IMG/VR virus record: IMGVR_UViG_3300037041_000666 | Coordinates: 1 to 44,219 of that record | DNA length: 44,219 bases | Origin: a virus | Taxonomy: Duplodnaviria > Caudoviricetes | Strand: one strand, 5' to 3' | Shown: one piece after another, positions 1-44,219 of the stretch | How the letters are laid out: each line of letters opens with the position of its first letter | Numbering within the stretch: position 1 is the stretch's first letter | Made by a program: the position numbers and the translations under genes | The notes under the pieces: generated by a model | Told to the model about the DNA's origin: nothing | What the model saw: the letters and a program-made list of their open reading frames with translations, nothing else | Database searches by the model: none

Positions 1-1
1 A

Positions 2-1099
2 ACTAAGACTGAGGATTTTGGTGATGCTCTTTGGACTAAGTCTGCTATGACAATGGTTAGCGGTCAACTAGCACCAGACGGAACACTGACAGCTTATAAA
101 TTAGTAGAAGATACTACAAACGCATACCATACTCTTGGAACTACTGCTTTTTATAGTGTTACAAGTGGAACATTATATACTTTTAATGTTGTTGTAAAAG
201 GCAATGGTAGAAACATTTATTCAGTTGCAATTTCAGGAACAGGTGTTGGAGCAAATCAGATTGTTAATTTTGACCTTACAACAGGAACACCAACCACAAC
301 TTCTGGTACACCTATAGCGAGAAGTATTAATTTAGGAAACGGATGGTTTCAATGTTTTATAACAGTTGTTGCAGCAGCAACATCTACTATTCAATTGTTT
401 CAAAATCCAAATGGCGTTCCTTATTTAGGTGATGGAGTTTCTGGATTATTTATATTAAATCCCGACCTACGCCCAACCAACTCAGGCGCACTTCTTCCAC
501 CTTACCAACGAGTTAATACCGCAACTGACTATGATACCGTAGGCTTTCCTTTGTATCTTAAGTGTAATGGAATAAGTAGTGCTATGAGTACGAATAGTAT
601 TGACTTTACTGCTACAGATAAGATGACTGTGGTAACTGGGGTTAGGAAGTTGAGTGATGTTGAGGTTAGATTGTTATTAGAATTAAGTATAAATACAAAT
701 TTAAATAATGGTGCATTTGTCATAGCTCCTAATTATAACAGTAATAACGATAGTCAAGGTCCTTATTGGGGTGCCCAAGTGCGTGGGAATGTATTGATTG
801 GTTTGACATCTGCCCCTTCATTTCAAAGTCCAATAACGGGGGTTAATACATTGAAGTGTAATAGCTCAGCTTCCTTAGCAGAATTAAGAAACAATGGAAC
901 TATAGTAGCAACAAATAATTCATCGCAAGGTCCAACTATGTATGGTAACTACCCACTCTACCTATTCGCAAGAAACCAAGCATCTTTTTTCTTCAATGGC
1001 AACTTCTACGGAGCAATCATCCGAGGCGCACAATCAGATATCAGTTCAGTTGTTCAAACTGAAAATTACATGGCTAAACAAACAGGGATAACTTTCTAA
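2..1099 (+). CDS. Tail fibre / receptor-binding-like protein, 5' truncated
   Basis: Frame is open from base 2 (TKTEDFGDALWTK...APDGT, typical of phage fibre carbohydrate-binding modules); beta-rich lectin-like C-terminus (YPLYLFAR..FFNGNFYGAIIRG). Confidence 0.6.
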   Translation, partial: TKTEDFGDALWTKSAMTMVSGQLAPDGTLTAYKLVEDTTNAYHTLGTTAFYSVTSGTLYTFNVVVKGNGRNIYSVAISGTGVGANQIVNFDLTTGTPTTTSGTPIARSINLGNGWFQCFITVVAAATSTIQLFQNPNGVPYLGDGVSGLFILNPDLRPTNSGALLPPYQRVNTATDYDTVGFPLYLKCNGISSAMSTNSIDFTATDKMTVVTGVRKLSDVEVRLLLELSINTNLNNGAFVIAPNYNSNNDSQGPYWGAQVRGNVLIGLTSAPSFQSPITGVNTLKCNSSASLAELRNNGTIVATNNSSQGPTMYGNYPLYLFARNQASFFFNGNFYGAIIRGAQSDISSVVQTENYMAKQTGITF

Positions 1100-1368
1100 T
1101 GAACTATACAACATCAACAATTATAGTTAAAGCAGTCGATAGGCTTAAAGCACAAGAAGTAACTAACGATCAATACTTTAACTCTGAAGCATCAACTGAT
1201 GGACTTGCACCTGCTACTCACTATTTCATGTCTGGGCCATTTAGTAATGAAGAAGTTGATGCACTTGTTAATACAGTCTGGGAGAAATGGGTAAGGTCTG
1301 AAGATTGGGTAGGCGCGTTGGCGAGTATTAATCTTTTGCCTGTTGTACCAACAGAACCTATAGTGTGA
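1099..1368 (+). CDS. Hypothetical protein (possible fibre chaperone)
   Basis: TAATG coupling to the upstream fibre gene. Confidence 0.6.
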   Translation: MNYTTSTIIVKAVDRLKAQEVTNDQYFNSEASTDGLAPATHYFMSGPFSNEEVDALVNTVWEKWVRSEDWVGALASINLLPVVPTEPIV

Positions 1369-1374
1369 CATAAT

Positions 1375-1632
1375 ATGGAACATCAACGAGCAACTGATCC
1401 TGAAGTGCGAACTGCAAGAGAGCTAGCAGAACACGGCTCTGATATCAAACATCTACAGGCCGATATGGACAAGATGAGTGATGATATGGAAGAGGTTAAA
1501 AAGTCTCTTCAGAATATTAACAAGACACTTGCTGAAGCTCAAGGTGGTTGGAAGGTGATGATGCTAGTTGGTGGGTTTGGTGCAGCGATCGGCAGTCTGG
1601 TCGCATGGATAATCAACTTTCTTAAAGTATAA
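1375..1632 (+). CDS. Coiled-coil protein with C-terminal TM helix (XhlA/holin-like)
   Basis: Heptad region followed by hydrophobic VMMLVGGFGAAIGSLVAWIINFL. Confidence 0.55.
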   Translation: MEHQRATDPEVRTARELAEHGSDIKHLQADMDKMSDDMEEVKKSLQNINKTLAEAQGGWKVMMLVGGFGAAIGSLVAWIINFLKV

Positions 1633-1634
1633 TT

Positions 1635-1916
1635 ATGGCAACTAAAAAGGCTCCAGTCTTATCGGTTGGTCGAGGCGAAAAGTTACCTGTATCGAAAGGT
1701 GCAGGGTTAACTAAAGCTGGAAGAGACAAGTACAATTCAGCAACCGGATCAAACTTGAAAGCACCTGCACCACACCCTAAAACCAAAGCGGACGAAGGTA
1801 GGCGCAAGTCATTTTGCTCCAGGATGAGTGGTATGCCAGGTCCGATGAAAGATGAGAAGGGTAACCCTACTCGTAAAGCAGCCTCATTAAAAAGGTGGAA
1901 CTGCGGTGCCAAGTAA
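1635..1916 (+). CDS. Small basic phage protein (DUF6321-like)
   Basis: LKAP...RRKSFCSRM...RKAASLKRWNC pattern recalled from uncultured phage proteins. Confidence 0.55.
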   Translation: MATKKAPVLSVGRGEKLPVSKGAGLTKAGRDKYNSATGSNLKAPAPHPKTKADEGRRKSFCSRMSGMPGPMKDEKGNPTRKAASLKRWNCGAK

Positions 1917-2286
1917 ATCGGATAAGCAAGCGAAGTTTATGCGAGCAATAGCGCATAGTCCTGAGTTCGCTAAGAAAGCAGGCGTACCACAAAGTGTAGG
2001 AAAAGAATTTGTATCTGCCGATAAAGGCAAAAAATTTAAAACAGGTGGCGAGATGAAAAGTAAACCCGATCTAAAAAAGTTGTTCAAAGGTAAAGAGTCA
2101 GTTAAAGAAGAACTGAAAGAAGCCAAAGCAATCAAGTCTGGTAAGATCAGCCCGATGCAATACGCTAAAGGCGAAGAGTCTGAAAAGAAAATGAAAAAAG
2201 GTGGTTCATGTTACGCTAAAGGTGGATTGACAGGCCGTGGTGATGGGGTTGCCTCTAAGGGCAAAACCAAATGTAAGGTGATCTAA
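1906..2286 (+). CDS. Small lysine-rich protein with xxxGG tags and C-terminal RGDG..KGKT motif
   Basis: GTG start overlapping the previous gene; FKTGG, MKKGG, YAKGG, RGDGVASKGKTKCK. Confidence 0.7.
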   Translation: MPSKSDKQAKFMRAIAHSPEFAKKAGVPQSVGKEFVSADKGKKFKTGGEMKSKPDLKKLFKGKESVKEELKEAKAIKSGKISPMQYAKGEESEKKMKKGGSCYAKGGLTGRGDGVASKGKTKCKVI

Positions 2287-2287
2287 T

Positions 2288-2554
2288 ATGAGAAACGCTA
2301 ACAAAGATGAAATGGCTAACGCCGACATGCAAAGAAAGATGGTTAACCAACCGCGCACCGCACCTAAAGCTAAACCCGTAGCGAAGTCTACCTTCAAACC
2401 AAAAGTGTCTGATGAAGCTAACGATACCTTGCGCCCTGAAGACATGCAAAAGATGAAGAAGGGTGGTAAGACCAAATGTATGGCTAAAGGCGGTTTAACA
2501 AGTCGCGGTGACGGTATTGCCTCTAAGGGTAAAACCAAATGTAAGTACGTTTAA
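2288..2554 (+). CDS. Small lysine-rich protein with a C-terminus paralogous to the previous gene
   Basis: MKKGG, MAKGG, RGDGIASKGKTKCK. Confidence 0.7.
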   Translation: MRNANKDEMANADMQRKMVNQPRTAPKAKPVAKSTFKPKVSDEANDTLRPEDMQKMKKGGKTKCMAKGGLTSRGDGIASKGKTKCKYV

Positions 2555-2567
2555 TTAGGAACCCTAT

Positions 2568-2774
2568 ATGTCTGATGTAAAAATCTCTGGATTACCAAGC
2601 TCAACAGGTGTAACCCCTGCATCAGACTATATTCCTATTGTCCATAACGGTACGACTGAGAAGATTACGTTGGATCAACTATTAAACGGTCTCCCAACGA
2701 GTTCTGCTGGTTTGTTATCAGGGTCATTTTGGATAGATACTACAGCCGACTATGTGGTTAAAAAAGTTCCCTAG
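2568..2774 (+). CDS. Small structural protein (fibre N-terminal-like module)
   Basis: AGGA RBS; MSDVKISGLP...TEKIT pattern typical of fibre N-termini. Confidence 0.6.
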   Translation: MSDVKISGLPSSTGVTPASDYIPIVHNGTTEKITLDQLLNGLPTSSAGLLSGSFWIDTTADYVVKKVP

Positions 2775-2786
2775 GAAGGTATTGTT

Positions 2787-2942
2787 ATGATGTCTAGCAG
2801 AGGTATGGGCGACATTAACCCAAGTAAAATTCCAAAGAAGATTGTTCGTAAGGACAATCCGAATAGTGTAGACTTGTACAAAAAAGGAGGGGTTGCTAAA
2901 AGCTTCCCTCCAGCCACTAAGTTTAAACAGGCGAAGAAATGA
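2787..2942 (+). CDS. 51 aa basic protein, not in ORF track
   Basis: MMSSRGMGDINPSKIPKKIVRKDNPNSVDLYKKGG...; AGGAAGG RBS; ATGA overlap with the next gene. Confidence 0.7.
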   Translation: MMSSRGMGDINPSKIPKKIVRKDNPNSVDLYKKGGVAKSFPPATKFKQAKK

Positions 2943-3619
2943 CAACGACGAATACCGCTACGTTCAACTTGGAGCTTTCCGAAATTTTTGAGGATGCAGG
3001 AGATCGCTGTGGTTATGAAATTAGATCGGGTTACGATTTTAAAATAGCCAGACGTTCCCTCAATTTGTTACTCATAGAGTGGGCAAACAAAGGAATCTCG
3101 TTATGGACGATCGAACAAGGCTTTATCCCTTTACTGACTAACATTGGCACGTATGATTTACCATCCGACACTATCGATTTACTTGATCAAGTGGTACGTA
3201 CAGGTACCGGCACTACTCAAGTGGATATCAACTTATCTCGTATTTCTAGTTCTACTTACGCTACTATACCTGCTAAGAACACGTCGGCACGTCCTGTGCA
3301 AGTTTGGATAAACAGACAAGCGCAAACACCACAGATTAACGTATGGCCTAAACCTAATAACGATAGCTACACATTTGTCTATTGGCGCTTAAGACGTATC
3401 CAAGATGCCGGTAATGCGAGTAATACACAAGACATACCGTTTAGATTCTTACCTGCGCTGATCGCAGGGTTAGCATATCAGTTATCGATGAAGTTACCTG
3501 GCGTTGATCCTAATCGTAGCGTTATGCTCAAAGCAGTTTATGATGAAGCGTTTGACATTGCCGCGCAAGAGGATCGAGAAAAGGCATCTTTGCTTGTTGT
3601 TCCTAGGATGCTTAGGTAG
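2939..3619 (+). CDS. Putative head-tail adaptor / neck protein
   Basis: ARRSLNLLLIEWANKG, DIPFRFLPALIAGLAY, typical of phage neck proteins; position in the late region. Confidence 0.55.
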   Translation: MTTTNTATFNLELSEIFEDAGDRCGYEIRSGYDFKIARRSLNLLLIEWANKGISLWTIEQGFIPLLTNIGTYDLPSDTIDLLDQVVRTGTGTTQVDINLSRISSSTYATIPAKNTSARPVQVWINRQAQTPQINVWPKPNNDSYTFVYWRLRRIQDAGNASNTQDIPFRFLPALIAGLAYQLSMKLPGVDPNRSVMLKAVYDEAFDIAAQEDREKASLLVVPRMLR

Positions 3620-3957
3620 TGGCGATTAAGTATAGCTCAGGAAAGTACACGCAGTCGTCGTGCGATCGTTGCGCGGAGTGGGTTCTTCTTAGCAAACTTA
3701 AAAAGATTACTCTAAAAGATAACCGAACAAACATTAAAGTTTGTTCAAGATGTTGGGAGCCTAGCCACCCACAATTACGCTTAGGTCAGTATCCGGTTGT
3801 CGATCCGCAAGCGGTCAGAGAACCAAGACCGGACAATCCTGAGACTGGCGTACATCTTAGTCCGTCTCTATTATGGCAAGATCCAGCAATAACTGAGATG
3901 GGTTTGATTGCAGGGTATTTAGTTCAAGAGAATGGTGGAAGTTTATTAACCGAATAA
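3619..3957 (+). CDS. Zinc-ribbon-like phage protein
   Basis: CDRC...CSRC and DPQAVREPRPD. Confidence 0.6.
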   Translation: MAIKYSSGKYTQSSCDRCAEWVLLSKLKKITLKDNRTNIKVCSRCWEPSHPQLRLGQYPVVDPQAVREPRPDNPETGVHLSPSLLWQDPAITEMGLIAGYLVQENGGSLLTE

Positions 3958-3972
3958 TAGAGGACAAAAATA

Positions 3973-4140
3973 ATGGCTAAACAAAGTAACACGAAAGAAG
4001 CGATCGACTCATCAAACCCTAAGTCTGTACATGTGCCTAACAGCTCAGGTTATCCGCAAACGGGCACTAAAACTTCCGGTGTGGTGACACGCGGCAATGG
4101 TTGTGCGACTAAAGGGAAAACGGCTCGTGGCCCGTTATAA
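3973..4140 (+). CDS. 55 aa basic protein, not in ORF track
   Basis: GAGGA RBS; MAKQSNTKEA...TRGNGCATKGKTARGPL. Confidence 0.7.
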   Translation: MAKQSNTKEAIDSSNPKSVHVPNSSGYPQTGTKTSGVVTRGNGCATKGKTARGPL

Positions 4141-4143
4141 CCA

Positions 4144-4812
4144 ATGACGTACAATGAACTTAAGCAAGCGATTCAAGATTTCTCAGAGTCCTATGAGCCC
4201 TCGTTCATAGCGAACCTCGATCTCTTCATCGAGCAGTGCGAGAAGCGCGTTTACAACTCGGTACAGATACCCGTGCTGAGAAAGAACGTGATGGGCGCTA
4301 TGACAACCTCTAATAAGTATTTGTCTTGCCCTGATGACTTTCTTTCTGTGTATTCTATCGCGGTGGTTAACAGTACCGGTGACTATAGTTATCTGTTAGA
4401 CAAAGATGTTAGTTACATGCGTGAGGCGTATCCTAGACCGACCGATGTCGGTTTGCCCAAATACTACGGTATCTTCGGTCCTCAGTCATCTAACTTATCC
4501 GAACTGTCTATCATCTTAGCGCCTACCCCTAATGCGAATTATCCGGTCGAGTTGCATTATTACTACTACCCAGAGTCAATAACAACCGCGTCTTCAGGCA
4601 CCACATGGTTAAGCGATAACTATGATCCCGTGCTATTATATGGGTCATTACGCGAGGCGATCATCTATATGAAAGGTGAGCAAGATATGGTGGGTTACTA
4701 CGAACAAAAGTTTCAAGAAGCTCTTGCTCAACTCAAACGCCTATGCGACGGACTGGAGAGAGGCGACGCTTATCGTGACGGTCAAACTAAAATACCACTT
4801 AAAGCATTATAA
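4144..4812 (+). CDS. Putative tail tubular / adaptor protein
   Basis: MTYNELKQAIQ...LAPTPNANY.VELHYYYYP...TTWLS..Y..VLLYGSL pattern of phage adaptor proteins. Confidence 0.55.
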   Translation: MTYNELKQAIQDFSESYEPSFIANLDLFIEQCEKRVYNSVQIPVLRKNVMGAMTTSNKYLSCPDDFLSVYSIAVVNSTGDYSYLLDKDVSYMREAYPRPTDVGLPKYYGIFGPQSSNLSELSIILAPTPNANYPVELHYYYYPESITTASSGTTWLSDNYDPVLLYGSLREAIIYMKGEQDMVGYYEQKFQEALAQLKRLCDGLERGDAYRDGQTKIPLKAL

Positions 4813-4824
4813 CAGGACATATAC

Positions 4825-5250
4825 ATGGCAGCTTTTGCAAAATATAACTCAGGTGTTGAAGCACTGGTTGAAGGGATTAATGCAGGTTCAGACACTTGGA
4901 AAATAGCATTAACAAACAGAACACCTGTACCCTCAACAGATGCTGTACTTGCAGATATTAGCGACCTGCCCACTGCTGGCGGTTATACCGCGGGTGGTAA
5001 TGCGTGTTCTGTAACAAGCTCTGCTCAAACATCAGGTACTTACAAGTTGGTCTTAGCCTCACCTGCGACATGGACAGCTTCGGGTGTGGGCTTTACTTTT
5101 AGATACGCGGTTCTTTACGATGTAACAGCCAGCAATGCGCTGGTCGGTTATTGGGATTATGGTTCTTCTATTGTAATGAGCGGAACGAATGGTGATACGT
5201 TTACCGTCACATTGGATGGCACTAACGGTGTCTTTAGCGTAGGACCTTAA
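4825..5250 (+). CDS. Virion structural protein
   Basis: DTWKIALT...GYTAGG...FRYAVLYD motif, common in tail-associated proteins. Confidence 0.55.
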   Translation: MAAFAKYNSGVEALVEGINAGSDTWKIALTNRTPVPSTDAVLADISDLPTAGGYTAGGNACSVTSSAQTSGTYKLVLASPATWTASGVGFTFRYAVLYDVTASNALVGYWDYGSSIVMSGTNGDTFTVTLDGTNGVFSVGP

Positions 5251-5253
5251 AAC

Positions 5254-6975
5254 ATGGCTCTCGTCTTCGCAGATTTAGTTCAAGAAACCACCAGCACAAC
5301 GGGTACCGGTACGCTGACGCTTAGTGGTGCGGTATCTGGGTATCAAAGTTTTGCTGCTATCGGAAACACCAATACGACTTATTACCGTATCAAAAGCGGG
5401 TTAGACTCCGAGGTGGGTATCGGTACGTATACCTTATCAGGCACTACACTAAGTCGTGACACCGTACTCTACTCGTCTGCTGGAGGCACAACTAAAATCA
5501 CAGTAGCCACTGGTGCAACCGTGTCTTGTGTTTATCCTGCCGAACGGGCGGTTTATTTGAGTGAAACTGGCACATTAGGGATAGGTGGAGCAGCTAAAGC
5601 AACCTCTGAAGTAGCTATTACTGAAGTTGGACTTGCTAACTCAACAAGTTTAGCCGGTAGCGCATTGGATATTGCTCAGACTTGGGCTACTACGGGTAAT
5701 CCTACCGCCATTAAACTTAATGTGACCAATAGTCAAAGTGGTAGCACAAGTAAGTTGATGGACTTGCAAGTTGGTGGAGCAAGCAAAGTTAGTGTTACTA
5801 AAAGTGGCGCTATAACAATGTCAGTAGGTAATTTTCCCTATAGTTCAGTTGGAGGTGCTTTATATTCTGGAACGAGAAAACTAATAGAGAATGCAGGGAA
5901 TACAACAGCTATCTGGGATTATAATGTAACTGATTACCCATCTATTTTATTAGTTAATGGAAATACATTTGTCAAATCAACAGGTGCTTTAGGTTGGGCA
6001 GATATGTCAACTGGTGGGAATGATTTAACTCTATATAGAGACGCAGCCAACACCCTAGCTCAACGTAACTCAACTAACTCTCAAACTTCAAGAATTTATA
6101 ACACTTACACAGATGCAAGTAACTATGAAAGATCAGCATTAAGTTTTGTAACTTACAGTGGTGCTTTATACACCAAGTTAGCAGCGGAATCAGCCGGTAC
6201 AGGTGCAGCTAATATTGGTATTGCATTATCCCCAAAAGGTACAGGTGCTATTACTGCTCAAGTACCTGATGGAACAGTTGCGGGTGGTAATGCGAGGGGT
6301 GCTAATAGTGTTGATTTGCAGATGGGGAGGAATAATATTTTATGTGTAGCTAGCGGTAGTAACAGTGCAGTATTGGGTGGGAGAAATAATATAGTTACTG
6401 GTGGTTATAGTGCAACAATAGGAGGTGACTCTAATTACGCAACTGGTAATTATTCTTTAGCTTATGGTCTTACATCAGGAGCAACTGGTTCTTGGGCTAC
6501 TGCATCTGGTCTTTATGCTGTTGCAAACAAAGCTTGTCAAGTGGCATTTGGAATTGGGCAATTTTCAACCAGTGGAGATTGCCAACATTCTTCTTTTGGG
6601 TTTTCTGGAGCTACAAGTGACGCAGTAGCTACACCATTAGTTATTGCGATTGGCTTTGCTACCATCCCCAACAATACTACTTGGGCAGCCGATATAGATA
6701 TTGTTGCACGTTCTGCGGGTGGTACTGAAAATGCTTATTTCAAAAGAAGACTGGTTATACAAAAAGGTACAACTGCGGGAAGTACAGCGTTAGTTGGTAC
6801 AGTACAAACAGTGGGTACTGATATAGGTACTACTAATATGCTATTGATAGCAACTCCAATAACACTAACCGCAGATACCACTAACGGTGCATTAAAGCTT
6901 GAAGTAACAGGGTTAGCAGCAACAAACATTCGATGGGTCGCTAAAGTCTCGCTCGTTGAAGTCGGTTACGCATAA
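5254..6975 (+). CDS. Tail fibre protein
   Basis: MALVFADLVQETTSTTGTGTL N-terminal fibre module; G/S/T-rich; YadA-head-like SAVLGG..N repeats. Confidence 0.7.
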   Translation: MALVFADLVQETTSTTGTGTLTLSGAVSGYQSFAAIGNTNTTYYRIKSGLDSEVGIGTYTLSGTTLSRDTVLYSSAGGTTKITVATGATVSCVYPAERAVYLSETGTLGIGGAAKATSEVAITEVGLANSTSLAGSALDIAQTWATTGNPTAIKLNVTNSQSGSTSKLMDLQVGGASKVSVTKSGAITMSVGNFPYSSVGGALYSGTRKLIENAGNTTAIWDYNVTDYPSILLVNGNTFVKSTGALGWADMSTGGNDLTLYRDAANTLAQRNSTNSQTSRIYNTYTDASNYERSALSFVTYSGALYTKLAAESAGTGAANIGIALSPKGTGAITAQVPDGTVAGGNARGANSVDLQMGRNNILCVASGSNSAVLGGRNNIVTGGYSATIGGDSNYATGNYSLAYGLTSGATGSWATASGLYAVANKACQVAFGIGQFSTSGDCQHSSFGFSGATSDAVATPLVIAIGFATIPNNTTWAADIDIVARSAGGTENAYFKRRLVIQKGTTAGSTALVGTVQTVGTDIGTTNMLLIATPITLTADTTNGALKLEVTGLAATNIRWVAKVSLVEVGYA

Positions 6976-6987
6976 GGAATAATAATA

Positions 6988-7626
6988 ATGACATTACTAG
7001 AAGAAATACAAACAGGCATATTAGCGGAAGAACTTGCACCTTTAGTCACAGCAAATGATTATCGGGGTATTGCTAATGCACTTAACCGCAAAGACATTGT
7101 AACGGCTGGCAGCATTACGGTAAACAAGTTTGCCATCTGGTGCGCTGAAACTGGGATGAGGGCGGCTATTAATGACCAAGCTTCTACGCCTGCAAGTCCT
7201 TTACGTTCTATTGCTCTGACTTTACTTGACTTACTACAAGGCAACTTAACACCTGCCTCGCTAGATTTGTCTATCCAGCAAAACGTGGATATGCTCCATG
7301 CTTGGGTGTTAGCCGGACTATTAACAACAAAGCAGGAACAAGAGTTAATTGTTTTAAGCCAAACATTAATAAGCAGGGCTGAACAAATTGGCTTAACGGT
7401 TGATGCCAATCTTGTGGCTCAGGCGTTAGGTTATGTGCCTTCACCGAGTCTAATAGCCACTAACGATGATTACTTAGTCTTTGTGATTAACGGTGCGTTA
7501 CAAAGCTATATGTCACAGTACAACCAAGCAACACCGGAAGATGGCCTGACAGCGGCACGGGTAGCTTATAACGAGAGTATTAACCCGACTATTCCTGATC
7601 CAGTACCCGCACCTGAAGTTATCTAA
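6988..7626 (+). CDS. Hypothetical protein in the tail module
   Basis: AAGGA RBS, 212 aa ORF. Confidence 0.6.
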   Translation: MTLLEEIQTGILAEELAPLVTANDYRGIANALNRKDIVTAGSITVNKFAIWCAETGMRAAINDQASTPASPLRSIALTLLDLLQGNLTPASLDLSIQQNVDMLHAWVLAGLLTTKQEQELIVLSQTLISRAEQIGLTVDANLVAQALGYVPSPSLIATNDDYLVFVINGALQSYMSQYNQATPEDGLTAARVAYNESINPTIPDPVPAPEVI

Positions 7627-8207
7627 TGTTTGCGCAATCGGGGTTTGCTGATCTACCGTTTACAGGTGCGATACCTCCGGTAATCTATTCCCTAACAGGG
7701 GACGCAGGTGCGTATAGCTATACAGGTGTAGCAGCAAGTTTTGTACTTAGCAAAAAGCTAATCGCTTCTGCTGAGGCATACAGTTACACAGGCACCGCAG
7801 CGACCTTAACCTATGTTTCTGGTCAAGCGGGTATCGATTATACTTTACTTGGCGGTGCAGGCGCATATCTGTATACTGGTGGTAACGCCACTTTTGAGTA
7901 TGTGTTACGCGGTTGGCATCCTGTTAATACCGCTCAAACTTCGAGTTGGGGACTAATCCTCAAACATGCTATTTGGACGAACCTTTCAGGCGATGCGGTA
8001 GGGTGGATGAACGATAACGGTGACCTTGTTTACTGGGGAACTGATACTCAAATACCAAACTGGACGGCAATAGATAACAACCAACAAGCCGCTAGTGTCA
8101 GTTGGGTTAACACTAATAACGAACAAGTTGAGTGGACAAATATTTATGGGAATGTCACCTTATGGGGAAATCCTTTCTCTTGGCAAACAATAAACACTTT
8201 TCAGTAG
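7626..8207 (+). CDS. Tail-associated protein with Trp-repeat C-terminus
   Basis: GAYSYTG repeats followed by periodic W-x-N motifs. Confidence 0.55.
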   Translation: MFAQSGFADLPFTGAIPPVIYSLTGDAGAYSYTGVAASFVLSKKLIASAEAYSYTGTAATLTYVSGQAGIDYTLLGGAGAYLYTGGNATFEYVLRGWHPVNTAQTSSWGLILKHAIWTNLSGDAVGWMNDNGDLVYWGTDTQIPNWTAIDNNQQAASVSWVNTNNEQVEWTNIYGNVTLWGNPFSWQTINTFQ

Positions 8208-8215
8208 GATAACTT

Positions 8216-10360
8216 ATGCCCGTACCATACAGTTTTAAAAACGCTTCGGGAACTATCCCCCTATCGCAATTAGATGATAACTTTGCGACCACTGCACTCT
8301 CGGCAGATTTAGCCGCTCCCGCTGGCGCTTCATCAATAGGTATCGTCCCTACACCTACCATCGCCTCCACCACCGTAGCCGATGCGATCAACGAACTCGA
8401 CACAGAAAAAGCAACAGTAACATCTTTAACATCCGGTTTAGCTTTAAAGACAAACGTCGCAGATTTGGCCGCAACAACTGGCGCTGGTTTAGTTGGTTTT
8501 CAGCAAACTGGCACAGGTTCAGTTACTAGAACCGTTGAAGCTAAAGAAAAAGAAAGTGTATCAATCCTAGATTTTGGCGCTATTGGTGATGGATCTTCAG
8601 CTAATGCAACAATTAATACAGCAGCCATACAAGCCGCTATTGATCATATGTATTCATTAGGTGGAGGTGTTGTTGAAGTGCCTCAAGGAACTTATATACT
8701 AGGTTCAACATTAGTAACCGAAGATGTTTGGTATACAAGCGTAACTGCAAAAATATCAACAAGAAGCCGGTTTTGTATAGTCTTACGATCTGGCGTTACA
8801 TTGCGAGGAACTAATAGTAAAACCTGCATATTGCAATCCGCAAGTACAGCACCGACTGTGTTAACAATGGTTTCCATGGATGGTGGAGGTTTACAATACA
8901 TAACTATTTGTAGCTCATGGAGTAACCTCCCCACTGATGGAAATGGACATGGTGTGTTTTTTTGTATATATAACTTAGAAGATTTTAATCAGAATATATT
9001 AATAAATAATGTCATCATTCACAGTGTTGCTTCGTATGGTATTGGGGCGCAATGGGGAAGCTATGTAAATAATAGATATAATAATCTTTATTTGCATAAT
9101 ATTGGTGCTGATGGGATCGATCATAAAGTCAGAGGCCCAGCTTTCCCCGTTTGTATCGGTGTCAGTTTTTCAAATATTTTTATAGAAAATTATGGAAAGC
9201 GTGCTGGTATAAGCGGCCAAGCTGGTATCGATATCAGAGGGCAGGTTACACTTGTTAATATTACAACTAAAGACTTTGGCGCATCAACAGGTATCAATGT
9301 CGGCATTAGGCTTAACGCCAGTGTAATAGAAGAAGGTACAACTATTAAGCGATTGTCATCAAAACAATCAACATTAACTAATTTCATTATCTATTCCGAT
9401 CCTACCTATCCAACCGCTGGGGTGGTTTTAATATCATCACCATATAGCAATGTGTCCAACGGTTCGATTTATGATTGTACTTCTTATGGTGTATCTATTT
9501 TAAGCACGACAGGTGGTTATTTTGACACAGCTTGCGTTGGTATAGAAAATGTATCTGTGTATGGCGCAAGATCCGGTAGTTCTTTTTATAGTGCTATCGA
9601 TACCAGCCTTATCAGTTTTATAGGCTGTTCAAGTATTTCCCAAATTACCGAATTTACCAATCTTGGTGGTAACTTAGTTGCCGGGCAAACTGTGTTTACC
9701 GTTGATACGGTTGCATCAACTAAAGTTTTAAAAAATGACATATTACTCACTAACATTACCGATTACACGCTAACATCTACTGAAGTAACTTTAGTTACCC
9801 CTGTTGTCATAACTGATAACATAAAAGTCATTTACCCAACATACGGTGGTTTTAGAATTTATGGCACAAAAGACAAGATAGTCGGTTGTAATACCTATTA
9901 CAACAGTTTCCCAACCATTACTGATAGTACATCCATTGAGACGCTATCAACTATGTCCAATAATTTTGGATTTAATGGTGTTAGATCTATTGATAATTTA
10001 GCAGTACCCGCTTTAGAGCCTTATGGTGATGCACCCAATTTAGATATTTACCTACAAGCAAAAGGCACTGGTGGCGTAGAGCTTAAATCAAATGGTGGTA
10101 GAGCATTGCGAGCGGACAACGTGGCCATCACATCCCCTGTAAATTGGGTGTCTGTACAAGGAGGAGCCGCTGGCACACCTGCGGTTGTGGATATTTCTGG
10201 ACAAGGCTCATCGGCTAATATTGATTTTTCCATACGCCCCAAAGGTACGGGTAACGTGAAATTCGGCACGCTAACAACTACCGCTGATGCGCCTATTACA
10301 GGTTACATTACTATAAAAGATTCGGCTGGAAATTTAAGAAAACTTGCTGTAATAGCATGA
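8216..10360 (+). CDS. Tail spike / depolymerase with pectate-lyase-like beta-helix
   Basis: SVSILDFGAIGDG...NTAAIQAAID...GGGVVEVPQGTY signature followed by Asn/Ile-rich beta-helix. Confidence 0.8.
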   Translation: MPVPYSFKNASGTIPLSQLDDNFATTALSADLAAPAGASSIGIVPTPTIASTTVADAINELDTEKATVTSLTSGLALKTNVADLAATTGAGLVGFQQTGTGSVTRTVEAKEKESVSILDFGAIGDGSSANATINTAAIQAAIDHMYSLGGGVVEVPQGTYILGSTLVTEDVWYTSVTAKISTRSRFCIVLRSGVTLRGTNSKTCILQSASTAPTVLTMVSMDGGGLQYITICSSWSNLPTDGNGHGVFFCIYNLEDFNQNILINNVIIHSVASYGIGAQWGSYVNNRYNNLYLHNIGADGIDHKVRGPAFPVCIGVSFSNIFIENYGKRAGISGQAGIDIRGQVTLVNITTKDFGASTGINVGIRLNASVIEEGTTIKRLSSKQSTLTNFIIYSDPTYPTAGVVLISSPYSNVSNGSIYDCTSYGVSILSTTGGYFDTACVGIENVSVYGARSGSSFYSAIDTSLISFIGCSSISQITEFTNLGGNLVAGQTVFTVDTVASTKVLKNDILLTNITDYTLTSTEVTLVTPVVITDNIKVIYPTYGGFRIYGTKDKIVGCNTYYNSFPTITDSTSIETLSTMSNNFGFNGVRSIDNLAVPALEPYGDAPNLDIYLQAKGTGGVELKSNGGRALRADNVAITSPVNWVSVQGGAAGTPAVVDISGQGSSANIDFSIRPKGTGNVKFGTLTTTADAPITGYITIKDSAGNLRKLAVIA

Positions 10361-10376
10361 TGGTTAAGGACTAAAA

Positions 10377-10574
10377 ATGAAAGAATTTATGTTAGCTCGA
10401 TTGGAAGAAGCTTCGACTTGGCGGTCTATGATATGGGTGTTAACAAGTTTTGGTTTGGTTGCATTTAAAGGTGAGCAAGCAGAAGCGATTGTCGCGTTGG
10501 GCATGTGTCTTGCTGGCGGTGTTGGTATCGCTGCCCCTGACAAGTTGTTCAAACGCACTGATACAAAACTGTAA
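10377..10574 (+). CDS. Holin-like small membrane protein
   Basis: AAGGA RBS; RLEEASTWR followed by two hydrophobic helices and a basic C-terminus. Confidence 0.6.
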   Translation: MKEFMLARLEEASTWRSMIWVLTSFGLVAFKGEQAEAIVALGMCLAGGVGIAAPDKLFKRTDTKL

Positions 10575-10665
10575 AGTAAGACCTGCTATAATATCACCTA
10601 TAGGCTGGACTAACGCCACTGTTGACGGTGGACAAATGACACTCTCTTGTAAGGTATGGGAATAA
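10471..10665 (+). CDS. Lipoprotein overlapping the holin in +1 frame (o-spanin-like)
   Basis: Basic N-region, hydrophobic core and lipobox LTSC; its stop is coupled (TAATG) to the next ATG; start uncertain (TTG 10450 or GTG 10471). Confidence 0.55.
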   Translation: MSKQKRLSRWACVLLAVLVSLPLTSCSNALIQNCKVRPAIISPIGWTNATVDGGQMTLSCKVWE

Positions 10666-10904
10666 TGACTATAAAACCGATTGTAATAAGTTCAGCCGCG
10701 AAGTTAATCTTAGGTACGACCCTTTGGACTAATGTTCGTCATCTTGTGTCGTCTATCGATACAGATAAAAACCTAACAGGTGCTGAGAAACGAGCCTCTG
10801 TGCTTGCTGATTTACGGGCTATCGTTGGTGAGGTTAGTACAGTCGTATTAAACTGCGCTATCGAAATCGCTACGCTTTGGGTTAGAAGTTTAACCGTTAA
10901 ATAA
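10665..10904 (+). CDS. Hypothetical lysis-region protein
   Basis: LTGAEKRASV...IEIA helical motif seen in holin-associated proteins; alternative start 10656. Confidence 0.5.
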   Translation: MTIKPIVISSAAKLILGTTLWTNVRHLVSSIDTDKNLTGAEKRASVLADLRAIVGEVSTVVLNCAIEIATLWVRSLTVK

Positions 10905-10913
10905 GGATACAAC

Positions 10914-11978
10914 ATGCCAAGCATTTATTCCCCCTCGTTACGTTTAGAGCTTATCGGTAACGGTGAACAAGCGGGTAGTTGGGGTACGACTACTAATAAA
11001 AATTTAGGTACGTTATTAGAACAATCAATCGCTGGCGTAAAAGCGATAACAATGTTCAACGCTACTTATACACTATCCGCATTAAGCGGTGTTACTGACG
11101 AAGCTAGGCAAGCAGTTCTTGTTGTTAGTGGAACTAATTCAGCTATTCGTGCAGTTGTAGCGCCTTTGGCCGTAAAGACTTATACAATTGTTAACAACAC
11201 AAGTGGTGGATTTGCCATAACCATCGGTGCGGTTAGTGGTGCAGTTGTTACTGTCCCTAGCGGTGCTACGATGAACGTATACTGTGACGGTACCAAGTTT
11301 GTAGAGGCCAAACCTTATAGCGCTACAGTGGCGGCTGGTTTATCTACAACACTTGCGGTAACTTCTGGTGGCACAGGCGTAACCACTAGCACAGGATCTG
11401 GGGCAACAGTTCGTTCTATTACACCCACATTGGTAACCCCTCTGTTAGGTACGCCAACTTCTGGGGTATTAACAAACTGTACAGGTCTCCCTATAGCTAC
11501 AGGTATTACTGGCGCGGCTGCTGGTGCAGCTACGTTTTTAACAACGCCTACCAGTGCTAATTTAAAAGCTTTAGTTACAGACGAAGTAGGTTCAGGTGCA
11601 TTGGTATTTGCCACATCACCAACCTTAGTCACTCCTGTCTTAGGAACACCAGCCTCTGGTGTGTTAACCAACTGTACAGGTAAGAATTTATGTAAAGCGT
11701 TTGTTGCCTTTGATGGTAACACAGGAACGATAATATCCTCACTCAACGTAACTAGCGTAACAAGATCAGGTGTGGGTATTTATGTGGTCAACATGACCAC
11801 CGCATTAGCAAGCACAGCGTACACGATTGTTACCGGATATGATGATGCGTCTGGACAATCAAACACTATAAATGCAGGAACCACAAGGACAGTGTCGAGT
11901 TTTAATATGGGTTGCGCAAATTCAAATAGCGGAGCAAATAGAGATGCCGATTACATTACCGCTGCTGTTTTTGCATAG
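10914..11978 (+). CDS. Tail fibre / baseplate-like protein
   Basis: LRLELIGNGEQAGSWG N-terminus; two PTLVTPxLGTPxSGVLTNCTG repeats; KAFVAFDG...NVTSVTR C-terminal domain. Confidence 0.65.
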   Translation: MPSIYSPSLRLELIGNGEQAGSWGTTTNKNLGTLLEQSIAGVKAITMFNATYTLSALSGVTDEARQAVLVVSGTNSAIRAVVAPLAVKTYTIVNNTSGGFAITIGAVSGAVVTVPSGATMNVYCDGTKFVEAKPYSATVAAGLSTTLAVTSGGTGVTTSTGSGATVRSITPTLVTPLLGTPTSGVLTNCTGLPIATGITGAAAGAATFLTTPTSANLKALVTDEVGSGALVFATSPTLVTPVLGTPASGVLTNCTGKNLCKAFVAFDGNTGTIISSLNVTSVTRSGVGIYVVNMTTALASTAYTIVTGYDDASGQSNTINAGTTRTVSSFNMGCANSNSGANRDADYITAAVFA

Positions 11979-11987
11979 GTGCAGACA

Positions 11988-12428
11988 ATGAATATTATTT
12001 GGAAAAAACCGGATCTAAGTTTAGCGATAACGTCTGTCAATAATGTGGACAACATACAAACGTATGCCGAACAGTTAAAAACATGGGGTATTATCCCTAC
12101 TGATTGGATAGCGCTTGGATTTAATATACAAACACCAACCTCTGAATCTCCAGAGAATTGGCTGTTTAGCAACGGTGTTATCACTGTTAATCCTGTTAAA
12201 CAAACAATTGTTCCGAGCATAACTATGCGTCAAGCACGTCTTGCTCTTTTATCGTATGGGTTGCTTGATAATGTTGAGATGCTGATCGTACAACCTAATG
12301 ATAAAATTTGGTGGGAGTATTCTCCAACCGTAGAACGTAATAACAGTTTAGTCATTCAGGTGTTAACCGCACTTGGTAAGTCTTCAGCACAAATAGATGA
12401 GATGTTCATCCAAGCGGCACTGCTCTAA
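11988..12428 (+). CDS. Tail fibre assembly-like protein
   Basis: VPSITMRQARLALL...WEYS...IDEMF motif typical of genes following fibres. Confidence 0.55.
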   Translation: MNIIWKKPDLSLAITSVNNVDNIQTYAEQLKTWGIIPTDWIALGFNIQTPTSESPENWLFSNGVITVNPVKQTIVPSITMRQARLALLSYGLLDNVEMLIVQPNDKIWWEYSPTVERNNSLVIQVLTALGKSSAQIDEMFIQAALL

Positions 12429-12964
12429 TGGAAAATAACTTTGCTCCCTCACTGCGACACGTCCTGATCAAGGAAGCTGGGTTTCAAGATGATCCTCGTG
12501 ATCGAGGAAACCGATTACCGGATGGGCGTGAAGGCTGCACCAACTTAGGTGTTACGCAAGCAGTTTGGGAATCTTTTGTTGGTCATCCTGTGTCTAGAGA
12601 TGATATGAAACGCTTAAACACTGAGCGAGTCTCTCGGCTGTATAAACACAAGTATTGGAATGCTGTACGTGGAGATGATTTACCTAGCGGCATTGATTAT
12701 ATGGTGTTTGACTTCGGTGTAAACGCAGGGCCAGGACGAGCAATAAAACTTCTTCAGTCTGTCGTCGGTACAACTGTTGATGGCGCTATCGGTCCGAAGA
12801 CACTTGACGCTGTTAAAAAAGTACCAATCGAAACACTCATGGTAGAATACACACAAGCGAAAGAAGATTACTATAAGTCTTGTGTTGAGTTCCCAATATA
12901 TGGTAGAGGTTGGTTGGCTCGAAACGCAGAGGCTAAGAATATAGCAAGCACCCTAATAGGATAG
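12428..12964 (+). CDS. Endolysin, glycoside hydrolase family 108
   Basis: EAGF.DDPRDRG, TNLGVT, YW...GDDLP.G.D..VFDFGVNAGP, VDGAIGPKT, YGRGWL.R. Confidence 0.9.
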   Translation: MENNFAPSLRHVLIKEAGFQDDPRDRGNRLPDGREGCTNLGVTQAVWESFVGHPVSRDDMKRLNTERVSRLYKHKYWNAVRGDDLPSGIDYMVFDFGVNAGPGRAIKLLQSVVGTTVDGAIGPKTLDAVKKVPIETLMVEYTQAKEDYYKSCVEFPIYGRGWLARNAEAKNIASTLIG

Positions 12965-12967
12965 ATT

Positions 12968-14878
12968 ATGCCGTTACAGAAGCTAGTTTTACGCCCTGGA
13001 ATAAACAAGGAAAACACGAATTACGGTGGAGAAGGCGGGTGGTACGACTGCGATAAAGTTAGATTTCGTTCTGGAAACCCTGAGAAAATTGGGGGTTGGG
13101 TACGTGTAAGTGACGCTCAATATCAAGGTTTGGCACGATCGCTTTGGAACTGGACAAACTATGCAGGCGATAATTATTTAGGCGTAGGGACCAATCTAAA
13201 GTATTATATTGAAGAAGGGAACGTCTATAACGATATCACCCCTATTCGTCGAACTTTTTCTACAACAACGACCGACAACTGTTTTGCAACCACTATCGGT
13301 TCAAACATAGTCACCGTAACCATCAGCGCTAACGGTTCTTCCACAAATGATTTTGTTACCTTCTCTGGTGCTACTGCAGTAGGTGGTATACCTGCGCTCA
13401 GTCTTAATTTAGAGCTTCAGGTAACCACGCTCACCTCCGATACTTTTACCATAGTAACTGACACAGCGGCAACATCAACTGTCACTGCGGGCGGTGGCAC
13501 TGCGATAGTGGCGGCTTTTCAATTAACCACAGGACCTACCGTTTACTCGGTCGGTACGGGTTGGGGCGCAGGTGGTTGGGGTGTTGTTGGATGGGGACTG
13601 GCATCGCCTACATCTGGTGTGGGCAACCAACTCTTGTTATGGACAAATGATAACTACGGGCAAGATCTTGTAATAGCGCAACGTGGTGGTGGTATACACT
13701 ACTGGAAAAATAGTTGGGGTGTTACCCATAGAGCCGAGTCTTTACAAACATTGTCAACCGATGAAGGATTTGCTGGCACTTACGTTCCACATAATGTGAG
13801 CCAAATAATGTCCAGTTCCATACAGCGGTTTGTTATCGCTTTTGGAGCAAACCCCTATCTATACGGATCGCCAAACAATGATTTTGATCCTATGTTGGTA
13901 CGATGGTCAGATCAAGAAAACCCGTACCAATGGGTGCCAGATATTACCAATCAGTCAGGTGAGTTTAGACTGACTCACGGATCTTACATCGTCACCTCAC
14001 TTACATCACGACAAGAAAACTTGGTATGGACTGACTCAGCGTTATACTCAATGCAGTATTTGGGTGCACCTTATGTGTGGTCATTTAACCTGCTGATGGA
14101 TAACATCTCCATCGTATCGCCAAACTCTGTTGTTATGGCTAATGATATCGTCTATTGGATGGGTGTGGATAAGTTCTATATGTATTCTGGTAAAGTCGGT
14201 ACACTGCCATGCACGCTAAAACAGTTTGTGTTTGAGGACTTTAACTACAGCCAAACCTTTCAAGTATTTTCTGGCGGTAACTCTGGCTATAACGAAGTGT
14301 GGTGGTTTTACTGTTCCGAGTATTCGACTATTATTGACAAGTATGTTATCTATAATTATTTAGATGATGTGTGGTACCACGGCTCCTTATCGCGATCAGC
14401 GTGGTTAGACTCGGCTACAAGAACTTTCCCCATCTCTGCTGACTATAATAACAGACTGCTGTATCACGAAGCTTCTGTTGACGATGTCTCTGGAGAGCTC
14501 GCTGAACCTATTTATTCGTATGTAACTTCTTCTGATTATGATATTGAAGACGGTCAGCACTTTGGTTTTATATGGCGTATGTTACCGGACGTTAACTTTA
14601 ACGGATCGACTGTCAATAACCCGTATGTCGATATGACGATTGTACCTAGAAGAAACTCTGGAGATCCCTACGGCACGGCTGTCAGTCCTGTGGTGACCAG
14701 TGCAGATAACTACGCTGCACCAAACCCTAGTGTGTACGTCATACAAGAGTTCACAGGTCAGGTCTACACTCGACTACGAGGCCGACAAATGAGTTTTAAA
14801 ATAGAGTCAACCTCATTAGGTGTCGCTTGGCAGTTAGGTGCTATGCGTGTCGATACACGTCTTGATGGTCGTAGATAA
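12968..14878 (+). CDS. Tail hub / packaged-DNA stabilisation protein (P22 gp10-like)
   Basis: MPLQKL.LRPGI...DKVRFR.G.PEKIGGW...DPMLVRWSDQEN...DGRR; beta-propeller-like composition. Confidence 0.7.
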   Translation: MPLQKLVLRPGINKENTNYGGEGGWYDCDKVRFRSGNPEKIGGWVRVSDAQYQGLARSLWNWTNYAGDNYLGVGTNLKYYIEEGNVYNDITPIRRTFSTTTTDNCFATTIGSNIVTVTISANGSSTNDFVTFSGATAVGGIPALSLNLELQVTTLTSDTFTIVTDTAATSTVTAGGGTAIVAAFQLTTGPTVYSVGTGWGAGGWGVVGWGLASPTSGVGNQLLLWTNDNYGQDLVIAQRGGGIHYWKNSWGVTHRAESLQTLSTDEGFAGTYVPHNVSQIMSSSIQRFVIAFGANPYLYGSPNNDFDPMLVRWSDQENPYQWVPDITNQSGEFRLTHGSYIVTSLTSRQENLVWTDSALYSMQYLGAPYVWSFNLLMDNISIVSPNSVVMANDIVYWMGVDKFYMYSGKVGTLPCTLKQFVFEDFNYSQTFQVFSGGNSGYNEVWWFYCSEYSTIIDKYVIYNYLDDVWYHGSLSRSAWLDSATRTFPISADYNNRLLYHEASVDDVSGELAEPIYSYVTSSDYDIEDGQHFGFIWRMLPDVNFNGSTVNNPYVDMTIVPRRNSGDPYGTAVSPVVTSADNYAAPNPSVYVIQEFTGQVYTRLRGRQMSFKIESTSLGVAWQLGAMRVDTRLDGRR

Positions 14879-14881
14879 ACT

Positions 14882-15544
14882 ATGATAGTTAAAACAGTAC
14901 GGCTAATCCCTTCAAAAGCACCTGCGCTACCCATTGCGCCTAATAAATACGACATCTCGCATTTTAATATCTATAGTCGAATCTTAAGACTGTATTTTAA
15001 TCAAATCGATAACTTGTTTGAAAGTATATTGGGCATTACTGGAACCAAAACACTGCGTTCAGTCTATGGTAGTTTTTACGATACGACCAATCAAACAGCA
15101 GTCGCTGCAACAGTAACACCGATAACGGTAAATACCACAGCCGTTGCTAATGAGGTGTATATCGGTACGCCCACCTCACGGGTCTATGTTACTAACGCAG
15201 GTGTGTACAACATTCAGTTTAGTTTACAGTTAGCTAATACAGGCACCGGTACACCCAATATAGATAACGTCACCGTATGGTTTAGACTCAATGGTGTAGA
15301 TATACCCAACTCTGCCAGTATTATGGAAGTTCAGCCAAGACGGGGTTCAGTTGACGGGCATACCATATTAGCGTTGAACTTTATGTTAGAGATGAATGCG
15401 ACCGATTATGTCGAACTCTATTGGACGACCGATACCGGTACTACGCAGATTCTAACCTACACATCATCTACTATACCACCCGTGCATCCGGCCTCGCCTG
15501 CTGTTATACTAACGGTAAGTTTTGTATCAGCCTTGGCGAATTAA
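14882..15544 (+). CDS. Tail needle/knob-like structural protein
   Basis: Follows the gp10-like gene; N-terminal helix plus C1q/TNF-like AGVYNIQFSLQ...DYVELYW domain. Confidence 0.5.
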   Translation: MIVKTVRLIPSKAPALPIAPNKYDISHFNIYSRILRLYFNQIDNLFESILGITGTKTLRSVYGSFYDTTNQTAVAATVTPITVNTTAVANEVYIGTPTSRVYVTNAGVYNIQFSLQLANTGTGTPNIDNVTVWFRLNGVDIPNSASIMEVQPRRGSVDGHTILALNFMLEMNATDYVELYWTTDTGTTQILTYTSSTIPPVHPASPAVILTVSFVSALAN

Positions 15545-15546
15545 CG

Positions 15547-15963
15547 ATGAGCAATCTAGCACTATTAGGCACAATGCCTGAGATACTACAAATAGAACAA
15601 GAGATCTTAAAACTCCCTCAAGTAGAGTGCCCTGTTACGCATTATCAGATCGAAGGGGTGTATGTTAGAAGTATGTTCATCCCTGCGGGTACAATGCTAA
15701 CAGGTGCGATACATAATTTTGAAAACATAGCCATCCTTGCTCAAGGTACAATCCGAATCACTAACGGTTCTGAATCTTACGTTTTAACTGCTCCACATAT
15801 CTTGGTGGATAAACCTGGCGTCAAACGCTTAGGCTATGCAGAAACAGATGTGACTTTTATAACTGTACACAGAACAGACAACGTGGAGATAGACGACCTT
15901 GAAAAAGAACTTGTCTCTAAAACTTTTGAAGAATACGAACAGCAACTGCTGTTAGGAGTTTAG
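15547..15963 (+). CDS. Cupin-fold phage protein
   Basis: PVTH...GVYVRSMFIPAG..LTGAIH...PGVKR...FITVH. Confidence 0.6.
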   Translation: MSNLALLGTMPEILQIEQEILKLPQVECPVTHYQIEGVYVRSMFIPAGTMLTGAIHNFENIAILAQGTIRITNGSESYVLTAPHILVDKPGVKRLGYAETDVTFITVHRTDNVEIDDLEKELVSKTFEEYEQQLLLGV

Positions 15964-15964
15964 C

Positions 15965-17371
15965 ATGGCGTTTATCATTTCAGGAGCAGCAGCGGCAACA
16001 GCGGCCTTGGCAACTTCAGCAGTGGCTGCTGGAACTTTAGGGTTAACCGCAGGTGCTATTGGCGCTATCGGTTCTGCTGTCGGTGGAGGTTTAGCGGCAG
16101 GTGCGTTAGGCGCTGGTCTTGGTGCTGGTACAGCCGCTCTTACAGGCGGTGATGTTGGTAAAGGTGCGTTAATGGGCGGTGTTGGTGGCGCGCTTACTGG
16201 CGGCCTTGCTAGTGGTATTGGTGCCGCTGGAGGCGCTGCGGCTGCTAGTACAGGTGCTTCCACTGCTATTGGTGCAGGTGCCGGTGCGGCAGGTGGTGCG
16301 GCAGGGTCTGCTGTTGGTGGAGAAGATCCTTTAAAAGGTGCGTTGATGGGTGGTGTCGCTGGAGGCATTGGAGGATATGCAAAAGGAGTAGATAGCATTG
16401 CTACTGGAACTTCTGGAACTTCTGGAACTACAGGTACAGCCAGTCAAACTGGTTTAGCAAGTGTTAGTCCTACATTGTCAACACCGACCAGTGGAAGCGC
16501 TATGCCACAAATGGGTCTTAAAGGGATAGACACTTCTTTGTCAGCAAATATACCTACAGGTAGTTTGGGAACTGCTGGACAACAAGGTATAGTTGCCAAA
16601 CCTCCAGGGTTTCTAGAACAGGGAATGAATTTAATTACAAAACATCCAGGTACGGCTATGCAGGTAGCTGGGCTAGGTCTAGGTATGCTCGGTTCTCCAC
16701 AACAGCAAGCACAAGGACAACAATTACAATCTACAAACGTACCTGACTATACATCTGATAACTTCCAACGCTATCAAGCGACTCCTTATTACGCGGAGGG
16801 TGGTGAAGTACAAGCGCCTCAAGGTGCGCCTCAAGGTCCGATGAACCCGATTGTCGCTAAAGCGATGGCTGCTCAACAAGCACAAATGCAACAGCAAGCA
16901 CCTCAACCTGCGCCTATGCAACCAGTACAACCTATGCAACCAGTACAACCTACACCCATGCAACCTACCCCTCAACCTACCCCTCAACCTACCCCTCAAG
17001 TTGCCCCTCAACAAGGGATCGCCCAACCACAACAACCTATCGGTATGGCAAGTGGTGGGATTACGGATGGTTATAACTTGGGTGGCTATGCGCATGGCGG
17101 TATACCACGTTTATTGAGTGGGGAAGGCGATGGGGTTGATGACCAAATACCCGCCACCATAGGTGCCGACGGAAAACAACCCGCAAGACTTGCAAATAAT
17201 GAATTTGTCATTCCTGCAAGGGCGGTATCTGAGTTAGGAAACGGCTCTTCAGAAGCTGGTGGAAAGATGTTACAAAACATGGTTGATCGTATTCAAGCAC
17301 GTAGATCCAAAACTGTCGGTAAAGGCAAGATTGCTGTAAACAGCAAAGCGGTTAAGGACTTGCCCGCATGA
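15965..17371 (+). CDS. Ejection / internal virion protein
   Basis: Gly/Ala hydrophobic N-terminus, P/Q linker, C-terminal GEGDGVDDQIPA...RLANNEFV domain. Confidence 0.65.
   Translation: MAFIISGAAAATAALATSAVAAGTLGLTAGAIGAIGSAVGGGLAAGALGAGLGAGTAALTGGDVGKGALMGGVGGALTGGLASGIGAAGGAAAASTGASTAIGAGAGAAGGAAGSAVGGEDPLKGALMGGVAGGIGGYAKGVDSIATGTSGTSGTTGTASQTGLASVSPTLSTPTSGSAMPQMGLKGIDTSLSANIPTGSLGTAGQQGIVAKPPGFLEQGMNLITKHPGTAMQVAGLGLGMLGSPQQQAQGQQLQSTNVPDYTSDNFQRYQATPYYAEGGEVQAPQGAPQGPMNPIVAKAMAAQQAQMQQQAPQPAPMQPVQPMQPVQPTPMQPTPQPTPQPTPQVAPQQGIAQPQQPIGMASGGITDGYNLGGYAHGGIPRLLSGEGDGVDDQIPATIGADGKQPARLANNEFVIPARAVSELGNGSSEAGGKMLQNMVDRIQARRSKTVGKGKIAVNSKAVKDLPA
16913..16996 (+). repeat. Coding tandem repeats (PMQPVQ x2, QPTP x3)
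   Basis: cctatgcaaccagtacaa x2 and caacctacccct x3. Confidence 0.9.
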
Positions 17372-17790
17372 TAACGGTGCGGTACGTTGACCCTATTTAT
17401 ATTCAACAATTGTGGTCTACTGTAAAGCCTTGGTTTACACCTGTGTTTGAAAAGAGTCAATTGGCTAACTATTACTCGATAGATAATTTGAAAGACTATG
17501 TTATCAGAGGTGAGCAAACGCTTCTGATCGGGATCGATGACAGTCAACAAATACAAGCGGCTGTCACTGTCCAATGGTCTAATTACCCTAACGCCAGAGT
17601 AGCGTATATAACCGCATTTGGTGGTAATATAGGTAAAGAAATTGAAGTATATGACACTTTCATGGATTGGTTAAAATCTATGGGTGCAACACGTGTAGAG
17701 TGTTCAGCAAGACCCTCAGTCGCCCGACTGCTAAGAAACAAAATGGGTTTTACTGCAAGTAAACAAATCAATGTGGAACTACTATTATGA
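17368..17790 (+). CDS. GNAT-fold protein (P22 gp14-like position)
   Basis: YPNARVAYITAFGG...GATRVEC..R..VARLL..MGF. Confidence 0.6.
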   Translation: MITVRYVDPIYIQQLWSTVKPWFTPVFEKSQLANYYSIDNLKDYVIRGEQTLLIGIDDSQQIQAAVTVQWSNYPNARVAYITAFGGNIGKEIEVYDTFMDWLKSMGATRVECSARPSVARLLRNKMGFTASKQINVELLL

Positions 17791-20700
17791 TATTCAAATT
17801 AAAAAACCTACACAAATTCTTTTTCACGTATATCTGCCCTACTTTCTATGGCAGTACGCCCCCGCCTGCACCTTCTACGACAACACAGAATCAGAATGTA
17901 AACAGCATTCCTGGCGAGCTAATGCCTTTTGCATTAGGCAATCTGCAAGCTGCAAAGAAGCAACTGTTTACCACAGACAGTAAAGGTAAGATCACCGGCT
18001 ATCAGCCGTACACGCCTTATAGCACCGATGCGAATAAATACGTAGCGGGTTTTAGTGGAATGCAAACGCAAGCGCAACAAGGTGCGGCTAATTTACAAAT
18101 GCCCGGTCAGATGAGTGCCGCGACAGGTATAGCCGGTGCAAGTTCGTTAGGTGCATTGGGTGCAGGTAACCAGTACGCTCAACAAGCAACAGATCCAAAC
18201 TCGATCGCTGCGTACATGTCACCGTACATGCAGAACGTCACCGACTATCAGACTCAACAAGCGAACAGACAGTTTGATATTACCGGTGCTAGTGCGATGG
18301 GTGCCGCTTCGCGTGCTGGTGCGTTTGGTGGTAGCCGTGAGGCGCTGATGGCGGCTGAGAACGAGCGTAACCGTAACCAAGCGATCACAGGGATTCAAGC
18401 AACCGGAGCACAGAACGCTTTTCAAAATGCTCAATCCGCACAACAGTTTGGTGCTAGTCTTGGACTGCAAGGTTATCAGACCGGTATTCAAGGTGCGCAA
18501 CTGTTGGGTAACCTTGGCGAGCAACAACTCGGTATGGAAACTGGCATCCTTAATACGCAAAATCAATACGGTGCTGAACAACAAGCCAGAGAACAAGCAC
18601 TCATTAATCAGAATGTCAAGACTTGGGAGAACCAACAGAACCAACCTTACCGTGCGATGGATGTTATGTCTGGGCTTATTCGCGGTACACCTATTAACAC
18701 GTCTTCAACAACAGCAACGACTTCTGTTGCTAACCCTAGTTACGCGCAACAAGTGGGTGGTTTGCTCGGTACGGCTGGAAGCTTGTACGGTGCGTATAAA
18801 GGTAAAGCGAATGGTGGTATTGTCCAAGCGTACGCTGGTGGTGGCGTTACCGAAACGGTTGAAAATAGCATGGAAGCCAAGCTACGCGACATGTCGCCTG
18901 AACAACTACGCGCCTACCTGCCTTCCATAACCAGTCAAGAAGAACTAAATATCGCTAAGATGATATTGGCTGAAGAAGTACCACAAATGGCGACTGGTGG
19001 TATTGTTGGGTATGCTCAAGGCGGTCAGTTGGGTTGGAGAGAACAACTCGAATTGACCCAACAAGAAATGAAAGCCAACGATTACAGGGCGCATGGTTGG
19101 ACAGATGAGGATATTGCAAATTACAAATCTTCCGGTCGAGTTCCTTTAGATCCTAAGAAACAACTTGAAACCATCCCTGGGGAAACAGCCACAAGTAAAA
19201 CCATTAAAGAGCCTATAAGATCAACACGAGTTGCGCCAGAACCTCTGCCCGAAGTTACGCCTTATGAATCTACTCTCGAACCCGGAAAAGGTATCAGTAC
19301 GGAAGTAAAAACACCTTGGCAAACAGAGAGTCCTTTTACAGCAGAAGAACTTAAATCAGGTATCAAATCTGCTGGTAAAAAAGTTTTAAGCGGTGTTGGC
19401 AAAGTGGGTAAAGGTTTAGGCATCGCTGGAGCAGCGCTAGGTCTTGCCGAAGCCGGATCTGAAACGTCAGAATTAGATAACTATTTAGCGGTTCGAGCAA
19501 GGCGTGGTGACGAAGATGCTAAGAAAATATTAGCGTCAGGTGGATCTGACCCGTATCTTGAAGCTCTTAAAAAACCAGTGCGAGAAGCTATACACAATAT
19601 GGATGTTGGCGCTGCGTGGGATTATCTGAAAGAAAAATTGAGTTCACAACCTTCTGTCCCAGAAGCTGCTAAAACTGAACAGCCAGAAGAACCAACAGGC
19701 ATAGCGGCTGCACAAAAAGAATCTACACCGCCTGTGGCGAGCACTGCAAACTTACCCGGTAGTGTTATGGAGCAGCAAGCAAACAAAATAAATTTAGCTG
19801 ACTCTGCTGAAATGACTGGCATTAAAGGTGCAGCACCTGAAGATCGAGTGTACCCACAAGAAGTGGGTAGAGTGTTTGATCGACAAGGTTTGAACGCTAA
19901 TGTGGTTTCTAGCGCATATCAACCTTCTGAAGAACCTACGGTACAACAAGCGCCTGAAGATGATGGTTTGTCTGAACAGCGAGCGACTGCGGCTAAGACA
20001 CCTTTGCAGATCATGGAAGAGCAAAATGCGGAAAGAGAAAAGGCAGGTATCAAATCACCTGATCAAATCTCTGCCGAGCAACGCAAAGAAATCATGGCTG
20101 AGAAGTCAAACATCGGTGAGGAAAGCAAACGTCAGATGTACTTACGCATGGCTGAGTTCTTCTCGAACTGGGGATCTACACCTGGCTTACCGTTGGTTGC
20201 AGGTCTTAAGGCGATGAAGGATACCATACCAGGTGTTATGTCTGACAGTAAAGAAGACCATGCGGCTTATAAGGCTGTTAACAAATCGTTACGCGATCTT
20301 GAACATGCCACCGAGCTTGAGAAAGCAGGGCACTTCGACAAAGCCTATGCGATCAAAGAACAAGCCTCTGCTACCGTACTTAAACACAAAGAGAAAGTCG
20401 CTGAGTGGTCGAACAGAAGGTGGGAAATTCAAGAGGAACAAAAAGGAGCAAAAGAAAGAGCACAAATAGCTGCTGATACATCTATAGAAGGTCATAAGAT
20501 TAGTGCAAATGCACAAAGAGCTGGAACTAATCCAGCAGCGCTTAGGGAACAACATCTTAGAACAATTATGAGCAGTATTGATAGAGAACTTGGACTTAAA
20601 TCTAAAGAATTAGCAACTCAGTTGGGAAATGCAAACCTATTCCCAAATGCGCCAAATAACATTCCGCAATTGAAAAAAGAAATATCCGATCTTACAGTTA

Positions 20701-20840
20701 AGCTGAACACGTTAAGAGAAGGTGGCGAGAGTGTACAATCTAGCGCAACCCCTAGCGGGGCTTATAAAGACCCTAGAAAAGAAGCTCTTTATCAAAACTA
20801 CATTCCAAAAAACAAACTTGTTGGAGGAAATAATGGCTAG
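17787..20840 (+). CDS. Ejection (DNA pilot) protein
   Basis: Q/A/G-rich with YMSPY.Q.V and AGAFGGSR motifs; multiple xAxGG tags. Confidence 0.7.
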   Translation: MIFKLKNLHKFFFTYICPTFYGSTPPPAPSTTTQNQNVNSIPGELMPFALGNLQAAKKQLFTTDSKGKITGYQPYTPYSTDANKYVAGFSGMQTQAQQGAANLQMPGQMSAATGIAGASSLGALGAGNQYAQQATDPNSIAAYMSPYMQNVTDYQTQQANRQFDITGASAMGAASRAGAFGGSREALMAAENERNRNQAITGIQATGAQNAFQNAQSAQQFGASLGLQGYQTGIQGAQLLGNLGEQQLGMETGILNTQNQYGAEQQAREQALINQNVKTWENQQNQPYRAMDVMSGLIRGTPINTSSTTATTSVANPSYAQQVGGLLGTAGSLYGAYKGKANGGIVQAYAGGGVTETVENSMEAKLRDMSPEQLRAYLPSITSQEELNIAKMILAEEVPQMATGGIVGYAQGGQLGWREQLELTQQEMKANDYRAHGWTDEDIANYKSSGRVPLDPKKQLETIPGETATSKTIKEPIRSTRVAPEPLPEVTPYESTLEPGKGISTEVKTPWQTESPFTAEELKSGIKSAGKKVLSGVGKVGKGLGIAGAALGLAEAGSETSELDNYLAVRARRGDEDAKKILASGGSDPYLEALKKPVREAIHNMDVGAAWDYLKEKLSSQPSVPEAAKTEQPEEPTGIAAAQKESTPPVASTANLPGSVMEQQANKINLADSAEMTGIKGAAPEDRVYPQEVGRVFDRQGLNANVVSSAYQPSEEPTVQQAPEDDGLSEQRATAAKTPLQIMEEQNAEREKAGIKSPDQISAEQRKEIMAEKSNIGEESKRQMYLRMAEFFSNWGSTPGLPLVAGLKAMKDTIPGVMSDSKEDHAAYKAVNKSLRDLEHATELEKAGHFDKAYAIKEQASATVLKHKEKVAEWSNRRWEIQEEQKGAKERAQIAADTSIEGHKISANAQRAGTNPAALREQHLRTIMSSIDRELGLKSKELATQLGNANLFPNAPNNIPQLKKEISDLTVKLNTLREGGESVQSSATPSGAYKDPRKEALYQNYIPKNKLVGGNNG

Positions 20841-23800
20841 AACTGTTCCTTACGAAGATTATATTCAAGCGGCTTCTAAAAGACACGATGTCTCTCCAGC
20901 ACTTTTAAAAGGGCTTATTGAGCAAGAATCTAACTTTCAACAAACTGATAAAAGAGGTAGGCCGTTAACCCCTGGGACAAGCACTGCTGTCGGTCTAACG
21001 CAGATGATACCGTATTGGAACCCTGAATATGACCCTCATCTTCTGGCAAATGATCCTGAGTACAATATTCACGCGGGCGCTCATAAAATGTCAGGTTTGA
21101 TAAACCGAGCAGATCCAAACTTATCGCAAGAGGAAAAGGAAAGGTGGGCACTAGGTCGATACTATGGTAGTAAAGATCCTAACGCAAACAGAAACTATAT
21201 CAATTCTGTAATGGGTAAGAAAGGAAGTTATGAAGGAGAGGTTGAGGAAGAACCTTTAGAAATGACTCCCGAACTGGAAGCAGAGTTCCAAGCTCGGTTT
21301 GAACAAGAGCAACAACCTTTGGAGATGACTCCTGAGTTAGAGGCAGAATTTAAAGCAAGATTTGCTGCTGAAAATCCTGATCAAAAACCACCAGGACAAC
21401 CACCTGAGCAACCCGAACAACAAGGTCGGTTCGGAGCAGCGTTAGGTCGAGGTATAGATGCGTTAAAAGAAGCGGGTCAAGGTATCTCTCTAGGTGTGAG
21501 TTCAGCGTTAGGTGATGAGGAAGCGGCTAAGGAAAAGTTTGCTGCGGCTAAGGAAGCGGATATTGCGCAACAAAATGCGCCTGGCCCTAAATCAACAACC
21601 TTTCAAGACATTCAAGATAAGGCCGCTAAAGAAGGCTGGTGGGAAGCTTCAAAAGAGCTACCTGGCTATGCGGCTGAAAAGATAACGGAGTCTGCTCCAT
21701 CTACCGCTTTACCTTTACTAGCAGGTGCCGCTGCTGGCGCTATCTCTGCACCAATTGCAATTCCTGTCGGTGTAGCTACTGCTATCTGGCAACAGTTCGG
21801 TTCGATGATCGATCGACAAGTTGCTGAGAAAACTGCGGCAGGTGAACTATCACCAGAGAAGGCAGCATTGGCTGCTATTCCAGCAGGTGCTCTAGACTTC
21901 TTTACCGATAAGTTTACGCTCGGTATGAATCTCGGTGCGCCCGCTAAGGCTGCTTTAAAAGAACAAGCATTAGCAAAGATTGAACAATCAATACTCTCTC
22001 GTGTTACCGGAAAGGTTGCTAAAGGTGCGCTATTAGAAGCACCGACAGAAATAGCGCAAACAGAACTTGAGCGTGGTCAAGCAGGTTTATCCTTAACTGA
22101 CGAGCAAGCACAAGCTGAAATGAAAGAATCAGGTATTTCAGCAGGTATATCTGGCGGTGTAACCAGCGGTGTCGTTGGTGTACCTGCAGCTATCAGCGAA
22201 AAGAAACAAGCCGAAGAACATGTCGATGTGATGGGTGATAGAGCGCAAGATATTATTGACGCTAAAGCCGAACTGACACCTGAAGAGTTTAGAGATTACG
22301 GACCTGCGTTATCGTTAGGTCTGGTTAGACGTTGGGCTAATAGTCCAGAAGCCGTTACAAGACAGCAAGCTATGGAACGCTTAAGAGAAAAGGTAGGTGT
22401 GCCTGTTGAACCCGAAGCTGAGGTCACTACACCCGAAGCTGAGGTCACTACACCCGAAGCTGAAACCGTTACACCTGAAGAACAAGGTGTTGCTCAAAAA
22501 CAACAAACCGTAGAACCTGACGAGCGTTTAGCGCATGCGGAAGATACGATTAACAAGGTTGTGACCAACGAGATTCCTTACGAGTCTTCAGAAGTAATAA
22601 CTGCTGCTAAAAACCTAGATGTGTTTGATACTGCGTACACACCAATACAACAAGCGCAAGCAGTGCAAGACAAAATAAGAGAAATAAAAGCCACACCTGC
22701 TGTTGAACCAAAATCTCAAACCACAAAAGAACAAGGTGTTGCTCAAAAACAACAAACCGTAGAAGCTGTAAAACCTACAGAAGAACAAGATACAACAGGT
22801 TTAGCATCTGGCTTTACGGAAATGCTTGGTGATATGTCAGAAAGTTATTATAAACAAGCTTTTGAATCATTACAACAAGGTAAAACAACCATCTCTGGTG
22901 TAAAAGATCCCATACTTACAAGAGCTAAAGAAGCTTTTGACAAAGGTTTAATACAACACCCAGAAGATATTAAAAACTTTGAACAGAACGGTTATCCTAA
23001 AACCACAAAAGAACAAATCGTACAACCAGAAACAGATCAAACCTTTTCCGTAGCGCCTACTGAAAAGAGTACACCCTATACAGCCGAACTTCTTAAGCGA
23101 TCATTAACGCCTGAAATGAGGCGACTTGTGGACAGCGGTAAAGCGGTTCTCCATGATACGCAAGACACCTTACCTGGTACTAATCACCCTGCTAACGTGC
23201 AAGGTATGACCACACCTGAAGGGATTACACATTACGTTGCTAACAAACTCAACCCAACCACTATTCAGAACGTAGCATTACACGAAGTCGGTGTGCATAC
23301 GGGTATGAAAAACATGGTAGGTGATAAAGTTTGGGAGGATGTTAAGAACCAAGCGATGACGAATCAAGGTCCTGAGTTCGATGCTGCACGAGCGAGCATC
23401 CCTAAAGATACGCCTGCACATCTACACGCTGAGGAAACATTAGCGTATCTAGTTGAGAACAGTTCGCATTTGCCTTTTATACGCAGACTGATCGCTGCTG
23501 TTCGTAACTGGGCACGTACCACATTCGGTGCGAATCTTAGACTGTCTCAAGATGATGCAAGACACTTAGCCACGCGAGCGTTGCGTAAAGAGTCACAATC
23601 TAAAAAGACAACAGCTCGTAAAGAAGGCACTGCGTTTAGTGCTGAAAAACCTGCCGAGGAACAACCAGTAAGATACTCTATATCACCAGAAGAAAATAGG
23701 CAGAATACGTTTCAAAAAGAAGTAGGTTCTTGGCGTAAGCGTATTGATACAGCATCTGATTCTGTACGCTCCTCGTTACTACACATCTTTAGTGCTGCGG

Positions 23801-26520
23801 GTGTCTATGATATTGCTGGTGAGAAGATGTTACCCGGTGGGCATGATGTGTTAACCCTAGTTAGAAAACTCTCTGGTAAGCGCGACATACGCCTTAACGA
23901 GTATATCGTTATCCGTAAAGAGATCAACGCATTCTTAAAGAAGAATCATGGTAAAGCTGGGTTGCTTGGTGATGTGGCTAATGAAGCCACCTTATTGGGC
24001 GCATCGCCAGCAGTTGATGGGAACATCGATAAACTGATAGCCGATCTTAAAAAGAAACAACCCAAAGGTTTTGTAGAAACCGTTAAACGCTTAAACCAAC
24101 TGCAAACCAACTGGAGACGATTAGGTGAACCTTCTCAGAAAATATATTCTAAGTTGGCTAACTATTACGCAAAATCACATGCTGATTATCTTGCTGCTCA
24201 AAAGAAAGCGATCACTGATTCCGGTCTGAGTGCGGCTGAACAGAAACGACAACTCGATCTGCTCAATGAAAAGTTTGCAGATACTAAAGTAAAAGGCGAC
24301 TACTTTCCAATCAGTCGTTTCGGTAAATTCGGTGTTGCCTACCGAGACGGTGAAGTCGATCCGACCACAAACAAAGAGATCAACAAGTTCACCAAGTTTG
24401 ATACCTCCGCTGAAGCTAAGAAGTTTTTGGAAAACCCTAAAATCGAAGGCGATATCATAAAAGATATTGATCGTGGTCAGCAGGTGATGGTAGGAGACAG
24501 TAAGTCTTTACAAGAACTCTACGCTGAACTGGATAAAAACTTTAAAGGTGATCCAAAAGAAGCGCAAGCCGAGATGAAGGATTTCGTGTTTCAGATGTAT
24601 TTAATGGGTAAGCCTGAGCAAAGCATGGCGAAGCGTTTTCTGCATCGTAAAGGCACTGCCGGTTACTCTAATGACATCTTCCGAGGTTTTGATAACTATG
24701 CGATGAGTATGGCAAGACAGTTGCCACGAGTCGAGTTAGGTAGAGAGATCACTAACAAGATGAAAGCGATGGAACATAATATCCCTCGTGGTGATATTAC
24801 CGCATCTGATTATTACTCAGCATTCAATAGAGAGATCGATTCTGCATTGCATCCTAAAATCGTAGGTCCGATCGCTAATTTTGCCACCGGTGCTGCGTTT
24901 AGTTATTACCTAACTTCACCTGCGTCTGCGGCACTACAGTTAGCATCTGTACCTATTCAAGGTCTGCCCAGTATCGCCAAACGACACGGGTATATGCTAG
25001 CACAAGCCTCTTTAAACGCGGCTACCAACCTCTATGTAAAGAGTGGGGTAGGTGGTAAGAACGGTTGGTGGAGTATACAGCGTGGTATTGAAAAACATAA
25101 AGACATTAATAGTCTTGTTAAAGGTGCAACACACGCGGATCAATTTGATCCATTAGGCGCAACAAAAACATTTACAGAGCAAGGTTTGATCACCAGTGGT
25201 ATGCACGCGCAAGCGTTTAGCGGCAAGAATAAACCAACAGGTGCACACAAAGATCTGATGGACAATGTGGTTAATCTGATGGATACCATGTCACAACCGT
25301 TTGCTCAGATGGAAACAGCGTCTCGTCAGATCGTGGCAATGGCTCATTATATCGCCAACATTAAATCAGGTATGACCAACGATGATGCAGTCAAAGCAAC
25401 TATCGATTCTGTCTACATGGATATGGGTGACTTTGGATCAACAGGTCGAGCAGAGTTAACTAAGAGTGATTTTGCCAGAGTCGTATGGCAGTTTCAACAA
25501 TACGGTGCGAAAATGCTGTACGCGATGGGACGCTCTGCGTTGAATCTGACTAAAAAAGGTCAGCGTAAAGAAGCGATAACCCACCTGTCTGGTTTGATGG
25601 CGATGCACTGGATCTTTGCAGGTGCGTTAGGTTTACCCGCTGCAGGTATGATAGGCGCAGCGAGTGACATGTTGAGAGATCTGTTAGATGATGAAGAGTG
25701 GCACAATTACAAAGCCAATCTTAGAACCTATATGAACGCTAAAGGTATTAATGAGACGATGATTAACATCATCTTAGACGGACCGATGTCAGAGTTAACC
25801 GGTTTGAAATTAAGCGAACGTCTTGGCGCACACGAACTGCTACCGATCGTTAAAGAGTCTCAAATGAACGACAGTTTGAAAGTGTCTGCTAAAGATCGTA
25901 TGGTTGACATGTTAGGGGCAGCACCTTCTTTAATCTTAAATGTGGGTGACGGTCTGACTGCGTTTACAGAGGGTGAGTATAGTAAAGCAGTTGAAAAGCT
26001 AGTGCCCAATGCGATGCTCAAAAATATGCTCATGGCGGCACGATACGAACGAGAAGGTAAACTGAACAAGCGTGGTGAAGAAGTCATCGGTAAGGAAGAG
26101 TTTACCCCCTACGATATTGCCGCTAAAGCATTTGGTGTAGAACCTTACAGACCTGCTCAAAAAGAAGAAGCCGCTCGACGCGCAAAGACTGATGTGGAGT
26201 TTGTTAAGGCACTGCGAGAAGATCTTTTGAATGAGTTTAGAAAGGAGCAAGAGGAGGGTGATACTAGTAAGGTGCTTGATAAGATCGCTTCTTTTAACCA
26301 AAAATACCCATGGGAAGGTATTAAAACCAAAAACATATTGTCTTCTTTAAAGACTGCCGCTAGAAACAAAGCGTTAAATGTGAGAGGTTTTAGCTATGGT
26401 AAAATGCAAGGTGAATTGGAAAGGCGTTATCCTGAGATGATGAAAGAAGAACCGGAAGAAGAGGAAGATTTAGAAGAAGATATTCCTGAAGAAGATATTC
26501 CTGAAGAAACAGAAGAGTAA
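20833..26520 (+). CDS. Large ejection / polyvalent protein with SLT transglycosylase and zincin-like domains
   Basis: GGAGGA RBS before ATG 20833; LIEQESNF..GLTQM..NIHAGA..YY (SLT); LHEVGVH..EETLAY (zincin-like); long helical C-terminus. Confidence 0.75.
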   Translation: MARTVPYEDYIQAASKRHDVSPALLKGLIEQESNFQQTDKRGRPLTPGTSTAVGLTQMIPYWNPEYDPHLLANDPEYNIHAGAHKMSGLINRADPNLSQEEKERWALGRYYGSKDPNANRNYINSVMGKKGSYEGEVEEEPLEMTPELEAEFQARFEQEQQPLEMTPELEAEFKARFAAENPDQKPPGQPPEQPEQQGRFGAALGRGIDALKEAGQGISLGVSSALGDEEAAKEKFAAAKEADIAQQNAPGPKSTTFQDIQDKAAKEGWWEASKELPGYAAEKITESAPSTALPLLAGAAAGAISAPIAIPVGVATAIWQQFGSMIDRQVAEKTAAGELSPEKAALAAIPAGALDFFTDKFTLGMNLGAPAKAALKEQALAKIEQSILSRVTGKVAKGALLEAPTEIAQTELERGQAGLSLTDEQAQAEMKESGISAGISGGVTSGVVGVPAAISEKKQAEEHVDVMGDRAQDIIDAKAELTPEEFRDYGPALSLGLVRRWANSPEAVTRQQAMERLREKVGVPVEPEAEVTTPEAEVTTPEAETVTPEEQGVAQKQQTVEPDERLAHAEDTINKVVTNEIPYESSEVITAAKNLDVFDTAYTPIQQAQAVQDKIREIKATPAVEPKSQTTKEQGVAQKQQTVEAVKPTEEQDTTGLASGFTEMLGDMSESYYKQAFESLQQGKTTISGVKDPILTRAKEAFDKGLIQHPEDIKNFEQNGYPKTTKEQIVQPETDQTFSVAPTEKSTPYTAELLKRSLTPEMRRLVDSGKAVLHDTQDTLPGTNHPANVQGMTTPEGITHYVANKLNPTTIQNVALHEVGVHTGMKNMVGDKVWEDVKNQAMTNQGPEFDAARASIPKDTPAHLHAEETLAYLVENSSHLPFIRRLIAAVRNWARTTFGANLRLSQDDARHLATRALRKESQSKKTTARKEGTAFSAEKPAEEQPVRYSISPEENRQNTFQKEVGSWRKRIDTASDSVRSSLLHIFSAAGVYDIAGEKMLPGGHDVLTLVRKLSGKRDIRLNEYIVIRKEINAFLKKNHGKAGLLGDVANEATLLGASPAVDGNIDKLIADLKKKQPKGFVETVKRLNQLQTNWRRLGEPSQKIYSKLANYYAKSHADYLAAQKKAITDSGLSAAEQKRQLDLLNEKFADTKVKGDYFPISRFGKFGVAYRDGEVDPTTNKEINKFTKFDTSAEAKKFLENPKIEGDIIKDIDRGQQVMVGDSKSLQELYAELDKNFKGDPKEAQAEMKDFVFQMYLMGKPEQSMAKRFLHRKGTAGYSNDIFRGFDNYAMSMARQLPRVELGREITNKMKAMEHNIPRGDITASDYYSAFNREIDSALHPKIVGPIANFATGAAFSYYLTSPASAALQLASVPIQGLPSIAKRHGYMLAQASLNAATNLYVKSGVGGKNGWWSIQRGIEKHKDINSLVKGATHADQFDPLGATKTFTEQGLITSGMHAQAFSGKNKPTGAHKDLMDNVVNLMDTMSQPFAQMETASRQIVAMAHYIANIKSGMTNDDAVKATIDSVYMDMGDFGSTGRAELTKSDFARVVWQFQQYGAKMLYAMGRSALNLTKKGQRKEAITHLSGLMAMHWIFAGALGLPAAGMIGAASDMLRDLLDDEEWHNYKANLRTYMNAKGINETMINIILDGPMSELTGLKLSERLGAHELLPIVKESQMNDSLKVSAKDRMVDMLGAAPSLILNVGDGLTAFTEGEYSKAVEKLVPNAMLKNMLMAARYEREGKLNKRGEEVIGKEEFTPYDIAAKAFGVEPYRPAQKEEAARRAKTDVEFVKALREDLLNEFRKEQEEGDTSKVLDKIASFNQKYPWEGIKTKNILSSLKTAARNKALNVRGFSYGKMQGELERRYPEMMKEEPEEEEDLEEDIPEEDIPEETEE

Positions 26521-26525
26521 AACCT

Positions 26526-26558
26526 AGGGGTCTTTTAAACGGAAGACCCCTTTTCTTT
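26526..26558 (+). terminator. Rho-independent terminator at the convergence of the two arms
   Basis: AGGGGTCTT-8 nt-AAGACCCCT followed by a T-rich run. Confidence 0.85.
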
Positions 26559-26560
26559 AT

Positions 26561-26731
26561 TCAAAGTTCCTCGTAAGAACCTTCGTGTTCATCTTCAGCG
26601 TACGCTCGATAGCGAGAGACGAACACGAACAGCCATGTGAAACCCCAACCTTCTTCATCACTGGTTATCCACGGGAAGATGCCCCAGTTACTGATGTGCC
26701 GTACACCCCACTCCCAAACGATAAAGGTCAT
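26561..26731 (-). CDS. 56 aa Trp-rich protein, not in ORF track
   Basis: MTFIVWEWGVRHISNWGIFPW...; ATGA overlap with the thyX stop. Confidence 0.55.
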   Translation of the reverse strand: MTFIVWEWGVRHISNWGIFPWITSDEEGWGFTWLFVFVSRYRAYAEDEHEGSYEEL

Positions 26732-27294
26732 TCTACTTCTCCAAAGATGACTGGTGCGATCTCTTGCAGTAGTCTTTCGACTTCCAGTGCGACCTGTCGC
26801 ACCTCGGCTTGAGCGGAAGGGGTTGATCTAAGTTTGATAAAATCTTTTAGCGCTTGATAGTTACCCGTCATATAAAGCTCCGTTTCCTGTGCCTGCGGCA
26901 AAAAGTAGCGAGCATCCTGCTTTGACATACCGTCAGCGCGTAGTTCGTTGTACAAGTCTCTCGCTTGGAAGTTATGACTGTGGATCTTTATCTTGCTAGT
27001 CATGCTCAATTTGTCAAAACCTTCAGGTAAGATATACTCCGCCTCTCCTTCATCACAATAACGCGAACTACGTACGAGGTAATCAAGATGCTTGGATCGA
27101 GTTAACTGCGCAAGACATACACGACTGATGCCAGTGATCCTAAATACAGCACTGCCAAAACGTAGAACAGAAAGGTGACCCACCGAAATAATATGCTTAA
27201 GTCTTTTCTCATCATTCCCCTCCCTCCCATAGCACACACCTGCAAACTTCCCAAGTAATAGCGGATCGCTATAAGTTTCTAATATGACTTTCAT
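26728..27294 (-). CDS. thyX: Flavin-dependent thymidylate synthase-like (variant motifs)
   Basis: GHLS, SRVCLAQLTR..S.RY, DARYFLP, LR...AQAEVR. Confidence 0.8.
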   Translation of the reverse strand: MKVILETYSDPLLLGKFAGVCYGREGNDEKRLKHIISVGHLSVLRFGSAVFRITGISRVCLAQLTRSKHLDYLVRSSRYCDEGEAEYILPEGFDKLSMTSKIKIHSHNFQARDLYNELRADGMSKQDARYFLPQAQETELYMTGNYQALKDFIKLRSTPSAQAEVRQVALEVERLLQEIAPVIFGEVE

Positions 27295-27440
27295 TTTACA
27301 CACCCTCTTTCTGGTTTTTTATCTTCTAGTATTTTGTAGGTCTTCTTGCATTCGTCACATATTTTCAAATTAAAACTGTAGTACATTTGAAAGACGGTGC
27401 ACCTGTGCGGATAGAGCCACGCTATTATTTTTTTAAACAT
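27291..27440 (-). CDS. Small zinc-ribbon protein
   Basis: H.C...SFNLKICDEC; resembles 43845-44030. Confidence 0.5.
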   Translation of the reverse strand: MFKKIIAWLYPHRCTVFQMYYSFNLKICDECKKTYKILEDKKPERGCVK

Positions 27441-27783
27441 CAGGCATAGACTCCAACTTTTTAATCTCACGAGATAAATACACACGCGCCTTTTTAAGAT
27501 CCACAAGTTTGTTTGCTTTGTAGTCTGCTCGGCTAACATATTTAACAACATTAGCCAGATTCCAATTTTTATCAAGACCTTTGGCTTCTATGTAATCATT
27601 AACCTCAATCCCACCTTGCGTGTAGTGTGATGGGTGGTTGACCTCGTTGTCGTCATCAGCCTTTACTTCTTTTATAACCCATTGGGGTTTGCAGGTGGTT
27701 TCTTCATTCATTTTATAATCTCTGTATTGTTTCGGGCAGTGCCATAAATTTATTGGAGGTAGGTAAAAATCAGGCCAGTTCAT
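27433..27783 (-). CDS. DUF3310 (SaV-like) protein
   Basis: VNHPSHY..GGIE..DYI, NVVKYVSR..YK, DLKKA..YL. Confidence 0.8.
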   Translation of the reverse strand: MNWPDFYLPPINLWHCPKQYRDYKMNEETTCKPQWVIKEVKADDDNEVNHPSHYTQGGIEVNDYIEAKGLDKNWNLANVVKYVSRADYKANKLVDLKKARVYLSREIKKLESMPDV

Positions 27784-27786
27784 TTT

Positions 27787-27984
27787 TTACCAACCATTTT
27801 TCTCAGCAGCTTTACAGCATTCAACTGAACACCAGCGTCTACCGTCAGGGACGGGCGCATCGCATTCCCAGCAAATTCCCGACTCGTTTTGATACGGGTT
27901 GACCACATTCATTCTTACCAGTTCTATTTGCTTATCTAAAATAAGTTGCGCTTGATTATTAGCATCATCAATTAGGTCAGCCAT
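27787..27984 (-). CDS. DksA/TraR-like C4 zinc-finger protein
   Basis: MADLIDDA (DxxDxA) plus CWEC...WCSVEC. Confidence 0.65.
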   Translation of the reverse strand: MADLIDDANNQAQLILDKQIELVRMNVVNPYQNESGICWECDAPVPDGRRWCSVECCKAAEKNGW

Positions 27985-28063
27985 AACTCTTCTCACAGGC
28001 TTTGAAAGGATTGACCGGAGGTATAAGCTCCGATCGTTGTTTGTTCGTTTTCTTATTCGCCAT

Positions 28064-28597
28064 TCATCTTAATCCTTTTGATTCTGTCACACCGCGTTGA
28101 TTGTTATACTGTCCCAACACTGCGTAACTCTTATCGGTAGGTACAGGTTTGTGTCTGAAGAAAATCATCTGACCAATCCCCATACCTGGCGTTAACCACA
28201 ATATGTGGTTCTTGGTCATGTTCTTTAACTCTAAAGTTAGTTTTGAATCGGACCACGTTGCGTCACAAAATCCCGCATTCAAATGTTCCAACCCATTACG
28301 CGCCATGCTCGATTTTAATTTATACTCGCAACTGATGTCCGCAGGTAAATTGAAATACTCCCTGCTAGACGCAAGGATAAACTCACCGGGTGCAAGCGCA
28401 TAGCCTTCATCGATATTCAAAGAGATCATATTGATATTATCTTTGGCAATCAAATCGACTATTTTACCATGGGTTGACTCTATTTTGATATCGTTATCCA
28501 AAGTAATATCAATAGAAGCTCCATTCACTCTGCTCAAATCTGCTGTGATAACACCTGTCTTAACAAGTATGACTAATTCATCGTGCGACAATAACAT
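28064..28597 (-). CDS. dcd: dCTP deaminase (dUTPase superfamily)
   Basis: ASIDITL, PGEFILA, KSSMARNGL, D..W...LTLEL.N, IGQMIF, Y...GQY..Q.G. Confidence 0.85.
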   Translation of the reverse strand: MLLSHDELVILVKTGVITADLSRVNGASIDITLDNDIKIESTHGKIVDLIAKDNINMISLNIDEGYALAPGEFILASSREYFNLPADISCEYKLKSSMARNGLEHLNAGFCDATWSDSKLTLELKNMTKNHILWLTPGMGIGQMIFFRHKPVPTDKSYAVLGQYNNQRGVTESKGLR

Positions 28598-28884
28598 TAT
28601 TCTATCTCCTCAAAGTTTGCTTTAAGTGCGCGTATATCGTTAGTTAGACGTTTGTGGAAGGTTTCTTCACTGTCATCTCCTGACAATAACCAATCGATTC
28701 TACTTGCGTAGGTATGCGCTAAAGTTAGAAACCTAACCGCTTGTTTAAATACGTTTAGGGTTTCTTCAGTGTACCGATCATAACCAAAATACTCTGGGTT
28801 GGTGTCATTAACTATCACCTGCTCGATATCATTGATGATGTCAGCAATCTCATGTTGTTTGTAACCAAAGTGTCCACCGCTCAT
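28597..28884 (-). CDS. Hypothetical phage protein
   Basis: MSGGHF.Y...RIDWLLSGDDSEE conserved-looking motif. Confidence 0.65.
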   Translation of the reverse strand: MSGGHFGYKQHEIADIINDIEQVIVNDTNPEYFGYDRYTEETLNVFKQAVRFLTLAHTYASRIDWLLSGDDSEETFHKRLTNDIRALKANFEEIE

Positions 28885-29063
28885 TGTTTTCTCCAATTAA
28901 TTCTAACTTCAAATTCACCCATAACAATATCTGCCATCTTTATACCCATTTGGTTTGATTCACAGTATGTTACAAGCTCATCATAAATAGCTTCTTGTAA
29001 ATATTCTAAATCTGCGTACTCACATTTCTTATAAAATATCGGTAAGACCATCATTTCGCTCAT
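28881..29063 (-). CDS. Hypothetical protein
   Basis: GAGGAG RBS, coupled at both ends. Confidence 0.6.
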   Translation of the reverse strand: MSEMMVLPIFYKKCEYADLEYLQEAIYDELVTYCESNQMGIKMADIVMGEFEVRINWRKQ

Positions 29064-29218
29064 TATTCTATCTCCTCAAAATCTTCGTCTAAAGTTCTCT
29101 GATTGAGCAGATCGATCTGCCCATCATCGTAACCTGTCTTGTAAATCAACTTAATGGAATCGAGCAACGAATGCCCACCCGCTTTCCAAAGTTCGTAGCA
29201 CTCTTCATCTGTCAGCAT
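29063..29218 (-). CDS. Hypothetical protein (LTDEE paralog)
   Basis: MLTDEE...Y..GY.D, shared with the next ORF. Confidence 0.55.
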   Translation of the reverse strand: MLTDEECYELWKAGGHSLLDSIKLIYKTGYDDGQIDLLNQRTLDEDFEEIE

Positions 29219-29433
29219 TAGCGATTCCTGTTCTTTTGATACTCGTACCACATCGCGTCTCTCTCCTCATTGGTATCAAGCGCATCCATATCCTTAACCA
29301 AACGTCTCAACCCATTATCGTTATTGATAACCGCATCCTGATAACCACGTTCGTATGCAGCTTGAACCAACTCTCTAAAGGACAGCTCGCTAGTCCAAAT
29401 AATATTGATTTCCTCATCAGTTAGTTTCTTCAT
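29218..29433 (-). CDS. Hypothetical protein (LTDEE paralog)
   Basis: GAGGTGG RBS; MKKLTDEEI...Y..GY.D. Confidence 0.55.
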   Translation of the reverse strand: MKKLTDEEINIIWTSELSFRELVQAAYERGYQDAVINNDNGLRRLVKDMDALDTNEERDAMWYEYQKNRNR

Positions 29434-29592
29434 TTTCCACCTCAATTTTATGCGTACATGCTTCCGGATTGAAAAAAGAATACGCGTATCGACCTTCGCC
29501 TTCATCTAAACCAATTGTCAGAAAACGATGACACGTGTCTCGTTGCTTACAGTCTTCTCCAGAACATCTGGAGACATCCCTTGGTAAGGGTT

Positions 29593-29904
29593 TCATTTAT
29601 CTAAGAGCGTGTTACGCTCATCCTTATTTCGTTCAACCAACATTGCATCAGCCCATTCATAAGCCTCTTTAACGATTGTCAATTTACCAATAGGCGCATC
29701 ATAACTATCTATTATTTTCTGCATAGCCAAACCAGCAAAATGATCCCGCAAGCTGATACCGTTGTGCTTTTTTAAAGCACTAATTTGCGCTTCCAACTTC
29801 ATTATTTTATCTTTGTAAAATTCCTTCATATTCTCTTTTTCTTCCTGTGAAATGTGCACTCCTAATCCCCTTTTAATGGCTTCATCTGACGCTTTAAAAC
29901 TCAT
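29593..29904 (-). CDS. Conserved phage protein (LRDxFA...AY..ADAML family)
   Basis: SLRDHFAGLAMQ...AYEWADAML. Confidence 0.65.
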   Translation of the reverse strand: MSFKASDEAIKRGLGVHISQEEKENMKEFYKDKIMKLEAQISALKKHNGISLRDHFAGLAMQKIIDSYDAPIGKLTIVKEAYEWADAMLVERNKDERNTLLDK

Positions 29905-29999
29905 TTCTTCTTCCCCGCTTCTATAATTTCTTCAATGGTGCGCTTACAGCCCGTGCAGACACCGTTCTCTAACCAGCATTTGTTAATACACTTACTCAT
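29901..29999 (-). CDS. DUF1289-like Cys-rich mini-protein, not in ORF track
   Basis: MSKCINKC...VCTGCKRTIEEI; coupled at both ends. Confidence 0.6.
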   Translation of the reverse strand: MSKCINKCWLENGVCTGCKRTIEEIIEAGKKK

Positions 30000-30228
30000 C
30001 GTTTCTTTTCTCCAAATCTTTAACAACCGACTCCCTATAATTTTTAAGAAACTCTATATACTCATTAAAAGCTTCATAATTATCATCTAGTTGTATATGC
30101 GTATTGTAATCAGTGGCAATTATTATCTGTGCTATCGCCCGCCAAATATGAGATACATTTACACCATCACACATATCGGCAATTTTTACAAACAACTCAT
30201 TAACTTCATCACTATTATTTCTCATCAT
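29992..30228 (-). CDS. Hypothetical protein
   Basis: GGAG RBS inside the upstream gene's end block. Confidence 0.6.
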   Translation of the reverse strand: MMRNNSDEVNELFVKIADMCDGVNVSHIWRAIAQIIIATDYNTHIQLDDNYEAFNEYIEFLKNYRESVVKDLEKRNDE

Positions 30229-30670
30229 CTACTCCTATTCCGTGTAATTCTTCAGTTTTTCGCATCAAATAATATATTTGCCAAAGTCTCACATTAGAAA
30301 AATCAGCATCTTTTTTGATAATATCTACTTCTTTAGATAAAATAGAATCACTCAAAGGTTCACGGGTTGGAGGTGATGTGTAGAGTGGTATTGAATTTCC
30401 ATAATCTACATGATGCAGATTGCCGTATGTTCTGCCTTTCCACGCTACGGGTTTGTTTGCCAATACTTCACTGACAGCATCATTAAACGTCTGTGTTGCT
30501 GATGATTCTCTGAGTTTTAGCGTAGCTTGCTCAGGTTGGGCGAGTAGGTTTTGTATTTCTTTAACCGTATCTTCGATTTGAGTTATCATTTCAAACTCTG
30601 TTATCACTAGATATTCAGCGCACATGTACGCTAAAATTGTTTTAAGCAACTCTCTTTCTTTACTCATCAT
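30215..30670 (-). CDS. MSKERE modular-family protein
   Basis: MSKERELL, LLAQPEQ, PVAW, PLYTSPPTREPLSD, HGIGVDDE. Confidence 0.75.
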   Translation of the reverse strand: MMSKERELLKTILAYMCAEYLVITEFEMITQIEDTVKEIQNLLAQPEQATLKLRESSATQTFNDAVSEVLANKPVAWKGRTYGNLHHVDYGNSIPLYTSPPTREPLSDSILSKEVDIIKKDADFSNVRLWQIYYLMRKTEELHGIGVDDEK

Positions 30671-31124
30671 CTACTCCAATGCCGTGTTGTTGTTCTGCCC
30701 ACTTAACACCGTTATAAAAACTCATGTCTTTTGAGTTCCTACTAGCTTCTTTTATAGCAAGGTTGCTCAAAGGCTTGCGTGTCAAGAATAACATTGTGTC
30801 TTCAACACCCTTGCCGTACCACCATTTACTGCTTTGCTCAGGCTCACGGGTTGGTGGCGATGTGTACAGTGGTCGGATATTCTCTACATCATTTACATCA
30901 TTTACATCATTTAAAACAAGAGTCAGGTCAGTAGTTAGATGGTTTCTAGATTTATAAGCGTGTAGAACCTCTTGATTTCTTTCGACAGGTATATTCCAAT
31001 CATACATCCAAGCTACAGGTTCTTGCTCAACTTTTGCATAACCTTCACGTTGCTCAGGTACTTTACACTTCCACCCTAGTTTGTCCAACACTTCTTGTAA
31101 GTCTTCTCTCTCACTCATTGACAT
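30660..31124 (-). CDS. MSKERE modular-family protein
   Basis: MSERE, EQEPVAWMYDW, PLYTSPPTREP, RKPLS, HGIGVDDE; internal NDV x3 repeat. Confidence 0.75.
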   Translation of the reverse strand: MSMSEREDLQEVLDKLGWKCKVPEQREGYAKVEQEPVAWMYDWNIPVERNQEVLHAYKSRNHLTTDLTLVLNDVNDVNDVENIRPLYTSPPTREPEQSSKWWYGKGVEDTMLFLTRKPLSNLAIKEASRNSKDMSFYNGVKWAEQQHGIGVDDE

Positions 31125-31280
31125 ATCCCCTTAATTTCTAAAACCGTTCTATTGGCTCGCATCCCTTCAATTTGACAATTGTGTTTCTCACGAATAGTAC
31201 TCTCATAAGATAAGGCGCATATGATTGCACCGATTAACATGAATGTTATTACTATAAAATTTAACATCGCTTTCCCTTCT

Positions 31281-31868
31281 TCATCCATAAATTTCCCCTA
31301 ATCGTCTTAGTTCCAAGTTTCTCAAATGAAGTTCTTTGTTGTTCTTCATAAACATAATCAGACTATGCGCCATCGTGTGCGGTCTGAACACGAACTGATC
31401 TTTCTTCCTACCGTTTATCTTATGAAAAGCCAGTGCTTCTTTAGCGAACGGATACCAGTCGTTGATCTGCTGGCGACAGTACAAAAAGATCAACCCATTA
31501 GTGTGTACATGTTTAGGCATGCGATACCGTTCGTTCTTAGCGATACCTTCTATGTAAGTCAGCTTCACACCCAGATCATCAGCGATCTCTTTACGCGTCA
31601 TGTACACTTTATCAATTGATTTGGTGCGTACAGGCGCATACTTTTCAGCAAGTTCTTTGAGAGAACTCTCTTTCTCAGCCTTCTTTTTAATAGATGCCTT
31701 CTTGTTATCAATCGCCCAGCGTTCTTTCAACTTTTCTTTATTCGCCTCACGATACGCTTTGTTCTTTTCGATCACGCTAGCCGCATTGCGTTTATACCAC
31801 TCCCGTCTCGTTTGTTTGTACTTCTCTGCTGTTTCTTCAGGTGTTAATTTTGGTTTTTTAAACATCAC
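31281..31868 (-). CDS. Basic protein with excisionase/AlpA-like HTH
   Basis: Charged helical N-terminus then YMTRKEIADDLGV...MPK. Confidence 0.55.
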   Translation of the reverse strand: MMFKKPKLTPEETAEKYKQTRREWYKRNAASVIEKNKAYREANKEKLKERWAIDNKKASIKKKAEKESSLKELAEKYAPVRTKSIDKVYMTRKEIADDLGVKLTYIEGIAKNERYRMPKHVHTNGLIFLYCRQQINDWYPFAKEALAFHKINGRKKDQFVFRPHTMAHSLIMFMKNNKELHLRNLELRRLGEIYG

Positions 31869-31975
31869 ATCGTCCTAACTTTGTAATATTGCTAATATCA
31901 ATAGCGTTAACATGCCAAGCGCACAGACTGCTGCGATAAATTGTTTTTCATTTTCTCTGTTCATAATTTTTACTC

Positions 31976-32000
31976 AAAAAAAATGCCCCATTGCTGGGGC
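31976..32000 (-). terminator. Rho-independent terminator
   Basis: GCCCCA-GCAA-TGGGGC followed by A and T8 on the minus strand. Confidence 0.85.
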
Positions 32001-32019
32001 GAGTTGAGGGATAGTTCGT

Positions 32020-32259
32020 TTAGTCGTACAGATTCATAATCTGCTCTTCAATACTGCTTAGCGTCTCTTCGTCGAGTACATCTACCAGGTTAACAACCCA
32101 ATCATCTTTACCGTAATACACGTTAATGATATCGATGTCTGAGAACTCTGTTAAAACTTGGTCATCATAATCTTCTTCAGCATTTTCCACGTCCTGTGTA
32201 AATTCAAACTCAACATCCATGTCAACACCTGCCACTATTACGTTAGTTGAATACGTCAT
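32020..32259 (-). CDS. Acidic hypothetical protein
   Basis: Very acidic; architecture similar to 38863-39201. Confidence 0.6.
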   Translation of the reverse strand: MTYSTNVIVAGVDMDVEFEFTQDVENAEEDYDDQVLTEFSDIDIINVYYGKDDWVVNLVDVLDEETLSSIEEQIMNLYD

Positions 32260-32262
32260 ACC

Positions 32263-32394
32263 TTACCCTTGAACTACTCTAAATTCTTGTTTCTTGGCGT
32301 ATCGAGCGTACTTACGCTCTGGTTCATAATCGATCAACCACCAACCGTTTTTCTCAAGCGCATGACACTGCGCTACAAATTCTTTCTTAGTCAT
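32263..32394 (-). CDS. 43 aa hypothetical protein
   Basis: GGAGG RBS, TAATG coupling. Confidence 0.5.
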   Translation of the reverse strand: MTKKEFVAQCHALEKNGWWLIDYEPERKYARYAKKQEFRVVQG

Positions 32395-32897
32395 TATAAC
32401 CCTCCATTCTGTTTTTCAACAGCTTTTTTATACAACTCGTCTTGACGTTGCTTACTTTGATTAGTGATTGGTTGCTTCGATGCGACAACCGGAGCAACGT
32501 CTTCTATGCACGGTCTACCCACACGTTTGAACGCAGCGCGTACATCCGCATTACCACACATGATTTCTTTAGCCACTTGAGCGTCACCCATATTGCGGAT
32601 CTCTCTAGCGTTCAACCGTCTCACACAATCAGAGTCTTCCCATGTTGTGCCGAGAGCGATACTGCCACCAGAGAACCCTGCACCCATGCTGGTGCTACCC
32701 ATGCACACGTCATTAAACGACGAGGATAAACCTGGTGCTACACCAACTCCCACCGCTCTGCTCGGATCAGAACCTGTCGATGAAGACAGGTTTCTTGCAT
32801 CAACGACGGTGTTAGCCGTCACTGGTATGTTGGTTGACTGTGTCGCATCGGCAAACGCTAAACAAGGTAGCAGTAACAACGGTAGTATCTTAATCAT
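32394..32897 (-). CDS. Secreted 4-Cys protein
   Basis: Signal peptide MIKILPLLLLPCLAFA; AP...D.C.GS.S.G...G.T.ED.DC pattern. Confidence 0.7.
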   Translation of the reverse strand: MIKILPLLLLPCLAFADATQSTNIPVTANTVVDARNLSSSTGSDPSRAVGVGVAPGLSSSFNDVCMGSTSMGAGFSGGSIALGTTWEDSDCVRRLNAREIRNMGDAQVAKEIMCGNADVRAAFKRVGRPCIEDVAPVVASKQPITNQSKQRQDELYKKAVEKQNGGL

Positions 32898-33297
32898 GAT
32901 CGTGACCTGGTGTGATAGTTGACGTAGCGATCGGATAATCAACCACGGTTGTTACGACAGTACCCGTAGAAATCGCAGATACGCCTTGTGTTGCGCCATG
33001 CGAATCAACAATGTTCCATGTCGGTGACACATAACCATTACCGGTTGCTGTAGAAGCAGCTGTGCCAGTGATCGAATTAGCGATGGTTGGTACAGATCCT
33101 GATAACGAAAGTGTTGACGAACCAGTCAGGCTTGCAGTGGAAATTTGTGACTGCGCTTGACCTACGCCAGCTGATACGTTCGTACCCACCATTACGGTGC
33201 CGTTCATTACAGAAGCGACGTTGGCAACAGGTGCCGGTTGTGTTGCAAAAGCAGTTGAAGTTAGCAATAAAGATGCAGCTAAAGTTAAATGTTTCAT
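32890..33297 (-). CDS. Secreted Ser/Thr/Ala/Gly-rich protein
   Basis: Signal peptide MKHLTLAASLLLTSTAFA; nearly charge-free mature part; AGGA RBS. Confidence 0.7.
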   Translation of the reverse strand: MKHLTLAASLLLTSTAFATQPAPVANVASVMNGTVMVGTNVSAGVGQAQSQISTASLTGSSTLSLSGSVPTIANSITGTAASTATGNGYVSPTWNIVDSHGATQGVSAISTGTVVTTVVDYPIATSTITPGHDHD

Positions 33298-33427
33298 TTG
33301 TTTATTCCTATTAAATTAAAATTAAAAAGTGGTTAAGGGTTTGTCTTGCGAAGGGCTATCGGTAGTTAGTTCCGGCCTTGCCAACCTTCGACGTGGTTGT
33401 TACGTTTTTGTGTTCCCTTGAGGAAGA

Positions 33428-33465
33428 ATTATACGGAAAGTTTAGTATTAGTAAACTTTTTATTT
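33428..33465 (-). promoter_or_regulatory. Putative sigma70 promoter
   Basis: AAATAAAAAG-TTTACT-16 nt-TATAAT. Confidence 0.55.
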
Positions 33466-33479
33466 GCGCGTAAGGTGTA

Positions 33480-34832
33480 TTATTTTTCAAAGTGTTTATT
33501 TTTCAATGCGTTAAGTAGATTAGCTTGCGTCACATCTTTGGCAGCGAGTGCGGTTATCAATCTTTCGTCGATGGTATCTCTTGCTACTATATGTATAATA
33601 CGCACAGGTCGAGTCTGACCTTGTCTATACACACGCCCATTGAACTGTTGATAAAGTTCGAGTGACCAGTTGAGACCAAACCATACGATGATACCACCGC
33701 CCTGTTGTAAGTTGAGACCAAATGCGGCTGACTGTGGGTGCGCAAGCAATAACGGTATCTCTCCACCGTTCCATCGTGTGATTGTATCTGGACTCTTATC
33801 AAGCTGTTGCGCTTGTGGGAAGCGTTTTTGTAGACGCTCAAGATCTGTTTTAAAATTATATGCAACTAAAATATTCTCCCCTTCGTTCTGCTCAATGATA
33901 TCCGCAAGCGCATCGAGTTTAACTGAGTGTATTTCTGCCCAGTTTTTAAACTCTGAGGTATAGATTGCCCCAACCGAATATTGAAGCAACTTATTTGCAA
34001 GAACAGCTGCGGATATTGCTTCTACCACATCACCAGAATCGAGTTCTAAAAGAAGATGTTTTTCAAACTCGTCATATTGTTTTTTAACTTTAGGGGGTAG
34101 CTCTACATACTCGGTCAAATCGATACGCTCAGGTAACTCTAGATAATCCTCTGCACTCATAGACAGAACCATATGTTGGATCGCATTGTGTATCTGTATA
34201 TCAGCACCCACTCGTGGTGTGTATTTATAACCCATGTAATCAGGTTCAAAGAAGCGTTGTTTGTACGCGGTCATGGTGCGACCCAATGCGATCCCACTAT
34301 CTAATAGATAAATCTGTGCCCATAGATCGAGCAGACCGTTCGAGGCTGGTGTGGCAGTCAGACCGATAAAATAGTTAGTGAACGGTAAGATTTTCTTTAA
34401 ATACTTATGACGTTGTGACGCAGAGCTCTTTAGACTTGATAATTCATCAACTACCACCATATCGAAAGGCCACTTCTTACCGTACAATTTGACCAACCAC
34501 GGGATGTTTTCTCGGTTGATGGTATACACGTCTGCTGTACGATGTAACGCGGTTAGACGGTCTTTTTCTGTACCGGTACACACTTGTACTTTTAAGTGTG
34601 TTAAGTGTCGCCAGTTAGCCGCTTCAGCATGCCAAACTGAGTTAGCTACTCGGAGCGGTGCTATAACGAGTACCTTGTGGACGTTCATCTGATCCTGAAG
34701 ATCGGAAATAGCCGTAAGTGTTATCGTGGTCTTGCCTAATCCTAAATCTAACAGTAAAGCACAACGCTTTTTCTCTTTGATAAACTCGACCGCTTTGGTT
34801 TGATACGCATGCATATCACTTTTCAAATGCAC
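33480..34832 (-). CDS. SNF2-family DEAD-like helicase
   Basis: LGLGKT, IAPLRV, VVDELS, LTATP, GLNLQ, QQFNGRVYRQGQ; GGAGGA RBS before GTG 34832. Confidence 0.9.
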   Translation of the reverse strand: MHLKSDMHAYQTKAVEFIKEKKRCALLLDLGLGKTTITLTAISDLQDQMNVHKVLVIAPLRVANSVWHAEAANWRHLTHLKVQVCTGTEKDRLTALHRTADVYTINRENIPWLVKLYGKKWPFDMVVVDELSSLKSSASQRHKYLKKILPFTNYFIGLTATPASNGLLDLWAQIYLLDSGIALGRTMTAYKQRFFEPDYMGYKYTPRVGADIQIHNAIQHMVLSMSAEDYLELPERIDLTEYVELPPKVKKQYDEFEKHLLLELDSGDVVEAISAAVLANKLLQYSVGAIYTSEFKNWAEIHSVKLDALADIIEQNEGENILVAYNFKTDLERLQKRFPQAQQLDKSPDTITRWNGGEIPLLLAHPQSAAFGLNLQQGGGIIVWFGLNWSLELYQQFNGRVYRQGQTRPVRIIHIVARDTIDERLITALAAKDVTQANLLNALKNKHFEK

Positions 34833-35079
34833 GAGCGTCCTCCATTGAGTTGATAACGCGCACATCACAACCGAGCGCACGTCTACGCTCATGATCGAGT
34901 TCTTGTAACGGTGTTGCATGTTTCCCTTCGTTCTTCAGTTCAACGAATATGATTACACCACCAGGTAGCGTTACGAGACGATCAGGTACTGACCTTCGTC
35001 CGCTTATGAACTTTTCAGCCATACCACCCAATTCTTTAACTCGCTTGACGAGTGCTTGCTCAATGTGTCGTTCAAGCAC
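34816..35079 (-). CDS. VRR-NUC nuclease
   Basis: E..IE, VPDRLV, FVELK, LQ. Confidence 0.9.
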   Translation of the reverse strand: MLERHIEQALVKRVKELGGMAEKFISGRRSVPDRLVTLPGGVIIFVELKNEGKHATPLQELDHERRRALGCDVRVINSMEDARAFEK

Positions 35080-35242
35080 TTAATTCACCTATTAGGTTAA
35101 TTAACCGCACCTTTAAACTTTCAGGCATTGTGTTTTCCTCATTGAAGAACTCGTAAGATATTTTCCCTTCCGGTATCCAATCCATAGAATAATAAATATC
35201 ATTCATCTCTTTCACATGTTCTTTAAACTTAGCTCTATTCAT
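35072..35242 (-). CDS. 56 aa hypothetical protein
   Basis: Fills the gap between polymerase and VRR-NUC, overlapping both. Confidence 0.5.
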   Translation of the reverse strand: MNRAKFKEHVKEMNDIYYSMDWIPEGKISYEFFNEENTMPESLKVRLINLIGELSA

Positions 35243-37013
35243 ATCCAACTTCCTTTAGTAATTCGTTAGCCATACTGATGTACACCGGATAGTCCACATC
35301 TTGCGGGAAGATGTCTGGTAGATCCATCAAAGGTCGTGCGCCACCTGACATCGGCACTCGGTTTGAATTCTTCGCGTAGTGTATGCAGATCTCTTTATCA
35401 ACATCACGCGAGTAGTAAAAGCGTACCGCTTTACCGAGGTAACCACCTTGCCATGTTGCACCGCCCGTCACTTTGCGCACTGTGACGAACTGAGTGATGT
35501 CGTTACACTCCATAATGGTTTGCTCGACAGGAGTGTTGCGTGCCACGCAATACGCAACCGCTTTCTGTACGATCGAACAGTTCGGGTTCTTAGCAAGGCC
35601 TGTTGATGCGAAAACCCCTTTACCTTTAATCTTACCATCGGTTTTAACAGCTATGTAGTTATTAACGTCGCGGTTTGCCATACAAGTATAGTCTGTTTGC
35701 TCAAGGATATAACCTGTTTCGAGCATCCAATTAAACCCTACTTCATGCGCAACATCTAACATCTCGTTTGGACCATAACAAACAATTCCGTCCGTATTGG
35801 CAGACATAACAGCAACACCTTTATCTTCTAAAGATTCGATCAACATGAGCAAAGCAAACTGACCGGTCAACGTTGTTTGTAATAATAATTCCGGTGCATA
35901 AAGCATACTATACTTTGAAGCAAGCTTCCCGAAGGACCCGTTTAAAAAAATCTTAAGTACGTCAGCAGTGACTTTATCACCTGACTTTTTAGCTTCAACT
36001 CTTTTTGTTACAAAAGATTTGTAAAGTTTTAAGAATGGTTTACCCATAGTTTTGGGTGCTATTTTTTGCTGTAAGATTATACTCGGATAGTAGCTCACAC
36101 AATCAAAATCTGAGATGAACCAACCTTCCTTGTAGGGAATGTACTGCGACTTCTCACATGAGTGTAGACCACCAATACCCATCTGATACTTGCGACCACC
36201 AATCTTGATGTCTTCTTTCTTTAGCCAGTCTGGTAGCACTAGCGCACCGTTGATACCTAACTTAAACGGTTCTTTGATAACACGGGCTAAGATATTGTTT
36301 AACTGCTCGCTCTTGAAGGAGACGATCTCAGGGTCTTGATAATAAAACTTCGCATCATCAGCAACGGTAGGTCGTGAGGGTTTCTTACCGGTGATCTTTT
36401 GCAGTTCGCTGGAGATAACTGTCTCAGCAATCTGCGCATCTGACTTAGAGCGCAAATCCATACCATACTGCTCAGTCATCGACTCGCGTAGCGTGATCTG
36501 AGGGATGAGCTCTTGATAGAGTTCTTGTGTGGTCTGTAGGTCGTTCTCGCAATAGTTCCTTAGCTCAACCCGTTGCTCAGGTGAGATCAGTGTAAACGGT
36601 TCGATAGGTAGGTCTTGCAGTTTCTTTGAGTGTAGCCTTCCACCGTAGATCTTCAAGGAAGACATACCAGGTGCTACTTCGATAAGATCAATATGATCCC
36701 ACTTTGGGCAGGGTAGATTGTTATCTTGGTAAGTCCGATACGCGGATCGGTTTGATCCGATGATCGAGTCGCATAAGCGTTTTATGTGCTTATTGTTCCA
36801 TCCACAGAGCGCTGCCACGATGATCGGTAAGTCGAAACTATTCCCGTTGAAGCTGATCGTGGTGTTCTTACGCATGATATTGGACAGAACTGCTAGATCT
36901 AGCGGATGGTCTTCGTACAACTCAAGGTGGATAACTTTACCAGTCTCTACACATTTAGCCGCGAAGAGAAAGTAGTTGGCGTAGATCTCTGTATCGATTA
37001 TTATCTTTTTCAT
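35235..37013 (-). CDS. DNA polymerase, B-family-type with 3'-5' exonuclease
   Basis: Exo motifs DTE, FNG..FD, Y..ND; polymerase motifs DFDCVSYYPS, KIFLNGSFGK, ANTDG. Confidence 0.85.
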   Translation of the reverse strand: MKKIIIDTEIYANYFLFAAKCVETGKVIHLELYEDHPLDLAVLSNIMRKNTTISFNGNSFDLPIIVAALCGWNNKHIKRLCDSIIGSNRSAYRTYQDNNLPCPKWDHIDLIEVAPGMSSLKIYGGRLHSKKLQDLPIEPFTLISPEQRVELRNYCENDLQTTQELYQELIPQITLRESMTEQYGMDLRSKSDAQIAETVISSELQKITGKKPSRPTVADDAKFYYQDPEIVSFKSEQLNNILARVIKEPFKLGINGALVLPDWLKKEDIKIGGRKYQMGIGGLHSCEKSQYIPYKEGWFISDFDCVSYYPSIILQQKIAPKTMGKPFLKLYKSFVTKRVEAKKSGDKVTADVLKIFLNGSFGKLASKYSMLYAPELLLQTTLTGQFALLMLIESLEDKGVAVMSANTDGIVCYGPNEMLDVAHEVGFNWMLETGYILEQTDYTCMANRDVNNYIAVKTDGKIKGKGVFASTGLAKNPNCSIVQKAVAYCVARNTPVEQTIMECNDITQFVTVRKVTGGATWQGGYLGKAVRFYYSRDVDKEICIHYAKNSNRVPMSGGARPLMDLPDIFPQDVDYPVYISMANELLKEVGYE

Positions 37014-37050
37014 TTTATGTTTCCTTAGCGGGTAGCGCTAGTGTAATAAC

Positions 37051-37075
37051 AAAAAGCCACCTGGGTAGGTGGCTT
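37051..37075 (-). terminator. Rho-independent terminator after the SSB gene
   Basis: AAGCCACCT-4 nt-AGGTGGCTT plus T run on the minus strand. Confidence 0.8.
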
Positions 37076-37094
37076 AATTCTGATCGGTCAGACT

Positions 37095-37619
37095 TTAGAA
37101 TACGTCGTCTTCGTCTGAATCGAATGCGTCGAAATCGTTTAGATTACCTGAAGAACCATCTCCAAAAGGTTGACCATCCTTGAAGAACTGAACGCCTAAT
37201 AAGGTCGCGTTGATGCGCTTACCCCAACTGTTGTCCTGCCCCCAGATCTCGATACTCGCATTGACATAGCAACCTGAGTAAGGACGACCATCATCTTCGG
37301 CCAGTGGAGATTTATCACGATCGATAACCAGAGGGCGTTTCTTAGAGCTGGCTTTTAAAGAGAAGTGATTAGCGTAACCATCATAGTCAACCAAATCACC
37401 GTCACGAAGACACAACTTCTCAGGGCCAACTTTAGCACCCTTAAGATTGGTCTTGATCAGTTCTTTGATCTGAGCTTGGATCGATTCGATCTGGTCAGCT
37501 TGCGTATCTTTGTCAAGCAGGAAAGTACCTTCGAAACCTGTCTCTTCACCGCTGAATACAGCTTTTTTGAATAGTGAAGGGAAAGACAGACGTACGTTTT
37601 TTAAGATTATTTTAGCCAT
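37095..37619 (-). CDS. ssDNA-binding protein (DUF2815, gp2.5-like)
   Basis: NVRLSFP.LF, LRDGD, YSGCYVN, GVQF.KDG, acidic tail ending in F. Confidence 0.9.
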   Translation of the reverse strand: MAKIILKNVRLSFPSLFKKAVFSGEETGFEGTFLLDKDTQADQIESIQAQIKELIKTNLKGAKVGPEKLCLRDGDLVDYDGYANHFSLKASSKKRPLVIDRDKSPLAEDDGRPYSGCYVNASIEIWGQDNSWGKRINATLLGVQFFKDGQPFGDGSSGNLNDFDAFDSDEDDVF

Positions 37620-37661
37620 TTTATTTTCCTTTTAGGATTGATTTAAGTTTTATTTTTACAG

Positions 37662-37707
37662 CGTGTTAAGTATAACTTAACTTTTATTCGGATGTCAAAT
37701 TTTATTT
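37662..37707 (-). promoter_or_regulatory. Sigma70 promoter, copy A
   Basis: TTGACA-18 nt-TATACT with AT-rich UP element; palindrome over the -10. Confidence 0.75.
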
Positions 37708-37832
37708 TTCTCCTCGATCTGCTCTAAGATTATTGCGATGATCTTCTCCGCGTAATGCTGGCGATCCTTGGAGCTGTTGGTCGGTTTTTGATACAGGTCG
37801 AGCAAGTTTTGTATATCTTTAGTTAGTCTCAT
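37695..37832 (-). CDS. 45 aa hypothetical protein
   Basis: GGAG RBS; MRLTKDIQNLL... Confidence 0.45.
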   Translation of the reverse strand: MRLTKDIQNLLDLYQKPTNSSKDRQHYAEKIIAIILEQIEEKNKI

Positions 37833-38102
37833 TTAATCTCCCATTGTTAGTTCATATTGACGTTGTGCGTCTAAGAAGCGTTCAGCGTCAATCTGATCGT
37901 TCTTCATTTGTTGTCTTGCTTGTTGCAGTTCGTTCAAGACCTGGATGCGTTGCATATTAGCGATCGCATGTTCAGCCTCTTGTTGTTGTTCGAGCGAGTT
38001 ATAACCATGGTAGCGATACCCGTAACCATAATCGGAGTCATCAACAGCATGGGTGTTTGTATGTACACACATTGTGAGTATAAGTGCGATTAGTTTTTTC
38101 AT
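37833..38102 (-). CDS. Putative exported protein
   Basis: Signal-like MKKLIALILTMCVHTNTHA; ATGA coupling. Confidence 0.55.
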   Translation of the reverse strand: MKKLIALILTMCVHTNTHAVDDSDYGYGYRYHGYNSLEQQQEAEHAIANMQRIQVLNELQQARQQMKNDQIDAERFLDAQRQYELTMGD

Positions 38103-38863
38103 ATTGCACACCCACAACCACCATATTCTTGAGAATCTTCTAATGACACAGAATTTGTTTCTAAATACTGTTCACGATATTGTTTTAAAGTCAGTCTAAA
38201 CAATTGTTTATCAACCGTCTTTTTTAAGAAAGGATATGTTCCGCCTATTGCGTCATATACTTCTTGTTCTTTTATTTCAAACTCAGCATATCTCTCTGGA
38301 CTTGCTTCATATAACGCTTTGTAGTGTCCTAACCCTGCTTTGATACAAAACCCTCCACAATTATTATGACCAAGTTTCCAGTTATATAGTCTCGGTCTCT
38401 TTATTCCAAACTTTTCACTAAAATCTTTGTTTATTATTTTCCCCTCTTCAACTAAAGTGGATCTATACACCCAAGGAGTCATTCTTTGTTTTAAACGAAC
38501 CAATCGATGTTCTTCTGAATAATCTATACCAACATGCATTTCAGCTTGTTCTGAAGTATACGTGGTAGTGAACCAATTATTTAGAGGTTCTCTTTTTAAA
38601 AGTTTTGAGCAAGGATCTATTCGACTATTACCCATAAACTTTACATCTTTAAATATTTCAAAAGGTGTTCTTCCTTCAGTTATGGTTACCAGTTCACAAT
38701 CTAAAAATTTCACACACTCATTTTTAAAACGATATAAGTCTTCGTCCTCCATCAATGTGTCCGCAAAAAGAAGCTGGACATTTTCTTTACCAAATTTATC
38801 CACGCAAGATTTTGCTTCTGCAAAACTACCCATACCTCCTGAAAAACTTATAACATGTTTCAT
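38099..38863 (-). CDS. PAPS-reductase-like (PP-loop) protein with Cys clusters
   Basis: ISFSGGMGS PP-loop, FADT..ED.D, CS..LK, HNNCGGFCIKAG, GGCGC. Confidence 0.75.
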   Translation of the reverse strand: MKHVISFSGGMGSFAEAKSCVDKFGKENVQLLFADTLMEDEDLYRFKNECVKFLDCELVTITEGRTPFEIFKDVKFMGNSRIDPCSKLLKREPLNNWFTTTYTSEQAEMHVGIDYSEEHRLVRLKQRMTPWVYRSTLVEEGKIINKDFSEKFGIKRPRLYNWKLGHNNCGGFCIKAGLGHYKALYEASPERYAEFEIKEQEVYDAIGGTYPFLKKTVDKQLFRLTLKQYREQYLETNSVSLEDSQEYGGCGCAI

Positions 38864-39201
38864 TAGTAATCTCCTACGTCTTCTTGTGACACTTCGAGAT
38901 AGTTCCAGACAAGGTCTTCCAGTCTGTCATTGTTGACCAGGTCCTCAATCAGAACAGACTGTTCTGGTGTGATCGCAATCGCGTTACCGTGCTCGTTATA
39001 CACCTTAGTGATAACGAGGTTCTCTACTTCAACGCTTGGTAGTTCTTCGGGTTGCCACATTGTTCCTGCGTAACCTCTGCTCGCCCAGACCTCAACTTCA
39101 AGAACGAGCGAAGAGATCTCATCGGCAAGGTTGAGACGTTTACCGACGGTGTTGTCGAGCTCTTGCTCGGTGGTCAACATGCAATCTATTTCTATTATCA
39201 T
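38863..39201 (-). CDS. Acidic hypothetical protein
   Basis: AAGGA RBS downstream of promoter copy B. Confidence 0.6.
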   Translation of the reverse strand: MIIEIDCMLTTEQELDNTVGKRLNLADEISSLVLEVEVWASRGYAGTMWQPEELPSVEVENLVITKVYNEHGNAIAITPEQSVLIEDLVNNDRLEDLVWNYLEVSQEDVGDY

Positions 39202-39232
39202 TTTAGTTTTCCTTTTAGGTTTTGTTTTAAGT

Positions 39233-39278
39233 CGTGTTAAGTATAAGTCAACACCTATGGCGTGTCAAACTTTTATTT
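39233..39278 (-). promoter_or_regulatory. Sigma70 promoter, copy B
   Basis: TTGACA-17 nt-TATACT with the same flanks as copy A. Confidence 0.8.
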
Positions 39279-40401
39279 AGTCAAAGTCAGAGATATCTCC
39301 AGACACAATTTGTGCGCGGGGGTCGTTTTGGTGTGCCAAGGTTGGTTTGCCTTGGGTTTTGCTGATCAGGCCGTTCAGCAGTGCGGCTTTCTTCTTGCCT
39401 AAAGCCTTTTCCGCGGCTGGGGCGGTGATTAGTTTCTTCGGTGCGAAGGCCTTGTCGCCTAGCTCTTCAGTGAGTATCCGTTCAGCTGTTTGCTCATCTG
39501 ACCATGATCTAGTCGATCTACCCACCACCAACTTGTAACCTGGGAAGTCTAAACCTTCTTGGAGACGTTCGAACGCAAGATCCTCGATCGCTTCAAGCCA
39601 GCTGATGATGAGTTTCTTATTCTCTAAAGCGAATCTCAGGTCTCTGGTTGAGAGTTTGTCCGGTGACTTAGGCGCTACTGTTGCATCAGAGAAGTCGGCC
39701 AGCAGTGCGCTCTCAGTTAGATCCATGAGTTCTCGACAGGTCGCTTTAGCTTTGCAAAATTTACAACCGTCTTCTGAAGCTGTACGTTTAGGGTTTGGTA
39801 GATCACATAACGCTGCTCGTTCCTTAACCCATTCTCCCCAAGCGTATAACCTTTCTGGTGTGGTTTCCCAAACAGAGATATGATCTAACCTAGGTTGGTG
39901 TATATGACAAACCACTCGTTCTATATCGTAAAGAAAACCATAATCAGACAATGCACCCAATGCGTAAAGCTTCGCTTGTGGATTGTCATCAGCGTCCACT
40001 TTTACACCTTTCCCGAATTTCAAATCTATGATGTGGAGTGTGTTTCCTTCAATAATTATACCGTCTGATGTACCAAACCCGTCAGGCACAAAATCTGAAA
40101 AGTTTACCCTTTGCTCGATAAACCGTTTACCGGTAAACTGATCGTAGTAGTCGACATATTCTTGCACATAGAGTGCCATTTCAGAGGTCACTATCCAATC
40201 ATCGTCTGGTAGTTTTTGATCCACATAACTCATTGCCGATCGACCATTCAATAGGCAAAGTTCTCCTAAAGCGTGTGCTGCAGTACCCTCAGATGCAAAA
40301 TTTGAGGGTTTTTCAATAATCCCAGCTTCAGCTTGTATTGATCCTGAGCAGACCAGCCATTTGTGTGCGCTACTTGCGCTTAATCTTGCGTGTGCAGACA
40401 T
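39277..40401 (-). CDS. DUF2800 Cas4-like PD-(D/E)XK exonuclease
   Basis: HARLSASS..W..C, EGTAAH, FGTSD, IIDLKFGKG, NPQ..LYA, C.FC....C. Confidence 0.9.
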   Translation of the reverse strand: MSAHARLSASSAHKWLVCSGSIQAEAGIIEKPSNFASEGTAAHALGELCLLNGRSAMSYVDQKLPDDDWIVTSEMALYVQEYVDYYDQFTGKRFIEQRVNFSDFVPDGFGTSDGIIIEGNTLHIIDLKFGKGVKVDADDNPQAKLYALGALSDYGFLYDIERVVCHIHQPRLDHISVWETTPERLYAWGEWVKERAALCDLPNPKRTASEDGCKFCKAKATCRELMDLTESALLADFSDATVAPKSPDKLSTRDLRFALENKKLIISWLEAIEDLAFERLQEGLDFPGYKLVVGRSTRSWSDEQTAERILTEELGDKAFAPKKLITAPAAEKALGKKKAALLNGLISKTQGKPTLAHQNDPRAQIVSGDISDFD

Positions 40402-40412
40402 GTTTGTAGTCC

Positions 40413-40904
40413 TTATGTTGAAAAAGGATGATATATTTTTTGTGCTTCTTTATAACGAGCTATCGCTTCATCAATATCATCATAATAACCTAAGAAAATA
40501 GGTTTTATATTTAATCTCAATTGAACAACCCATTTTTTTCTTCGAGTTTCCCAAGAAATACCTTTATATCCAGATGTGTTAGTTTTTTTAAGACCTACAT
40601 TTTGCGCATTTTGTGAACGAGAAGCTTCTCTCAAATTAACAAACCTATTATCGTCTTTTATACGATTAATGTGGTCAATAGATTTTGTAGGCCAATACCC
40701 ATACATATATAACCAAACCAACCTATGGGCACGATATGAAACACCATCAACACCTATACGAATATATCCTTGTGATAGATTTCCAGCAACATCACCAATT
40801 TTTCTAGGTGACCCTTGTGCCATTTTTAACCTGGTAAACAAACCTGTTTCTGGATCGTAATGTAAAAGTTCTTTCAATCTTTCTTGGGTAAGCTCATTTT
40901 TCAT
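40413..40904 (-). CDS. Free-standing HNH homing endonuclease with AP2-like domain
   Basis: LTQERLKELL.YDPETG, AHRL, IDHINR..DDNR..NLR, NTSGYKG. Confidence 0.9.
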   Translation of the reverse strand: MKNELTQERLKELLHYDPETGLFTRLKMAQGSPRKIGDVAGNLSQGYIRIGVDGVSYRAHRLVWLYMYGYWPTKSIDHINRIKDDNRFVNLREASRSQNAQNVGLKKTNTSGYKGISWETRRKKWVVQLRLNIKPIFLGYYDDIDEAIARYKEAQKIYHPFST

Positions 40905-40917
40905 AATTGTAACCAAT

Positions 40918-41031
40918 AAAAAAAGCCGATCTACTTCTGTTCAGACGGGGCTAAAATTAGACCACCAGAAGTAATAATCGGCTTTATTTAAATTCTATTA
41001 TCGGGTCTGACTCCGAGAACTAACTATATCA
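40918..41031 (-). promoter_or_regulatory. Promoter plus structured attenuator-like leader of the HNH gene
   Basis: TGnTATAGT, small hairpin, then a long hairpin with T7 just upstream of the ATG. Confidence 0.6.
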
Positions 41032-41054
41032 CGGGAGCCTTATTAAAACAATAC

Positions 41055-41417
41055 TCATGTTTTAGTTTCCTTTTCCAGTTCTCTCAGTCTACGCTTCTCT
41101 GCTCGGTCGTCGGCTTTCCACTGCCGGTACCGTGCGTTACGATCGTAAGCCGCTTGCTGGAACTCGTTATACTCGATCTTCAGATTATCCCACACGTAAA
41201 ACGTATCGCTGAGTAAATTGAGTTGATGTTTAACGACCGCGCAGTCATCTTCACCGAAGATCTTGGGCTTATACTCGGTTAAGTTCTTACAGTTACGACC
41301 CTTGGCAATAACGGTTGCGACCATCGCGACAGCAATAGCGTCATCTTGAACGCTGTAGTTACGGATAATGATCCGTCTAGGCTCGAAGTCTGATTTTTTC
41401 TTTTCATTTTGGAACAT
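41055..41417 (-). CDS. Hypothetical protein
   Basis: AGGAG RBS. Confidence 0.6.
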   Translation of the reverse strand: MFQNEKKKSDFEPRRIIIRNYSVQDDAIAVAMVATVIAKGRNCKNLTEYKPKIFGEDDCAVVKHQLNLLSDTFYVWDNLKIEYNEFQQAAYDRNARYRQWKADDRAEKRRLRELEKETKT

Positions 41418-41418
41418 G

Positions 41419-41706
41419 TTATTCTCCTATGTTGTGTTGTTTTGGTGGTGCAAGATATAGCGGTCGGACATTTTCTACCTCATTTGACACATATCTTAGA
41501 TCGGTAGTCAGATGGTTTTTAGAGGTAAACACATGCTGAACCTCTTCACTTGGTGTTTTCCAATCATACATCCAAGCTACAGGCTCATTGGATTGCTCAG
41601 GTTGGGCGAGTAGTTCTTCAATAGCAAAATATAAATCACATTCGCCCATATGAACCATCTCTAAAACAACCAAAGTTTCTTCTAGTAACTCTCTTTCTTT
41701 ACTCAC
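41419..41706 (-). CDS. MSKERE modular-family protein
   Basis: MSKERELL, LLAQPEQ, EPVAWMYDW, PLYLAPP, HNIG. Confidence 0.75.
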   Translation of the reverse strand: MSKERELLEETLVVLEMVHMGECDLYFAIEELLAQPEQSNEPVAWMYDWKTPSEEVQHVFTSKNHLTTDLRYVSNEVENVRPLYLAPPKQHNIGE

Positions 41707-41902
41707 TTTGTATTACTCCATATTTAGCCAGTTCAATAAAATAAACAGCTTCTGAAATAGTCATCTTTGATGATCGCGTAATCAACTTTTCATTTTCGTC
41801 AATACCGATTACCAAAACCTTTTTAAAATCTTTTCTTTTACTATGATCCAAACACTGTTCTACTGTCATACTGGCGCTAGCTGGCATTTCAATTATCTTC
41901 AT
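41699..41902 (-). CDS. Hypothetical passenger protein
   Basis: Coupled to both neighbours; VLVIG.DE. Confidence 0.6.
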   Translation of the reverse strand: MKIIEMPASASMTVEQCLDHSKRKDFKKVLVIGIDENEKLITRSSKMTISEAVYFIELAKYGVIQSE

Positions 41903-42275
41903 CAGCTACTCCAATACCGTGTGCTTTCTCAATAGCTCTTACAAAAGTATTTAGACTAGCAACAAATAAATGATCTTTACATATCTCCCCTATCTCCTTA
42001 TCACTCAAAGGCTCGCGGGTCGGTGGTGCTAGGTAGAGCGGGCGAAGATTTCTCATGCAATACTCTTCTTCTACAATCGGTGGATATTTTCCGTTTTTTA
42101 CAGATGTCCATTCTTTGCCACCAATTTCTTCCCACTCATACATCCACGCCACAGGCTCTTGCTCAGGTTCAGGTTGGGCGAGTAGGTTTTGTATCTCTTC
42201 CATAAGCTCCCATCCATAAGGACCGTCTTCTAGTGCTATTAAAGACTGTCTTAACAACTCTCTTTCTTTACTCAT
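41889..42275 (-). CDS. MSKERE modular-family protein (all blocks present)
   Basis: MSKERELL, LLAQPEPEQEPVAWMY, PLYLAPPTREPLSD, HGIG. Confidence 0.8.
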   Translation of the reverse strand: MSKERELLRQSLIALEDGPYGWELMEEIQNLLAQPEPEQEPVAWMYEWEEIGGKEWTSVKNGKYPPIVEEEYCMRNLRPLYLAPPTREPLSDKEIGEICKDHLFVASLNTFVRAIEKAHGIGVADEDN

Positions 42276-42534
42276 TGTCTGCTCCAGTTATACCGTGTTG
42301 TTCAATTGTTCTGGTAAACATCAATATATAATCCCAAAGGGTCATATCTTTACCTTTTACGATGGTCTTTGTATTAATTGTTTTATCCCATAACTCTAAA
42401 ATCTCCTCATCACTCAAAGGCTTACGTTTAGTTGATGGTGCTAAGTAAAGAGGCGCCCATAATATCGTGTCACTGCAATCTACTGTAGTAACATCCCCAG
42501 TGATCGCGTTAATCCAAGCTAGTGGTTTACTCAT
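42268..42534 (-). CDS. MSKERE modular-family protein lacking the first module
   Basis: MSKPLAW, PLYLAP, RKPLSDEEI, HGITG. Confidence 0.75.
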   Translation of the reverse strand: MSKPLAWINAITGDVTTVDCSDTILWAPLYLAPSTKRKPLSDEEILELWDKTINTKTIVKGKDMTLWDYILMFTRTIEQHGITGADNE

Positions 42535-42643
42535 CGTTTACTCCAAAGTGTTTAATTGCTTTTTCAAATAAGTACGGAAAGCTGAGACATACCCACGATA
42601 ATCCTACTGAGCCAACTGTAGCAAACCATTCAAAAAGACTCAT
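42527..42643 (-). CDS. 38 aa membrane peptide with family end block, not in ORF track
   Basis: MSLFEWFATVGSVGLSWVCLSFPYLFEKAIKHFGVNDE. Confidence 0.55.
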   Translation of the reverse strand: MSLFEWFATVGSVGLSWVCLSFPYLFEKAIKHFGVNDE

Positions 42644-42984
42644 TGTCCTATTCCAGTTATGCCGTGTGCTTTTTCAATTGCTCTTACTAACTTAAAATAA
42701 GGTTCATTATCAACATCACCATCTTCATCAAGAAACCCGTAGTCTAATGATAAATCCCTTTCAATACTGTCAATGGCAAATCCTGCTTTGTAACCAATTT
42801 CAAAAATCTCTTCATCACTCAAGGGCTTACGCTTTGGTTGGGCGAGGATTCGCTCGATCTTATTAATACTCTCTATTAAATCTACTAAATCATAATCACC
42901 TGAATTTCTTACATTTGCCCAAACATACCTTAATTCGTGCATCCACTCTAATGCTTCTGATAAAACTTCTCTTTCTTTACTCAT
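42640..42984 (-). CDS. MSKERE modular-family protein lacking the middle module
   Basis: MSKEREVL, ILAQPKRKPLSDEEI, HGITG. Confidence 0.75.
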   Translation of the reverse strand: MSKEREVLSEALEWMHELRYVWANVRNSGDYDLVDLIESINKIERILAQPKRKPLSDEEIFEIGYKAGFAIDSIERDLSLDYGFLDEDGDVDNEPYFKLVRAIEKAHGITGIGQ

Positions 42985-43052
42985 CGTCTTTCTCCTGCGA
43001 ACTTGCGTTGTAAGATTTTCATATCCTTTATTAACTCTCTTTCTTTACTCAT
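42981..43052 (-). CDS. 23 aa MSKERE mini-ORF
   Basis: MSKERELIKDMKILQRKFAGERR; GGAGG RBS. Confidence 0.5.
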   Translation of the reverse strand: MSKERELIKDMKILQRKFAGERR

Positions 43053-43387
43053 CACCACCTCCAAGTTATACCGTGAGCTTTTTCTACTCTTCTTATCCAT
43101 CTGATGACGTATCTGACTTGATGATCGTCCATATTTTCAACAATCCCTTCTTTATCAAGAGCATATATAGCATCTTCTGTTAAGGGTTTGGGTGGTGCAA
43201 ACTCATTGACTCCTTGTCTAAACCCTTTCCCATACCATTCAATCTTTGTTTCTGCTAAAAGAGGCTCAGGCTCTTGCTCAGGTTTGGCGAGTAGTTTATT
43301 TATATCAATACATAACTCATTACAAGCTACTCCTTTGTATTCAAACTCATCTAAGCATCTTTGTAGTAATTCTCTTTCAATGCTCAT
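43052..43387 (-). CDS. MSKERE modular-family protein
   Basis: MSIERELL, LLAKPEQEP, APPKPLTE, HGIT. Confidence 0.75.
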   Translation of the reverse strand: MSIERELLQRCLDEFEYKGVACNELCIDINKLLAKPEQEPEPLLAETKIEWYGKGFRQGVNEFAPPKPLTEDAIYALDKEGIVENMDDHQVRYVIRWIRRVEKAHGITWRW

Positions 43388-43572
43388 ATTACCTCCTCAA
43401 CTAAATCACGGTCGTCAAAGTCTGCCAACGTCAATGATATTCTTCCACCAATCGTATAACTGGTGTGCGGTTTATGTATTGTCCAATAAAAGTCTCCACC
43501 ATTTAATCTAACCAGTGGACCAACTATTTCCCCATCTCTTCTTTTATAATAATTACCCTCTATAATTTTCAT
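43384..43572 (-). CDS. Hypothetical passenger protein
   Basis: G.YY.RRDG..VGP...DLVEEV. Confidence 0.6.
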   Translation of the reverse strand: MKIIEGNYYKRRDGEIVGPLVRLNGGDFYWTIHKPHTSYTIGGRISLTLADFDDRDLVEEVI

Positions 43573-43826
43573 AATTCAATACCGTGAAATTCTTCCGCAA
43601 ATCTTACCCCTGCTTCAAAACCATAATCCCATTCTGTAGATCGTCTGCTAAGTTTTAATGTTTTACTTATCTCGGCTTCAGTTAAAGGGCTGCGTTTAGT
43701 CTGCTCAGGTTTGGCGAGGAGTTCCTTTATTCTTTCTGGTAAATCTCCACAATGCTCAATGTTAAGTCCTAGCGGATCAAAATATTCTAAAACTTCATTT
43801 AGTAGCTCTCTTTCTTTACTCATCAT
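43569..43826 (-). CDS. MSKERE modular-family protein
   Basis: MSKERELL, LLAKPEQ, PLTE.EI, GVRFAE..HGI. Confidence 0.75.
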   Translation of the reverse strand: MMSKERELLNEVLEYFDPLGLNIEHCGDLPERIKELLAKPEQTKRSPLTEAEISKTLKLSRRSTEWDYGFEAGVRFAEEFHGIEL

Positions 43827-43844
43827 CTACCTCATTTTCTTTAC

Positions 43845-44030
43845 TCATAATAAACTTTTTTGATTTTTATCTAATTTCCAATTAAACCAATGTCCACATT
43901 TTGTACAAAACTTTAAGTTTAATGATCTCATTTCACCAAGATATTTATTTCCACATTTTGGACAATATTTAGTTGATGTATTCCATCTGTGGTGAAATAA
44001 TAAATATTTTATTTTATCAAACATTATCAA
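43845..44030 (-). CDS. Zinc-ribbon protein
   Basis: CPKC...SLNLKFCTKC. Confidence 0.6.
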   Translation of the reverse strand: MIMFDKIKYLLFHHRWNTSTKYCPKCGNKYLGEMRSLNLKFCTKCGHWFNWKLDKNQKSLL

Positions 44031-44035
44031 ATCTC

Positions 44036-44062
44036 AAAAATGGGTGGCTTTTACACCACCCA
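44036..44062 (-). terminator. Rho-independent terminator
   Basis: TGGGTGG-8 nt-CCACCCA followed by T5 on the minus strand. Confidence 0.75.
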
Positions 44063-44071
44063 ATATTATTA

Positions 44072-44218
44072 TTATTTAAATGGATTTTTTTTGATTCCAT
44101 CAGATGGTGCTTTAGAACCAGCTGGCTTATAACCTTTTATTTCATTTCCAGGGAATGCATCATCTGGAGGACGTACAGTCAATTTGATAGATAATGGAAT
44201 TGCATGTAATTCAGAACT
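44072..44218 (-). CDS. C-terminus of a DUF669-like (SSB-type) protein, truncated by the window end
   Basis: SSELHAIPLSIKL...NEIKGY...NPFK. Confidence 0.55.
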   Translation of the reverse strand, partial: SSELHAIPLSIKLTVRPPDDAFPGNEIKGYKPAGSKAPSDGIKKNPFK

Positions 44219-44219
44219 A

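Follow-up and report, generated by a model that had tools for sequence, protein, structure and literature searches.

How phage genomes become mosaic is debated, with short conserved linkers on one side and random joins followed by selection on the other (PMC3945230, PMC3029335). In boundary-sequence recombination, short conserved DNA at module borders serves as the crossover site. Such sequences are reported to be missing at most mosaic borders (PMC3029335), and about 30% of mosaics are described as flanked by traces of homology (PMC3945230). Other systems also exchange segments within a conserved frame. DoMo, known from Type I/IIG specificity genes, comprises domain swaps, loss, gain and movement between loci (PMC3077401), the T4-type adhesin gp38 carries interchangeable hypervariable segments between glycine-rich motifs (PMC3157838), repeats of PeSL cassettes mediate shuffling in hyperplastic regions (PMC2839356), and genes of the Ea22 region are mosaic with acidic C-terminal domains (PMC10834534).

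The window studied here, i.e. the whole 44,219-nt stretch of a freshwater phage (54% complete), carries a gene family that operates in the manner of boundary-sequence mosaicism, DoMo and T4 gp38, except that its mosaicism is intragenic and the genes are multicopy. As in boundary-sequence recombination, short DNA-conserved sequences lie between non-homologous modules; however, these linkers sit inside reading frames, set out a fixed grammar of three slots, occur repeatedly within one genome and are found in thousands of protein clusters. The family shares with DoMo the variable domains placed between conserved coding repeats and their gain and loss, while differing in that it belongs to phages and has three slots of distinct structure, and none of the eight members matched a restriction-modification family in Pfam, NCBIfam or PADLOC. 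The conserved frame with interchangeable segments resembles gp38, but the family is multicopy and, by its position, does not represent a virion gene. In contrast to PeSL, the linkers are coding and are not accompanied by a promoter/terminator stem-loop (5 promoter-like sites versus 10.4 by chance). Finally, integron and shufflon cassettes differ in their structured or inverted sites and in their linked recombinase, as neither an integrase nor a resolvase of the tyrosine or serine type was found in any of five records, three of them at least 90% complete. The account that we consider probable is that of tandem, overlapping paralogues of a huge family of small acidic proteins, whose slots are likely reshuffled by relaxed recombination in the linkers and whose products are likely early binders of host proteins.

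Layout of the gene array

The preliminary description had assigned eight genes and two mini-ORFs to one grammar, A-V1-B/C-V2-D/E-V3-F, and both the grammar and the positions proved correct, with all members on the minus strand. With up to 3 mismatches allowed, the 18-nt A motif matches 7 times, compared with 0.08 times on average over 100 shuffles, and 50 of the 125 16-mers repeated in the window are confined to the two gene clusters. The first gene of cluster 1 (30660..31118, 152 aa) reads A-V1-C-V2-D-(short insert)-E-V3-F, and has only the start of V1 in common with its orthologue in genome G001. The overlapping gene at 30215..30667 (150 aa) reads A-V1-B-(insert)-C-V2-D-E-V3-F, and its V3 matches a gene from a different type of podovirus (G003/L010) at 84% identity over 153 nt.

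Cluster 2 contains one canonical A-V1-B-C-V2-D-E-V3-F gene (41889..42275, 128 aa), modelled as a helix pair, a three-strand sheet and a second helix pair, together with members that skip modules in the way originally reported. The gene at 41419..41706 (95 aa, A-V1-B-C-V2-D) passes from D to an F-like end and lacks V3, that at 42268..42534 (88 aa) continues from MSK directly to C and lacks V1, and that at 42640..42984 (114 aa) joins B to E and lacks V2. C and D are also missing from the genes at 43052..43387 (111 aa, A-V1-B-(insert)-E-V3-F) and 43569..43823 (84 aa, A-V1-B-E-V3-F, without V2). The former is a very widespread allele, its 90% cluster comprising 23 unique genes, and V1 of the latter recurs with 98% identity over 127 nt at locus L020. 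The 10-aa mini-ORF at 43816..43848 combines an A start with an F-type tail, whereas the other, at 42981..43052 (23 aa), consists of a V1 start followed by the tail of another, unrelated gene. Three unrelated minus-strand reading frames are interspersed: a 67-aa gene with the same GGAG/overlapping-start junctions (41699..41902, weak match to phrog_11040), a 38-aa ORF flanked on either side by junctions of the family type (42527..42643) and a 62-aa gene matching no family (43384..43572). The intervening segments had been taken as mostly unrelated. This does not hold for V2 of 30660 and 41419, which are 70% identical over 84 nt (repeat family D10); therefore, the modules are not all unrelated.

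Module exchange among phages

Combinatorial reshuffling of the modules across phages is real. When 338 related genes were compared within slot type, 11/18, 10/13 and 139/145 of the pairs that were near-identical in one module proved wholly different in the next, and this discordance supports the recombination-driven shuffling proposed earlier. Among 82 parsed proteins, one V2 allele occurs with 14 V1 partners and another with 9 V1 and 6 V3 partners. Strict four-gamete quartets were rare in the same proteins (0, 1 and 1 for the three module pairs); therefore, reciprocal exchange is visible mostly as star-shaped sharing within an undersampled allele space. Based on contig fragments, less than 2% of the backbone is in common for 127 of the 257 locus pairs that have a module in common. 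The modules themselves are under purifying selection (dN/dS 0.16–0.30). Shared tracts end inside linkers in 251/372 cases versus 32% expected, the ends being distributed among linkers B to F, although p-values for this enrichment are overstated because the pairs are not independent. Selection for intact domains would likewise push surviving breakpoints to the linkers.

An alternative join of modules, as anticipated in the preliminary description, was found in a near-identical strain from another study (run X2). Here, a 484-nt in-frame join between the D/E linker copy 30347..30388 and the D/E-like copy 30831..30872 (both minus strand, repeat family D4, spacing 484) fuses the 30660 gene to V3 of the 30215 gene. 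Its depth of 24.3 is like that of the strain's flanks, its longest exact run is 11 nt, and uncovered stretches were counted only where a contig bridged the gap. Gene numbers also differ between G001 and the window at two syntenic loci (4 versus 2 and 1 versus 6).

Linker DNA and the route of exchange

The linkers are conserved at silent sites and retain rare codons, in agreement with the synonymous constraint for which a check had been suggested. The same codon is used for the same residue at a frequency of 0.52–0.74 in linkers, against 0.30–0.39. For example, Leu is encoded by CTC in 77/99 cases in linker B versus 2% in modules. Codon identity of control orthologue runs is 0.435 at 45–60% identity, while that of the linkers is on par with orthologues that are 75–90% identical (0.654), even though the flanking modules are less than 60% alike. 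The claim of conservation at the DNA level thus stands in general; part of it, at A and F, reflects the ribosome binding site and the overlapping stop/start of translationally coupled genes.

The mechanism is likely relaxed homologous recombination without a dedicated cassette machine, and crossing over in the short coding linkers likely accounts for the reshuffled slot combinations. The label 'recombinase-free' applies as far as site-specific enzymes are concerned, but the window encodes a Gp2.5-like ssDNA-binding/annealing protein as candidate recombinase (37095..37619, minus strand; phrog_112, E 2.5e-48) and an exonuclease as its candidate partner (39277..40401, minus strand; phrog_69, E 6.5e-109), and one chimera arose through non-linker microhomology. 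Crossovers may be carried out by this pair, by Sak4/RecE, which is present in G003, or by host functions, during co-infection or by unequal crossing-over within the array. Since every exchange would pass through the linkers, they would stay alike at silent sites, with only alleles near the dialect of their pool remaining exchangeable in a form of concerted evolution; at A and F, the ribosome binding site and stop/start overlap would add a further constraint. B/C and D/E resemble each other and share a GAGCCT core, so that out-of-register crossovers would yield skips and duplications. Relaxed recombination by phage annealases has been described (PMC3945230, PMC2896510). In the former study, the effect is demonstrated for Rad52-like rather than Gp2.5-like enzymes, and the minimum for Red-beta is quoted as 30 bp (PMC3945230); several linkers here are shorter, at only 15–25 nt.

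Other explanations have to be weighed against this relaxed recombination in linkers. The linker DNA might itself be a selected cis-element, such as a hot spot or a protein-binding site, making the family an evolved generator of diversity and not a by-product of homology. In favour of this, synonymous codons of the C core are constant from 34% to 66% G+C (Val GTG 106/114, Glu GAG 110/114), rare codons are in use, and the core recurs in the JEP4-like pool (GTG 12/14, GCG 11/14). The pools nearly lack common recent tracts (2/26,563, 0/13,413 and 0/5,151 cross-pool pairs) and yet use the same codons, a persistence that ongoing exchange alone explains poorly. However, the remaining linker positions are specific to each pool, there is no single crossover point, a third of tract ends fall outside linkers and no site-specific recombinase is present. 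Moreover, linkers fold no better into hairpins than their synonymous variants (mean z −0.9 to +0.7), so attC-like sites were rejected, and Rfam gave no match in 29,000–44,219. Terminator-like matches over B were dismissed, as they lie on the antisense strand. We regard a selected element as distinctly unlikely. A broader form, in which the linkers would serve as a recombination code that evolved at the DNA level and is shared by proteobacterial phages, giving lytic and temperate phages antibody-like repertoires of three-domain host binders for counter-defence or takeover with a separate pool per host community, is conceivable but unlikely.

Random illegitimate or microhomology joins could occur everywhere, with selection then retaining only the ones located at domain borders, in which case the linkers would be alike owing to protein constraint and descent; illegitimate recombination is the alternative usually put forward (PMC3029335). 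The 121/372 tract ends beyond the linker mask fit this, as does the mini-ORF 42981 chimera, formed at 9 nt of microhomology that belong to no linker from parents present in L010/G003 and in L025/G001, and the modules resemble separate folding units in the model. In contrast, constraint on the protein leaves silent sites free, the codon identity of linkers exceeds what their flanks would suggest, and the X2 join matches the register of the linker repeat exactly, which makes this reading improbable. Plain duplication and divergence in one lineage, or chimeric assembly of repeats, is compatible with tandem, same-strand arrays at 62/62 multi-copy loci and with the metagenomic contigs that do break at linkers. 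Nevertheless, near-identical modules adjoin unrelated neighbours in independent contigs, long zero-mismatch pieces of run X1, which may be the source sample, span the junctions of the window, and the pattern is repeated in the JEP4-like pool. As module discordance already contradicts it, such an origin is highly improbable.

Family extent and predicted proteins

The family comprises 13,355 protein clusters, and PHROGs, Pfam and NCBIfam name none of these (~13,000) at E 0.001; the chimeric nature of the proteins is probably why they do not cluster. Single-sequence scans (E 0.001–0.05) likewise gave no PHROG, NCBIfam or PADLOC family above cut-off, and Pfam matches to LcrV and YopT, far below cut-off, were taken as noise. 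A literature search with the motif brought up nothing but unrelated text. The grammar reaches the P22-like/lambdoid phrog_60/660 (DUF551-fused) genes. Remote homology to this EPVAW-PLY superfamily was found (best member E 2.3e-5), with weak matches among 67 members to phrog_660 (34) and phrog_60 (32), and it extends from the N-terminal helix pair through EPVAW and V2 to PLY (70 columns; hhalign 92.8%, E 3.9e-7). That pool shows the same shuffling: in 50 genes, alleles numbering 18, 13 and 26 are put together in 36 ways. Its proteins are annotated as 'Ea22 protein' in SKA5 and are DUF551-fused in JEP4. DUF551 (PF04448) is present in the JEP4 protein and in 0/8 window members, while Ead_Ea22 (PF13935) is missing from all eight and from the SKA5 protein as well. 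Compared with phrog_60/660, the window genes have E-V3-F, a helix pair, as third slot, can number as many as 8 in one genome in phages that lack an integrase, and show no recent DNA exchange with that pool.

A family structure model (pLDDT 77.5, pTM 0.39), superseding one built from the 8 paralogues only (pLDDT 63.5), predicts the slots as a helix pair, a small beta sheet and a helix pair, suggesting local folds without fixed mutual orientation. The proteins could be beads-on-a-string binders with V2 as the likeliest specificity element, a guess that we hold tentatively. V2 compares with the folds of host-enzyme inhibitors of the T7 Gp2 and phi29 p56 kind at Z 3.0–3.9 (rmsd 2.6–4.0, 43–51 aligned), where unrelated chains tie. 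The fold search gave a best Z of 4.4 and none of 5 or above, the top matches in the viral library were uncharacterised phage proteins, and a PDB sequence search returned 0 matches. In the ESM Atlas, the best feature matches (0.89) are unnamed, and the first structure match is a cluster that contains DUF551 (TM 0.40), to be taken as no more than a lead. RNA runs X20 and X22 gave linker-sized pieces only, and the proportion of RNA data among the matches was too low to be informative about expression. A single locus in GTDB genomes lay on a MAG contig and was not accepted as indicating the host; the closest polymerases from cultured phages do not exceed 51% identity. Cultured carriers of the family exist, for example DSL-LC05.

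Combined, the family offers a large natural case of mosaicism with nameable linkers and a silent-site signature. Counterparts of these linkers exist in E. coli phages, so that the question of how mosaics form becomes testable by synonymous recoding. An architecture can now be given to about 13,000 unnamed protein clusters, and if the modules bind host defence proteins, they would form a combinatorial reservoir of counter-defence.

Module grammar and linker DNA

The eight genes and two mini-ORFs of the window obey the claimed order A-V1-B/C-V2-D/E-V3-F, in which A to F are short conserved linkers and V1 to V3 variable modules. All eight genes lie on the minus strand, in cluster 1 (30.2-31.1 kb) and cluster 2 (41.4-43.85 kb), and neighbouring members abut or overlap. 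The A motif occurs seven times in the window, compared with 0.08 expected by chance. Since the GGAG ribosome-binding site lies in the F tail, often together with the stop codon that the next start overlaps, the conservation of A and F has partly a plain cause; that of B, C, D and E has none of this kind. Three unrelated small genes within cluster 2 have similar junctions. In the cluster of the 43052 gene, 3 of 23 unique genes have the shifted F tail seen in this gene (43052-43075, ending WRW), and the remaining 20 have Gly-rich tails.

The preliminary description was also right that the linkers are conserved as DNA, as identical residues share their codon more often than codon usage predicts. 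In genes whose adjacent module was less than 60% alike, the same-codon fractions at identical residues were 0.74, 0.73, 0.63, 0.56, 0.63 and 0.52 for linkers A to F, respectively (the value for A coming from protein-selected loci only), compared with an expectation of 0.30-0.39. For control orthologues, the corresponding fractions in identical runs were 0.37, 0.44, 0.50 and 0.65 at 30-45, 45-60, 60-75 and 75-90% identity. Among the window's own paralogues, the codon was the same in 192 of 314 cases against an expected 0.32. Several fixed linker codons are rare within modules (Leu CTC, 77/99 vs 2%; Arg CGT, 57/81 vs 8%); AGA is frequent there (60%) and is therefore of little weight. The modules have dN/dS values of 0.16-0.30 in all six classes, which identifies them as real protein.

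Shuffling within nearly separate pools

Relatives of the 41889 protein (41889-42275) made up 639 of 1,016 candidates, and among the 120 relatives listed, the window's own modules reappear in other combinations. From 204 viral loci and the window, 417 HMM hits yielded 338 unique genes, only part of which could be parsed into modules. Among pairs at least 95% identical in one module, 11 of 18 (V1/V2), 10 of 13 (V2/V3) and 139 of 145 (V1/V3) were discordant, with less than 60% identity in the other. Three slots could be parsed in 82 of 252 proteins, giving 71 combinations of 52, 33 and 38 alleles, with a single V2 allele paired with 14 V1 partners. Near-identical tracts had 251 of 372 internal ends in a linker or at most 6 nt away, compared with 32% expected (263 genes after collapsing; pairs not independent), and these ends are distributed across B, C, D, E and F. 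Against this evidence count the scarcity of strict four-gamete quartets (0, 1 and 1) and the collection of the gene sets through similarity to a single query. Combined, the proposed shuffling system is real and well-supported.

Summed contig depth in metagenome runs X1-X3, which is not copy number, was higher over 42080-42187 and 43052-43375 than in adjacent bins, by a factor of about 5 to more than 100; other phages in the same samples thus carry these modules. Runs containing cluster 2 are of freshwater, sediment, river and estuary origin.

A family profile search gave 13,355 clusters (50% identity). Scanning for the B/C peptide irrespective of codons gave 114 distinct junctions, spanning 34-66% G+C and at least two more dialects; one protein of this set weakly matches E. 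coli phage genes. The JEP4 and SKA5 proteins belong to phrog_60/660, the former aligning to the family at 92.8% in hhalign. In a third scan, a PLY-like motif was present in 57 of 123 matches. Of the 51 unique genes, 50 could be resolved into modules, and these amount to 36 combinations drawn from 18, 13 and 26 alleles. Recent sharing amounted to 352, 21 and 256 pairs within pools, the second being thinly sampled (57 genes), and was almost nil between them (2, 0 and 0). Only three V2 alleles of the second pool were seen twice, each beside different neighbours.

Recent events and mechanism

G001, a complete 65-kb syntenic relative, has core segments mostly 68-88% identical to the window, and four and one family genes at two syntenic loci where the window has two and six. 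Of the first gene of cluster 1 (30660-31118), only the start is common to both. In run X2, from another study, which holds a near-identical strain, a single contig of 412 nt, with the same depth as that strain, links 30840-31144 to 30240-30355, differing from the window by five letters and the absence of one 9-nt repeat unit. This 484-nt skip preserves the reading frame and coincides in register with two D/E copies. These have no exact run in common longer than 11 nt, which should be too short for an artefact of 31-mer assembly. The 9-nt tandem repeat, of which the X2 strain has one unit fewer, lies at 30885-30902 in V2 of the 30660 gene. In mini-ORF 42981 (42981-43052), a V1 start known from phage genome G003 runs into the end of an unrelated gene known from L025 and G001; the two meet at nine shared bases outside any linker. 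Among 257 pairs of loci sharing a module tract (fragments of at least 8 kb), 127 share less than 2% of their remaining DNA and 182 less than 10%. G003 differs in its portal, terminase and capsid type and encodes Sak4 and RecE; G005 differs in its polymerase.

A search of five records revealed neither integrase nor resolvase, and the linkers showed no special structure and the tract ends no single crossover point. The candidate recombination enzymes encoded are an annealase and an exonuclease; PMC3945230 describes recombination of diverged DNA by Rad52-like enzymes, and PMC2896510 the activity of Sak4 and Gp2.5. On these grounds, we favour as probable a mechanism in which crossovers would occur by relaxed homologous recombination at linkers, and concerted evolution would preserve the linker dialect of each pool. 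The main rival takes the linker DNA to be a selected cis-element. The C core codons speak for it, being constant across pools and kept in all dialects (GTG in 106 and GAG in 110 of 114 junctions), but we regard it as rather unlikely beside relaxed recombination.

Phage setting, putative role and known systems

The window, a 44.2-kb virus record in its full length (estimated as 54% complete), encodes podovirus-type adaptor and ejection genes on its plus strand, and Thy1, dCTP deaminase, helicase, a family-B-like polymerase (phrog_1252), a Gp2.5-like ssDNA-binding/annealing protein and an exonuclease on its minus-strand arm. The ejection-type protein of 1,932 aa (20722-26520) has SLT and LPD39/DarB-like regions, with short tandem repeats in its gene near 22410-22480 and 22478-22764. 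A PAPS-reductase-like gene (38099-38863, phrog_424) and an HNH endonuclease (40413-40916) were not aligned in the syntenic region of G001. A 63-nt intergenic direct repeat (37619-37681 and 39190-39252, 75%), possibly a phage promoter, precedes both the annealase gene and the 38863 gene. An identical 20-nt repeat with a ribosome-binding site at two gene starts (28595-28614 and 29061-29080) is a candidate further junction linker. Two genes with signal-peptide-like starts (32394-33297, one matching phrog_20531) recur at 73-76% in G003 and G004, phages that otherwise differ, and are missing at this place in G001. Beside cluster 1, 29593-29904 is the window's one copy of another family of small paralogues (LRDHFAGLAMQ motif, phrog_2201), which has two copies in G001 (6676-6993 and 7462-7665).

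The position of the family genes among replication genes suggests early expression. The structure model shows two helix pairs flanking a three-strand sheet in no fixed orientation (pLDDT 77.5, pTM 0.39), and 93% of the 338 family proteins are net acidic. The likeness of V2 to T7 Gp2 and phi29 p56 in fold comparison was below significance. Our best guess, a tentative one, is that these proteins bind host proteins.

Mosaic Ea22-region genes, boundary-sequence recombination, DoMo, PeSL and gp38 are covered in PMC10834534, PMC8614690, PMC4776307, PMC3029335, PMC3945230, PMC3077401, PMC2839356, PMC3157838 and PMC2896510. In the literature searched, which included few subscription journals and little of the older P22 work, no description of the three-slot grammar or the silent-site signature was found; shared blocks may appear in Fig. 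S9 of PMC10834534. The system of the window works like known linker-mediated mosaicism but differs in that it acts within genes, is multicopy and occurs very widely. DSL-LC05, a cultured lake phage with a gammaproteobacterial host, encodes a family member of 340 aa in another dialect (1883-2905 of its locus, L352) and may offer an experimental handle on the family.
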